From positions 1 to 43,998 of the forward strand of contig JBFWYD010000031.1 of the NCBI GenBank assembly GCA_050186825.1: a DNA stretch of 43,998 nucleotides, written 5' to 3'. Below the pieces are notes generated by a model. It had not been told where the DNA came from. It saw only the letters and a list, made by a program, of their open reading frames with translations, and made no database searches. Positions within the stretch are counted from its first letter, which is position 1. Each line of letters opens with the position of its first letter. Below, piece by piece: positions 1 to 43,998 of this stretch. The stretch is from Planctomycetota bacterium. Its GTDB lineage: Bacteria > Planctomycetota > J058. A program made the translations under genes and the position numbers.

Positions 1-2
1 GA

Positions 3-42
3 CCCCGCTTGCCGGCCAAAGCAAGAGCGGGGTCGTCTCTTT
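3..42 (+). terminator. GC-rich stem-loop (ccccgcttgc ... gcaagagcgggg) followed by T-rich tract tcgtctcttt; candidate intrinsic terminator of an off-window upstream gene
   Basis: Inverted repeat with 8-nt loop read directly in the sequence, followed by a pyrimidine/T-rich run, and positioned ahead of the first credible gene. Confidence 0.3.
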
Positions 43-425
43 ACGTACGCGAACAGCTACGTGGCCGCCAGGGGCCGAAGGCCCGGCGAGTGGGCTGCGA
101 ATCTCTCCGAGCGTGGGCGCCGACAGTCGCCCTCGGATGCCGCCGCGTGTCTCGTCCCCGGCGGAGGGGACCAAGGTCCCGCGAGTGACCGACGAGCGGC
201 TGCGCAAGCTCGAGCGAACCAGTGGCGCAGGGGACCCGGAAGCAGAGGGTGCCCTGCTCCTGCAGCGACTGCGCGCGGGAGCGCGGCTGGACTGGCGCGC
301 CTGCGGCGCTGCGTGATCCCGTGGGCGCTCGGCCATGAGCACGACCGCCCAACGCGGAGGCCCCGCCCAGGCCTCTGATCCTTCACACGAGGGCTGCTAG
401 AGTCCCGCCCCCGGGGGGACCCTTC

Positions 426-2243
426 GTGAGCAACCTCACCGCGTCGATCCTGGCCAACGACCTCGAGGGGCTCACGGCCGCGCTCTCGGGGGCGAAGCCC
501 CACGAGCTGGGGAGCGCGTTCCAGATGGCCGCGCAGCGCGAGGGGACCTGTCCGCTCCTGCGCGCCCTGCTCGAGGCGGGCGTCGAGGAGCGGCAGGTCG
601 GCTACGGGCTGAGCCAGGCCTGCGAGCGCGGGCTGCAGGAGAACGTGGCCGCGATCCTCGCGGCGCGGCCCGGGATCCGGGTGGGCAACCGCAAGGGCGA
701 CGGGCCGCTCTACCAGGCCGCCCGGCGCGGCGACCTCGCGCTGGTGGAGCTGCTGCTCGGCGCGGGCGACGCGGAGCCCCTCGGCCACCTCGGCGAGGCC
801 GACCACGAGCAGGCGCCCGATGGTTGGCACCCGCTCCTGGCGGCGATCGAGGCCGGTGCGCCCGAGGTGGTCACGCGCCTGCTCGCGGCCGGCTGCGACC
901 CGAACTTCGCCACCCGCCGCCAGCGGAGCCCGCTCGACCTGGCCCGCGCGCTCGGGAACGAGGCGGTCGTGCGCGCGCTCGAGCGGGGCGGCGCGCGCCC
1001 GCTCGACCCGGCCTGGCTCGACCTCCAGGGCGCGGCCCGGAGCGGGGCCGTGGCGCGGGTGCAGGAGCTGATCCCCGCCGCGAGCGAGGAGGAGCTCGCC
1101 GAGGCGCTCTGGAGCGCGCTCCTCGGCGACCACGAGCCCGTCGTGGAAGCCCTGATCGCGCGCGGCCTGCCGCCGGAGCGGCTGACGCACGCCTTCTCCC
1201 AGGCGGTGCGGCTCTCGCGCTTCGCCGGGGCCGAGGCGCTGCTCGCCGCCGGGGCCGACCTGAACGGCCCCAACGAGCAGGGCAAGACCGCCCTCTACTG
1301 GGCGGCCGGCTTCGACGCCGCCGACGGGGTCCGCTGGCTGGCCGCGCGCGGCGCCGACCTCGAGGCCGTGGACCGCGACGGGGAGACCGCCCTGCATCGC
1401 GCCTGCGACCGTGGCTGCCGCCAGGCGGTCGAGGCCCTCCTGGCCGCCGGCGCCAACGTCAAGGCCAAGGACGCGCGCGGCAAGACGCCGGCCGCCTTCG
1501 CCAAGGACTACCCGGAGCTCAAGGCCCTGCTCAAGGCGGCGGGCGCGGCCCCGGCCTCGCCCGCCGCGGCCAAGCGCACGCTCAAGAAGAAGCTCGCCGG
1601 CCTGGCCCGCGAGGCGCATCCGCTCAAGACCTCGAGCAAGCCCGGTCCGCCCCGCGGCTCGCGCGTGGGCGGCCTCCCCTTCCTGCCCGCGGACGACCCC
1701 TGGCCGGTGTGCGCGACCTGCGCGCGCCCGCTGACCTTCTTCCTCCAGCTCGACCTCGACGACCTCCCGCTCCAGTTCGACGCGACCGGGCTGCTGCAGC
1801 TCTTCCGCTGCAGCGGCTGCGCTCCCGCCGCGCCTGCGGCCAAGGAGCAGCTCCTGCGCCGGCTGAGCGCGAGCGAGGGGGAGCGGCGCGCGGCGCCCGA
1901 AGGGACCAAGGTCCTCCCGCTCCGCACGATCACCGGCGCCAAGAAGCCCAAGCCCGACCTCCCCCGCCGCCCCGAGGACCACGACCAGCCTGTCCTCGGC
2001 CTCGAGCTCGACGTGCACGCCGAGCTCTGCCTCGCAGGCGACAAGCTCGGCGGCTGGCCGCACTGGATCCAGGACGCCTCCTGGCCCCTGGCCCCGCTGA
2101 GCCAGGCCCGCTGCGACCGCCTCCTCCTCCAGCTCGACACCGGCGGCGCGCTCGGCGACGAGCTGGGCGACGGCGGGATCGGCTTCCTGCTCTCCGCCGC
2201 GGCGGCGCCGGAGGAGGTCGTGTTCGTGTGGCAGTGCCTGTGA
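426..2243 (+). CDS. ankyrin-repeat protein with C-terminal DUF1963 (YwqG-like) domain
   Basis: 605-aa ORF with GTG start. The N-terminal ~370 aa carry repeated ankyrin signatures (G.TPL..A...G....V..LL..GAD.N). The C-terminal ~230 aa carry DUF1963-like motifs (GGLPFLP..DPWP.C..C..PLTFFLQLDLDDLP ... LLQLFRC..C ... KLGGWPHWIQD ... GDGGIGFLL). The protein-like composition contrasts with a junk antisense ORF. Confidence 0.8.
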   Translation: MSNLTASILANDLEGLTAALSGAKPHELGSAFQMAAQREGTCPLLRALLEAGVEERQVGYGLSQACERGLQENVAAILAARPGIRVGNRKGDGPLYQAARRGDLALVELLLGAGDAEPLGHLGEADHEQAPDGWHPLLAAIEAGAPEVVTRLLAAGCDPNFATRRQRSPLDLARALGNEAVVRALERGGARPLDPAWLDLQGAARSGAVARVQELIPAASEEELAEALWSALLGDHEPVVEALIARGLPPERLTHAFSQAVRLSRFAGAEALLAAGADLNGPNEQGKTALYWAAGFDAADGVRWLAARGADLEAVDRDGETALHRACDRGCRQAVEALLAAGANVKAKDARGKTPAAFAKDYPELKALLKAAGAAPASPAAAKRTLKKKLAGLAREAHPLKTSSKPGPPRGSRVGGLPFLPADDPWPVCATCARPLTFFLQLDLDDLPLQFDATGLLQLFRCSGCAPAAPAAKEQLLRRLSASEGERRAAPEGTKVLPLRTITGAKKPKPDLPRRPEDHDQPVLGLELDVHAELCLAGDKLGGWPHWIQDASWPLAPLSQARCDRLLLQLDTGGALGDELGDGGIGFLLSAAAAPEEVVFVWQCL

Positions 2244-2525
2244 GGGAGGGCACCTCCCTGCGCGAGCTCGAGCGACGCTGCGCCTCGGGCGCCGCGGAGG
2301 ACCGAGGCTGCCTTCCATGCGGAGCGGGTCCGCCTCGGAGTCCTCGCCGGAGCGGCTCGAGCTCGCGGCCTTCCTGGGCCCCCAGCGGCTCGGCGAGCGT
2401 TCGGCGGCGATCCGATGGCGCTGCGCCGGGAGACGGCCCAGGCCTCGATCCGAGTCGGCGCTTCGATCGGGAAGGAGCTGCTGGGGGCTCTGCCGCGGTC
2501 CTGACGACTCGGGGAGTGGCTTCGC

Positions 2526-2855
2526 CTACGCTCCGAGCAGTTCGGTCGCCTCTGCGTCGCTCAGCTCCTCAGCCGATTTTTCGAGGAGCAGCGCCGCGAG
2601 TTGCATCGGCTGGACCGTGACCCCGGAGCGCTCGCGAACACCGGCGGCGAGATGCTCGAGGCGCTCGAGCGTGCGCGGAGCGAGGGGCACGAGCCGTCGC
2701 TCCGTCCAGCTTGGATCGGTCGCCCTCCCCCCGCCCGCGGGGACCCGAAACCGCGCCTCGATCGCTGCGCTGAGCTCCAAGGCACCGAAGTAGCCGCCGG
2801 TGGAGGTGACCTTTCCGCGTCGCTTCGCGCCGAGGCCCTTGGCGATCTTGTTCAT
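2526..2855 (-). CDS. hypothetical small protein (109 aa)
   Basis: ATG at 2855-2853 preceded by a locally AT-richer stretch (caatatagatcg). The balanced composition (MNKIAKGLGAKRRGKVTSTGGYFGALELSAAIEARF...) contrasts with Arg/Gly/Pro-rich junk in the other frames. It is the only believable part of the 535-aa tracker ORF 2526..4133. Confidence 0.4.
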   Translation of the reverse strand: MNKIAKGLGAKRRGKVTSTGGYFGALELSAAIEARFRVPAGGGRATDPSWTERRLVPLAPRTLERLEHLAAGVRERSGVTVQPMQLAALLLEKSAEELSDAEATELLGA

Positions 2856-2983
2856 GCGCTTGGCCACGCCGATCAATATAGATCGCGCGCCGACCGCTGC
2901 CCAGGGCGAGGGCTCACTCTGCAACCCATCACCCCAAGTCGCTAGGCTCGGGCGCGCGAGCGAGGAGCGTCGGCCTGAGCCTC

Positions 2984-3295
2984 TTGTTCGAGATCGTCTA
3001 CTGGCTGTTCGTCCCCTTCGCGGGGGTGGCCCTGTTCGGGGCGCTGTTCGCGGCGAGCTGGCTCCAGGAGCGGATCGGTCCCCGCCCGACCCGGGCGCTC
3101 GTGCTCCTGACCGGACTGGGGATCCTGACCACGGGCTGCCTGCTCTCCGGCCGTCCCGGCGAGCTCGGCCTCGGCGGCTACGGGGTGCTCCTGGCGGGGA
3201 ACATCCTCGGGATCGTCCTGGTCGGCCTGGCCGTGGTCCGCTCCGACCACTCCCTGCCCGACCCGCCGGAGCGAAAGGGCCCCCCCCGGGCGTGA
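2984..3295 (+). CDS. small integral membrane protein (3 predicted TM helices)
   Basis: 103 aa with a TTG start. It has three strongly hydrophobic segments (IVYWLFVPFAGVALFGALFAASWL; ALVLLTGLGILTTGCLL; GVLLAGNILGIVLVGLAVV) separated by charged loops, typical of a real small membrane protein. Confidence 0.4.
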   Translation: MFEIVYWLFVPFAGVALFGALFAASWLQERIGPRPTRALVLLTGLGILTTGCLLSGRPGELGLGGYGVLLAGNILGIVLVGLAVVRSDHSLPDPPERKGPPRA

Positions 3296-3341
3296 GGGCA
3301 GGGCTGGTCCGGTGTCCTAGCGGCAGGCGGCGAGGCAGCGC

Positions 3342-4111
3342 GTGACCGAGTCGAGCCCCCCGGCCCCCGAAGGCGTGGACTGGTTCCAGCCCGCCCGGAT
3401 CACCCCGCGGATCTTCCAGAACGGCTACATCACGGCGCGCCAGGGCGAGCGGCTGCTCGGGCTCGGCGTCACGCACCTGCTCAACCTCGACCTGCCCTAC
3501 GGCACGAGCGGGATCGTGATGCCGGCAGGGCTCACGGTGTGGGAGCTCCTGCTCCACGACATGGCGCCCATGTCGCCAGATGACGCTCGGCGAGTGGTCG
3601 CGCTCTTCCAGCGCGCCCTCGATCTCGAGCAGGGGCGGATCTACGTCCACTGCAACGCGGGCCTGAGCCGCTCGCCCACGGCCGTATGGCTCTACCTCGT
3701 CGCGGCTGGCTGGGAGCCGGACGAGGCCCGTCGCACCATCGGCGCCGCGGCCAAGCACCTCGACGCGCCCGACCCGATCCTGGTGGACCGACTCGACCTC
3801 GACGACCTGCGCGCCTGGCCCGAACCCCGCGCTGGGAGCTGTGGCGGCAGGGGGCGGGCACCTACCCGAACGCGCTGGCGGCCTTCGGGCGCGCAGCGCC
3901 CGGGGGCCGCCAGCTCGACGCAAGCGGTGTGGCCGAGCGCAGCTCGGCCTCCGCGCCAGCGAACCTGCTCGAGGTCTGCGAGGACGAGGGGACCGCGCGA
4001 GCGGCCCTGGAACGGCTCGAGGCGAAGCAGCGCGAGTACGAGGCGCGGGGCTTCCCGCATCGTGTCCGCTTCTGGGTCGAAGCCTCGCGACCGCCCAAGG
4101 AGACGACATGA
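3342..4111 (+). CDS. dual-specificity (Cys-based, CX5R) protein phosphatase. The reading frame switches from frame 0 to frame +2 near 3826-3845, and the C-terminal ~90 aa end at TGA 4109-4111 (frameshift, authentic or a sequencing error)
   Basis: The N-terminal 165 aa contain the DUSP/PTP P-loop VHCNAGLSRSPT (HCxxGxxRS/T) in a DUSP-like context. Frame 0 then runs stop-free as Arg/Pro junk to 4937. A protein-like sequence (WELWRQGAGTYPNALAAFG...LERLEAKQREYEARGFPHRVRFWVEASRPPKETT) resumes in frame +2 and ends exactly at an ATGA overlap with the next gene. Confidence 0.55.
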
Positions 4112-4791
4112 GGGTCCTGGCCATTGGCGACATCCACGGCTGCTCCGCCGCCCTCGACGCCCTGCTCGAGGCGGTCCAGCCCGGCCCCGACGACCAGGTG
4201 ATCCCGCTCGGCGACTACGTGGACCGCGGGCCCGACAGCAAGGGCGTGATCGAGCGCCTGATCGCGCTCCAGGGCGCCACGAACCTGATCCCCCTGCTCG
4301 GCAACCACGACCAGATGATGCTCGACGCCCGGAGCGGCGACGCCGACAAGCTCTGGTGGATCGACGACTACGGGCGCAAGACCCTGGCCTCCTACGCGAC
4401 GCCCTTCGAGCGCGGCTCGCTCGAGACCGTGCCGCCCGAGCACTGGACCTTCCTCGCGGGCTGCCGCGACCTCCTCGAGACCGACACCCACGTGTTCGTC
4501 CACGCCAACCTCTACCCCGACCTCGAGCTCGCCGACCAGCCCGTGTTCATGACCCGCTGGGAGTCCCTGAGCGCGGACCTCTCCGCGGCGCACTGCTCGG
4601 GCAAGACCATGGTCTGCGGACACACCAGCCAGAAGTCGGGCCGGCCCCTCGACCTCGGCCACGCGGTGTGCATAGACACCTACGCCCACGGCGGCGGCTG
4701 GCTCTCCTGCCTCGACGCCTCCAGCGGTCGGCTGTGGCAGGCGAGCCAGGCGGGCGAGCTCTGGACGGGTTGGCTGCACGAGCGCTGCTGA
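4108..4791 (+). CDS. PPP-family Ser/Thr metallophosphatase (bacterial ApaH/PrpA-like calcineurin-fold phosphoesterase)
   Basis: 227 aa starting MRVLAIGDIHGC. It carries GDYVDRG and GNHD(Q) motifs plus downstream His residues (VHANLYPD, GHTS) in canonical PPP motif order. An AAGGAG RBS lies 6 nt upstream of the ATG, and the ATG overlaps the upstream TGA (ATGA). Confidence 0.85.
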   Translation: MRVLAIGDIHGCSAALDALLEAVQPGPDDQVIPLGDYVDRGPDSKGVIERLIALQGATNLIPLLGNHDQMMLDARSGDADKLWWIDDYGRKTLASYATPFERGSLETVPPEHWTFLAGCRDLLETDTHVFVHANLYPDLELADQPVFMTRWESLSADLSAAHCSGKTMVCGHTSQKSGRPLDLGHAVCIDTYAHGGGWLSCLDASSGRLWQASQAGELWTGWLHERC

Positions 4792-5120
4792 GCGCCTCTG
4801 CCTACCCGTCGAAGTTCCAGTCGGCAGGCAGCTCTCGAGCTCGACCGCTGCGTAGGTCCCCGAGCGCAGCTGAGCCAGGGCGGCGCGGAAACGCCCCCAC
4901 CCGTCAGCCGCGACCCAGATCGTCGTCTCTCCGTTGAAGCCGCCCAACCGCGCCTCGGCGCGCAGGCGCAGGTCGCCAGCGCTCGGGGTCCCGTCGGGAC
5001 CAGCTTCGAGCGGCTCCAGCACGAGCTCGGCGTCGGGCCCAGATGGATGCAGGGGAGGTGGAAGCGAGCGGGTCACCGCCTGAGCCTAGCGTGAGCCACG
5101 GCGGTCGAGCTCGCAGCCCC

Positions 5121-5156
5121 TCCAAACGACAACGGCCGGCCCCGAGGGACCGGCCG
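5121..5156 (-). terminator. intrinsic terminator-like hairpin (cggccggtccc tc ggggccggccg, about 11-bp stem) followed on the minus strand by TTGTCGTTTGG
   Basis: Lies ~35 nt downstream (minus strand) of the serine recombinase stop codon. It is a GC-rich stem with a short loop followed by a T-rich tract, a rare feature in this GC-rich genome. Confidence 0.45.
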
Positions 5157-5188
5157 CTGCCGCGAGATCGAACGAAACCCAGAGTTCC

Positions 5189-6241
5189 TTAGCCGACCGA
5201 GGACGCCGCGAGGCTCTGGTGGCGCGAGCGGGTGTCGCGCGCCTTGGCCGCGGGCTGCTCGACCGGGGCCGGCTTGGCCGGGGCCGGCTTGGCGGGCGGC
5301 TCCGTGGCCGCCGGCTGCTGGTCCTCGGCCTCGCCGGTCGCGGCCTCGAGCTCGAGGTCCTCGAGCTCGTCCTCGTCGTCGTCGCCCTTCTTCCCGCCCT
5401 CGCGGCTGCGCTTGTTGTTCGCCTTGATCAGCTGCTGGGCCTTGTTGAAGGTGATCGGGGCCACGATCGGCTCGTGGCGCCCCTTGACGTGGATGTCCCC
5501 GAAGTGGACGCGGCCGATGTAGGTGTCGTTCTTGAGGATCCAGGAGACCCCCGCCCGCGACCACTGCTTGCTCCGCCGCGTCCTGAGGCCCTGCTCGTCG
5601 AGGAGCTTGATCAGCCGCTTCATGCTGCGCAGGCGCAGGTACTCGCGAAAGATCAGCTTGACGACCTCGGCCTCCACCTCGTCCGGCACCAACATCACGC
5701 CCTCGCTCGAGCGCTTGTCGTAGTCGCGCCGGTAGCCGTAGGGAGCGGGGCCGCTCTGGTGCTTGCCCTGGCGGGCCCCCTCCTCGCGACCCTTCAGCAG
5801 GCGCTGCGCGATCTCGCGCTTGCGCTCCACCTCGTCGCTCTTGCGCGCCGCGACCTTCTTCGGCTGGCGCGCCTTGTAGTCCTCGACGATCGCCCGGAGC
5901 TGGCGGGCCGTGTCGTCGTTGGCGACGAGCACCCGCTTCCCGGCGTTCCGCAGCTCCTCGACGGGGTCGAAGGTGAGCGTGCTGCACAGCCCGCGGAGGC
6001 GGCAGCCGGAGACGATCAAGACCGCCTCCCAGTCGCTCTCCTCCATGTCGTCCAGGATGTTGACGAGCCCTGCGCGGGTGTCCTGGGTGGGGGTCAACCC
6101 GTGGTCGGTGTGGACCTTCTCCAGCGCGAGCCCGGTGTGGGAGGCGAAGGCCTCCAGTCTTCGAGTCTGCTCCTCGAGCGAGGGGAAGCCCCCTTCCTCC
6201 TGCTCGAGGTAGCTGACTCGGGCGTAGGCGACGACCTTCAC
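5189..6241 (-). CDS. serine recombinase. It has a resolvase/invertase-type catalytic domain plus a large-serine-recombinase 'recombinase' domain, lacks the zinc-ribbon/coiled-coil tail, and ends in a Lys/Pro/Ala/Asp-Glu-rich C-terminus
   Basis: The N-terminus MKVVAYARVSYLEQ matches the YxRVS(T)xxQ catalytic serine motif, and the downstream R..L.......D.L.V...RL.R block is present (TRAGLVNILDDMEESDWEAVLIVSGCRLRG). The recombinase-domain signatures APYGYRRD and ILKNDTYIGR follow. The protein is 350 aa with an acidic/KPAPA tail. The GTG start lies 7 nt after the MamK-like gene's stop. Confidence 0.8.
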   Translation of the reverse strand: MKVVAYARVSYLEQEEGGFPSLEEQTRRLEAFASHTGLALEKVHTDHGLTPTQDTRAGLVNILDDMEESDWEAVLIVSGCRLRGLCSTLTFDPVEELRNAGKRVLVANDDTARQLRAIVEDYKARQPKKVAARKSDEVERKREIAQRLLKGREEGARQGKHQSGPAPYGYRRDYDKRSSEGVMLVPDEVEAEVVKLIFREYLRLRSMKRLIKLLDEQGLRTRRSKQWSRAGVSWILKNDTYIGRVHFGDIHVKGRHEPIVAPITFNKAQQLIKANNKRSREGGKKGDDDEDELEDLELEAATGEAEDQQPAATEPPAKPAPAKPAPVEQPAAKARDTRSRHQSLAASSVG

Positions 6242-6248
6242 CGGTCGG

Positions 6249-7337
6249 TTAGCGCAGCTGCTCCCAGGCCTCGACCGGCATGTCGTAGGCGATCTTGAGC
6301 GCCCCGTTCGCGCCGGCGTAGACGGGCTCCTGCACCGGACGGACCTTGCCGCCGCCGTAGCCCTGGAGCGCCTCCTCGAGCGCGCGGTCGAGGCCGTGGA
6401 TGCGGCTGCCGCCGCCGGCCAGGATCACGTTGTTGCGCAGGCGGTCCTGGAACTCGGGGTCGAAGGTCGAGATCAGGCGGTCGACGGCCTCGACGATCGG
6501 CTCGACGATCCGGCTGCAGCCCTTGCGGACCTCGGCGGTCACGTCGAAGGCCTTGGGGCGGCCGCGCACGGGGAAGGTGACCATCACGGGCTCGGCGGCC
6601 TCGGTCACGAAGGCGTGCTTCTCCTTGATCTCGCGCACCATGTTGATGTTGAAGCTGGCGTCGGGGCAGCGGCCCTTGAACAGCTCGAACAGCTGGTGGT
6701 CGATGAAGTCGCCGGCCTGGGTCAGCGTGACCTGGTCGTCCTCGTCGGGCATCGAGCCCTTCATCCGGCAGAGGTCGGTGGTCCCGGCGCCGATGTCGAT
6801 CACCAGGCAGTCGTGGAGCCGGTCCATCCCGTAGGCGACCGAGAAGGGCTCGCTGCAGATCACCACCGAGTCGAGCACCTCACGGGCGGCCTCGATGATC
6901 GACTGCTTGTTGTGGATCGAGGCCTGCGCGGGGCAGCCGATCACGCCGTAGACGAGCTGGCCGGGCTTGGGGCGGGCCAGGCTGACCGCGTGCTGGATCA
7001 GGGCGCGCGCGGCCTCGAGGTTGGCGCTCACGTCCTCGCTCGGGGCGCCGGTCGAGTCGGAGTGCTTGATCACGCCCTTCTCGAGCGGGCGGTAGAGGTC
7101 GAGGGCCAGGCGGTGCGCCATGGCGTCGTCCCCGAACAGCACGTCGCGCTGGAGCAGCTTGCGCGAGACCACGTCGCGCGGGTAGCCGACGATGCTGCTG
7201 ACCGTCTCCCGCACGCCGTTGCTGGCCGAGATCGAGGTCCGCGAGGTGCCGAGGTCGATGCCGACGTAGAGGATCGAGTCGCTCTCGCCCTTCCGGTAGT
7301 TCAGGCGGTCCTGCGCCGCGCTCTTCTGCTTCTCCAT
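6249..7337 (-). CDS. actin-fold ATPase, MamK-like (MreB/ParM/MamK superfamily)
   Basis: Actin-fold signature motifs appear in order: phosphate-1 VGIDLGTSRTSI, connect-1 GVIGCPAQAS, phosphate-2 LVIDIGAGTTDLC, and adenosine/connect-2 ILAGGGSRIHGLDRALEEAL. Local blocks (IVGYPRD, CSEPFSVAYGMDRL, DEDDQVTLTQAGDFIDHQL) resemble MamK more than MreB or ParM, as far as I can recall. The start is ATG 7337-7335 (M27 of the tracker ORF) with a GGGGGAAG RBS 6 nt upstream. Confidence 0.85.
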   Translation of the reverse strand: MEKQKSAAQDRLNYRKGESDSILYVGIDLGTSRTSISASNGVRETVSSIVGYPRDVVSRKLLQRDVLFGDDAMAHRLALDLYRPLEKGVIKHSDSTGAPSEDVSANLEAARALIQHAVSLARPKPGQLVYGVIGCPAQASIHNKQSIIEAAREVLDSVVICSEPFSVAYGMDRLHDCLVIDIGAGTTDLCRMKGSMPDEDDQVTLTQAGDFIDHQLFELFKGRCPDASFNINMVREIKEKHAFVTEAAEPVMVTFPVRGRPKAFDVTAEVRKGCSRIVEPIVEAVDRLISTFDPEFQDRLRNNVILAGGGSRIHGLDRALEEALQGYGGGKVRPVQEPVYAGANGALKIAYDMPVEAWEQLR

Positions 7338-7392
7338 GATGTCTTCCCCCTGGGTGTTCAGCTCTGTTGGGTTCGTCGTCGTCTCGTGCGGC

Positions 7393-8166
7393 CTACGCCC
7401 GACGGCGGAGGCCAAGGTTCTGGTCGATCAGTCCGTTGAGCAGGCCACCCCCCCGGCGGCGCGCTCCCGAATTCGTTCCCAGCCCGCTGGCGGCGGGCGG
7501 CGGCGGCGGCGGCTCAGGGACCGCCGCTGGCGCGGGCGGCGGCTCCGCCCCGCGCGGCTCGGCCGCGTGGGTCCGCCCCGCCGCGGTCGACTGGCCCGGG
7601 TTGCGGAGCTCCACGTTGGCCCGCACCAGGCCCGCCAGGAGGCCCCCGCCGCCGCGCGGCATGGGCCGCGTCGTGTGTCCCGCGCCCTGGCTGGGCGCGC
7701 CCAGGCCCGCGGGCCGGCTCGGCGCCGCAGCCAGCGGCGTCGCGGCGACCGGCGCAGCGGCGACCGGCCCGTGCCCGAGCGGCGCGGCGACCGGCCCGTG
7801 CCCGAGCGGCGCGGCGACCGGCCCGTGCCCGAGCGGCCCGGCGACCGGCGCCGCGGCGGCGCGCTCGAGCCGCGCGGCGGCGCGCTCGAGCCTGGCCGCG
7901 ACCGCGGCCAGGCCCTCGCGCTCGCTGGCGCGCTCGGCCAGGCGCGCCTGCGCCTCGGCCAGCCGCTGGGCCAGCGCGTCGCGCTCGGCGCGCAGCCGGT
8001 CCAGCTCCGCCTGCGTCGGGCCCCCGCGGAGCTCGGCGCGCAGGCGCGCCACCTCCTCGCGCAGCCGGTTCCGCTCCTCCGAGAGGCGGGCGATGATCTC
8101 CACCGCGGCCCGCGGCAAGTCGCGGGTGCGGGAGAGGATCGCGGGGCTGCGCTCGAGGGTGGCCAC
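7393..8166 (-). CDS. coiled-coil plus Ala/Pro-rich repeat protein (candidate filament-associated adaptor)
   Basis: A GTG start follows a GGAG that overlaps the upstream stop (TGAGGAGCGAACACGTG). The N-terminal ~110 aa form a heptad-like coiled coil (ERNRLREEVARLRAELR...LAEAQARLAERASEREGLAAVAARLERAAARLERAAA). Then come three tandem GHGPVAAPL repeats, an Ala/Pro linker, and two copies of a GGGLL.GL...N..LR motif. Only the 3' ~775 nt of the 509-aa tracker ORF look protein-like. Confidence 0.5.
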   Translation of the reverse strand: MATLERSPAILSRTRDLPRAAVEIIARLSEERNRLREEVARLRAELRGGPTQAELDRLRAERDALAQRLAEAQARLAERASEREGLAAVAARLERAAARLERAAAAPVAGPLGHGPVAAPLGHGPVAAPLGHGPVAAAPVAATPLAAAPSRPAGLGAPSQGAGHTTRPMPRGGGGLLAGLVRANVELRNPGQSTAAGRTHAAEPRGAEPPPAPAAVPEPPPPPPAASGLGTNSGARRRGGGLLNGLIDQNLGLRRRA

Positions 8167-8177
8167 GTGTTCGCTCC

Positions 8178-9221
8178 TCAGCGGCCCTTGTGGCCGGGGC
8201 CGAAGCCGAAGCCGAAGGCGCCGAACTCCTGCTTGGCCCGGCGGACGGTGCTCCGCCGCGACTCGTCGGGCTCGGCGGCCTTGGCCGGCGCGGGCGCGGC
8301 GGGCTCTTCGGCCACGACCTCTGGCTCGGGTTCGGCCTTGGGCTCGAGCTCGGCCACGCGCTCGGCCAGCTGCGCCCGCTCCAGGGTCAGCTCGGCCAGC
8401 TGCTTGGCGTCGGCCTCGCGGGCCTGGTGCAGCTCGGCCGCCTCGCGGCGGGCCGCCTCGGCCTGGGCGCGCAGCGCGGTCAGGTCCTCGGCCAGGCTCG
8501 CGCAGCGCTTGAGGTAGGTGTCGCGCTCCTCGCGGAACTGGTCGCGCTCGCGGCGCATCCCGTCGCGCTCCTGGCGGAGCTGCTCGCGCTCGCTCGCCAT
8601 GGCGTCGCGCTCGTCCACGGTCCGGTCGCGCTCGTCTCGGAACTGCTCCAGGTCGTGGCGCAGGGCCTCGACCTCGCTCTCGAGCCGGTCGCGCTCGCGC
8701 TCGAGCTTGTCCCGCTCGGACTGGATCGAGCCCAGGTTCCCCTCGAGGTCCGCGTTGCGCCCCAGCTCCTCGTCCAGCCGCTCGCGCGCGCTGGTCTGGA
8801 GCCGCTTGAGGTTCTTCTCCAGCGAGCCGATCTGCGCGCGCAGCCGGGCCCGCTCGGCCAGCAGCTCGCGGATGTCCTGCTCCTGGAGCTTCTCGCCCGC
8901 CTCGCGGCCGAGGGCCTGGCACACCTCGTCGACCGCCGCCTGCAGCCGGCCGCGCTCGGCCTCGACCAGGCCCTTGGCGTGCTCGAGCTCCTTCTTCTCC
9001 TTGCCGAGCTTGGCGTTCTCCTGGAGCAGCCGCTCCACCCGCCGCTGGGCCGCGTCCTCGTCGCTGCTCGCGCCCTCCTGCTTGAGCTTCCCCAGGAGCT
9101 CGATCAGCTGGCTGCGCTCGATCACGCGCACGTTGTCGACCTTGGCCTTGCGCAGCTCGCGCACGTTCAGCGTGCGGGTGGCGGAGCGCAGCGCGCCGGA
9201 CAGCTCGTCGTCGAAGCTCAT
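8178..9221 (-). CDS. long coiled-coil protein with acidic Pro/Glu-rich C-terminal region and a GFGFGPG terminal motif
   Basis: 347 aa from ATG 9221-9219 with a strong RBS GGAGGAGGAAGG. About 250 aa of continuous heptad-rich E/R/L/Q/D coiled coil (ERDKLERERDRLESEVEALRHDLEQFRDERDR...) are followed by EPKAEPEPEVVAEEPAAPAPAKAAEPDES and RRAKQEFGAFGFGFGPGHKGR. The upstream 139 codons of the tracker ORF are Arg/Ala/Pro junk. Confidence 0.6.
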   Translation of the reverse strand: MSFDDELSGALRSATRTLNVRELRKAKVDNVRVIERSQLIELLGKLKQEGASSDEDAAQRRVERLLQENAKLGKEKKELEHAKGLVEAERGRLQAAVDEVCQALGREAGEKLQEQDIRELLAERARLRAQIGSLEKNLKRLQTSARERLDEELGRNADLEGNLGSIQSERDKLERERDRLESEVEALRHDLEQFRDERDRTVDERDAMASEREQLRQERDGMRRERDQFREERDTYLKRCASLAEDLTALRAQAEAARREAAELHQAREADAKQLAELTLERAQLAERVAELEPKAEPEPEVVAEEPAAPAPAKAAEPDESRRSTVRRAKQEFGAFGFGFGPGHKGR

Positions 9222-9283
9222 GGCCTTCCTCCTCCAGGTCCGCCCGGTGACCTCCCGGTCCCGAGCGCTCGCTGTGTTCCTCT

Positions 9284-9335
9284 CGGAAAATTCATGAGTC
9301 GGCTTGTGGGGGATTTCGAAAAAATCACGAGGCCG
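9284..9335. promoter_or_regulatory. AT-rich patch with the near-palindrome GATTTCGAAAAAATC, in the divergent promoter region between the coiled-coil/MamK-like operon (minus) and the ABC transporter operon (plus)
   Basis: This is the only markedly AT-rich 50 nt in a ~390-bp divergent intergenic region (ggaaaattcatgagtcggcttgtgggggatttcgaaaaaatcacgagg). The dyad symmetry suggests an operator or -10/-35 context. No convincing TTGACA/TATAAT pair could be assigned. Confidence 0.25.
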
Positions 9336-9615
9336 CTCCCAGAGCGGGTCCGCGCGCATCGCCGGGGCCTCGGGGCCGTCGCTTCGCCGCACAGGTCCTC
9401 CCCGCCAGGGCCCATCGCTCCGCCCCCGCGCGGGAGTCGATTGTTCAGGCGCATCCGACAGGGATGTGTGCAGTGTTCGGCCGACTGCACTGAGGCGACC
9501 GCCCATCGCCCTGGGCGCCGCTCGGCGCGCGGACCCACCCATCGCGGCGGGCGATGGGCGAAGGGCGCGGGTCGCCGCCGCCTGTGGGGACGACCCCAGG
9601 GAATAAGATCCCCGC

Positions 9616-11433
9616 GTGATCGAGGTCCAGGCCCTCACCCAGCGCTACGGGAGCTACGAGGCGGTCCGCGAGCTGAGCTTCGCCCTGGGCGCGGGGGAGG
9701 TGGTCGGCTTCCTCGGCCCCAACGGGGCGGGCAAGTCGACGACCCTCAAGGTGATCGCGAGCTTCCTGGCCCCGAGCGCCGGCCGGGTCAGCGTCGGGGG
9801 CTGCGACGTGGCCCGCGACCCCCTCGGGGTCCGGGCCCGGCTGGGCTACCTGCCCGAGCACTGCCCCCTCTACGAGGAGATGCTCGCGCGCGAGCTGCTC
9901 GACTTCGCCGCGCGCGTCCGCGGCCTGAGCCGCGCCGAGCGCGCCGCGGCCCGCGCGCGCGTGGTCGAGCGCTGCCGGCTGGAGGAGGTGATCGAGCGCC
10001 CGGTCAGCGACCTGAGCAAGGGCTACCGCCAGCGCCTCGGGCTGGCGACCGCCCTCCTGCACGACCCCCGGATCCTGGTCCTCGACGAGCCGACCAGCGG
10101 GCTGGACCCGAACCAGGTGCTCGAGATGCGTGCGCTCGTGCGCGAGCTGGGCCAGGAGCGCACGGTCCTGTTCAGCAGCCACGTGCTCTCCGAGGTCGAG
10201 GCCACCTGCGAGCGCGTGGTCGTGATCCACCGCGGCCGCCTGGTCGCGGACGACGCGGTGGCGAGCCTGGCGCGGCGGATCACCGGAGGGGCGCTCGACG
10301 TCCGTGGGGCGGAGGCCGAGGCGGTCGCAGGCGTCCCAGGCGTGGCCGAGGCCGTGGCGCTCGCCGACGGGCGGGTGCGCGCGCGGCCGCGGGCCGGCGT
10401 CGAGGACCTCGCGGCGCGGCTGTTCCGCTGGGCGGCCGGGAGCGGCCGGGTGCTCGTGGAGATAGCGCCGCAGCGGGTCACGCTCGAGGACGTGTTCGCG
10501 GCGCTGACCGCGGATTCGAAGGCGGTCGCTCCGCAGGCTACGGGATCAGGAGCCGCGGAGGCGGCTCTCCCTAGCGCGGCGCAGAGCCGCAGAGCCGCAG
10601 AGGGGCCCTCGCAGGAGCCGGCGCGCGACTCGGAGACGCCGGATTCGCAGGCGGCGGCTACCGAAGCGGGGGGGACAGGAGCTGCGAAGGCGTTGGATTT
10701 CAGCGCAGAGATCGCAGAGAGCGCGGAGATCGGTGGGTGTGAGCGAAGGCGCGGCTCCGATCCGTCGGGTGAAGGAGAGAAAACGAGGGAGAGAGACTCG
10801 GATTCGGATTCGGCTTCGGACTCCCCCCCGGCCTCGGATGCGACCCCTCGCTCACACCCCGCGATCTCCGCGATCTCTGCGATCTCTGCGCTGAATATCA
10901 ACGCTGTCGCACCCCCTCACGACCCCGAGCTCGCAGCCCGCTCCGGCTGTGAGTCTCCGGGCTCGGTCTCGGACTCGGACTCGGTCTCGGACTCGGACTC
11001 GGACTCGGACTCGGTCTCGGACTCGGTCTCGGTCTCGGACTCGGACTCGGCCTCGGCCTCGGCCTCGGCCTCGGACTCGGCCTCGGCCTCGGCCTCGGAC
11101 TCGGACTCGGTCTCCGCCTCGGACTCGGACTCGGACTCGGACTCGGACTCGGACTCGGACTCGGTCTCGGACTCGGACTCGGACTCGGACTCGGACTCGG
11201 ACTCGGACTCGGACTCGGACTCGCCCTCGGACTCGCCCTCGGACTCGGACTCGCGCCCTCGCTCACACCCACCGATCTCCGCGGACTCTGCGATCTCTGC
11301 GCTGAATAACAACGCTGTCGCACACCCTCGCGATCCCGACCTCGCAACTCGCCCCCGCTCAGAGTCTCCGGCCTCGGCCTCGGCCTCGGCCTCGGACTCG
11401 GACTCGGCTTCGGACCCGGAGCGCCCCACGTGA
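9616..11433 (+). CDS. ABC transporter ATP-binding protein (GldA-like; ABC-2/gliding-motility-associated type) carrying a ~300-aa low-complexity C-terminal extension encoded by a repeat element
   Basis: Walker [11 protein letters not shown]-loop, ABC signature LSKGYRQRL, Walker [13 protein letters not shown] and H-loop SSHVL are all present. The ATPase fold ends near LEDVFAALT (about nt 10530). The ORF then continues without a stop through an inverted-repeat element and (GACTCG)n arrays that encode (SD)n, up to TGA 11431-11433, which overlaps the GTG of the next gene. Confidence 0.8.
10540..11430. repeat. composite dispersed repeat (copy 1): unit A (~10540-10750), unit B (~10845-10975), (GACTCG)n-type hexanucleotide microsatellite arrays (~10958-11260 and ~11378-11425), and a second partial unit B (~11255-11385)
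   Basis: Near-identical sequence (>90% by eye) recurs at 17735-18400. Unit A is gcagaggggccctc...gattcgcaggcggcggct(a/g)ccgaagcggggg...gttggatttcagcgcagagatcgcagagagcgcggagatcg. Unit B is cgc(t/c)cacaccc(a/g)ccgatctccgcg.actctgcgatctctgcgctgaata(t/a)caacgctgtcgcac.ccctc.cgatccc and occurs 3 times in the window. The tcggactcggac tracts are directly visible. Confidence 0.9.
10699..10895. repeat. ~50-bp imperfect inverted repeats flanking a ~95-nt loop (potential large hairpin of the MITE/RPE type)
   Basis: The left arm (ttcagcgcagagatcgcagagagcgcggagatcggtgggtgtgagcgaagg) and right arm (cctcgctcacaccccgcgatctccgcgatctctgcgatctctgcgctgaa) are reverse complements with about 3 mismatches. The same architecture recurs at ~17897-18127. 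Confidence 0.8.
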
Positions 11434-13727
11434 GGGTCCCGCTGGCGATCGCGCGCCGCGAGCTAGGCGCCTTCTTCAAGCGACCCGCGGCCTGGGTGTT
11501 CCTGGCGGCCTTCCTGCTCGTGAGCACCGTGCTCGGGCTGCGCGGCTTCTTCGAGCGCGGGGTCTCGGACCTGCGCGACTACTTCCTCGGGCTGCGCTAC
11601 GCCTTCGTGCTGCTCGCGCCCGCGGCCGCCATGCGCCTGTGGGCCGAGGAGCGCCGGGCGCGGACCCTCGAGCTCCTGTTCTCGCTGCCCGTCTCGCCCG
11701 CGCAGGCCGTGCTCGGCAAGTACCTCGCCGGGGCCGCGGTGCTCCTGATCGCGCTCGCGCTCGGCGCGTGCCTCCCGCTGAGCCTCGCGCCCTACGCCAG
11801 CTTCGACGCGGGGCAGCTCGCGGCGGGCTACCTGGGCGCCTTCCTGGTCGCGGCCACCTACCTCGCGCTCGGGACCCTCGGCTCCGCGCTCAGCTCGAGC
11901 CAGGAGGTCGCCTTCCTGAGCGGAGCCCTGGCCTGCCTGCTGCTCAACCTGCTCGGCGACCCGCTCCTGACCGAGCGCGCGGCGGCCTACCTGCCCGAGC
12001 CCTGGGTGCGCGCCGCCGCGCGCTTCGCGGTGGGCGAGCACTTCGACGCCCTGACCCGCGGCGTGCTCGAGGCGCGCAGCCTGGCCTACTTCGGCGGCGT
12101 GAGCGCGCTGGCCCTGTTCCTGACCGTGCTCCTGGTCGAGCGCCGCTCGCGCGGGCGGGCCGAGGCCGCGCTGGCCGCCGTGCTGGCGCTCGCGGCGCTC
12201 GGGCTGTGGCTCGACCTCAGCGCGCAGCGCGCGCTCGCCGCGCGCGTCGACCTGACCGTCGAGCGGCGCAACTCGCTCGCGCCGCCGACCCGGGCGCTGC
12301 TCGCGCGCGTGCGCGACACCCTGGTGGTCCGGGCCTACCTCTCGCAGCACAAGCTGCCCGAGGCCACCCGGCCGGCCACGCGCCGGCTGCTCGACCTGCT
12401 CGAGGACCTCGAGGCCGCGGGCGGCGGTAAGGTCAAGCTCGAGGTCGTGGACCCGGTCACCCCCGAGCTCCAGGCGGCCGCCGAGCGCGAGGGCGTCGAG
12501 CGCTGCCAGTCGGAGATCGGCGGCGACCTGCGCACGCTCTACGCCGGCGTGGTCCTCTTCTACGGCGGGCGCCCCCCGGCCGCGATCCCGGTGGCGATCG
12601 ACCCGCGCCGCAACCTCGAGGTCGACCTCGCCCAGGCGATCCGCGGCCTGCTCACGCCGCGCCCGCGGGTCGGCGTGGCCGGGCTGGGCCGCGAGCAGTA
12701 CGAGGAGGCCCTGGCCCCGCTCCGCAAGGTGGCGACCGTCGAGGCGCTCGACCTCGCCCGGCTCAAGGCCGTCCCCGAGGGGATCGCGGCCCTGATCTAC
12801 ACCGCGCCCGTCCCCCCGCGCGAGCGCGAGGTCTACGTGCTCGACCAGTACCTCCAGCGCGGCGGGCGCCTGCTGCTCCTGCTCGAGGGCTACGGCCAGC
12901 CGCCCCAGGACCCCTGGCTGCGGCATCCCTTCGAGCTCGGCGCGCTCCAGCGCGCCCTCGAGGCCTGGGGCGTGCGCACGAGCCCCGCGCTCGTGGTCGC
13001 GGCCTCGCGCCGGACCTACACGATCCAGACCGAGCGCGGCCGCGTGCAGGCGGCCTACCCCTGGTTCCTGATCCCCACCCAGGGGACCCTCGGTCCGACC
13101 AACACCGCGGTGCTGCCCTTCGCGGTCGAGGTCGAGGCCCCGAAGGGCGAGGTCCTGCTCGCGACCGAGCCGGGCTGGGCGCTGCCCGGCCAGCAGCGGG
13201 TCGAGCCCACGCGCGCGCTCCAGCTCCCGGGCGACGAGCGCCGCCCGCGCGCGCTGGCGGTGGGCGTGCGCGGCGAACTCCTGAGCCCGTGGGCCGGCGG
13301 CCCGGGGCCGGTGCTCCTGCCCGAGGCCGAGGGCGGCGAGGACCCGCTCGCGATCCCGCTCGCGAAGCCCGCGGGCCCGGCCGCCCTGGCCGTGGTCGGC
13401 GACACCGACTTCCTGCGCCCGACCTTCGCCGCGCAGGGCCAGGCCGCCGCGCTCCTCCAGAACCTGGTCGAGTGGTGCCTCGACGACGGGGACCTGGCCC
13501 AGGTCCGCGCGCGGACCGCGCCGCCCGCCCTCAGCCAGGTGCCCGAGTCCGGGGTCGATCGGCGCGAGCTCTGGGCCTGGCGCTGGAACCTCGGCCTGGC
13601 CGCGCTAGTGCTCGCGGGCGGGCTGAGCTGGCTGGCCGCGCGGCGCGTGCGCCGCGATCGGGCCGCCAGCGCGCAGCGCGCGCGCCTCGCGCCACGCCCA
13701 GCGCCCCGGACCGGGGAGGCGGCGTGA
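11430..13727 (+). CDS. fusion of an ABC-2 family permease (GldF-like, N-terminal ~240 aa with 6 TM) and a GldG-like ABC-transporter auxiliary component (C-terminal ~520 aa with N- and C-terminal TM anchors)
   Basis: N-terminus [21 protein letters not shown]... with multiple hydrophobic helices, typical of an ABC-2 permease. It is followed by a TM anchor ([15 protein letters not shown]) and a long soluble domain, with a terminal anchor ([21 protein letters not shown]), as in GldG/ABC_transp_aux proteins. It sits immediately downstream of the ATPase with a 4-nt GTGA overlap. Confidence 0.75.
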
Positions 13728-15166
13728 GGCAGCTGCTCTCCCGTCGCGCCCTCTCCGGCCGCGTCCTCGCGCTGGCCGCGCTCGTGGCCCTGCTGGCCGG
13801 GGCCCGCGCGCTGGTGTGGGCCACGGCCCGCCCGCGCGACCGCGACGTGGGGGCGCTGCTCCTCGACTTCGACCCCGCGCAGGTCCAGGCGATCGAGCTC
13901 CAGCGCGGCGCCGACCGGGTCCGGCTCGAGCGCGCCGGGGCGGGCTGGGTGGTCGCGAGCCACGGCGGGCTGCCGGCCCGCGAGCGCGCGCCCGAGCTCC
14001 TGCTCGAGCGGCTGCGCGGCTGGCGGATCGAGCGCCTGGCTGGCGACGACCCCGCCCGCCACGCGGCCTGGATGGTCGACGCCGCGCAGGCCCGCCAGGT
14101 CCGGCTGCTCGCGGGCGACGGGCGGCGGCTGGCCGAGGTGTGGGTCGGCCGGGTCACGGGGATCGCGGCCGACCTGGTGCGCGAGCAGGGCTTCCGGATC
14201 GACCTCGACAAGCTCGGTCTGTTCGTCCGCCGCCTCGGCGCTCCCCCCCTCGGCCTCGGCCCCCTCGGATCGGGCGCCGACGCTTCGGACGGCGGGGCCG
14301 ACCCGCGCACCTTCGTGGTCAACGACTTCCTGACCCGCGAGCTCGACCCGCGCCCCGAGGTGTGGTTCGTGCGCCCGCTGGTGCGCGGGTCGCGCGAGCG
14401 CGCCTCGCGCCTCGTGGTCCGCCGGCCGGGCGCGCCCCCCCTCGACCTGCGCCTGACGCCCCCCCCGCACATCGAGGGCGAGGCCCGCCCCATCGACTTC
14501 CCGCGCGCCTTCGGGGCCCTGACCGCCCTGTTCCTGCTCGAGGCGCTGGGCCCGGCGGGAGGGGCCCCACCCCCCGACGCCATCGAGCTCGAGCTCGAGG
14601 TCCAGGGCGAGGCCCCGCAGCGGCTCCGGCTCTGGTCGCGCGGGGCGCGCTGGTTCCTCGCCACCGAGCAGCTCGCGGTCGAGGTGCGCGCCGGCGACGC
14701 GGCCCAGGCCGCCGCGCTCACCCGCCGCGAGGCGCTGCTCGCGCGCGAGCTGCTGCGCCTGGTCCCCGACCAGATCTCGCGGCTCCACTGGCAGCGCGGC
14801 GCCGAGGAGCGCAGCCTCGTGCGCCATCTCGACCGCCCCTGGGACGGGATCGCCACGGGCTGGTGGCATCCCCTCGCCGCGCGCGAGGTCGAAGCCGCCC
14901 AGGGGACCGCGCTGCTGACCTCCCTGTGCGCGCTGCGCCTCGCCGACTGGATCGTGGACCCGGCCGAGCTCGCGCGCGCGCTGGGGCCCGAGCCCGACGT
15001 CCTGGCCCTGAGCGGCAGCGTCGGGCGCGAGGAGCTGCGCTTCGGCCCGGTCCAGGACGGCCGGCGCGCCTGCACCACCTCGCGCCTCCCCGGCGCCGGC
15101 GGCTGGGTGGACGCGGCGGCCGTCGACGCGCTCTGGTCGCGCCTGCGCGCGCTGACCGGGGACTGA
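13724..15166 (+). CDS. DUF4340-like protein (commonly encoded downstream of GldG-like auxiliary components), N-terminal signal-anchor
   Basis: The GTG at 13724 overlaps the upstream TGA (GTGA), with a GGGGAGG RBS 5 nt upstream. The N-terminal hydrophobic anchor is VLALAALVALLAGARALVW. The composition is protein-like despite being Arg/Ala/Leu-rich. The family assignment is by genomic context and rough resemblance only. Confidence 0.5.
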   Translation: MRQLLSRRALSGRVLALAALVALLAGARALVWATARPRDRDVGALLLDFDPAQVQAIELQRGADRVRLERAGAGWVVASHGGLPARERAPELLLERLRGWRIERLAGDDPARHAAWMVDAAQARQVRLLAGDGRRLAEVWVGRVTGIAADLVREQGFRIDLDKLGLFVRRLGAPPLGLGPLGSGADASDGGADPRTFVVNDFLTRELDPRPEVWFVRPLVRGSRERASRLVVRRPGAPPLDLRLTPPPHIEGEARPIDFPRAFGALTALFLLEALGPAGGAPPPDAIELELEVQGEAPQRLRLWSRGARWFLATEQLAVEVRAGDAAQAAALTRREALLARELLRLVPDQISRLHWQRGAEERSLVRHLDRPWDGIATGWWHPLAAREVEAAQGTALLTSLCALRLADWIVDPAELARALGPEPDVLALSGSVGREELRFGPVQDGRRACTTSRLPGAGGWVDAAAVDALWSRLRALTGD

Positions 15167-15268
15167 AACCGGCTCGCGGGCTCCGACCCCGAGCGCTGCG
15201 TGCGACCGGGAGGCGTGGTCCACTCGTGCCCGCGGAGCCGGTCTCTCGCCCTCCGCCGAGGAGTCCGC

Positions 15269-16477
15269 ATGGTTCGGTGGTTCGAGCTGGGCCTGGCGCT
15301 GTTCGTGGTGCTCCTGGCCGCGGCGGCCCTGCTCGAGGTCACGCGCCGCGCGGGCCCGCGCGAGCCGCAGGAGCTCGAGGTCGAGCTGTGGCTCGACCCC
15401 AACCAGGCCGCCGCGGCGCAGGCCACGAGCGTGCACCTGGCCGGCGAGTTCAACGACTGGAGCCAGACGGCCTCCCCGCTCGAGCGCGGCCCCGACGGCG
15501 TGTGGCGGATCACCGTCCGCCTCCGTCCGGGCGTCTACCGCTACAAGTTCGTGGCGGGCGAGCGCTGGGTCTCGGACCCGCACAACCCGCTGCGCGAGCC
15601 CGGCGGGCATCGCAACTCGGTGCTCGTCGTCGGCTGTGTGCCGGTCCCGGACCTCGGCAGGGAGGCCGAGCCGCGCCCCCGCGAGGGGCGCCCCGGCGCC
15701 TTCCAGCGGGTCGAGGCGGCCGTGCTGCCCGCGCCGCCCGGGGGCCTCGAGCCGCGCCCGCTCTACGTCTACCTCCCGCCGAGCTACGAGCGAGAGCCCG
15801 CGCGCCGCTACCCCGTCCTCTACCTGCACGACGGCCAGAACGTGTGGTCGGACCCCGACGGCTGCTTCGGGCACGGGGGCTGGTACCTGGACACCACCTG
15901 CGAGCGGCTGTGGCGCGAGGGCGCGCTGCCCGAGCTGATCCTGGTCGGGGTCCCCAACAGCCCCGCGCGGATGCGCGAGTACGCGCCCGACCTCGCCGAG
16001 CCGCGGGCCGCGCCCTACCTGCGCTACCTGGTCGAGGTCGTGAAGCCCTTCGTCGACGGCCGCTACCGGACGCGCCCCGAGCGCGCGCACACCGCCATCA
16101 TGGGCAGCTCCCTCGGCGGGCTGATCTCCTTCGTGGGCGCGCTCTCCTACCCGGAGGTGTTCGGGCAGGCCGCCTGCCTCTCGTCGAGCTTCTGGTTCGA
16201 GGACGCGGGTGGCCGCGACGCCTTCGAGCTGCTCGCGCGGACGGGCCGCCCCGAGGTGCGCCTCTACGTGGACTCCGGTACGGCCGGCCCCAGCCAGGAC
16301 GGCGCGCCCGGCACGCGCAAGATGGCGGAGGCCTTGCGCGCGGCCGGCTGGGAGGGGCCCGCCTTCGAGCACTTCGAGGCCGAGGGCGCGACCCACGACG
16401 AGGGCGCCTGGCGCGCGCGCGCCGAGCGCCCGCTGCGCTTCTTGTTCCCCGTCGCGGCGGGTGGTCAGGGGGGGTAG
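15269..16477 (+). CDS. secreted/membrane-anchored esterase (putative esterase / esterase-D / enterochelin-esterase-like alpha/beta hydrolase) with an N-terminal CBM48/E-set-like carbohydrate-binding module
   Basis: ATG with a GAGGAG RBS, then a signal/anchor (MVRWFELGLALFVVLLAAAALL). The CBM48-like block is SVHLAGEFNDWSQ...GVWRITVRLRPGVYRYKFVAGERWVSDPHNP. The esterase hallmarks are YVYLPPSY...RYPVLYLHDGQN and a GSSLGG nucleophile elbow (GxSxG). Confidence 0.75.
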   Translation: MVRWFELGLALFVVLLAAAALLEVTRRAGPREPQELEVELWLDPNQAAAAQATSVHLAGEFNDWSQTASPLERGPDGVWRITVRLRPGVYRYKFVAGERWVSDPHNPLREPGGHRNSVLVVGCVPVPDLGREAEPRPREGRPGAFQRVEAAVLPAPPGGLEPRPLYVYLPPSYEREPARRYPVLYLHDGQNVWSDPDGCFGHGGWYLDTTCERLWREGALPELILVGVPNSPARMREYAPDLAEPRAAPYLRYLVEVVKPFVDGRYRTRPERAHTAIMGSSLGGLISFVGALSYPEVFGQAACLSSSFWFEDAGGRDAFELLARTGRPEVRLYVDSGTAGPSQDGAPGTRKMAEALRAAGWEGPAFEHFEAEGATHDEGAWRARAERPLRFLFPVAAGGQGG

Positions 16478-16486
16478 CTTCGACGC

Positions 16487-18429
16487 GTGCCCCGCTTCGT
16501 CCCCTGCCGGATCAGCCACCTCCTCGGCGAGCTGAGCGCGCTCCTGACCGAGCGCGACCGCGGGGCCTTCTACGCGCTGGCGCGCATCGTCGAGGCCTAC
16601 TACCACCACGCCGCCGGCGCCCAGACGCGCATGGCGGAGGAGCTCTACGCGCCCTTCGACCCCGACAGCGAGACCGTCCCGACCGTGGCCCCGCTCGGGG
16701 CCGACCCGGTCGGGCGGCTCTACGGCTGGCTGGACGGGCTGTTCGAGCGGGCCAACTTCGAGCGCGTCTCCCAGGACACGCTCCTCTCCGAGGCCGACCA
16801 GGAGGTGCTGACCACCTTCGAGATCGACCCCGACCTGCGCTCGGTCGAGCGCCTGGCCGTCTACGTGCGCGGGAGCGGGACCAAGGCCGTGCGCCTGCGC
16901 AAGGCCAAGGCCTTCTTCCGGCTCGAGGAGGCGGAGCAGCCCACCTACCGCCGCGTGGCGATCGTGGTCCGCACCGCGCACGACCCCTACGTGCTCCTGA
17001 AGATGTTCAAGGACGTGCCGCGCACCGACGTGGAGCTGCTGCTGCCCACCGTGCGCGTGAAGATGAAGCTCCTCGACAAGCTCAAGCTCTCGGGCACGGG
17101 CGGCGCCGCGGCGCTCTCGACCTGGAAGGTGCTCCGCCTCGCCTACACCTACGCGCCCACCATCACCAAGCTCCTGGCCGTCCCCTTCAAGCTGTTCCTG
17201 CTCCCGATCGCCTTCCTTGTCACGGCCTTCTACGGCGGCAAGACGGTCCTCGACTACGCCAAGATCCGCAGCAGCTACGTGACCGCGCTCGCCGAGCACC
17301 TCTACTCCATCACCCTCGCGAGCAACCGCGCCGTGCTCGGCCGCCTCGCCGCGCAGGCCGGCGAGGAGGACACCAAGGAGGCGCTGATCGCCTACGCGCT
17401 GCTGCTCGGCGCCCCCGAGGGGCTCTCCGCCGCCGCCCTGCGCGAGGCCGCCGAGGCCCTGGTCTGGGACCGCTACCGCGCGCGCGTCCGCTTCGACGTG
17501 GAGGACGCCCTGCGGAAGCTGAGCGAGCTCGAGCTGATCGAGCCGCTCGACGAGCAGCCAGGTGGCCCCGTGGCGCGCGCGGTCGACCTCGACGAGGCCC
17601 TTCGCCGCGTGGACAAGTCCTGGGACGACCTCTACAGCCCGCCGCCCCGCGAGACGCGGCTCTGGCGGCTGCTGCGGCGGAAGGAGCTCGCCGCGGGGGA
17701 GACTGCCGATTCGGAGGCGGTGACTGGCGAGGCGGAGGGATCAGGAGCTGCAGGGGCGGTTCAGCCCAGCGCAGCGGCGCAGAGGCGCGGAGACGCAGAG
17801 GGGCCCTCTCTGGAGCAGGCGCGCGACTCGGAGACGCCGGATTCGCAGGCGGCGGCTGCCGAAGCGGGGGGAACAGGAGCTGCGCAGGCGTTGGATTTCA
17901 GCGCAGAGATCGCAGAGAGCGCGGAGATCGCCAGGAGTGAGCGGAGGGGGGGCTCCGCAGCCCAGTCGGATCGGGACGAACGGACGGGCACGGGCACGGG
18001 CACGGGCACGGGCACGGGCATCCCAATGTCGAACTCGGACTCGGACTCGGACTCGCCCTCGGACTCGAAGTCGCGCCCTCGCCCACACCCACCGATCTCC
18101 GCGAACTCTGCGATCTCTGCGCTGAATAACAACGCTGTCGCACACCCTCGCGATCCCGGCCTCGCAACTCGCCCCGGCTCAGAGTCTCCGGCTTCGGCTT
18201 CGGACTCGGCCTCGGCCTCGGCCTCGGACTCGGACTCGGACTCGGTCCCGGACTCGGATTCGGATTCGGATTCGGATTCGGATTCGGCCTCGGCCTCGGC
18301 CTCGGACTCGGACTCGGACTCGGACTCGGACTCGGATTCGGATTCGGATTCGGACTCGGCCTCGAACTCGGACCCTGAAGCCGCGTCGGAAGACCCTGAC
18401 GACGTGCGGCCGATCCGGACGGTGCCGAG

Positions 18430-18433
<4 letters not shown>
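16487..18433 (+). CDS. DUF3754-like (TMEM143-like) membrane-associated protein. The core ends near nt 17700 and is followed by a ~240-aa low-complexity tail encoded by the second copy of the dispersed repeat
   Basis: The core of ~400 aa has a conserved-looking central hydrophobic hairpin (LLAVPFKLFLLPIAFLVTAFYGGKTVLDYAKIRSSYVTALAEHLYSITLASNRAVLGRL). The family call is from recollection only. The ORF continues stop-free through unit A, (GGGCAC)6 encoding TGTGTG, unit B and (GACTCG)n encoding (SD)n, to TGA 18431-18433, which overlaps the TTG start of the downstream kinase. Confidence 0.55.
17735..18400. repeat. composite dispersed repeat (copy 2): unit A (~17735-17950), inverted-repeat arms (~17897-17940 and ~18076-18127), (GGGCAC)6 (~17985-18020), unit B (~18073-18200), and a (GACTCG)n-type array (~18190-18370)
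   Basis: Direct nucleotide comparison with 10540-11430; the reading frame relative to the element is the same as in copy 1. Confidence 0.9.
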
Positions 18434-21621
<3,188 letters not shown>

Positions 21622-21635
21622 CAGACAGTTGACGC

Positions 21636-21661
21636 GCCGCGGGCGGGATCGGGCCCGCGGC
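21636..21661 (+). terminator. GC-rich hairpin (gccgcgggc gggatcgg gcccgcggc) 15 nt after the kinase stop, with no T-tract
   Basis: Perfect 9-bp inverted repeat with an 8-nt loop. Directly downstream, gaatagact is a weak -10-like element ahead of the histidine kinase GTG at 21680. Confidence 0.3.
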
Positions 21662-21679
21662 CGCGAATAGACTCGGGTC

Positions 21680-23620
21680 GTGCGACCTGGCGGGCTGCGG
21701 CTGGTGTTCCTCCTCACGGTGCTCCTGCCCGTGGCCGGGCTGGCGGCCCTGGGGGCCCGCGCGATCCAGCAGGAGGAGGCGCTCCTGGCGCAGCGCGAGG
21801 CGCAGCGCGCGGACGAGCTGGCCCACGCGGTGCGCGCGGGCGTGCGCCAGCTCCTGCTCGACGAGGCCCGCCAGACCCACACCCGCCTGCGCGAGGCGCT
21901 GGCCGCCGAGGAGGACCTAGAGGCCGTGCTCGCGACCCCGCGCCTCGGCCTGGCCCTGGTCGTGGACGGCGGGCTCGAGCAGCTCGCGCCGCGGCGCCCC
22001 TGGCGGGGGGGGGAGCTCGACCTGCCGCCCGCGGCCGACGAGCTGGGGCCCGCGCTCGCGCTCGAGCAGGCCGGGCAGCGCGCCGAGGCGCTGGCCGCCC
22101 TGGACGGGCTCGGGCTCGACGACCTGCCGTCCGCGCGGAACCTGCGCGCGCGGCTGCTGCTCGCGCTCGGCCGCACCGACGAGGCGCTGGAGTGCGACCG
22201 CTGGCTCGCGGCCCAGCCCGCGACCGGGGGCTACCCCCTGGCCTGGATCGCGCTCGAGCGCCGCGTCGACGCGCTGCTCGCGGCCGGCCGCCGGCTCGAG
22301 GCCGCGAGCGAGGTGGACGCCGGGCTACGGCGCGTGCTCCAGGGCGAGGCGGGGGCCTCGAGCCCGGGGGCCTGCGCCGCCCTGCTCGAGCGCCTGGGCG
22401 CGCGCGGGCGCGAGCTCGGCGTCTACGGCGGCCTGCTGCGCGAGGCGACGGCCCGCCAGCGCGAGGCGCGCGCGGCCGCGGAGCTCGCGGCCATCGGCTC
22501 GCTCGCCCAGGCCGAGGACCTCGACGCCCTGGACGCGCGCTTCGCCGCCGCGCCGCGCCGCGACGGGGTGCTGGTGCTCGGCCCCGAGGTCGAGGTCGCC
22601 GGCGGCGCGCGCCGCGTGGTGCTCGCGGTCTCGGGCGAGGAGCTGCGCGGTCGCCTCGAGCAGGTGGCCGCCGAGCGCAGCGGCGTGGACCGCGAGGCCT
22701 TCCGCGTGCGCCTCGAGGCCGGCGGCCCCGAGCCGCTGACGCGCGGGGCCGCGCTGGCGGTGAGCGTGGTCCCCACCGGCGACGCCTTCAGCGAGGAGCT
22801 CGCCCGGCGGCGCACGCTCCAGCGCCTGTCCCTGCTCGGGCTGCTGGTGGTGGTCGTGGCCGCGGGGGCCTTCGCGACCTACCGCGGGCTGCAGCGGAGC
22901 GCCGAGCTGGCGCGCGTGCGCTCGGACTTCGCCGCGAGCGTGACCCACGAGCTGCGCACGCCCCTGACCTCGATCCGCGCCATGGCCGAGATCCTCAGCC
23001 TGGGGAAGGTCAAGGACCCCGACCGCCAGAGCCGCTACTTCTCGGCGATCGCCGAGGAGAGCCAGCGCCTGGGCCGGCTGATCGAGGACGTGCTGACCGT
23101 GTCGCGCGTCGAGCGCGAGGGCTTCCGGGTGCAGCTCGCGCGCGCGGCCCCGGTCCCGGCCGTGCGGCGGATGGTCGAGGCCTTCCAGGCCTCCCCGGTC
23201 AGCCGCGGCCTGCCGATCGCGCTCGAGGCCGAGGCCCAGACCCCGAAGGTGCTCTGGGACGAGCACCTGATCGAGCGCGCGCTCACGAACCTGCTCGTGA
23301 ACGCGATCAAGTACGGCGGCGACCTCCCCGGGATCCGGGTCACGGTCAAGGCCGCGCAGCGCGAGTCCTGGGGGGTGGAGCTCGCGGTGCACGACCGCGG
23401 GCCAGGGATTCCGGAGGGCGAGCAGGAGCGGGTCCTGCGCCCCTTCGAGCGCGGGCAGGGGGCCGACAAGAGCAAGCCCGGCGCCGGGCTGGGGCTCGCG
23501 ATCGTGCGCGGGATCGTGGACGCCCACGGCGGCCAGCTCTCGCTCGAGAGCGCGCCGGGGCGCGGGACCACCTTCACGATCTGGCTGCCGGCGGTGGCGG
23601 GGGGGCTGACCCGGGGATGA
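21680..23620 (+). CDS. sensor histidine kinase (two TM segments, periplasmic sensor domain, HisKA plus HATPase_c)
   Basis: N-terminal TM (LVFLLTVLLPVAGLAAL) and a second TM (LSLLGLLVVVVAAGAFATY). H-box FAASVTHELRTPLTSI. N-box LIERALTNLLVNAIKYG. G1 box HDRGPGIP. G2 box GAGLGLAIV. Confidence 0.85.
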   Translation: MRPGGLRLVFLLTVLLPVAGLAALGARAIQQEEALLAQREAQRADELAHAVRAGVRQLLLDEARQTHTRLREALAAEEDLEAVLATPRLGLALVVDGGLEQLAPRRPWRGGELDLPPAADELGPALALEQAGQRAEALAALDGLGLDDLPSARNLRARLLLALGRTDEALECDRWLAAQPATGGYPLAWIALERRVDALLAAGRRLEAASEVDAGLRRVLQGEAGASSPGACAALLERLGARGRELGVYGGLLREATARQREARAAAELAAIGSLAQAEDLDALDARFAAAPRRDGVLVLGPEVEVAGGARRVVLAVSGEELRGRLEQVAAERSGVDREAFRVRLEAGGPEPLTRGAALAVSVVPTGDAFSEELARRRTLQRLSLLGLLVVVVAAGAFATYRGLQRSAELARVRSDFAASVTHELRTPLTSIRAMAEILSLGKVKDPDRQSRYFSAIAEESQRLGRLIEDVLTVSRVEREGFRVQLARAAPVPAVRRMVEAFQASPVSRGLPIALEAEAQTPKVLWDEHLIERALTNLLVNAIKYGGDLPGIRVTVKAAQRESWGVELAVHDRGPGIPEGEQERVLRPFERGQGADKSKPGAGLGLAIVRGIVDAHGGQLSLESAPGRGTTFTIWLPAVAGGLTRG

Positions 23621-24336
23621 GCGCGCGGATCCTGATCGTCGACGACGAGCCGCACGTGCTCGAGCCCCTGATCGACTTCTTCCTGGCCGAGGGCTACCAG
23701 GTCACGGGCGCGCGCGACGGGCAGCAGGCCCTGGACCTGGCGGCCGCGCAGCCGCCCGACCTGGTCCTGCTGGACTGGATGCTCCCCGTGATCGACGGGA
23801 TCGCGGTGTGCCGCGAGCTGCGCCGCCGCCACCCCGCGCTGCCGATCGTGCTCCTGACCGCCAAGGACGCCGAGGGCGACCGCGTGGTCGGCCTCGACTC
23901 GGGCGCCGACGACTACGTGGCCAAGCCCTTCGGGATGCTCGAGCTCAACGCGCGCGTGCGCGCGCACCTGCGCCGCGTGCGCCGGACCAGCTCCTCCGGC
24001 CGCAACCCCGCCGCCCGCGAGCCGAGCGAGGTGGTGATCGGCCCCTGCCGCCTCGACCGCGTGGCGCGCGTGGTCACCCGCGAGGGCGTGGACGTCAAGC
24101 TCTCGGCCATGGAGCTCAAGCTGCTCGAGTTCCTGGTCGCGCACGCCGGCCAGGTGATCCCGCGCGACCGGCTGCTGAACGAGGTGTGGGGCTACGAGCG
24201 CTACCCGAGCACACGCACCGTGGACACGCACATCTGGAAGCTGCGCCAGAAGCTCGAGCGCGACCCCAACGACCCGCGCCACTTCCTGACCGTGCACGGG
24301 ATCGGCTACCGCTTCCTGCTCGGCGGCGGCGCGTGA
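23617..24336 (+). CDS. OmpR/PhoB-family response regulator (REC plus winged-helix DNA-binding domain)
   Basis: 239 aa. The REC domain has the conserved Asp pocket (ILIVDDE ... LVLLDWMLP ... LTAKD). The C-terminal winged helix has LSAMELKLLEFL....V.RD.L...VWG and TVDTHIWKLRQKLE...FLTVHGIGYRF. The ATG overlaps the histidine kinase stop (ATGA). Confidence 0.9.
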   Translation: MSARILIVDDEPHVLEPLIDFFLAEGYQVTGARDGQQALDLAAAQPPDLVLLDWMLPVIDGIAVCRELRRRHPALPIVLLTAKDAEGDRVVGLDSGADDYVAKPFGMLELNARVRAHLRRVRRTSSSGRNPAAREPSEVVIGPCRLDRVARVVTREGVDVKLSAMELKLLEFLVAHAGQVIPRDRLLNEVWGYERYPSTRTVDTHIWKLRQKLERDPNDPRHFLTVHGIGYRFLLGGGA

Positions 24337-24373
24337 CCGCGCGCGCTCCCGAGGCCGTCGCGCGGGCGACGTC

Positions 24374-27300
24374 ATGAGGCCCTGGCCGGCCGCACTCGCC
24401 TACGCGGCGCTGCTCGCGCTCCCGGCCGCGGCGCAGCCCGCGGCCCAGGACCCGCTCGAGCGCTTCGCGGACGCGCTCCGGCGCGAGGCGGGCGAGGGGA
24501 AGCTGGCCGAGGCGCTCGCGATCTACCAGGCCCTCGCCGAAGACCCGACCACGCCCGCGGGCCTGCGCGCCCGCGCGCGGCTGCGCGCGGCGGCCTGCCT
24601 GGCGCAGCTCGGGCGCAAGGAGGAGGCGACCGCCATCTACGAGGAGCTGGCCCGCCGCGCGAGCGAGCCCGCCCGCCAGCGCGCCCAGGCCCGGGCCGCG
24701 CTCGAGGCCCTGCGGGTCGGCGGCGAGCTCGACCTCGCCCTGCGTCAGGACCGCGCCGGCAACCACGCCGCCGCGCAGCAGCTCTACTCGCGCCGGCTCA
24801 AGCGCCTGCCCGAGGACGCGCGCGGCTGGCTGCTGCGCGGGATCAGCCGCTACGCCGCGGGCGACCACGAGGGCGCCCAGGACGACCTCGAGCACGCGCT
24901 CGGGCTCAAGCCCCGCTGGTCGGTGGCCCTGCTCTGGCGCGCGCGCGCGGCGGCCGCGGCCGGCGACGACGAGCGGGCCGAGCGCGACCTCGACGCCGCG
25001 GTGACCCTGCGTCCGATGCAGCCCGAGGGCTACCTCGAGCGCGGTCGCTGGCACGCGAGCCGCCAGCGCTTCGACCTGGCCCAGCGCGACCTGGACCTGG
25101 CGCTGCGCCGCGACCCGGCCTGCCACGAGGCGCGGCTCGAGCTCGGGCGCCTGCACCTGGCGCGGCTCGACCTCGAGGCCGCCCGGCGCGAGCTGAGCGC
25201 CGTGGCGCGCCCTCGCGGCGCCGCCCCGCGGGCCGCGAGCGCGGCCCTGCTCGAGCTCGGCTGGCTGCTCGAGGCCGAGGCCGACCCGGTCCTGGCCCGC
25301 CTGGCCGCCGAGGAGCGCCTGGCCACGGCGGACGGCGCCGAGCACGAGGCCCCCCTGGCCGCGCTCCGGCGCGAGGCGACGCGCGCGGCGCTCCGGGCGG
25401 CCGAGTCGTCCTTCCGGCTCGCGCTCGAGCTCGACCCGAGCGCGATCGAAGCGGAGCTCGGCCTGCTCGAGCTGCGCGTCACAGCTCTCGAGGCCGCGCG
25501 CGCGGACGCGGGCCACGACGCGCAAGGCGGGGCGGAGCAGCCCTTGACCGCGACGATGCCGGCGGCATCGCCGGGCGCGCCGCGGCCGCAGGGATCGCCG
25601 GGCGCGCCGCGACCCGCGGGAGCCCCCGACGGGCGGCGACCCGAGGAGGGCCCCCACGCGCCGCGACCCGCGGGAGCGCCGGGCGCGTCGCGAGCCACGG
25701 GCGACCTCGCCGGCCCATCGCCTGGACCGGCGGGTCCCGCGATCGACGGCCGCGGCGGCGCGACGTCGCGCGACGAGCCGGGCGACACGTCGGGACCCGC
25801 CGCGTTCGGCGGCTCGGGCCTGGAGCCGTCGGCGGCGCTCGAGTCGCTGACGCGTAGGCTGGACGGGCTCTCGCCCTGCTCCCTCGACGAGCCGGAGGGA
25901 GAGGGCTGGCCGCTGCGCTGCGCGGAGCGGCGTCCGCTGCGCGAGTGGCGCGCGCGCGCCCTGCGGCTGCTGGCCCGCGCCCGCGCGCTGACCCACGACG
26001 TCCCGGGCGAGCGCGCCGCCTGGGAGCGCCTGCTCGCGCTCGACGCCCACGACCCCGCCGCGCTGGCCTGGCGCGCGCGCGGCGAGCGCGACCCGACCGC
26101 CCGCGCGCTGGCCGCGCGCGAGGCGCGCGACGCCGCGCAGGACGAGGCGCGCGCCGAGGGCCGCTGGCTGGCGCGCGCGCGCATCCGCTCGCGCCGCGCC
26201 CAGGGGCGCCGACTCCGCGCCGAGGAGCGCGCCGCGCTCTGGGCCTGCGCCCGCGCCTGGTCCGCGCTCCCCGGCGACGGCGAGGCCTTCCTGCTCGCGG
26301 CGCGCCTCACCGAGCGCGCGGGGCGCCGAGACCTCGCCCTCGAGCTCTCGCGCCGCGCCTGCGCCGCGGATCCGGACGCTCCCTCCGCCTGGGCATACCG
26401 CGGCCACCTGCTGGGCGGCGTGTCGCCCGCTCCCCACGCATCGCGCGACCCGAGCGCGACGGCCCCCGCGCACCTCGGCCCCGCGCACCTCGACCCCGCG
26501 CACCTCGACCCGCACGGCCCGCGCGACCCGACCCACGCGAAGCGCGACCCGAGCGACCCGAGCGACCCACGCGATTCCGGCGCGCCACCCGCGCTGCGCG
26601 ACCCGAGCGGCCCAGCTGCCCAAGGGGTCGCGCAGCGCGATCCGGCCGAGGCCGCGCGTTGCTACGACCGCGCGCTGGAGCTCGCGCTCGCGCAGTCCGC
26701 AGGCGCGCTCGACGCGTCCGCCGTCGAGGCCCTCGGCGGCCGCGCCCAGCTCCGGCTCGGCGCCCCCGACACCCGCGCCGCCGCGCGCGCGGACCTGCTG
26801 CGCATCCGCGACGGGGTCCCCCAGGACCTCGCGCCCCTCGACCCCTGGACCCTGCTCACCTGGCGGCGCGCCCTCGAGCTCCTGGCCGAGCTCCAGGCGA
26901 GCCCGCAGGACGAGGCCGAGCGCGCCCGCACCGCGGCTGCGCGCGAGCGCGTGACCGCGGCGATCGCCGCCCGCGCGCGCGCCGAGCTGCGCCGCGCCGA
27001 GCAGGCCGAGGCCAAGCTGGACTACCTGGGCGCGATCCGCGCCTACGAGCGCGTGCTCGCCCTCGACCCCGACGACGCCGAGGCGCATCGCGGCCGCGGC
27101 CAGGCGCATCTGCGCGCGGGCGACCTCCTGCTCGGCGCCCTGGACTTGTCGCGCGCCGCGCAGCTCGACCCGCGCCAGGGCCAGGCCCTGCTCGAGCGCG
27201 TGCGCCACGTCTCGCAGGTCGCCGACCTCGAGCGCGTCCTGCACGAGGCGACGGAGCTGGTCGAGTCGCTGCCCGAGGTGCCCGCCGCCCACCTCCTGCG

Positions 27301-27754
27301 CGGCCTCCTGACCCTGGCCCGCGCCGAGCTCGGCCGCGTCGGCCCCACCGACCTCGTCCAGGGGATCGCCGCCCTGGACCGCGCCCTGACCCTCGACCCG
27401 CGCTTCGTCCTCGCGCGCATCTGCCGCGGCAGCCTCGAGGAGGAGCTCGCCCGCCGCGGCGGCCCCGAGGCCCCCGCGTGCGCCCAGCGCGCCGACCGCG
27501 ACTTCGCCGCCGCCGAGGAGCTCTACCCCGCCGGCTGGCTCGCCCCCGCCCGCCGCGCCGCCCTCGCCGCCCGCGCCGCCGCGCGCCCCGAGCTCCCCGC
27601 CCGCGAGCGCGCGGCGCGGAGGACGCGGGCGCTCGAGCACCTGCGCCGCGCGGTGACCCGCGGCCTGGACCTCCAGGCGTGGCTCTCTCGCGAGACCGCC
27701 GCCGCGGCGGCCCTGAGCGGCCCGGAGCTGGAGGCGCTGCGCCGTCCGCGCTGA
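24374..27754 (+). CDS. secreted or lipoprotein-like TPR-repeat protein (1126 aa) with two internal low-complexity Pro/Gly/Ala/Asp segments
   Basis: N-terminal signal peptide MRPWPAALAYAALLALPAAAQPAAQDP. Many TPR-like 34-residue units (W..RG.....G....A..DL..AL.L.P). Low-complexity inserts occur at ~aa 395-480 (PGAPRPQGSPGAPRPAGAPDG...) and ~aa 690-760 (HLGPAHLDPAHLDPHGPRDPTHAKRDPSDPSDPRD). Confidence 0.65.
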   Translation: MRPWPAALAYAALLALPAAAQPAAQDPLERFADALRREAGEGKLAEALAIYQALAEDPTTPAGLRARARLRAAACLAQLGRKEEATAIYEELARRASEPARQRAQARAALEALRVGGELDLALRQDRAGNHAAAQQLYSRRLKRLPEDARGWLLRGISRYAAGDHEGAQDDLEHALGLKPRWSVALLWRARAAAAAGDDERAERDLDAAVTLRPMQPEGYLERGRWHASRQRFDLAQRDLDLALRRDPACHEARLELGRLHLARLDLEAARRELSAVARPRGAAPRAASAALLELGWLLEAEADPVLARLAAEERLATADGAEHEAPLAALRREATRAALRAAESSFRLALELDPSAIEAELGLLELRVTALEAARADAGHDAQGGAEQPLTATMPAASPGAPRPQGSPGAPRPAGAPDGRRPEEGPHAPRPAGAPGASRATGDLAGPSPGPAGPAIDGRGGATSRDEPGDTSGPAAFGGSGLEPSAALESLTRRLDGLSPCSLDEPEGEGWPLRCAERRPLREWRARALRLLARARALTHDVPGERAAWERLLALDAHDPAALAWRARGERDPTARALAAREARDAAQDEARAEGRWLARARIRSRRAQGRRLRAEERAALWACARAWSALPGDGEAFLLAARLTERAGRRDLALELSRRACAADPDAPSAWAYRGHLLGGVSPAPHASRDPSATAPAHLGPAHLDPAHLDPHGPRDPTHAKRDPSDPSDPRDSGAPPALRDPSGPAAQGVAQRDPAEAARCYDRALELALAQSAGALDASAVEALGGRAQLRLGAPDTRAAARADLLRIRDGVPQDLAPLDPWTLLTWRRALELLAELQASPQDEAERARTAAARERVTAAIAARARAELRRAEQAEAKLDYLGAIRAYERVLALDPDDAEAHRGRGQAHLRAGDLLLGALDLSRAAQLDPRQGQALLERVRHVSQVADLERVLHEATELVESLPEVPAAHLLRGLLTLARAELGRVGPTDLVQGIAALDRALTLDPRFVLARICRGSLEEELARRGGPEAPACAQRADRDFAAAEELYPAGWLAPARRAALAARAAARPELPARERAARRTRALEHLRRAVTRGLDLQAWLSRETAAAAALSGPELEALRRPR

Positions 27755-27809
27755 ACAGGATTGCATGGAGAGAAAACCTGCTCGCTCGCCTGCGCGCCTG
27801 CGAGCGTGT

Positions 27810-28493
27810 CTACGACCGCAGCTCGCACCAGCGCTCGACGATCTGGCCGGCGCGGACGATCGCCACGCCCGCGCGACCTCTGAGCGAGTCCCACCCGCCT
27901 TCGTCCCACTCCCAGAGCTCGTCTCCCCCGAGCATGCGCGCTGCGATCTCGGCGGCGCGCTCCCTCACGCGCATGGAGTCCGCCGCGAGGCCCAGGCGTC
28001 GCACGCAGAACTCGGCGTAGGTGGTCTGGCGCAGGAGGACCTGGCACAGCTCCGTGTGCTCATGCACCCACACCTCCCGGGCCTCCCAGCACCGAGCGCA
28101 GCCGACTTGCTCCCCAGCCGCGAAGGGGAAGGCGCGATCACGAGCCTGCTGAAGCTCCTTCGTGTCGCGGATGGGTGGCGGGAATCCGGACTGCTCCCGG
28201 AGGACCTGATCGTGTACGTCGCAGACTCGGAAGAGATCGAGGACTCCGGCAGGTGAGGTCTCGGCAGTGGGGACCTCGCTGACGAACGAGCACCACAGGC
28301 GCTCCTGCCAGAAGAGAAGGGCTCCCTTCTCCCGGCAGGGGCCATTGGCCGCCCGCACGAACCTCCGGTAGTCGTCAGGACCGACGAACGCGCGGAACTG
28401 CGCTCGAATGGCTTCGGGCTTCACGAACACCTCGGACAGGGCCGCGCTTGGCCGCAGCCTAGCTCGAGCCGGTAGGTCCGCCGACGCGACCAT
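27810..28493 (-). CDS. hypothetical Cys/Trp-rich protein (227 aa) in a locally lower-GC patch
   Basis: ATG at 28493-28491 (M56 of the tracker ORF). The protein-like sequence (MVASADLPARARLRPSAALSEVFVKPEAIRAQFRAFVGPDDYRRF...CREKGALLFWQERLWCSF...CARCWEAREVWVHEHTELCQ) has 8 Cys and 8 Trp. Local GC (~65%) is clearly lower than the flanks. Confidence 0.4.
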   Translation of the reverse strand: MVASADLPARARLRPSAALSEVFVKPEAIRAQFRAFVGPDDYRRFVRAANGPCREKGALLFWQERLWCSFVSEVPTAETSPAGVLDLFRVCDVHDQVLREQSGFPPPIRDTKELQQARDRAFPFAAGEQVGCARCWEAREVWVHEHTELCQVLLRQTTYAEFCVRRLGLAADSMRVRERAAEIAARMLGGDELWEWDEGGWDSLRGRAGVAIVRAGQIVERWCELRS

Positions 28494-28880
28494 GCTGGTC
28501 GCACGTGCGACGCCCTCGCCGAAGCTTGTCACTCTCCTTGCGGAGGAGCGCCCGAGCGGCCGCGCCGGCGGATGAGACCAGGTGCAGGGCGGTGTCTTCG
28601 TTTCCCGGAAATGAGCTGTCTCTCCGTCCCTGAGCGCAGACGCGATCCAAGTGGGCAAGCCCCGAGCTGCTCAGGGCTCCCGTCGCGGCATGAGCTTCGT
28701 AGCCGTTGCTCACGGCCCAGCCATTGCATTCTGGGTGCCCCGGGGGGGGCCGAGCTCACCCCCTGCAATCGACACGCCCAGCCGCAGGCACAGCCTGGAG
28801 CAGCGCTTCTGGCATCGGATCGCTGAAGGCGCGCTGGGGAGAGCCCGGGAGTCCGGCGTGCGGAAGCCGCACGCCTTCGC

Positions 28881-30407
28881 TCACCTCCCCGGCGGAGCGG
28901 CGAGGACGGCGGGGCGGCCGGTGACCAGGGCGTAGGTCCAGGGGTCGGCGAGGTGGGGCTCGCCCGGGAGGGCCTGGGTCGGGCACTCGGGCTCGCGCGT
29001 GCGACCGCGCATGCTGCGGCCGGCGGCGTGGCCGAGGACGGCGAGCCAGGCGCCGAGGAGCGCGGCGAGCAGCCAGCGTTGGGTGGGAGCGTGGCGGCGC
29101 CAGCGGACCAGGAGCTCGACGGCGGCGAGGGGGGCGAGGGCGCTGAGCGGCGCGATCGTGAAGCGCGTCGGGTCGTCGGTGGACCAGACCACGATCGTGG
29201 CGGCTGCGAGGCCCGCGGCGGCGAGGGCGAGCAGGCGACCGGCCGGGGCGCGCAGCGAGAGCAGGGCCAGGGGCAGGACCAGGAAGGCGTTCTTGGGCAG
29301 GAGGGCCGCCTCGAGCTGGTGCGCGAGGTTGCGCGCGATGCCCGCGAGGATCTGGGCCAGGCCCGCGGGCGGGGCGCTGCGCGCGGGGTCCATCAGGTCC
29401 TCGTAGCGCGCGGCGCGCAGCAGGTCGAGCTGCGGGGCGAGCACGCCGGTCGCGGCGCAGAGCGCGGCGTTGAGCGCGGCGAGGAGCGCGAGCAGCGCGA
29501 GCGCACGGCGGCGCCGGCCGCCCGCCCAGTGCCAGAGCACGAGCAGCGGGACCAGCACCCAGGCCTCGGGACGCGCGAAGCGGGCCAGGCCGGCGCAGAG
29601 GGCCTCGCCGAGGAGCGTGCCCCGACCGGCCGGGTCGAGCTCTCCCTGCCAGGCGAGGCGGAGGGCGGCGAGGACGAGCACCAGCCCCAGCGGCTCGGCC
29701 CAGAGGTGCACCGAGGCGCGGACCAGGAAGGGCAACCAGGCGACGGTCAGCCCTCCGAGCAGGGAGCACATGACCAAGGGAGCGCCGCGCAGACCGCGGC
29801 GCCGCGCGAGCTCGCCGCCGAGCGAGGCCGCGAGGACGGCGGCGAGCGCGGCCAGAGCCACGCCGCTGAGCTGGAGCGCGGCCGGTGGCCAGCCCGGCTC
29901 CGGGCGGACCAGGGGCGCGAGCAGCCACGGGTAGAGGGGAGCGCGCTCGCCGTAGGCCTCGTGGACGGCCGGAGCCTGCACGTCCGCGGCCTGGAAGCGG
30001 ACGCGGATCGGCAGGACGAAGCCCTCACCGGCGCGCAGCGAGCGCGCGATCAACAGGTTCTCGGCCGCATCGGGGCTGTGGTGGAAGTCGCGCAGGGCAG
30101 GCTCGAGGCGCGGGAGGACCGCGAGCACCGCGACCAGGAGCGCGAGCGCGATCCTCGGCAGGAGCCCAGGTCCATCCCGCGACACGGCCGCGAAGTCACG
30201 CGACCTCGACGCGGCCGCGGAGTCGCTCGACCTCGACACGGCCGCGAAGTCACGCGACCTCGACGCGACCGTGCTCTCACTCGACCTCGACGCGGCCGCG
30301 GAGTCGCTCGGCCTCGACGCGACCGTGCTCTCACTCGACCTCGACGCGGCCGCGGACTCGCTCGGCCTCGGAGACGCACGCGCGGGCTCGGGGATCGGGC
30401 TCGACAC
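28881..30407 (-). CDS. polytopic membrane glycosyltransferase-like protein (GT39/PMT_2/ArnT-like) with an N-terminal Ser-rich tandem 9-aa repeat region
   Basis: The C-terminal ~440 aa are extremely hydrophobic with at least 9 predicted TM helices. The first-loop motif is LRDFHHSPDAAENLLIARSLRAGEGFVL, resembling the D-E/A-A...Y/L loop of PMT_2/ArnT proteins. The start is assigned to GTG 30407-30405, 8 nt after the DUF58 stop, which places the 27-bp x7 repeat in-frame. An alternative start lies near 30193, after the repeat. The upstream 324 codons of the tracker ORF are Arg/Pro junk antisense to the DUF58 gene. Confidence 0.5.
   Translation of the reverse strand: MSSPIPEPARASPRPSESAAASRSSESTVASRPSDSAAASRSSESTVASRSRDFAAVSRSSDSAAASRSRDFAAVSRDGPGLLPRIALALLVAVLAVLPRLEPALRDFHHSPDAAENLLIARSLRAGEGFVLPIRVRFQAADVQAPAVHEAYGERAPLYPWLLAPLVRPEPGWPPAALQLSGVALAALAAVLAASLGGELARRRGLRGAPLVMCSLLGGLTVAWLPFLVRASVHLWAEPLGLVLVLAALRLAWQGELDPAGRGTLLGEALCAGLARFARPEAWVLVPLLVLWHWAGGRRRRALALLALLAALNAALCAATGVLAPQLDLLRAARYEDLMDPARSAPPAGLAQILAGIARNLAHQLEAALLPKNAFLVLPLALLSLRAPAGRLLALAAAGLAAATIVVWSTDDPTRFTIAPLSALAPLAAVELLVRWRRHAPTQRWLLAALLGAWLAVLGHAAGRSMRGRTREPECPTQALPGEPHLADPWTYALVTGRPAVLAAPPGR
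30184..30372. repeat. 27-bp tandem repeat x7 (minisatellite; consensus approximately gcggccgcggagtcgctcgacctcgac, alternating with the variants acggccgcgaagtcacgcgacctcgac and gcgaccgtgctctcactcgacctcgac)
   Basis: Seven contiguous 27-nt units are read directly. The period is divisible by 3. In the minus gene frame they encode 9-aa units (SRSSESTVA, SRPSDSAAA, SRSRDFAAV). Confidence 0.9.
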
Positions 30408-30415
30408 GCGCGCCT

Positions 30416-31306
30416 TCAGGCGCGCAGCAGCGCGCGGGCGGTGGCCTCGAAGGGGTCCGCGGGCGGGAGCCGCAGGCAGGTCACGCCGGCCTGCTCGAGC
30501 TCGCGGGTCGCGCGGTCGAGGCGGGCGTCGCGCTCGGTGCGCGCGGCCGCGAGGGCCAGGGGGCCGAGGGGGCGCAGCTCGCGGGCGCCGGTCTCGGCGT
30601 CGACGAGCTCGGCCAGGCCGCCCGCGGCGAGGGCCTCGCGCACGGCCGGGGGGACCTCGAGCTCGGGCTCGACCAGGAGCGCGCGCAGCTCGCAGCCGCG
30701 GGCGCGCAGGCGGCGCGCGGCGAGGGGGAGCTCTGGGTTGAGGCCGTCCGAGAGCAGGAGCGCGGCGCCGGGATGGCGGAGGTGCTGGGTGGCCAGGGTC
30801 GCGCCCCGATCGAGCGCGCTGGGGCCGCCGGCGCGGCCAACGGCCAGGAAGCGCAAGAGGCCCCGGAGCTGGCCCGGGCGGCGCAGCTCGTGGCGGCCGA
30901 GGGCCTCGCCGCACCACCAGAGCACCACGCGCACGTCGCGGGCCACGGCCACGGCCGCCAGGGCCGCGGCCGCCAGGGCGGCGCGCTCGAGCGGCGGCGG
31001 GTCGCCCGCGGCCATGGAGCCGCTGGCGTCGAGGAGCAGGTCGAGCCGCGGCTCGGGGAGCTCCTCCTGCACCTTGACCAGCAGGCGGTCGAGGCGCGCG
31101 TAGGCCGGCCAGTCGACCAGGCGCAGGTCGTCGCCCGGGGCGTAGTCGCGCCGGCTGCCCGGCTCGACCCCGCGGCCCGGCTGCTTGAGCGCGAAGCGCC
31201 GGCGTCGCGGCGGCCGGACCCGGCGGGCCAGGACCACCAGACGCTCGAGGCGCGCCGCCGTGCTCGACTCGAGGAGGACGCTCACCGCCGTCGTTGACCT
31301 CGCCAT
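30416..31306 (-). CDS. DUF58 family protein (VWA-like; usually partnered with MoxR AAA+ ATPases)
   Basis: The N-terminal DUF58 signature is G.G.E.GSRRDYAPGDDLRLVDWPAYARLDRLLVKVQEE, followed by the MIDAS-like LDASGSM; the protein is 296 aa. Confidence 0.8.
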   Translation of the reverse strand: MARSTTAVSVLLESSTAARLERLVVLARRVRPPRRRRFALKQPGRGVEPGSRRDYAPGDDLRLVDWPAYARLDRLLVKVQEELPEPRLDLLLDASGSMAAGDPPPLERAALAAAALAAVAVARDVRVVLWWCGEALGRHELRRPGQLRGLLRFLAVGRAGGPSALDRGATLATQHLRHPGAALLLSDGLNPELPLAARRLRARGCELRALLVEPELEVPPAVREALAAGGLAELVDAETGARELRPLGPLALAAARTERDARLDRATRELEQAGVTCLRLPPADPFEATARALLRA

Positions 31307-31364
31307 CCGCGCCCGCCGCCTCGACCAGGGACGAAGGCTGTCGCCTCCTGCAGGCGTCGCTCAG

Positions 31365-31808
31365 GATATCGCTCTCCATGCTCTACGCGCGGGACCCGTG
31401 GCCGGCGACGAGCCGGACCAGCGCGCCGACCTCTACTCCTTCGGCGTCATCCTGTTCGAGCTGCTGACGGGCGCCCTGCCGCTGACCGCGCTGACCGTCC
31501 GCGGCTTCCTGCGCGAGCACCTGGTCGCCGTGCCCCGGACCCTGGCGTCGGTGCGCCCCGAGGTCGCCTGGCCCGAAGGGATCGAGCGGCTCCTCGCGCA
31601 GCTCCTCGCCAAGGGCCCCGGCCAGCGGCCTGCCAGCGCCGCGACGGTCGAGGCCGAGCTCCATCGGCTGGCCAGGCCGATCGCGGCGGCCTTCGCCCAG
31701 GAGCCGCTCGGCCGCCGCCCCGCCGCCCGCACACCTCGTCCCCTGGGTCCCGACCCCGACCGCGTGCGTGGCTCGGGCGCCGTGACGGGCCCGCCCGCGC
31801 GGTCGTAG
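31365..31808 (+). pseudogene. C-terminal fragment of a Hanks-type Ser/Thr kinase (subdomains IX-XI plus tail only), with no N-lobe, catalytic loop or DFG
   Basis: DEPDQRADLYSFGVILFELLTGALP (subdomain IX D.YS.G..L.ELLTG) and the downstream LREHLV...P....RP...P.GIERLLAQLLAKGPGQRP (subdomain XI) are present. Nothing N-terminal to these exists because the DUF58 gene occupies the upstream DNA on the opposite strand. Confidence 0.55.
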
Positions 31809-31837
31809 GGCGGGCCGCGCTGCTGTAACCTCGCGGC

Positions 31838-32638
31838 GTGATCCGGGCCCGTGCTCCGCTCCTGCTCCTGATCGACGGCGCGCTGGTGCCGCACGGACCC
31901 GACCGGGTCACGCTCACCCTGGCCCCCGGCCCCGCCAGCGAGCACCGCTCGCGGGTGCGCGGGCTGGAGCACCAGCTGTGGGTCGACCCCTCGCTCCCGC
32001 CGCCCGCGGACGAGGGGCCGCTCGGGCCCGAGGCCAGCGCGCTGCGCGAGCTGCCCCCGGCGCAGGCCCTCGAGCTCGAGCGCGAGGGCCCCTGGCCGCC
32101 CCGGCCTGGCCTGGCGCTGGCCGCGCGCGCCGCGGCGCTCGCGGCCCTCGAGGCCGCGGCGCCCGCTCCCGCCCCGTCCGACCCGGCGTCCGACCTGGCG
32201 CCCGACCCGGCGCTCCTGGCCCTGCGGGCCGGCGAGCCCTGGCACCTCGCGGACGGGGCGCTGGCCCCGCTCGCGCCCGAGCAGCGGCGCTGGCTGGACG
32301 CGCGGCTGCTGCTCGCGCGCGACCGGACGCTCGGGCGCGGGGCGTCGCCGCGACCGCGCGACCCCGACCCCGGCGCAGGGCTCCTCGCCGTCCCGCCCGC
32401 CCCGCGCGAGCCCGAGCGCCCCGGCCGCTCCGAGCGCGACGCGCGCCAGCGCGCGGGCCTCGAGGCCCACGGCCTCGCGGCCGCGTGGCTGCTCGACGAC
32501 GGGGTGTGGCTGCTGCTCGCCGCGGACGGGCGGCGGGACGAGCTGGCCGCGGCCCTGCCCACGATCGGCCTCGAGCGCCAGCCGCTCTCCCTCGCGGAGC
32601 CGGCGCGCCTCGAGCTGGAAGGAGCGCTCCATGAGTGA
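31838..32638 (+). CDS. hypothetical protein (Ala/Leu/Pro-rich), overlapping the cutA start by 8 nt
   Basis: GTG-start ORF that fills the gap between the kinase fragment and cutA. The composition is protein-like but low-complexity. It is retained mainly because of its overlap-coupled junction with cutA. Confidence 0.35.
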   Translation: MIRARAPLLLLIDGALVPHGPDRVTLTLAPGPASEHRSRVRGLEHQLWVDPSLPPPADEGPLGPEASALRELPPAQALELEREGPWPPRPGLALAARAAALAALEAAAPAPAPSDPASDLAPDPALLALRAGEPWHLADGALAPLAPEQRRWLDARLLLARDRTLGRGASPRPRDPDPGAGLLAVPPAPREPERPGRSERDARQRAGLEAHGLAAAWLLDDGVWLLLAADGRRDELAAALPTIGLERQPLSLAEPARLELEGALHE

Positions 32639-32954
32639 GCCGCGCGGCCTGGTGGTCCTGTGCACGGTCCCCAACGAGGAGGAGGGCGCGCGCCTGGCCC
32701 GGGCGCTCGTCGACGAGCGCGTGGCGGCCTGCGTCAACCTGCTGCCCGGCGTGCGCTCCTTCTACCGCTGGGAGGGCGAGGTCAAGGACGACCCGGAGCT
32801 GCTGCTCGTGATCAAGACCACCCCGGCCCGCCGCGACGCGCTGATCGCGCGGATCCAGGCGCTCCACTCCTACTCCTGCCCCGAGGCGATCGCGCTCCCG
32901 ATCGCGGCCGGGAGCGAGCCCTACCTGCGCTGGCTGGGCGAGGTGACCGCGTGA
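32631..32954 (+). CDS. cutA: divalent-cation tolerance protein CutA
   Basis: 107 aa. The sequence VVLCTVPNEEEGARLARALVDERVAACVNLLPGVRSFYRWEGEVKDDPELLLVIKTT...YSCPEAIALPI is a canonical CutA1 sequence. Confidence 0.9.
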   Translation: MSEPRGLVVLCTVPNEEEGARLARALVDERVAACVNLLPGVRSFYRWEGEVKDDPELLLVIKTTPARRDALIARIQALHSYSCPEAIALPIAAGSEPYLRWLGEVTA

Positions 32955-34357
32955 GCCGTGCGACGACCGTCCTGCTCCTGCTGCTCCTCCTCCTCGGGGC
33001 CGCGGCCCGCGCGCAGGAGACCCCCACGCCGCCGCGCCCGCGCGAGGGTCGCGAGCAGCCCGCGCCCGAGGACGAGCGCTGCCGCCCGACCGACCTCGAG
33101 GCCCTGCGCGCGGCGGCCTTCGCGCCCGAGCGCCTGCGCGCGCGCCGCCGCGCGCTCCTGGCCGGGCTCCCCGAGGACGCGGTGGTCGTGATCGCGGGCC
33201 CGCCCGCCGAGAGCGACATCCTCGGCTACCGGCCCGAGCCGAACCTGCTCTACCTCTCGGGCCAGACCGATCCCTCGCTGACGCTCCTGCTCAGCAAGGA
33301 CGAGGACGTGATCTTCGCGCCCGAGCGCGACAAGCGCTGGGAGCGCTGGAACGGGGAGCGCCTGGCCGTGGGCAGCCCGCAGGCGGCCGCCTCGGGCTTC
33401 GGCGAGGTCGTGGCCAAGGGTCAGCGCAAGGCGCGCGTGCTCGCCGCGCTCGAGCGGCACAAGGGCGGGCTGTTCCTGCTCGGGGTCAGCCCCGCCGAGC
33501 TCGGGCTCGAGGGCGCGCCGCAGCACCGCTCGCCGGCCCCCGCGCTGGCGCGCCTGCGCCAGGTCAAGGACGCGGGCGAGCTGGCCCTGCTCGAGCGCGC
33601 CGCGGACATCACCTGCGCCGCGCTGGGCGAGGCCGCGGCCTCGGTCCGCCCCGGGCAGTACGAGTACGAGGTCGAGGCCGTGATCGAGTACCTGTTCGCG
33701 CGCTACGGCGCGCAGCGCCCGGGCTTCACCTCGATCGTCGGCTCGGGCCCCAACTCCTGCGTGCTGCACTACGGGAGCAACCGGCGCCGGATCGGCGCGG
33801 GCGAGCTGGTCGTGATGGACGTGGGCGCCGAGCTCTTCGGCTACACCGCGGACATCACGCGCACGGTCCCCAGCTCCGGCGCCTTCTCCCCGCGCCAGCG
33901 CGAGATCTACGAGCTGGTGCTGGCGGCCCAGAAGGCGGGCTTCGCCGCGGTGCGCCCCGGGGCCACCCTCGGCGACGTGGACGCGGCCGCGCGCAAGGTG
34001 ATCAAGGACGCGGGCTACGGGAGCTACTTCGCCCACTTCACCTCGCACTGGCTGGGGCTCGACGTGCACGACGTGGGCGAGCACCGGCGCGCGCTCGAGC
34101 CGGGGATGGTGCTCACGGTCGAGCCGGGGATCTACCTGAGCAAGGAGGACCTCGGGGTGCGGATCGAGGACTACGTGGTCGTCACCAAGGACGGCTGCCG
34201 CGTGCTCTCGGACGGGGTGCCCCGCACGGTCGCGGCGCTCGAGGCCCTGGCCAGGCGCGAGGGCGTGGGCAAGCTGCGGGTCACGCCCCTGCCCCCGCGC
34301 GCCCCCGTCGCCCCGAAGCCCTCGGGCGCGCGCCAGTTCGAGCTGCGCCTGCGCTGA
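32951..34357 (+). CDS. secreted Xaa-Pro aminopeptidase (M24B family, PepP-like)
   Basis: The GTG overlaps the cutA stop (GTGA). Signal peptide VSRATTVLLLLLLLLGAAARAQ. The M24 pita-bread motifs appear in order: HYGSN, VVMDVGAELFGYTADITRT, HFTSHWLGLDVHD, TVEPGIYL and RIEDYVVVT. Confidence 0.85.
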   Translation: MSRATTVLLLLLLLLGAAARAQETPTPPRPREGREQPAPEDERCRPTDLEALRAAAFAPERLRARRRALLAGLPEDAVVVIAGPPAESDILGYRPEPNLLYLSGQTDPSLTLLLSKDEDVIFAPERDKRWERWNGERLAVGSPQAAASGFGEVVAKGQRKARVLAALERHKGGLFLLGVSPAELGLEGAPQHRSPAPALARLRQVKDAGELALLERAADITCAALGEAAASVRPGQYEYEVEAVIEYLFARYGAQRPGFTSIVGSGPNSCVLHYGSNRRRIGAGELVVMDVGAELFGYTADITRTVPSSGAFSPRQREIYELVLAAQKAGFAAVRPGATLGDVDAAARKVIKDAGYGSYFAHFTSHWLGLDVHDVGEHRRALEPGMVLTVEPGIYLSKEDLGVRIEDYVVVTKDGCRVLSDGVPRTVAALEALARREGVGKLRVTPLPPRAPVAPKPSGARQFELRLR

Positions 34358-34950
34358 TGGACCACGGCCGCCGGACGCAGGAGCGGGCCGCGGCGGCCGG
34401 CGACCCCGAGGCCGCGGCCGCCCTCCTGCTCGCGCGGGTGCGCGACGGGGAGCTGGAGCGCGAGGGCCTGGAGCTCGCCGCGCACCTCGGCGAGGTCGCG
34501 GCAGCGCTGGCCCTGGGCCAGGCCGCGCCGCCGCCGCTCGAGCTCGAGCCCTGGCTCCAGGCGCTGGCGCGCTGGCCGGTCGAGGTCGCGCGCCGCGCGG
34601 TCTACGCCCTGGCCAGCCTGGCCGAGGACCGACGCCCGGGCGGCGCGCCCGACCCCGAGCTCGACGACATGCTGCGCGACTACCTGCGCCAGGCGCTCCC
34701 GGAGTACCGCCGCCAGATCCTGCGCCGCCAGCTCGAGCGCCAGACGAGCTCGCGCTGGCAGCAGGAGGCGACCAAGGCGGCCGCGTCCGCCGGCCCCGAG
34801 CGCGCCCTGCGGGTCCAGGCCGCGCAGCGCGCCTACGGCCTGGCGCAGCTCCTGCTCGGCGCGGGCGTCCAGGAGGAGGAGCTGCGCGCCGCCGTGCGCG
34901 CGCTGCTCCTGCCCTGGGCCCTGGGCGGGCCGGATCCGCTGGCGCCGTGA
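34357..34950 (+). CDS. hypothetical protein (197 aa)
   Basis: The ATG overlaps the upstream stop (TGATG). The composition is protein-like, with no recognisable motif. Confidence 0.35.
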   Translation: MDHGRRTQERAAAAGDPEAAAALLLARVRDGELEREGLELAAHLGEVAAALALGQAAPPPLELEPWLQALARWPVEVARRAVYALASLAEDRRPGGAPDPELDDMLRDYLRQALPEYRRQILRRQLERQTSSRWQQEATKAAASAGPERALRVQAAQRAYGLAQLLLGAGVQEEELRAAVRALLLPWALGGPDPLAP

Positions 34951-35010
34951 GCCCCGGCTGACCACCATGGCCCCCGTGCGAACGCGTCCGCGGAGCCCCG
35001 AGGTCGGCCG

Positions 35011-36540
35011 GTGAGCCAGGAGCTGCCAGGCATCCCGCTCGAGGTGCTGGAGCGAATCGGCGCGGGCGGGATGGGCGAGGTCTACCGCGCCCGCGACGCG
35101 CAGGGCCGCGCGCTCGCGCTCAAGCTCCTGCTGCGCGGGCAGGGCGAGGGCGACCCGACCGTGCGCCGACGCCGCTTCGAGCGCGAGGCCGCGGCCCTCG
35201 AGCGCGTCCAGCACCCCAACGTCGTCGGCGTGGTCGCGCGCGGCGACTCTCCTCGCGGCCCCTGGCTGGCCATGCCCTTCCTCGAGGGCGAGCCGCTCGA
35301 GGCCAAGCTCCCGCTCCCGATCCCCGCCGCGCTCGAGCTCGCGCTCCAGCTCGGCGCGGGGCTCCGGGCCGCGCACGCGGTGGGCGTCCTGCACCGCGAC
35401 CTCAAGCCGGACAACGTCGTGGTGTGTCGGGACGGGCGCTACGTGCTCGTGGACTTCGGGCTGACCAAGGACGTCGAGGGCCAGGGTCAGTCCGGGACCC
35501 TGACCCGCACCGGGATGCTCCAGGGCACGCCCGGCTACTGGGCGCCCGAGCAGGCCGCGGGCGAGGGGCGACGCGTGAGCGTCGAGACCGACGTCTACGG
35601 CTACGGCGCGACGCTCTACGCGGCGCTGACCGGCGTCCCGCCGGCCGACGGTCAGACCCTGCTCGAGCTGCTGGTCGCGACCCAGGAGCGACCGCCGCGG
35701 GCGCCGCGCGAGCTGCGCCCCGAGGTCCCCGCCTGGCTCGAGGCCTTCGTGCTCCGCTGCCTGGAGAAGAGCCCGAGCGCGCGCTACCCGAGCATGGAGG
35801 CCGCCCTGGAGGCGCTCCACGCGGGGATCGCGGGGCAGGCGCCCACCTGGCGCTGCTCAGGCTGCGGCGAGCCGCCCCGCGGCGGGGTCACGCCGCTCGT
35901 CTGCGTGTGCGGCAAGCAGTACCACCCGCTCTGCCTGCGCACCCAGCCCTGCGCGACCCCCGGCTGCGGAGGCGGCGGTCGCGCCAGCGGACGGGCGAGC
36001 CCCGGCCCCGGCCTGGTGGTGGACCCCGAGCCCGAGCCCCAGGAGCGCGCGCCCTCGCCGCTCCGGCGTCTGTTCGCCAACCCCGAGCGGGTCCAGACCG
36101 CGGTCTTCCTCTCGGCGATCGCCCTCGGCACCCTCCCCGGCCTGGCGCTCCTCCACGCCCACTGGGGCGCCAGCGCGGGCGGCGCCGAGCTCCGCGAGGC
36201 CGCGACGTTCCTCGCCGTCGGCGCCGTCGCGGGCGGGGTCCTGGCGGTGATCGCCCTGGCCGCCCTGGAGTGGCTCGGCGACCTGGTCCGCCAGCGCGAC
36301 GACCCCAAGATCCGCCTGACCTGCCTGACGATCCTGGGGAGCGCCCTCCTGGCCAGCGCCCTGGTCGCGGGCGAGAGCTGGCAGGCAGGCCGCAGCCCCA
36401 CTCAGGTGCTGGTGGTCGGGGTGCTCAGCTTCGTGGGCACCTTCGTGCTCGTGGGCCTGTTCATGGTCAGCGTCGTCGGCCAGGCGCTGGTCGCGCTGGT
36501 CGAGGCGCTGCGGGCGCTGCTCCGGGGCCGACGGCGCTGA
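35011..36540 (+). CDS. Hanks-type Ser/Thr kinase with a C-terminal Cys-cluster (zinc-ribbon-like) and a polytopic TM tail
   Basis: Kinase motifs: GAGGMGEVY, LALKLL, HRDLKPDN, DFGLTKD, GTPGYWAPEQ, DVYGYGATLY. Then WRCSGCGEPPRGGVTPLVCVCGKQYHPLC...CATPGCGGGG, and then 3-4 hydrophobic helices. Confidence 0.8.
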   Translation: MSQELPGIPLEVLERIGAGGMGEVYRARDAQGRALALKLLLRGQGEGDPTVRRRRFEREAAALERVQHPNVVGVVARGDSPRGPWLAMPFLEGEPLEAKLPLPIPAALELALQLGAGLRAAHAVGVLHRDLKPDNVVVCRDGRYVLVDFGLTKDVEGQGQSGTLTRTGMLQGTPGYWAPEQAAGEGRRVSVETDVYGYGATLYAALTGVPPADGQTLLELLVATQERPPRAPRELRPEVPAWLEAFVLRCLEKSPSARYPSMEAALEALHAGIAGQAPTWRCSGCGEPPRGGVTPLVCVCGKQYHPLCLRTQPCATPGCGGGGRASGRASPGPGLVVDPEPEPQERAPSPLRRLFANPERVQTAVFLSAIALGTLPGLALLHAHWGASAGGAELREAATFLAVGAVAGGVLAVIALAALEWLGDLVRQRDDPKIRLTCLTILGSALLASALVAGESWQAGRSPTQVLVVGVLSFVGTFVLVGLFMVSVVGQALVALVEALRALLRGRRR

Positions 36541-36571
36541 CTACGCCGCCCGGCTGACTTGCTCCGGTTCC

Positions 36572-36645
36572 CTCGTGCTCGTGCTCGTAGACGTCGTCGC
36601 GACTACGTCCACGCTCACGTCGACGATCACGAGCACGAGCACGGA
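36572..36645. terminator. large imperfect palindrome (cctcgtgctcgtgctcgt ... acgagcacgagcacgg, 15-bp arms, ~40-nt spacer with internal dyad symmetry) between convergent genes
   Basis: Located in the 153-bp gap between the 3' ends of the kinase (plus) and the S8 peptidase (minus). It is a candidate bidirectional terminator; there is no U-tract. Confidence 0.35.
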
Positions 36646-36693
36646 CGCGCCAGGCATCCAATCAAGCGGTCGACGCTGAAGCCCGCCGGTCGG

Positions 36694-39600
36694 CTACGGC
36701 GCGCCGCGGCGGAGGCGCAGCCCGAGCAGGGCCGCGAACACCAGCAGCAGGCTGAGCGGGGCGCCGCCCTCGCCGCCACTCCCCAGGCTGTCCGTCTCGA
36801 GGCTGCAGAGGCCGGTGGTGTGGCTGCCGCCGCCCGAGGACGCGCTGGGCGCGGCCGTCGAGCCCGGGGCCGTGGTGCCGACGCTGCTCGTCACGGGCGA
36901 AGCGGTCGAGCCGGTCCCGGTGCCGCCGCCGGGGGCGGGGGCGCCGGGGACGCGGGTCACGCCGAAGGTCTTGGCGATCCGGTTCAGCTCGTTGCCCGCG
37001 TAGTCGCGCGGCGCGTCGCGGAAGTAGAGGACGAAGCGCACCTCGCCGCTGGCGGCCGGGTACTCGTCGCCGCCGAGCGGCAGCGCGTCCTGGTTGGTCA
37101 GGGTCAGCACCGAGGACTTGATCCCCGGCTGGTCGCCCCAGCCGCTGCCGGTGGTGGGCACGAGCGTGCTCACCGGGCTGCCGAGGAGCGAGTCGCCGCT
37201 GGCGTCGAGGGCCTGGACCTCGAGCGCGTAGGCGCGGGCGTCCATGCTCACGTCGAAGCGGAAGGTGACCGTCATGGCGCCCGCCGGGAGCACGCCGTTG
37301 ACCGCCGCGCCCGCGTCGACGGTCACGTCGTAGGGCACGCAGAAGATCGGGTTGGTCCAGCAGCGGAAGGCGTCGGGGCCGAGGTCCATCTGGTCCGGGT
37401 TGCCGCGCGTGTAGGCGCCGAGCGCCAGGGCCGTGTTCTTGGTGATCGGGCCCTCCTTCGCGGCGTCCAGGGCGTGCTCGTGCCAGGTCCCCGCGCCGTT
37501 GAGCGAGAGCTCGTTGACGCCGGTGATCTGGTCGTAGCTGGAGAGGCCCGCGAAGCCGCTCGGCCGGTTGCGCGCCGGGTTCCGGTTGCCCGCCTCGGTC
37601 TTGTAGAGCAGCAGCGAGGCGATCGGGCCGAACTCGGCGTTGCTCGTGTAGTAGTAGCGGAAGGTCGGGGCCAGCGAGCCGCGCTCGACCAGCGCCGTGA
37701 AGCCGCCGTCGAGCGGGCCGGCGCCCCCGATCCGCCCGTCCGGGTCCTCGACGCGCCGGGCCTGGTCGTGCCAGCGCAGGTTCGCGCCGTCGAAGCGCGG
37801 CTCGGCGTCGAGCTCGAAGGTGGCCAGCGGGCCGTCGGTGGTCACCGAGTTGCCGTCGGCGTAGGCCGCGAACCAGCGGTCGCCCGCGCTCGCGCCCGGC
37901 TTGCCGTCGCCGAAGCAGTAGGTGCGGACCTTGTACCAGGCCTCGTCGCCCACGTTGTAGGTCATCTGGAGGCTGAGCGGCGTGGCCGCGCGCCCGACCG
38001 AGAAGTTGAAGTCACCGTGCGCGTCGGAGCCGCCGGCCTGGTAGAGCTTGCGGATGAAGCGGACCTCGGGGTCGCTCACGAAGCTGTAGTCGAGCGTCTT
38101 GCTGAGCGCCTCGTGCCAGAGGGTCATGCCGTCCCACAGGCCCTTGTCCCAGTCGTCCGAGCCGCGCTGGAAGTCGGGGTCGGTCCACGGGTTCAGGTCG
38201 TTGAAGTCGATCTGGCTGGTCGGCAGCGAGCGCGTCCCGCGCCCGTTGAAGAACTCGAGGCCCTTGATCACGAACTCGTTGCTCTGGTCGTGGACCTCGT
38301 CGCGCGTGCGCAGGGCGGGGTCGAGGCCGAAGGCCCGCTCGTAGTTGGCGGGGTTCCAGCCCTGGCCGCTGTAGGGATGGGCGGCGTAGGCGAAGCTCTC
38401 GCCCTGGGTCGCCTGGCGGTTCTTGGCCACGTCGTTGAGCAGCGGGAACAGGTCGACGTTGATGTTCGGGTTGCCCGGCCCCTTCAGCCAGCCGCCGCCG
38501 TGCCACGGGCCCTCCACGTGGTCGGCGTTGTAGAGCAGCATGTGCGCGCCGAGCGGGATCCCGGGGAGCAGGTTGAGGATCTTGTTCAGGAAGGGGATCC
38601 GCGGGAGCGGCACGTCCTGCTTGAAGGCCACCTCCTCGTTGGCGGTCTTGCCGAAGATCGTCCGGAAGGCGTCGAGCTGGGTGGTCCCGGGCTGCGCCCC
38701 GACCGACTGCGGGCCGAAGGGCGGGCGGTGGTCCGCGCCGTCGGGGTCGGGGATCGTGCGGTTGTTGAAGGACGAGTGGTCCGTCGTGATGATCTTCATG
38801 TAGGCGTCGGCGGCCGTGGGGCCGGGGGTGATCCCCAGCGACCAGGCCGTCTCGAAGACCATCTGCAGCGGGCCGCCGTAGGCCTTGCGCGGCGCGAAGA
38901 TGTCCAGCGGCGAGCCGAAGTACCACTCCGCGATCGTGTGGTGATGCACGTCGTGGTAGTGGTTGTCGCCGGGCAGCTCGGGCAGGTCGTCGGCCGCGAA
39001 GTGGACCTTCATCACCCCGCGGTGGTGCCCGTTGCTCGTCTTGCTGAACACCCACAGCACCACCCGGTGCTGCTCCCACTCCATGTCCATCTCGACGTAC
39101 TTGTCGACGCCGGGCGCGGGCGTCGCCGCGACGCCGAAGGCAGCGCGCGGCATGTGGAAGATCTCGTGCCGGCCGTTCTGGTCGAGGTCCTGGCCGCCGA
39201 ACAGGTCGAGGCCGCTCCCGCGCAGGTTGCCCCGCTCGTCGGCGATCTCGAGCCCGGCGGGGGCGGTGGGCGCCGCGCCGTGGGTGTCGGTGTAGAGGTT
39301 CTGCCAGGGGCCCGTGGCCGCGTCACCGACTGCGATCGTCGTGCGCGCCACGCGCAGCTTGGTGGTGTTGGTCCGCCCGCCCTTGCTGGGGACGAACACC
39401 TGGAGCGGCACGTAGGGCCGGTTGGGCGCCACCCGCCAGGGCGCGTCGTGGATCACGTCCACGCCGTTGCTCTGCTGGTAGAGCCCGTGCAGCGTGGTCT
39501 GGGTGCCGACCAGGAAGTCCAGGAAGGCGGTGTTGTCGAAGACCACCTGCTCGCCCGCGAGCGGGGTCGCGTGCACGCGCAGCCGCTGGATCGCGACCGG

Positions 39601-41616
39601 CGGCGCGGCCGGGATCGTGTAGGTGAACTGGACGGTCGCGCGCTGGCCCACGGCCAGGACAGGGATCGTCTGCACGCCCAGGCCGCCGGCCGCGGCGGGG
39701 ATCACGGCGGCGGGAGCGGTCGCGACAGGTCCGGCCGCGCTCACGTCGGCCTGGACGGCCACGTTCAGCGCGTCGGCCGTGCCGCGGTTCTCGACCTCGA
39801 CCTCGACGCCGACCGTGCCCGAGGGCGCGGTGGGCGAGGTGATCCGGCGGGCCACGACCCGCAGGTCGGCCTGCGCGCCCGGCGCGATCGTGGTGTTGGT
39901 GCCGAGCTCGTTGTCCGCGGTCTCGGTCTCGCCGGGCGGGGTGCTGGCGATCGCGCGGATCACGTAGTTGCCCGCGGGCGGGGCCACGAAGGGGTAGGTC
40001 AGCTTGCGGCGCTCGCCGACCGTGAGGTCGATCACCTGGAAGCCGATCTCGATGCGCGAGCCCGAGCCGGCCAGGATCCGCTCGACGCGGATCACGCGGT
40101 TGGTCAGCGCGGTGTTGCCCTCGTTGCTGACCTCGATCACCACGCTCGCGTTGGCCCCGGGGATCGGCTTCTGCGGGTAGACGCTCAGGTCGGTGACCGC
40201 GATGTCCACGTAGGTCGCGTCGGCGCGGAGCACGGCCAGCTCGGCGTCGAGCTGCCCGAAGCGGTAGGTGGTCCCGGCGGCCTTGAGCTCGGGGATCGGC
40301 CGCTGGGCGTTCTTGAGGATGTTCCCGATCTGGTCGCCCGTCAGGGTGGTCTGGCGCGAGGCGACCAGGGCGGCCACGCCCGAGGTGAAGGCCGCGGCGG
40401 CGCTCGAGCCGGTCACGAAGCCGTAGACGTCGCCCGGGAGGGTGGTCACGACCTTCTCGCCCGGGGCGCCGACCTCGACGCCCTCGGCCAGCACGGCGTC
40501 GTAGCCGAGCTTGCCGTCGGGCTGGAGCGCGGTGGCCGAGATCACGCCGGGGTAGGCGGCCGGGAACACCTCGTGGTGCACGGGGTCGTTGCCGGCCGAG
40601 GCCACGACCACGACCCCCGCCGTCAAGGCGCGGTTGACCGCGGCCTCGAGCACGGCGCTGCCCACCGGGGCGCCGAGCGAGAGGTTGATCACCCGCGCGT
40701 TCTGCTGGATCGCGTAGTCGATGCCGGCCACCACGTCGGCCACGCTGGCCTGGCCCTGCGAGTCGGCGACCTTCACGGGCATCACGCGGGCGTTCATGGC
40801 CACGCCGGCGACGCCGAGGTTGTTCTGCCCCTCGGCGGCCACGATCCCGCACATTGCGGTGCCGTGCCCGTTGTCGTCGCTCATGGTCGCGGTGTTGTTG
40901 ACGAAGTCGAAGCCCGGGACGAGCCGGTTGGCGAGGTCGGGGTGCGCGGTGTCGGCGCCCGTGTCGAGCACGGCCACCACCACGCTCTGGATGCCCGTGG
41001 TGATATCCCAGGCCCGCTCCAGGCCCGCGTTCTTGTTGCCGGTGACCTGGAAGAAGGGGTCGTTGGGGACCAGCGCGCAGCGGGCGACCGCGTTCGGCTC
41101 GGCGAAGCGCACCGCGGGCTCCGCGCGCAGGGCGACCAGCAGGCCGGCGACGTCGCGCTCACGGCTCAGGACCGCGTGGTCGCGCCCGAGGCGGAGCACC
41201 TTGGCGTCGAGGCGCGCGGCGAGCGCGTCGATCTCGGCGCCGCTCCCGCTCCAGCCCACGAGCACCTGGCCCGCGATCGAGGGGATGCCCTCGACGTCCA
41301 CCACGCGATGCTCGCGACCCTTGACCTGGTCGATGGCGTGGCGGAAGCGCGAGAGCATGGCCTTGGTGTCGAGCCCGCAGGTGTGCCCGGGGGCGCCGTG
41401 GCCCTCCTCGCCGTGCTCCTGCTCGCCTGGGCAGCCCGCGCCGTGCTCGTCCGCGTGCGCGCCGGCCGCCGTGCTGGCGACCACGGGGGCGGGCGCCGTG
41501 TCGGGCAGCGCGCGGGAGAGCAGGCAGAAGCAGCCGATGGCCCCGAGCGCGTAGAGCGCGCCGCGCGAGCGCCGCGGCCGACGCCCCTCGCCGAGGGGCG
41601 AACCCTGAACCTGCAT
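36694..41616 (-). CDS. giant secreted subtilisin-like (S8) serine peptidase with CARDB-like repeats, a long C-terminal region and a MYXO-CTERM-type sorting tail
   Basis: ATG 41616-41614 with a GGAGAGAGG RBS. Signal peptide ALYALGAIGCFCLLSRAL. Catalytic triad blocks VLDTGAD (Asp), HGTAMCGIVAA (His) and GSSAAAAFTSGVAAL (Ser). The C-terminus ...TTGLCSLETDSLGSGGEGGAPLSLLLVFAALLGLRLRRGAP has a Cys-containing motif, hydrophobic helix and Arg cluster, matching a MYXO-CTERM tail. Confidence 0.85.
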   Translation of the reverse strand: MQVQGSPLGEGRRPRRSRGALYALGAIGCFCLLSRALPDTAPAPVVASTAAGAHADEHGAGCPGEQEHGEEGHGAPGHTCGLDTKAMLSRFRHAIDQVKGREHRVVDVEGIPSIAGQVLVGWSGSGAEIDALAARLDAKVLRLGRDHAVLSRERDVAGLLVALRAEPAVRFAEPNAVARCALVPNDPFFQVTGNKNAGLERAWDITTGIQSVVVAVLDTGADTAHPDLANRLVPGFDFVNNTATMSDDNGHGTAMCGIVAAEGQNNLGVAGVAMNARVMPVKVADSQGQASVADVVAGIDYAIQQNARVINLSLGAPVGSAVLEAAVNRALTAGVVVVASAGNDPVHHEVFPAAYPGVISATALQPDGKLGYDAVLAEGVEVGAPGEKVVTTLPGDVYGFVTGSSAAAAFTSGVAALVASRQTTLTGDQIGNILKNAQRPIPELKAAGTTYRFGQLDAELAVLRADATYVDIAVTDLSVYPQKPIPGANASVVIEVSNEGNTALTNRVIRVERILAGSGSRIEIGFQVIDLTVGERRKLTYPFVAPPAGNYVIRAIASTPPGETETADNELGTNTTIAPGAQADLRVVARRITSPTAPSGTVGVEVEVENRGTADALNVAVQADVSAAGPVATAPAAVIPAAAGGLGVQTIPVLAVGQRATVQFTYTIPAAPPVAIQRLRVHATPLAGEQVVFDNTAFLDFLVGTQTTLHGLYQQSNGVDVIHDAPWRVAPNRPYVPLQVFVPSKGGRTNTTKLRVARTTIAVGDAATGPWQNLYTDTHGAAPTAPAGLEIADERGNLRGSGLDLFGGQDLDQNGRHEIFHMPRAAFGVAATPAPGVDKYVEMDMEWEQHRVVLWVFSKTSNGHHRGVMKVHFAADDLPELPGDNHYHDVHHHTIAEWYFGSPLDIFAPRKAYGGPLQMVFETAWSLGITPGPTAADAYMKIITTDHSSFNNRTIPDPDGADHRPPFGPQSVGAQPGTTQLDAFRTIFGKTANEEVAFKQDVPLPRIPFLNKILNLLPGIPLGAHMLLYNADHVEGPWHGGGWLKGPGNPNINVDLFPLLNDVAKNRQATQGESFAYAAHPYSGQGWNPANYERAFGLDPALRTRDEVHDQSNEFVIKGLEFFNGRGTRSLPTSQIDFNDLNPWTDPDFQRGSDDWDKGLWDGMTLWHEALSKTLDYSFVSDPEVRFIRKLYQAGGSDAHGDFNFSVGRAATPLSLQMTYNVGDEAWYKVRTYCFGDGKPGASAGDRWFAAYADGNSVTTDGPLATFELDAEPRFDGANLRWHDQARRVEDPDGRIGGAGPLDGGFTALVERGSLAPTFRYYYTSNAEFGPIASLLLYKTEAGNRNPARNRPSGFAGLSSYDQITGVNELSLNGAGTWHEHALDAAKEGPITKNTALALGAYTRGNPDQMDLGPDAFRCWTNPIFCVPYDVTVDAGAAVNGVLPAGAMTVTFRFDVSMDARAYALEVQALDASGDSLLGSPVSTLVPTTGSGWGDQPGIKSSVLTLTNQDALPLGGDEYPAASGEVRFVLYFRDAPRDYAGNELNRIAKTFGVTRVPGAPAPGGGTGTGSTASPVTSSVGTTAPGSTAAPSASSGGGSHTTGLCSLETDSLGSGGEGGAPLSLLLVFAALLGLRLRRGAP

Positions 41617-41671
41617 GACGACCTCTCTCCTCGACCGGCGCGCAGAGCGCCCGCACCCACCACCCGCTTGC

Positions 41672-41690
41672 GAGCAAACGGTCGTCCGAT
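41672..41690 (-). promoter_or_regulatory. sigma-54-like promoter candidate (minus strand cGGacgaccgtTTGCt, GG-N10-GC spacing) ~55 nt upstream of the S8 peptidase ATG
   Basis: The -12 element TTGCT matches the consensus. The -24 element is only a partial match (cGGACG versus TGGCAC). The spacing is correct. Confidence 0.2.
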
Positions 41691-41872
41691 GCGGACGCTG
41701 ATTGGCGGATTCGCGTGGCCGGTGAAGACGCAGTAAATACAATCCCGCGAGAGGCTTGTAAACGGGAATCCCACCCCGGGTCCGCGGGGTCCCCGATCCT
41801 GGTCACCCGATTTCGGGAAATCCCGACGCCACCAGGACTCGCCGCGCTGCGTCACTCGTGGGGCCTGGACGG

Positions 41873-42135
41873 GCCAAGGCCGAAGAGAACGCCAAGGTGC
41901 GGTGGAGCGAGCTCCGGCGGCGACAAGGTCGGGTCGAGATTCCTCCGGCCTCAGGGTCCGGTTGCGAGGGCTCTCTGCAGAGAAAGGAACGCCAAGACGC
42001 GAAGCCGAGAGGATCGGGTCGTGTGCAGAGCACCGCAGAACGCCAAGGCCGAGGAGAACGCGAAGGTGCGGTCGGCGAGCTAGGAGCGAGCTCCGGCGAC
42101 AAGGTCGGGTCGAGACTCCTCCGGCCTCAGGGTCC
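41873..42135. repeat. two ~85-90-bp direct repeats (41873-41959 and 42042-42135; ~90% identical) separated by ~85 bp, located between the S8 peptidase 5' region and the SDR 3' end
   Basis: Copy 1 is ccaaggccgaagagaacgccaaggtgcggtggagcgagctccggcggcgacaaggtcgggtcgagattcctccggcctcagggtccg. Copy 2 is ccaaggccgaggagaacgcgaaggtgcggtcggcgagctaggagcgagctccggcgacaaggtcgggtcgagactcctccggcctcagggtccg. A third partial gaacgccaag box occurs between them. Confidence 0.8.
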
Positions 42136-42147
42136 GCGCAGCTCGGC

Positions 42148-42849
42148 TCAGAAGTCCTGGCCGAGGGCGTGGACGCTCAGCTCGTCCACGTTGACCCCGG
42201 GCGGCTGGCGCACGAGGTCCACGATCACGCCCGCGAGGTGGCCGGGGTCGAGCTCCCAGGGCTGCGTGTTGGCCGAGGGCGCGCGCCCGCCGAAGTGGGT
42301 GTTCACGATCCCCGGGTTGACCACGGTGGACTTCACGCCCGCGGTCCGCAGCTCGCGCGCGAGCGACTGCGAGAAGCCGGCCACCGCGTGCTTGGTGGCA
42401 GCGTAGACCGCCATGTTCGCGAGCGGCTTGCGGGCCAGGTCCGAGGCGATGTGGACGAGGTGCCCGCGGCCGCGCGCGACCATCGCGGGGACGACCTCAC
42501 GCGTGAGCAGCACCAGCCCGAGCAGGTTGACCTCGACCTGGAGCGCGAGCTCCTCGGGCGAGCTCTCGAGGAAGGGCTTGTAGCTGCCCGTCCCCGCGTT
42601 GTTGATCAGCGCGTCGACCGGGCCGAAGCGCGCCTCGAGGGCCGCAAGCGCGGGGCGGAGGGTGGCGCGATCGGCGAGGTCGAGGCGCGCGGTGGCCAGG
42701 CGCTCGTGGCCGAGCTCGTCCGCGAGCGCGCGCAGCTCCGGCTCGCTGCGCGCCACCGCGGACACGCGCGCGCCGGCGGCGTGGAAGGCGCGCGCCAGCG
42801 CGCAGCCGAGGCCGCGGCTGGCGCCGGTGATCAGGACGTGGTCGTGCAC
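42148..42849 (-). CDS. short-chain dehydrogenase/reductase (SDR)
   Basis: GTG start with an AGGAG RBS. Cofactor-binding motif TGASRGLG (TGxxxGxG), NNAG, and the catalytic YAATK (YxxxK); 233 aa. Confidence 0.85.
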   Translation of the reverse strand: MHDHVLITGASRGLGCALARAFHAAGARVSAVARSEPELRALADELGHERLATARLDLADRATLRPALAALEARFGPVDALINNAGTGSYKPFLESSPEELALQVEVNLLGLVLLTREVVPAMVARGRGHLVHIASDLARKPLANMAVYAATKHAVAGFSQSLARELRTAGVKSTVVNPGIVNTHFGGRAPSANTQPWELDPGHLAGVIVDLVRQPPGVNVDELSVHALGQDF

Positions 42850-43998
42850 GGCGGCGCTCCTGCGCTGGGGTCGGGGTCGAGGCCAGGCTCGAGGCCAGGC
42901 TCGAGCTCCGGGTCGGGGTCGAGGTGCTCCTCGGGGGCCGGACCATCCTCGGGGACGAGGTCCGGCGCGAGCGTGAGCCCGAGCGCGAGCAGGAGCAGGC
43001 CGCCGGTCGTCCCACCCCACAGGATCCACGCGTCGGCGAGCGCGCGCCCGAGCGGGCCGCGCCCGGCCAGGCCGACGGCCAGGAGCGCCAGGGCCAGCGG
43101 CGCGCGATGCCGCCCCGGGCGCAGCAGGAGCGCCCCCGCGACCGCGCCCGGGAGGATCAAGGTCACGAGGTGCGGCTTCCAGGCGATGGGCGAGACCAGC
43201 GGGATCGCGGCCGTGACCAGGGCCAGGGCGCGTACGCCGCGCGCGCGCTGCGCGAGCGCGAGCGCCAGCGCGAAGGCGCCGAGCGACAGCGCGCGGGCGA
43301 GCAGCAGCGCGCGCTCGGGCGGGAGGGCGAGCAGCAGCGGGCGCGGCGTCTGGCCGGCGTCGGCGCTCCCGGCCAGGAGGCGCGCGGCGAGGCCAGGGAG
43401 CGCCGCGTTGTTGCCGACGAAGGCGTGGTAGCGCGCGTTCCAGGGGGTGACCTCGAGCGCGAAGCGCGCCAGGTAGTCGAGGTTCCGCCCCCAGCCGAGG
43501 ACGAGGGCGGGCAGGAGCAGGAGCGCCGCGAGGGTGGCGCCCGCGGCGGCGACCACGCGCCTGCGCCCCCGGAGCAGGTAGTGGGCGACGACCAGCCCCG
43601 GGGTCAGCTTGAGCGCAACCGCCGCGGCGAGCAGCGCGCCGCCCAGGAGCTCGCCGCGCTGGAGCTCGCCGCGCTGGGCGCTTCCCGGCGCGGCCCCGAC
43701 GCCCGCGCGCTCGACCGCGGCGATCCCCTCGAGGGTCAGCCAGGCCACGAGCAGGTTGACCTGCCCATGGTTCAGGTCGCTCCACGCGTAGCGCAGCCAG
43801 AAGCCGAGCCCGAGCGCCACGGCGAGCGCGCTCGGCGGGCGCGGGAGCAGGTCCACGGCCAGCCAGGCCGCGCGGAAGGCGGCCAGGACCCCGAGCGCGC
43901 ACCACAGCCCGCGCAGGAGCGGGAAGGGGAGGGCGCACAGCGGGGCGAAGGCGAGCGCGAAGGGCGGCGGGTAGATGTAGGCCGTCGGCCGGGTCGGG
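42831..43998 (-). CDS. polytopic membrane protein, GT87/DUF2029-like (polyprenol-phosphate-sugar dependent glycosyltransferase family); the 5' end lies beyond the window
   Basis: Continuous hydrophobic helices with a conserved-looking loop WLRYAWSDLNHGQVNLLVAWL (the DL..GQVNL motif typical of DUF2029/GT87). The C-terminal tail PDLVPEDGPAPEEHLDPDPELEPGLEPGLDPDPSAG is encoded by a short tandem repeat (ggccaggctcgag x2). The stop overlaps the SDR start by ~18 nt. Confidence 0.5.
   Translation of the reverse strand, partial: PTRPTAYIYPPPFALAFAPLCALPFPLLRGLWCALGVLAAFRAAWLAVDLLPRPPSALAVALGLGFWLRYAWSDLNHGQVNLLVAWLTLEGIAAVERAGVGAAPGSAQRGELQRGELLGGALLAAAVALKLTPGLVVAHYLLRGRRRVVAAAGATLAALLLLPALVLGWGRNLDYLARFALEVTPWNARYHAFVGNNAALPGLAARLLAGSADAGQTPRPLLLALPPERALLLARALSLGAFALALALAQRARGVRALALVTAAIPLVSPIAWKPHLVTLILPGAVAGALLLRPGRHRAPLALALLAVGLAGRGPLGRALADAWILWGGTTGGLLLLALGLTLAPDLVPEDGPAPEEHLDPDPELEPGLEPGLDPDPSAGAPPCTTTS

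Follow-up and report, generated by a model that had tools for sequence, protein, structure and literature searches.

Why should the gene for a DUF3754-family protein end in a long repetitive extension that recurs, in the same stretch of DNA, at the end of an unrelated ATPase gene, and what kind of sequence is it? The window, by which we mean the whole 43,998-nucleotide stretch analysed, read on the forward strand, comes from a metagenome-assembled genome (MAG) of Planctomycetota with ~75–80% GC. The 47 homologues of the DUF3754 product are all 380–433 aa long, cover 92–99% of its native region and lack the tail without exception (47/47). The closest orthologue, P0003 (75% identical), ends in ...RLLRREEDEAG* where the window protein reads ...RLLRRKELAAG; its stop falls exactly at the start of the element, referred to here as copy 2, which extends the window gene by 245 codons. 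An earlier, sequence-only reading had proposed a long in-frame extension, as found, of ~240 codons, a count corrected here, and had placed its start at 17,735; homology between the two copies in fact begins at about 17,696–17,705 (GATTCG). The DUF3754 locus is composed as follows.

16,487–17,695 (+): native DUF3754 coding region, aa 1 to about 403 (Pfam DUF3754 at aa 159–281; GC3 0.99)
17,696–17,823 (+): unit A1 of copy 2, a degenerate extra left-type arm that starts at or near GATTCG (17,708) and includes GGGATCAGGAGC (family D3, alignment A1)
17,824–17,958 (+): left arm of copy 2, made of unit A2 and the core TTCAG(CGCAGAGNN)3 (inverted repeat I6; fold z = −7.6)
17,959–18,064 (+): hairpin loop of copy 2, with (ACGGGC)6.2 at 17,984–18,020 and a (TCGGAC)-like tract at 18,029–18,074 (TRF)
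18,065–18,196 (+): right arm of copy 2 and unit B (inverted repeats I4 and I6; 95% identity with R2, the distal right arm in copy 1)
18,200–18,373 (+): microsatellite of copy 2, (TCGGAC / TCGGCC / TCGGAT)29, encoding an SD/SA repeat (TRF period 6, 29 copies, 90% match)
18,374–18,433 (+): degenerate hexamers to about 18,397, followed by what are presumably the native last codons, DDVRPIRTVPS*, and the TTGA overlap (sequence reading)
18,430–21,621 (+): downstream Ser/Thr kinase with a TTG start (Pfam Pkinase at aa 12–259, E = 1.4e-48)

The open reading frame (16,487–18,433) closes on a TTGA shared with the kinase, whose TTG start is at 18,430; this bears out the overlap with a membrane Ser/Thr kinase that had been read from the sequence (18,430–18,433). 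The kinase frame has TGA stops at 18,376 and 18,397, and the TTG is the sole possible start between the latter and the kinase G-loop. GC3 is 10/11 codons from 18,398 on vs 4/8 just before. Because the downstream neighbourhood of orthologous DUF3754 loci is not syntenic with the window, the ancestral DUF3754–kinase junction is one that we infer.

Copy 1 occupies the corresponding place in the gene of a GldA-like ABC ATPase. Positions 3–301 of the 301 in the TIGR03522 model align to aa 2–298, and the family model therefore ends at residue 298, two codons ahead of the element; codon 299 is GCG.

9,616–10,509 (+): native ABC ATPase (GldA-like), aa 1–298 (TIGR03522; GC3 0.98)
10,510–10,760 (+): unit A1 and left arm of copy 1 (alignment A1; inverted repeats I2 and I3)
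10,761–10,833 (+): loop of copy 1 with (TCGGAT)3.8 (TRF, 10,798–10,820)
10,834–10,957 (+): proximal right arm R1 of copy 1 and unit B (I2; 80% complementary to the left arm)
10,958–11,237 (+): (CGGACT)~47–49 microsatellite of copy 1 (TRF, 10,958–11,253, 49.3 copies, 90% match)
11,238–11,368 (+): distal right arm R2 of copy 1 and unit B (I3, with 87% complementarity to the left arm and 95% identity to the copy 2 right arm)
11,369–11,433 (+): (CGGCCT / CGGACT)8 tract of copy 1, native PERPT* and the GTGA overlap (TRF; sequence)

Downstream lies an ABC-2 permease/GldG-like gene (Pfam), joined by the GTGA overlap at 11,430–11,433, and the residual codons to the right of copy 1 have a GC3 of 5/5. 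Both open reading frames (9,616–11,433 and 16,487–18,433) are in frame and end at a stop/start overlap, GTGA and TTGA respectively, as the sequence-only reading had held.

The two extensions are copies of one repeat. With microsatellites excluded, copy 2 (17,696/17,705 to ~18,397) and copy 1 (10,510–11,415) are ~86–95% identical (89% between left arms), and the second copy of the same modular architecture claimed for the DUF3754-like gene is confirmed by this alignment, by repeat families D3/D4 and by inverted repeats I2–I6. In both window copies the basic element is a ~140-nt unit duplicated in inverted orientation; the unit consists of a core of 9-nt CGCAGAGNN repeats, centred on TTCAG(CGCAGAGNN)3, with a variable loop between the two units and (GAYTCG/GSCTCG)n tracts, of which the GAYTCG hexamer tract forms the right border. 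The right arm is duplicated in copy 1, and the extra left-type arm of copy 2 belongs to family D3, in which 17,692–17,776 is 73% identical to 10,497–10,581 and 64% identical to the internal unit A2. The 21-mer TTCAGCGCAGAGATCGCAGAG occurs five times in the window, always within the arms of copies 1 and 2 (expected 0 in shuffles), and a 33-mer of unit A occurs exactly twice. Elements measure about 290 nt in their minimal form and 670–900 nt with extras, with hexamer tracts grown to 29–49 units.

Both copies fold into very stable hairpins, at −164.7 kcal/mol for copy 2 (z = −7.6 vs shuffled sequence) and −169.4 kcal/mol for copy 1 (z = −8.3), with inverted-repeat arms of 77–118 nt that are 71–87% complementary; in copy 2, 17,881–17,957 pairs with 18,066–18,142 (I6). 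Loop length varies from about 25 nt in copy 3, described below (L048 10,576–10,599), to 73 nt in copy 1 and 106 nt in copy 2, where the loop has a 30-nt insertion relative to copy 1, and the length difference is a multiple of 3. The second microsatellite noticed in the sequence, (GGGCAC)6 encoding (TG)6, is indeed there, as a 100% perfect (ACGGGC)6.2 at 17,984–18,020 (TRF) whose reading in the ORF frame is TGTGTGTGTGTG. It does lie in the loop, where the sequence-only reading had set it against a (GATTCG)-like tract in copy 1; the copy 2 loop holds a (TCGGAC)-like tract as well. Likewise, the idea of the loop as a variable cargo site is right about its variable length and overstated as to cargo: the variation is microsatellite expansion, and because a TG tract recurs in a fourth copy, in the protein P0002 (GTGTGTGMGM), the tract of copy 2 is not a unique acquisition. 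Searches of positions 10,300–18,600 against Rfam gave no relevant match at E ≤ 1, and searches of plasmid and phage collections returned no match save a single microsatellite-like one.

The element occurs in at least four in-frame copies in one MAG (GCA_050250455.1), the two of the window, one in P0001 on contig JBFWOT010000017.1 and one in P0002, assigned by accession. When 1.84 billion representative proteins were searched with a profile, only P0001 and P0002 matched. Copy 3, in P0001 (L048 about 10,452–10,740), is a minimal copy of ~290 nt, a clean palindrome inside a peptidase C39_2 gene whose flanks have a GC3 of about 1.0 and the same coding phase on both sides; no PDB homologue of P0001 was found. 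Copy 4 lies in P0002, a KS-like protein, and has its TG tract in the loop. The four insertion contexts are unrelated and spread over at least two contigs. Because the DNA-level search covered 65 kb of the MAG, and copies 3 and 4 came from a protein search that detects in-frame copies only, an in-frame bias is not established by these four. Five related Planctomycetota loci (67 kb) contained no arm and no hexamer tract. Protein searches with the tail peptide and with the arm-peptide alignment gave no matches and were uninformative, their word index being swamped by low-complexity candidates.

The absence of the element from DUF3754 orthologues and the end of the GldA model suggest insertion, as opposed to ancestral sequence. 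The sequence-only reading had offered GGGATCAGGAGC, present at both left junctions, as a target motif; this stretch is part of the element, an outcome that the same reading had named as counting against its proposal: the two copies are already homologous 30 nt or more before it, the second unit A contains an internal paralogue of it (GGGGACAGGAGC / GGGGAACAGGAGC, family D3), and P0002 encodes the same KGSGAAGG stretch. A target preference for gene 3′ ends, in its strict form, is contradicted by copy 3, which is internal to the peptidase C39 gene. Flanking sequence showed no direct duplication at the three DNA-level copies; GAYTCG stands in direct orientation at both ends of the element but belongs to the microsatellite. 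The window contains no transposase and no RAYT. It does contain a serine recombinase gene at 5,189–6,241 (−), with no evident link to the element.

Only one of the six reading frames through the element is free of stops, the other five having 1–5 each, and the peptide frame (... ISAxSAISAL) is the same, and open, in all four known copies. Random frames of 740–940 nt are open 26–32% of the time in this genome, the chance of two copies both being in phase is about 1/9, and in a neutral simulation of 83 substitutions the translated frame stayed stop-free in 21% of runs (p = 0.21, not significant). Purifying selection on the frame of the element is plausible.

We judge it rather likely that the locus is a copy of a lineage-specific, non-autonomous and selfish palindromic interspersed repeat, similar in kind to the Rickettsia palindromic elements (RPEs) and built from frame-neutral 6- and 9-nt modules. 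The element would have inserted among the last, non-conserved codons of the DUF3754 gene, ahead of the native stop that overlaps the kinase start. Because it lies in its sole stop-free frame of six, ribosomes would read through it, adding, if translation is assumed, a disordered tail of 245 residues, and the original TTGA junction would be kept, and with it any translational coupling to the kinase. Replication slippage may then have lengthened the 6-nt tracts of the loop ((ACGGGC)6 and (TCGGAC)n) and those at the right end; since every variable module measures 6 or 9 nt, such length changes would never break the frame. Copies that truncated needed proteins or upset junctions were presumably lost, leaving the in-phase set, as with the elements of Rickettsia.

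A different account would place the role of the element in the hairpin itself, acting in RNA or DNA at gene 3′ ends and operon junctions in the manner of REP/BIME or MIRU sequences (on mRNA stability, processing or product ratio), with read-through a by-product of the scarcity of stops at 75–80% GC. Two operon junctions coincide exactly with very stable hairpins and keep their stop/start overlaps, and the core ATTTCAG(CGCAGAGNN)3 (~40 nt) recurs in intergenic hairpins of Acidobacteriota and other soil phyla, often 2–40 nt past a stop codon or between convergent genes. A metagenome scan returned 41 loci (GC 0.49–0.69), none of this lineage; these were rejected as the same element, as an nhmmer profile of seven arms gives similarity over about 35–45 nt only, and the narrowness of that likeness weighs against this account. 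Copy 3, moreover, is inside a gene and away from any junction, there is no Rfam family, and no terminator-like or promoter-like sites were found where sought. Compensatory stem changes between copies, sought in the arm alignment, were not convincing: loop-proximal positions diverge without compensation, with 75% complementarity in copy 2 vs 87% for the left arm of copy 1 with R2. A hairpin role of this kind is possible but rather unlikely as the explanation of the locus, and it is compatible with a selfish repeat. In a separate scan of genome contigs, a collection that does not include the window's own genome, the 21-mer core gave five single matches in Nitrospira and Acidobacteriota MAGs; those in Nitrospira, which on our own reading lie just upstream of an ATG, at the 3′ end of a dnaX-like gene overlapping a YbaB-like gene, were set aside as chance.

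The copies might also have arisen without mobility, by segmental duplication or gene conversion between microsatellite sites, or by loss of a stop codon that opened a gene into a pre-existing intergenic repeat. Four copies are known, neither a target-site duplication (DNA-level copies) nor a transposase (window) was found, and the hexamer tracts together with GC-rich microhomology at the left junction (CGCGG.G..GAC.GC.GATTCG, both copies, D3) could drive illegitimate recombination. Yet duplication fits poorly with four unrelated contexts on at least two contigs, and with copy 3 as a clean minimal palindrome that has coding sequence on both sides. Stop loss would take several base changes (codon 299 being GCG) and would make both NTGA overlaps a coincidence of roughly (1/12)^2, whereas an element inserted ahead of a native overlap accounts for them directly. 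We regard a non-mobile origin as improbable.

Slightly less credible still is that the tail is a genuine, selected protein module, an acidic, disordered SD-repeat C-terminal domain (e.g. a spacer, solubility tag or modification site) spread by recombination, with the palindrome incidental. The tail of copy 2 is an acidic, Ser/Asp/Ala-rich stretch of 245 residues (about 250–300 are added to each of the two window genes), the shared open peptide frame of all four known copies is what such a module would show, and real proteins do have SD-repeat regions. Structure prediction gives pLDDT values of 29–43 for residues 404–648 of the DUF3754 product, a disordered tail, with a short helix predicted at residues 472–483. 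NCBIfam matches to the tail are to low-complexity Sdr/Clf SD repeats only, within the SD tract alone, and reach 24–40 bits, far under cut-offs of 999–2500. Against a protein module, the element is unlike coding DNA: its GC3 is 0.67–0.73 vs 0.97–0.99 in the host genes, its GC1/2/3 is flat at 0.65–0.77 where flanking genes have a GC3 of 0.97–0.99 and a GC2 of 0.45–0.58, and every real gene of the genome has a GC3 of at least 0.96. The 83 differences between copies 1 and 2 are spread evenly over codon positions (26/26/31), and 45 of the 59 differing codons are non-synonymous (14/59 synonymous). The tail is missing from every DUF3754 homologue, the hosts are as unrelated as a cytoplasmic ABC ATPase, a membrane DUF3754 protein, a C39 peptidase and a KS-like protein, and inverted arms of 78–118 nt are inexplicable at the protein level. 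The element is probably selfish DNA, and not a functional protein domain.

An assembly artefact, in which collapsed or mis-joined repeats gave false gene–element–gene junctions, may be given very little credence. In its favour, the DNA comes from a MAG, its repeats run to 0.7–0.9 kb with a ~290-nt microsatellite among them, and the neighbourhood downstream of DUF3754 is unlike that of orthologues, but identical 605-aa, 648-aa and 429-aa products occur in two assemblies on contigs of unequal size, the copies, at 86–95% identity, are distinguishable, and coding phase is continuous across copy 3.

For a selfish repeat of this kind the closest precedent is in Rickettsia, where in-frame palindromic insertion is an established phenomenon (PMC10969869), best documented in that reduced intracellular genome; RPEs are dispersed palindromes, in frame in unrelated genes, translated at tolerated positions (termini or linkers) and without a transposase (Ogata et al. 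2000 as summarised in PMC10969869). The repeat described here shares the dispersed palindrome, the in-frame position in unrelated genes and the absence from orthologues (DUF3754 and GldA), and it has the traits of the wider class: multiple copies in one genome, a stable hairpin and in-phase insertion. It differs in having, presumably, no sequence relationship to RPEs, in its free-living Planctomycetota host of 75–80% GC, in its length (290–900 nt vs about 100–150 bp), and in its 6-nt microsatellites (29–49 units), duplicated arms and four known copies; host and size place it outside the Rickettsia families proper (RPE-1 to RPE-10, about 100–150 bp, Rickettsiales). Bacterial MITEs with in-frame fusions (e.g. 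Coxiella QMITE1, PMC5896051) and intragenic ERIC and BOX elements (PMC10969869) offer a second comparison. Like MITEs, it is small, non-coding and built of inverted repeats, and able to fuse in translation with the ORFs of its host, but no target-site duplication was seen at the DNA-level copies, no parent IS was identified in the window, no short, defined terminal inverted repeats were found, and the full length of the element forms a single long imperfect palindrome. Mycobacterial interspersed repetitive units (MIRUs) reportedly occupy intercistronic operon junctions with a continuous frame, preserved stop/start overlaps and a variable, frame-preserving copy number. The overlaps kept here (GTGA 11,430–11,433; TTGA 18,430–18,433) recall them, whereas MIRUs are direct tandem units of 46–101 bp with their own small ORFs, are not known to carry a hexamer microsatellite, and the present element is a palindrome with hexamers fused to the upstream ORF. 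REPs are extragenic sequences of 20–40 nt with GTAG/CGTC tags and RAYT transposases (PMC3733652); like them, the hairpins here are GC-rich and lie close to the 3′ ends of genes and inside operons, and the (CGCAGAGNN)n hairpins of other phyla are extragenic as REPs are, but the arms here are 77–118 nt long and inside ORFs, with no such tag in the arm alignment and no RAYT in the window. Staphylococcal Sdr/Clf adhesins have an (SD)n stretch of variable length from an 18-nt or 6-nt periodic repeat; the resemblance is of low complexity only. A signal peptide, an A domain and an LPXTG anchor are all missing here, and the host proteins are enzymes of the cytoplasm or membrane. In-frame palindromic repeats are known, and what is new is a Planctomycetota variant with expandable hexamer tracts.

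More speculatively, the repeat could represent a new class of 'frame-safe' selfish DNA, composed solely of 9- and 6-nt modules so that slippage or recombination would always leave the frame intact, that colonises last codons and coupled operon junctions and makes hypervariable SD/TG tails, with the core that it shares with intergenic hairpins being a widespread, unnamed module for a conserved enzyme or host factor at gene ends; we think this unlikely, and the cross-phylum (CGCAGAGNN)n core stands as an unexplained lead to a recognition module at gene 3′ ends. The warning for annotators is that, in genomes of 75% GC and above, gene ends may include hundreds of codons of repeat DNA; a drop in GC3 is a simple diagnostic. 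If the preferred reading of a selfish palindromic repeat is true, selfish DNA within coding sequence would be more general than believed, extending to large, GC-rich and free-living Planctomycetota, and such elements would create long disordered tails and linkers that are raw material for new protein regions.

The repeat feature at 17.7–18.4 kb is real, and its earlier interpretation is supported in part. As the sequence-only reading had held, it is the second copy (copy 2) of an element that we also find at 10.5–11.4 kb (copy 1), the two regions having a complex repeat in common. Pairwise alignment of the loci and a repeat finder gave 91% identity over a 184-nt block (10,576–10,759 against 17,774–17,957), and identity between the right arms is 84–95%. 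Five occurrences of the 21-mer TTCAGCGCAGAGATCGCAGAG lie in the window, all of them within the arms of these two copies; shuffled sequences are expected to contain none. Inverted repeats in both copies span 77–118 nt with 71–87% complementarity, and the predicted hairpins are far more stable than those of shuffled sequences (z = −7.6 in copy 2, −8.3 in copy 1). The left boundary, previously placed at 17,735, moves outwards, with homology in copy 2 beginning at ~17,696–17,705.

Tracts and arms of the element (copy 2 tracts called with Tandem Repeats Finder)
10,834–11,368: two right arms of copy 1, the second right-type unit lying beyond 47–49 hexamer units
18,029–18,074: (TCGGAC)-like tract of copy 2
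18,200–18,373: hexamer tract of copy 2, 29 units
L048 (locus on a different contig), ~10,452–10,740: copy 3, a minimal ~290-nt palindrome within the gene for protein P0001, with a short loop containing (GACTCG)2

Seven arms (two left and three right arms from the window, plus both arms of copy 3) align as a single unit of ~140 nt, and the basic element is therefore a unit, a loop and an inverted unit. The unit has an invariant centre of ~50 nt, a run of 9-nt units comprising ATTTCAG and then CGCAGAGAT, CGCAGAGNN and CGCGGAGATCG. A further left-type unit, unit A1, lies upstream in copies 1 and 2; it is more degenerate and contains GGGATCAGGAGC. In copy 1, the left arm pairs at 87% with the distal right arm compared with 80% for the proximal one, and the distal arm shares 95% identity with its counterpart in copy 2, which suggests nesting or duplication within copy 1, or that the copies have recently exchanged sequence. 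A perfect (ACGGGC)6.2 tract was confirmed in the loop of copy 2 at 17,984–18,020, read as (TG)6 in the frame of the ORF, but it does not replace the tract of copy 1 as had been thought, because a copy 1-like hexamer tract is present too. The loop is indeed variable, though through microsatellites only, and its earlier description as a cargo site is too strong. A TG tract in the loop is also encoded by P0002, which carries copy 4, and the hexamer tracts of copy 2 read as a long SD/SA repeat in the ORF frame. As the element is built of 6-nt and 9-nt modules, length differences between copies 1 and 2 are all multiples of three (3 nt, 33 nt in the loop and 3 nt).

Both window copies extend a host gene. 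Residues 1–410 of the DUF3754 protein, used as a query, returned 47 homologues, all of 380–433 aa and covering 92–99% of the query. The window was matched to contig JBFWOT010000064.1 of assembly GCA_050250455.1, and its protein relatives are annotated as Planctomycetota MAGs. The closest DUF3754 orthologue, P0003 (75% identity), ends in ...TRLWRLLRREEDEAG and a stop codon, and at this position the window protein reads ...TRLWRLLRRKELAAG and then runs on into the element. For copy 1, the 301-position GldA model of NCBIfam matches residues 2–298 of the 605-residue ABC ATPase end to end, and the GATTCG of the element begins at codon 300. Neither arms nor hexamer tracts were found in five related loci (67 kb in total). 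Given the homologue lengths, the end of P0003, the end of the GldA model and these element-free loci, the tails appear to be lineage-specific additions that start exactly at the ends of conserved proteins.

The stop/start overlaps proposed for the operon junctions were recovered. The copy 2 ORF (16,487–18,433) ends in TTGA, which contains the TTG start of the Ser/Thr kinase; from a TGA at 18,397 to the kinase G-loop no other start is possible. The copy 1 ORF likewise overlaps its downstream gene at GTGA. GC3 is high again in the final codons that follow the element on its right (5/5 for PERPT and stop in copy 1; 10/11 for DDVRPIRTVPS and stop in copy 2), as would fit insertion a few codons upstream of native stops that already overlapped downstream starts. 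A role of the junction hairpins at the RNA level would be compatible with such a repeat being selfish. The alternative to insertion, loss of a stop codon followed by read-through, would turn both exact NTGA overlaps into coincidences, at ~(1/12)^2.

The element also stands apart from the host genes in base composition. GC by codon position (GC3 of at least 0.96 in real genes) tells genes apart and locates the boundaries of repeat insertions in this window of 75–80% GC, where wrong-frame or wrong-strand ORFs of >1,000 aa are common (e.g. 13,055–17,299 on the minus strand, 1,414 aa). Host genes have GC3 of 0.97–0.99 and GC2 of 0.45–0.58, whereas non-microsatellite parts of the element are flat across phases at 0.65–0.77. 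Between the two window copies there are 83 differences, spread over codon positions 1, 2 and 3 as 26, 26 and 31, with only 14 of the 59 differing codons synonymous, and AlphaFold2 with a homologue alignment gave pLDDT of 29–43 for residues 404–648 compared with 70–90 over much of the native part. From the flat GC, the even spread and the low pLDDT, it follows that the element evolves in the manner of non-coding DNA. Only one of its six frames is free of stops, the other five having 1–5 each. The encoded tails are acidic (net charge −36 to −45), and Ser, Asp and Ala make up 50–60% of their residues.

A profile of both tails matched only two of 1.84 billion representative proteins, P0001 and P0002, both from the window's own MAG, by a method that sees in-frame copies only; the other 63 kb of readable genome contained no further copy. 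P0001 is a 429-aa peptidase C39_2 protein, in which GC3 is ~1.0 in the same phase on either side of copy 3 and falls within it; because of this shared phase, copy 3 is a true in-phase interruption of a coding sequence and not a 3′-end event, contradicting a strict target at gene 3′ ends. P0002, a 364-aa KS-N-like protein, encodes ...KGSGAAGG... and then ...GTGTGTGMGMVSDSASVSVSVS..., so 'GSGAA', the peptide that GGGATCAGGAGC encodes, is part of the element. The suggestion that GGGATCAGGAGC, shared by both left junctions, was a target motif is therefore refuted, as it is internal to the element. That selection maintains the frame is plausible but only weakly backed by the figures: chance alone would put both unbiased copies in phase with a probability of 1/9, random frames of 740–940 nt in this genome are open in 26–32% of cases, and the translated frame stayed open in 21% of neutral simulations with 83 substitutions.

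Outside this genome, the ~40-nt arm core, ATTTCAG(CGCAGAGNN)3, recurs in metagenome contigs (41 of them) and in several MAGs from other phyla.

Metagenome and MAG loci with the arm core
L005, 860–960
L007, 10,570–10,660
L009, L014, L016, L018, L022, L024 and others

About 25 of the 41 contigs represent one multi-copy repeat family of soil Acidobacteriota (GC ~0.52–0.55), in which the core forms a short intergenic hairpin, CCTCTGCGTATCTCTGCGATCTCTGCG-TTAAAAAGGCTATTTCAG-CGCAGAGATCGCAGAGATACGCAGAGG, with the arm order reversed; Rfam and literature searches gave neither a match nor a name for it. Other contigs with the core have GC of 0.58–0.69. The hairpins usually lie 2–40 nt past a stop codon or between convergent genes, and likeness to the window element is confined to the core of ~35–45 nt. 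The resemblance may be due to common descent, to a recognition motif that both use or to convergence. The exact 21-mer also lies just upstream of an ATG in Nitrospira loci (L001 3,160–3,180; L004; L015), at what we take to be the 3′ end of a dnaX-like gene with an ATGA overlap with a YbaB/EbfC-like gene; it appears to be a chance coding match rather than the repeat.

Further tandem repeats occur in the window. At 30,180–30,370, at a gene junction just downstream of a DUF58 gene (minus strand), a 27-nt unit (a multiple of three) is present in ~7 copies with 78–90% match and additional periods of 54 and 81; it has CTCGGAGACGC in common with the outer end of the element's left arm. Within ORF 7,393–8,166 (minus strand), a 27-nt repeat at 7,757–7,849 (3.4 copies, 98% identity) encodes GHGPVAAPL repeats and is followed at 7,852–7,892 by two copies of a perfect 21-nt repeat. 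In the kinase gene, a perfect 18-nt repeat (19,277–19,319, 2.4 copies) encodes repeated LALGAG, part of the predicted membrane-spanning region.

Among known elements, MIRUs resemble this one in their intercistronic position and in maintaining stop/start overlaps. The closest analogues are the Rickettsia palindromic elements (RPEs), which insert in frame into many unrelated genes (PMC10969869), and MITEs that make in-frame fusions, e.g. in Coxiella (PMC5896051), are comparable. By sequence, the window element belongs to none of these families; its host phylum, its size, the duplication of its arms and its built-in hexamer tracts, which can expand, set it apart from them. Rfam, plasmid and phage searches gave no relevant match.

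Neither target-site duplications (at the three DNA-level copies) nor a transposase or RAYT (in the window) were found. A 350-aa serine recombinase (Resolvase and Recombinase domains) adjoins an actin/MreB-like gene at 5,189–7,415 (minus strand), ~3–4 kb upstream of copy 1; this stretch of lower GC (0.69–0.71) may be the remnant of a mobile element and has no evident link to the repeat. What the evidence best supports is a palindromic repeat that is selfish and non-autonomous, and that survives where its one open frame matches the phase of a gene region able to tolerate it, such as a C-terminal tail or an interdomain linker. There it would be translated as an acidic, disordered peptide, and at operon junctions the in-phase state would preserve the native stop/start overlap. 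Slippage of hexamers, possibly promoted by the adjacent hairpin, would expand the tracts most where length is least constrained; C-terminal tails hold 29–49 units compared with two in the internal copy 3. The most fitting description of the element, found here in a Planctomycetota MAG, is that of an RPE-like palindromic repeat that lies in frame and carries frame-neutral microsatellites.

Follow-up and report, generated by a model that had tools for sequence, protein, structure and literature searches.

A 27-nt tandem repeat between a DUF58 gene and a GT-C-fold gene may encode an in-frame, serine-rich N-terminal tail

In the window, which is the whole 43,998-nt stretch of planctomycetote DNA analysed here, we found a real, lineage-specific tandem repeat with a 27-nt unit between a DUF58 gene and the gene for a GT-C-fold membrane protein. 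We lean, with a little better than even confidence, towards reading this array as an in-frame insertion translated from the GTG at 30407, which would give a 508-aa GT-C enzyme whose Ser/Ala/Arg-rich cytoplasmic tail is 74 residues longer than in the annotated product. What the analysis shows is the array itself and its frame, the lack of a counterpart in relatives, the tight coupling of the two genes there, and the GT-C fold; initiation at 30407 and translation of the tail, like copy-number instability and any function that the tail may have, are inferred.

The window has a G+C content of 75.8%, and the genes around the array lie on the minus strand. TRF placed the array at 30180..30370 (period 27, 7.1 copies, 78% matches, 0 indels) and reported higher-order periods of 54 nt (90% matches) and 81 nt, while a separate repeat search returned seven copies at a spacing of exactly 27 nt. 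A degenerate pattern of the unit matched 5 times at the array versus 0.00 expected from 100 shuffles, and no further match to it was found elsewhere in the 44-kb window. On the minus strand, in the frame of the downstream gene, units 1 to 4 read RPSESAAAS, RSSESTVAS, RPSDSAAAS and RSSESTVAS, and units 5 to 7 read RSRDFAAVS, RSSDSAAAS and RSRDFAAVS. They represent three variants, arranged A B A B C A C, in which both B units are identical and both C units are identical; A and B units differ in TCC versus AGC, Ser either way. The first-pass annotation, which had reported seven 27-bp units in three interleaved variants between the DUF58 stop (30418..30416) and the first transmembrane helix (30164..30090), was thus confirmed in each of these respects.

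Its phasing of the array as 7 x 27 at 30184..30372 captured the seven 27-nt units, but the repeat-derived stretch proved longer, extending from GTG 30407 to GTG 30185. Phased from GTG 30407, all 222 nt up to the annotated start were repeat-derived and fell into eight rows beginning gYg tcg. Six of them are well-kept 27-nt rows (30186..30347, minus strand, phase gYg tcg agg ...), recognized by TRF, the repeat search and the unit pattern. The other two are degenerate rows of 30 nt each (30348..30407, minus strand), +3 nt relative to the 27-nt unit, which were aligned to the 27-nt rows by eye: row a (30407..30378) reads GTG TCG AGC CCG ATC CCC GAG CCC GCG CGT, and row b (30377..30348) reads GCG TCT CCG AGG CCG AGC GAG TCC GCG GCC. 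The repeat search also detected an additional 79% copy at 30395..30413 (repeat family D2). The array opens at an in-frame GTG TCG (30407), and another GTG TCG follows its end, where GTG TCG CGG at 30185 stands directly after the six 27-nt rows. All row lengths are divisible by 3, both deviations of the old rows (+3, +3) included, and no stop codon was present on the minus strand from GTG 30407 into the gene body, the array being in frame with the downstream gene. The earlier description of an array in frame with the gene, with a period divisible by 3 and the potential to encode a Ser-rich tail, therefore stands.

We assessed the codon content of the array as read in the downstream gene's frame. 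Third-position GC was about 0.9 throughout, and the codon log-likelihood was -4.08 per codon versus -3.26 ± 0.135 for 222-nt pieces of the window's real genes. Rare codons in the array comprised seven AGG (AGG accounts for 1.4% of Arg codons here) together with AGT, CGT and TCT. These rare codons are not decisive, because the unique segment between the array and the first transmembrane helix (TM1), GAT GGA CCT, belongs to the coding sequence whichever start is used and is equally rich in rare codons; moreover, since the units are copies, the rare codons amount to few independent events. The atypical codon usage argues that the array is young, and it looks young rather than untranslatable.

The junction offers three candidate starts for the membrane protein. 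The DUF58 gene occupies 30416..31285 on the minus strand (Pfam DUF58, E 1.7e-15; PGAP start GTG 31285, 289 aa; first ATG of the open frame at 31306), and direct reading of the ORF end places its TGA stop at 30416..30418. A candidate GTG (30405..30407, minus strand) lies 8 nt past this stop, in frame with the GT-C gene, and a Shine-Dalgarno-like GAAGG (30413..30417, minus strand) stands 5 nt upstream of it. The start chosen by PGAP, a GTG at 30183..30185 (minus strand), is located within the last repeat unit, and the nearest GAGG is 18 nt upstream. A third possible start is an internal in-frame GTG at 30237..30239 (minus strand), where a C unit meets an A unit. The gene body as annotated (28881..30185, minus strand) encodes 434 aa; the public product P0001 (434 aa, 100% identical) begins at GTG 30185, and the 230 nt upstream are annotated as intergenic. 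Look-up of the 508-aa product returned no database record. The GAAGG at 5-nt spacing from GTG 30407, set against a GAGG 18 nt away from GTG 30185, favours 30407. Local folding and accessibility distinguished none of the three GTGs, all of which were more structured than typical starts. Elsewhere in the window, the CutA1 gene carries a motif similar to GAAGG, GGAAGGAG, 6 nt before its ATG.

The relatives were informative about the ancestral arrangement. No comparable repeat was found in 30 aligned homologs, 55 representatives or 10 related loci. In the two closest relatives with a DUF58 neighbour (L002 and L013, 66-67% identity), the DUF58 product ends in the same ...LLRA* as in the window, and the gene starts 1-2 nt past that stop (TGA-g-GTG in L002, TAG-cg-GTG in L013). 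The codons after GTG 30407, TCG AGC CCG ATC CCC, read S-S-P-I-P. The N-terminus of homolog P0009 is MNARSPIPW, with its SPIP codons (locus L014) reading TCC CCG ATC CCC versus AGC CCG ATC CCC in the window (10/12 nt identical); homologs P0002 and P0003 begin MR(S/A)RPHPW. R85 of the window protein aligns with the relatives' conserved W (AGG versus TGG) just before TM1. On its simplest reading, the comparison suggests that 30407 is the ancestral start, which is favoured because the closest relatives start 1-2 nt past the DUF58 stop and because the codons following GTG 30407 resemble family N-termini. The SPIP match is nevertheless a single 4-residue coincidence (rough p 0.01-0.05), and we counted this against 30407. 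An alignment of the window and L002 junctions with MAFFT was uninformative across the insertion.

Apparent matches to the repeat were examined and rejected. A 22-mer of unit B occurred in one metagenome contig (L012), which is unrelated and carries no tandem repeat, and was considered a chance match. Two matches restricted to the tail in the representative search (P0060 and P0065) were eukaryotic repeat proteins and were likewise attributed to chance. In L006, the 12-nt array that precedes the ortholog is part of a divergent neighbouring gene and is unrelated.

We characterized the downstream protein by profile searches and structure prediction. It had no direct match in Pfam or NCBIfam, and a search of its family profile against PDB sequences found nothing. 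An AlphaFold2 model built with 30 homologs had a mean pLDDT of 81.6 and a pTM of 0.81, with residues 1-80, the tail region, at a pLDDT of about 43-53 and TM1 (30090..30164, minus strand; residues 82-106 of the 508-aa reading) modelled as a helix with pLDDT > 90. In a Foldseek search of the PDB, the top 32 matches were all GT-C enzymes (probability at least 0.98, TM-score 0.45-0.52), including AglB, PglB, STT3, ArnT (5f15), AftB, AftA, ALG12, ALG9, Pmt4, PimE and DPY19. D113 and E116, in the SPDAAE motif of the first loop past TM1 (D113-A-A-E116 codons at 30060..30071, minus strand, from the homolog alignment), were invariant in the 30 homologs; by analogy, they may have a catalytic role equivalent to that of the catalytic Asp of ArnT or PglB. 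An exhaustive HMMER search showed that only the distant homologs P0047, P0062 and P0073 reach the Pfam PMT_2 gathering score. The label PMT/ArnT-like glycosyltransferase in the first-pass annotation accordingly holds for the modelled fold and superfamily (AlphaFold2, Foldseek and distant PMT_2 homologs) and only at that level, there being no direct family match. Its family is a small clade, counting 55 representatives in 1.84 billion proteins, and wherever a member has a source name, that source is a Planctomycetota MAG. GT-C enzymes have a cytoplasmic N-terminus, so the tail, if translated, would be cytoplasmic.

Several observations count against initiation at 30407. In the main rival reading, the array is a non-coding intercistronic minisatellite within a 230-nt untranslated spacer (30186..30415) of the DUF58/GT-C operon, and the enzyme is made from GTG 30185. 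We regard this as a real possibility that nonetheless falls well short of even. The enzyme would then have a normal, short N-terminus (MSRDGPGLLPR followed by TM1), and the open frame and the upstream GTG would be by-products of 76% G+C and of the GTG TCG in the unit. PGAP does place the start at 30185 and leaves the array intergenic, although its choice is homology-guided, and the lengths of homolog N-termini agree: TM1 begins at residue 3-30 in nearly all of the approximately 55 family representatives, a start at 30185 leaves 24 residues to the PRL motif (family range 5-27), and the 84-residue N-terminus implied by 30407 would be the longest in the family. As noted above, the array has atypical codons when read with the gene, and no relative carries the repeat. 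Open frames and in-frame GTGs also come cheaply in DNA of 76% G+C, and stop-free frames are common here, with 2/3 frames on the array strand open over the array. Against a spacer, 30185 lacks a suitably spaced Shine-Dalgarno-like motif, a spacer is missing altogether in the closest relatives, the length deviations of the old rows are both +3 nt, and ribosomes initiating at the intact 30407 context would enter the gene anyway. A promoter and terminator scan of 29900..31500 revealed no candidate site of either kind, and the spacer RNA was predicted to fold with an MFE of -158 kcal/mol, which is within the range of shuffled controls (z = -1.24) and thus nothing special. It had been proposed beforehand that the array would be non-coding if orthologs lacked it and shared a conserved start near 30193. 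Absence from all relatives and the PGAP start at 30185 agree with half of this proposal; the starts of the closest relatives, 1-2 nt past the DUF58 stop, and the SPIP codons after GTG 30407 speak for 30407 as the ancestral start instead.

Two further explanations concern the strand and the assembly. The array might be part of, or descend from, a coding sequence on the plus strand, read as ...LDLDAAAESLGLDATVLS... (LDLDAAAESLG...). Of all six frames, this one resembles genes most closely in codon usage, scoring -3.15 to -3.5 per codon between 30196 and 30400, values that real genes also show. No start precedes the array in this frame, whose first GTG is at 30271. The frame continues antisense for 325 nt within the DUF58 gene, where its codons score very poorly (-4.4 to -4.9), and its peptide had 0 homologs in 5.8 billion proteins. 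It also shares third positions with the gene frame, as the usual 'shadow' frame of high-G+C DNA does. The lack of a start, the poor antisense codons in the DUF58 gene and the lack of homologs led us to reject the plus-strand ORF as highly improbable. It is somewhat less improbable, and still unlikely, that the copy number or unit order is an artefact of short-read metagenome-bin assembly and that the organism's own repeat is shorter or differently ordered. Assembly tends to go wrong where a tandem array exceeds the read length (PMC6868369), and the copy number taken from a short-read MAG assembly may be wrong. The sole other NCBI contig with these genes is not an independent strain, because its products for two long hexamer arrays are identical. 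On the other hand, three unit variants in a definite order provide unique k-mers across the junctions, and the array measures only about 190-220 nt, a length that paired reads can reach.

Returning to the reading in which the tail is translated, we propose that a young, lineage-specific tandem expansion arose within the first few codons of a GT-C-fold gene translationally coupled to the upstream DUF58 gene. The expansion would have left the ancestral start context (DUF58 stop, GAAGG, GTG 30407) at the 5' edge of the array, so ribosomes would most likely still initiate at 30407 and read through the 222 nt. About 78 codons would thus have been added after 'SPIP' and ahead of the W/R next to TM1, with the repeat kept in frame and stop-free. 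The predicted product would have 508 aa, with a disordered tail of approximately eight 9-10-residue repeats ahead of TM1, and unequal recombination or slippage between 27/54-nt units could alter the length of the tail without a frameshift.

The window also contains two paralogous low-complexity cassettes of 0.7-0.9 kb, at about 10497..11433 and 17692..18433, which are approximately 80% identical over 685 nt and contain the hexamer arrays CGGACT x49 and TCGGAC x29 (TRF). Each cassette continues the frame of an unrelated gene from its 3' end, with no intervening stop, and encodes a (Ser-Asp)n-rich extension; the resulting ORF overlaps the candidate start of the next gene by 4 nt. Both long cassette products are annotated by PGAP, and the (SD)n cassettes may deserve their own look. 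Taken with the 27-nt array, 3/3 intercistronic repeat insertions in the window are open and in frame with a neighbour, which follows the logic reported for MIRUs (PMC12548453). Translated-through intercistronic repeats thus seem usual in this genome, and the prior for read-through of the 27-nt array is raised because all three insertions stay open and in frame. A bolder extension, to which we assign a low probability throughout, is a genome-wide rule by which repeats between coupled genes survive only as ORF-preserving linkers, forming a MIRU-like class outside Actinobacteria. Repeat length might, under this improbable rule, tune coupling or add regulatory tails (for example, Ser-rich kinase-target tails), and the 27-nt array and the two (Ser-Asp)n cassettes would, just as doubtfully, be instances of one rule.

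We compared the array with known repeat systems. Intragenic structural variants of pe/ppe genes in M. tuberculosis are in frame in 17/25 cases, and VNTRs that keep the frame are a familiar feature of high-G+C bacteria (PMC12817950). Like the VNTRs of PE/PPE genes in Mycobacterium tuberculosis, the array consists of head-to-tail units of a multiple of 3 inside or at the edge of an ORF, and in both a change in copy number would change protein length without a frameshift; unlike them, it would lie in the putative cytoplasmic N-terminal tail of a membrane enzyme and not in a surface protein. MIRUs insert at start codons in operons, where the repeat ORF preserves downstream translation and coupling; they are mobile and scattered over many loci, and the stop of their ORF overlaps the downstream start (-4 nt) (PMC12548453). 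The array resembles them in lying between co-directional operon genes, from 8 nt past the DUF58 stop to the annotated downstream GTG. Its 27-nt unit is shorter than that of a MIRU and was seen at one locus only in the 44-kb window. Its frame, unlike that of a MIRU, runs on into the downstream gene, with neither a stop nor a -4 nt overlap.

Contingency loci carry units of 1-8 nt, whose slippage shifts the frame or the promoter spacing and so acts as an on/off switch. The array shares with them a repeat tract situated 5' in the gene for a predicted envelope-modifying enzyme. Its 27-nt unit, unlike theirs, keeps the frame, and no promoter-like site was found in 29900..31500. The earlier comparison with a contingency locus is therefore unsupported, since a 27-nt period cannot act as an on/off switch by frameshift and the spacer holds no promoter-like site. 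With respect to the enzyme itself, the modelled fold of the downstream protein matches that of PMT_2/ArnT GT-C enzymes (PF13231; 5f15), with a Foldseek probability of 1.0 and a TM-score of 0.45-0.52 to ArnT, PglB, AglB, STT3, AftB, ALG12 and Pmt4. Like GT-C enzymes, the protein is polytopic, and the loop that follows TM1 carries invariant Asp and Glu residues. Unlike PMT_2/ArnT enzymes, it matches no Pfam, NCBIfam or PDB sequence profile. Within its GT-C clade of 55 representatives, the window member alone has the repeat tail.

The addition of a floppy, serine-rich tail to the start of the enzyme, which the repeat most likely brings about, is a fairly ordinary event. Should the tail be translated, the publicly annotated gene would lack its first 74 codons, a result that would be useful for start-site annotation in very high-G+C genomes and would have limited wider consequence. 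The GT-C enzyme family would also gain a member with a length-variable cytoplasmic tail, and the open, in-frame intercistronic repeats found here bear on translational coupling as a constraint on the insertion of repeats into operons.

Two low-complexity cassettes of 0.7-0.9 kb each were identified on the plus strand of the window, at 10497..11433 and 17692..18433, sharing ~80% identity across 685 nt. The first contains the hexamer CGGACT repeated 49 times (10958..11253, plus strand), and the second contains 29 copies of TCGGAC (18200..18373, plus strand); besides these hexamer arrays, the 9-mer mini-arrays CGCAGAGAT and CGATCTCTG were found in both. Each cassette continues the 3' end of its gene in frame and without a stop, and the two genes are unrelated: an ABC-ATPase-like ORF (9616..11433, plus strand) and an ORF of unknown function (16487..18433, plus strand). 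The cassettes are read as (Ser-Asp)n-rich C-terminal extensions common to both otherwise unrelated ORFs, and the long products, of 605 and 648 aa, are both annotated by PGAP, the public annotation. Each ORF end overlaps the candidate start of the next gene by 4 nt (11430/11433 and 18430/18433, respectively). The (Ser-Asp)n cassette looks like an ORF-preserving intercistronic element similar to the mycobacterial interspersed repetitive unit (MIRU).

Tandem repeats with a 27-nt period were also detected elsewhere in the window, at 7757..7849 (3.4 copies, 98% matches) and at 25562..25701 (5.2 copies, 75% matches), the latter within a Pro/Gly/Ala-rich stretch of the gene for a 1126-aa TPR protein (24374..27754, plus strand). 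TRF at a minimum score of 30 returned 167 tandem-repeat rows in 44 kb, indicating that this genome is rich in short tandem repeats.

A coding N-terminal tandem repeat is exemplified within this planctomycete group by L006, a locus from a related planctomycete MAG, in which a neighbouring divergent gene has a 12-nt array of 8.7 copies (3689..3792) that encodes an (EAGV/EAGD)-type repeat in the N-terminal tail of its product, directly followed by a twin-arginine-like RRRLTRRRLL motif. The contig carrying the GT-C homolog P0009 (L014) opens with cagtggtatcaacgcagagtac at positions 1..25, which resembles a cDNA-synthesis (template-switch) adapter; because of this adapter-like sequence, a transcriptome library is a possible source of the L014 Logan assembly. 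In one GT-C sub-clade (L011 2857..3000; homologs P0007 and P0008), an S/T/P-rich region of ~40 residues lies upstream of the first transmembrane helix, with partial amino-acid conservation across three sequences, only two of which have it included by gene callers. This pattern suggests that N-terminal tail length may vary elsewhere in the GT-C family.

Follow-up and report, generated by a model that had tools for sequence, protein, structure and literature searches.

A 3' fragment of a Planctomycetota serine/threonine kinase gene beside an oppositely oriented DUF58 gene is most likely a gene remnant

Pseudokinases retain the complete bilobal fold of a protein kinase and have lost catalytic residues only; within the kinase fold, αF is a buried core helix. 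The short open reading frame (ORF) described here encodes a product that, like the pseudokinases, is kinase-derived and certainly non-catalytic, although approximately 70% of the kinase fold is missing from it. In sequence and in predicted fold it matches part of the C-lobe (approximately residues 191-279) of PknB from Mycobacterium tuberculosis (PDB 1MRU, 1O6Y, 6B2P), whereas it lacks the N-lobe, catalytic loop, DFG, activation loop, APE and the PASTA or any other sensor domain. In the Planctomycetota, kinase genes are documented to have undergone lineage-specific duplication and recombination (PMC11032199), and the fragment is found in a metagenome-assembled genome (MAG) from a poorly sampled, very high-GC lineage of that phylum, in which it marks one end-point of a rearrangement.

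The window (the whole stretch of DNA that was analysed, 43,998 nucleotides) has an overall GC content of 0.758, and the features around the fragment are collected in Table 1. The DUF58 product is 296 amino acids long if read from the ATG at 31306, or 289 amino acids from the GTG at 31285 that is called by NCBI. Its gene is transcribed away from the fragment and occupies the DNA in which the 5' part of a kinase gene would be expected. On the other side, the 266-aa gene opens an X-CutA-PepP run, its stop overlapping the start of CutA. Protein P0001 is the product of the fragment ORF, differing only by M/V at the start.

Table 1. The kinase gene fragment and the annotated features surrounding it, in window coordinates.
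Feature	Position	Strand	Remarks
TPR protein gene, intact, 1126 aa	24374-27754	+	gene call
204-aa orphan ORF	27810-28424	-	gene call; GC 0.69, GC3 0.84
434-aa polytopic membrane protein	28881-30185	-	gene call
DUF58 gene, intact	30416-31306	-	Pfam PF01882, 57.2 bits, profile 2-191 of 216
Divergent spacer, DUF58 start to fragment	31307-31397	.	91 nt
Fragment ORF	31398-31808	+	136 codons, then TAG stop; NCBI: hypothetical protein AB7N76_33725
Kinase-derived part of fragment	31398-31706	+	helices αF, αG, αH, αI; Hanks subdomains IX-XI
C-terminal tail of fragment	31707-31805	+	Pro/Arg/Gly-rich; predicted disordered; family tail motif absent
266-aa protein gene	31838-32638	+	gene call; 29 nt 3' of fragment
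CutA	32631-32954	+	gene call
Aminopeptidase P (PepP)	32951-34357	+	gene call
197-aa protein	34357-34950	+	gene call
Complete 509-aa Ser/Thr kinase	35011-36540	+	gene call; separate from fragment

A first-pass annotation of this DNA had recognised here the orphaned 3' part of a Ser/Thr kinase gene, and this identification was borne out, since the Pfam, PDB and family-profile matches are all confined to the C-lobe. Pfam Pkinase (PF00069) matches the fragment at profile positions 175-257 of 263 only, with 22.5 bits (E 8.7e-5), a score that lies below the 31.7-bit gathering score, as is expected for a partial domain. Similarly, the NCBIfam model PknB_PASTA_kin is matched over positions 182-271 with 48 bits against a cut-off of 450. 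A phmmer search of PDB sequences with the fragment returned 301 sequences at E <= 1. All 60 of the 60 matches listed are kinases, the best among those listed including B-Raf (6e-7) and PknB (2e-6), and the alignments always fall on the C-terminal ~90 residues of their kinase domains.

The predicted structure agrees with these matches. An AlphaFold model, built on the family alignment, has pLDDT values of 92-97 over residues ~10-100, and 56-69 in the tail, such that residues 101-136 are of low confidence. The helices of the model (residues 9-24, 34-42, 49-52, 60-69 and 81-100) correspond to αF, αG, a short helix, αH and αI, and the model superposes on the PknB C-lobe with 2.2 Å over 89 columns. 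The Asp of subdomain IX (DLYSFG, D11) and the Arg of subdomain XI (QRP, R77), both of which are invariant columns, are kept. This confirms that the fragment is a real piece of a kinase C-lobe, with a similarity far above chance. It contains neither the HRDxKxxN catalytic loop nor DFG or APE (subdomains VIb, VII and VIII), and the N-lobe with its Gly-rich loop and VAIK lysine (subdomains I-II) is also missing and is supplied by no frame or strand of the window. Since only the αF-αI sub-domain and a diverged tail are left, the product, as read from its sequence, cannot bind ATP or transfer phosphate.

With the fragment as query, an exhaustive HMMER search recovered 51,603 proteins with E values of 1e-3 or lower. 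Among matches over a single stretch, the best (47-57% identity) are proteins of ~540-590 aa which align to the fragment at their C-terminal ends, and the search for a full-length counterpart that the first-pass annotation had proposed thus led to a family of ~550-aa kinases and to one member of particular relevance, P0180. Members of this family have a conserved N-terminal domain of ~170 aa, a low-complexity linker, a Pkinase domain at ~250-520 and a short C-terminal tail, which in most of 20 aligned members, and also in P0180, carries the motif G-L-L-x-R-L / F-F-x-x-F. The N-terminal domain is matched by no Pfam or NCBIfam model. The named members, among them P0019, P0032 and P0171 (GCA_023954375.1) and P0180 (MGE0708393.1), originate from Planctomycetes/Planctomycetota MAGs.

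A profile built from 20 members (552 positions) matches the window at 31398-31706 with its positions 430-533, scoring 125-130 bits (E 4e-41). Using a profile of the C-terminal region, the fragment scores 127.5 bits, compared with a median of 137 (lower quartile 130, minimum 72) for 49 independent full-length members and a median of 70.5 (maximum 97.7) for 178 non-family kinases. These scores indicate that the fragment is derived from a Planctomycetota-specific kinase family and is not a generic kinase piece. Residues 1-104 align to the end of the family kinase domain at 45-60% identity and without notable gaps, sharing the patterns LREHLV.VP.TL, W.P.LE.L.A.LLAK and RP.S. With 136 aa against the ~550 aa of family members, the fragment has no N-terminal domain, linker or tail motif, and approximately two thirds of its kinase domain (subdomains I-VIII) are missing.

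It can be seen from the alignment that homology to the family starts sharply at GTG 31398, one residue past the family's 'APET', which places the right-hand end of the apparent breakpoint at 31397/31398. The first-pass annotation had set the fragment at 31365-31808; the end of this interval stands, whereas its start has to be moved, as homology runs from 31398 and 31365-31397 is non-coding. Codon-position GC is in keeping with this boundary, because the coding signal begins at ~31390 and none is seen in the frame of the fragment across 31307-31390. Across the fragment ORF itself, GC1/GC2/GC3 values are 0.83/0.58/0.94, which resemble those of the real genes and neighbours in the window. The openness of the frame is by contrast uninformative, since stop-free runs of at least 137 codons fill 62-80% of every frame in the window.

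A break somewhere between the DUF58 start (31306) and 31398 accords with the breakpoint at ~31310-31365 that had been proposed; the absence of the catalytic core and the presence upstream of an oppositely oriented DUF58 gene had been noted as well, and both agree with our results. Nothing matching profile positions 1-429 is encoded between 30000 and 32000 or anywhere else in the 44-kb window, whichever frame or strand is read, and the DUF58 gene is intact (57 bits). When positions 1-240, covering the N-terminal domain, were scored alone, all scores were negative in six frames across the whole window. The only other kinase matches in the window belong to two complete and separate kinases, at 18421-19227 and 35035-35838. 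An N-lobe encoded upstream in another frame, the finding that had been named as contradicting a fragment, was looked for in all frames and not found. A frameshifted upstream continuation was considered, as ISLSMLYARDPW in frame +1 resembles the family sequence ISGSPAYVAPET, but the match scores 1.1 bits only, a value equalled at 0.5% of window positions, and with ~30 admissible placements it is not significant. A local inversion that moved the 5' part across the neighbouring block or elsewhere in the window was likewise rejected, the six-frame scan with the family HMM being negative.

The source of the sequence is a metagenome-assembled genome, and high-GC repeats are common in the region, so that the junction might be an assembly chimera or a frameshift artefact and the gene full length in the organism. 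We regard this as extremely unlikely. Across 1.1 kb the junction sequence of the window agrees at 100% identity with contig JBFWOT010000064.1 of GCA_050250455.1 and with the independent Logan assembly of SRR27751815, a comparison of assembled sequences, not reads, that covers three sequence sources and at least two assemblers. In addition, the fragment protein is recorded on a 116.7-kb contig, no other frame holds an N-lobe, and the DUF58 gene is intact right up to the spacer.

We then considered how the DUF58 gene and its neighbours relate to the break. The first-pass annotation had suggested that a block made up of the DUF58 gene, a glycosyltransferase gene and an orphan gene (27810-31306) arrived as a unit, either inserting into a kinase gene or replacing its 5' half. 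Between ~15.2 and 36.5 kb the called genes do all lie on the plus strand except these three, a Pfam scan of window ORFs revealed no MoxR partner for the DUF58 gene, and the 204-aa ORF and the adjoining 456-nt spacer are of lower GC (0.69-0.70). This lower GC is limited to that part of the block, however: the DUF58 gene (GC 0.81, GC3 0.98) and the 434-aa gene (0.78 and 0.95) are host-typical, and other 1-kb bins of the window fall to 0.685. Apart from GC-rich chance matches, no repeats, direct or inverted, flank the block, its proteins contain no integrase, recombinase or transposase domains in Pfam or NCBIfam, and the nearest recombinase lies 21 kb away.

A simple insertion of the block is refuted, because it would leave the 5' 430 codons of the kinase gene on the far side of the block, and they are absent there: an intact TPR gene ends at 27754 on that side, and it gives no kinase or N-domain signal when the whole window is scanned with the HMM. 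Replacement of the 5' half of the kinase gene by deletion or rearrangement is possible. Overall, we consider arrival of the block as a unit rather unlikely. Two further elements of the earlier description did not survive inspection. The 'lower-GC run' caggatatcgctctccatgc, located at 31362-31381 and remarked on at the proposed breakpoint, is not a scar but part of an ordinary divergent spacer whose GC content of 0.714 falls within the 0.62-0.87 of other intergenic spacers in the window. The 434-aa protein that had been called a glycosyltransferase has no match in Pfam, NCBIfam or PDB sequences and no similarity to the GT87 gene of the window; the 204-aa protein, too, has no Pfam or NCBIfam match.

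Related loci were sought through the genes downstream of the fragment. Among species-representative genomes there is no relative of the 266-aa protein, and PepP reaches at best 41% identity, in a locus with no neighbours in common. A JGI metagenome scan with the fragment gave two generic kinase matches only, to residues 1-28. A large protein database contains ~45 PepP relatives at 57-67% identity, and seven loci (L088-L094) were read for six of them, in which PepP is 58-67% identical. In all seven loci CutA and PepP are adjacent, and a gene on the same strand, differing in length between loci, precedes them; the last 90 aa of the 266-aa protein are 61% identical to the gene 5' of CutA in L091 and L092. 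None of the seven has a family kinase or the DUF58 block upstream of CutA-PepP, nor any homologue of the DUF58, 434-aa or 204-aa proteins nearby. The absence of block homologues would fit the arrival of the block. As the family kinase is also absent from this site in the relatives, and as they are distant, they are nevertheless uninformative on the order of events. No close relative carries a full-length kinase at the site of the fragment, and that a full-length copy once stood there is something we infer.

The fragment is accompanied, very probably in its own MAG, by an intact member of the family. P0180 (553 aa; MGE0708393.1 and MGE4142723.1) belongs to the same two accession series as the fragment (MGE0710077.1 and MGE4145643.1) and the neighbouring PepP, and it is on these series, which stem from two MAG submissions, that the assignment is based. 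P0180 retains the N-terminal domain, HRDLKPEN, DFG, SPAYVAPE and an FFNRFFKR tail. It is ~53-56% identical to the fragment, and its own closer relatives (64%) sit in other genomes. No protein more than 57% identical to the fragment is present among the cluster representatives of the exhaustive search, and a word-based protein search found no near-identical longer protein. At such identities, the fragment has not been copied recently from P0180 or from another assembled gene.

These comparisons bear on the idea that no complete kinase gene ever stood at this site and that a copy of no more than ~400 nt from the 3' end of a family gene arrived here, by partial duplication or translocation through illegitimate recombination. 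Such an origin would be in line with the expansion of Planctomycetota kinase families by lineage-specific duplication and recombination (PMC11032199) and with the probable presence of P0180. It would also suit the relatives, which have no family kinase beside X-CutA-PepP, and the two family kinases inspected in other genomes, which occupy unrelated neighbourhoods. Nonetheless, it is quite unlikely, given the low identity to P0180 and to every other protein found. Furthermore, an old copy that had never functioned should lose conserved residues and codon bias, and the fragment has not done so.

The state of preservation of the fragment can be read from the family alignment (A3). All 10 invariant columns are kept, and at columns that are at least 80% conserved the fragment matches the consensus in 24 of 27 (0.89; family mean 0.92 +/- 0.09). 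At variable columns it matches in 0.42, against 0.51 +/- 0.10 for the family, which puts it at approximately the 23rd percentile of the family for both classes of column. Its mean identity to family members is 45.5%, compared with 50.8 +/- 6%. No frameshift, stop, loss of conserved residues or loss of codon bias was found in the fragment. The sole loss within it is that of the tail motif, which is not above background in any of three frames across 31690-31880, and a frameshift hiding the motif is thereby excluded. As conservation and codon bias are within the range of the family, the divergence of the fragment appears to have built up under family-typical constraint. This would mean either that the gene was truncated recently when measured against its divergence from known relatives, or that the piece is still constrained. 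The label 'pseudogene' has truncation as its one ground in this case, in the absence of a frameshift, a stop or conserved-residue loss.

Continued constraint would be expected if the fragment were a retained and translated mini-protein, comprising αF-αI from GTG 31398 and serving through its αG surface as a decoy or docking piece for the paralogue or for substrates. The frame is open and a start codon falls exactly at the homology boundary, in the position of the family's conserved Ile/Val right after APE. GC3 is high, conserved family residues are kept at the normal rate of the family, the helical sub-domain is confidently modelled, and a same-strand operon begins only a short distance downstream. 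Nevertheless, a recent truncation would be expected to show all of these signs just as much, open frames are uninformative in this window, and the high pLDDT merely mirrors the family alignment. An isolated αF-αI unit would expose hydrophobic surface, αF being buried in the complete fold, and the family tail motif has been lost. There is no clear Shine-Dalgarno sequence for the ORF, and 31100-32000 contains no sigma-70-type promoter or terminator consensus, although a scan for consensus promoters is uninformative for Planctomycetota.

Nor do such proteins form a recurrent class. Other short matches to the family (112-291 aa) are mostly on contigs of 0.5-1.1 kb or at contig ends; some cluster with proteins of 593-633 aa, and one lies at a contig end beside a split ORF. 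A class of stand-alone C-lobe proteins was rejected accordingly. Taken together, we judge a retained mini-protein to be very unlikely, and the specific proposal that the 136-aa product works on its own as a docking or decoy module, modulating P0180 or its substrates, to be a shade less probable again. If it were true, a regulator would have been made from a gene remnant and a kinase sub-domain reused for regulation. The coincidence of the homology boundary with an exact usable start codon may be due to chance, and it is also what a translated mini-gene needs.

We consider it probable that the fragment is the 3' remnant of a family kinase gene, a second paralogue, that was cut just after APE and is now most likely a non-functional relic. 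In this history, a deletion or rearrangement would have taken away ~1.3 kb of coding sequence from the 5' end, or ~430 codons, and with them the N-terminal domain, the Gly-loop and Lys, the HRD loop, DFG, the activation segment and APE, leaving the αF-αI helical sub-domain and the diverged tail. The first codon retained would happen to be GTG, and as stops are rare at 76% GC the piece would stay open and be called as a 136-aa protein. The truncation would be recent relative to the divergence from all known relatives, since in its substitution pattern and codon bias the fragment still resembles a family member under constraint. Transcription of the fragment would at most be passive, as the leader of the 266aa-CutA-PepP genes, and the intact paralogue P0180 would make the loss of this copy tolerable.

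The main consequence is for annotation: AB7N76_33725 is more aptly filed as what is left of the 3' end of a Ser/Thr kinase gene than as a hypothetical protein, and it should be excluded from kinome tallies. The parent family is the more useful by-product of the analysis, being widespread and uncharacterised and having an N-terminal domain that awaits a Pfam or NCBIfam model.

Among known systems, the fragment is most likely an ordinary gene remnant. It differs from typical remnants in carrying no secondary lesions and in having an in-frame start codon at the break, and it is for these reasons that annotation pipelines call it a gene. As in other bacterial gene remnants, the part that is left, a gene end including the stop codon, lies beside unrelated DNA, and an intact paralogue is very probably present elsewhere in the genome.

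The remnant, the 136-aa 3' end of a Ser/Thr kinase gene encoding the kinase C-lobe only, derives from an uncharacterised Planctomycetota Ser/Thr kinase family of approximately 550 aa, with 69 members among the proteins fetched. Alignments A2 and A3, which include P0019, P0031, P0032, P0036, P0171 and P0180 among other members, show a conserved N-terminal domain of approximately 170 aa, for which there is no model in Pfam or NCBIfam, and a conserved C-terminal tail (G-L-L-x-R-L / F-F-x-x-F). Two complete kinase genes lie no more than 13 kb from the remnant, one on each side, and both were ruled out as members of this family, their match to the family profile being confined to the kinase-domain part.

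Features in the window and at related loci (L083 and L085, family kinases in other genomes; L088-L094, relatives' CutA-PepP loci).
Feature	Location	Strand	Remark
Family kinase gene	L083 8001-9698		
Family kinase gene	L085 8001-9680		
Serine recombinase gene (Resolvase + Recombinase domains) with adjoining MreB/actin-like ORF	window 5192-7427	-	
Complete Ser/Thr kinase gene	window 18400-21621	+	1073 aa
204-aa orphan ORF and adjoining 456-nt non-coding stretch	window 27810-28880		
434-aa polytopic membrane protein	window 28881-30185	-	'glycosyltransferase' of the first-pass annotation
27-nt tandem repeat	window 30150-30397		at least 7 copies; between 434-aa gene and DUF58
X-CutA-PepP genes	window 31838-34357; L088-L094		
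Complete Ser/Thr kinase gene	window 35011-36540	+	509 aa

Within the minus-strand block to the left of the remnant, the label 'glycosyltransferase' given earlier to the 434-aa protein could not be verified: searches of Pfam, NCBIfam and PDB sequences returned zero matches, and no similarity to the GT87 gene of the same window (42834-43997) was found. The 27-nt repeat is in the reading frame of this ORF, with predicted 9-aa units rich in Ser, Ala and Arg. Because the frame is open through the repeat as far as 31379, the annotated start (30185) may be too short. The 204-aa orphan ORF has an atypically low GC3 of 0.84 (0.94-0.99 in its neighbours) and is followed by the non-coding stretch at a GC of 0.70. 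This ORF is possibly a gene in decay or a wrong gene call. A possible mobile element is the recombinase and MreB/actin-like region, located where GC reaches its minimum for the window's left half (0.69-0.71).

The X-CutA-PepP gene order, with overlapping stops and starts, is kept in relatives whose PepP is 58-67% identical. The X gene ranges from 263 to 572 aa across these loci, and the window's 266-aa protein is recognisably conserved only in its last ~90 aa, which are 61% identical to those at L091/L092.
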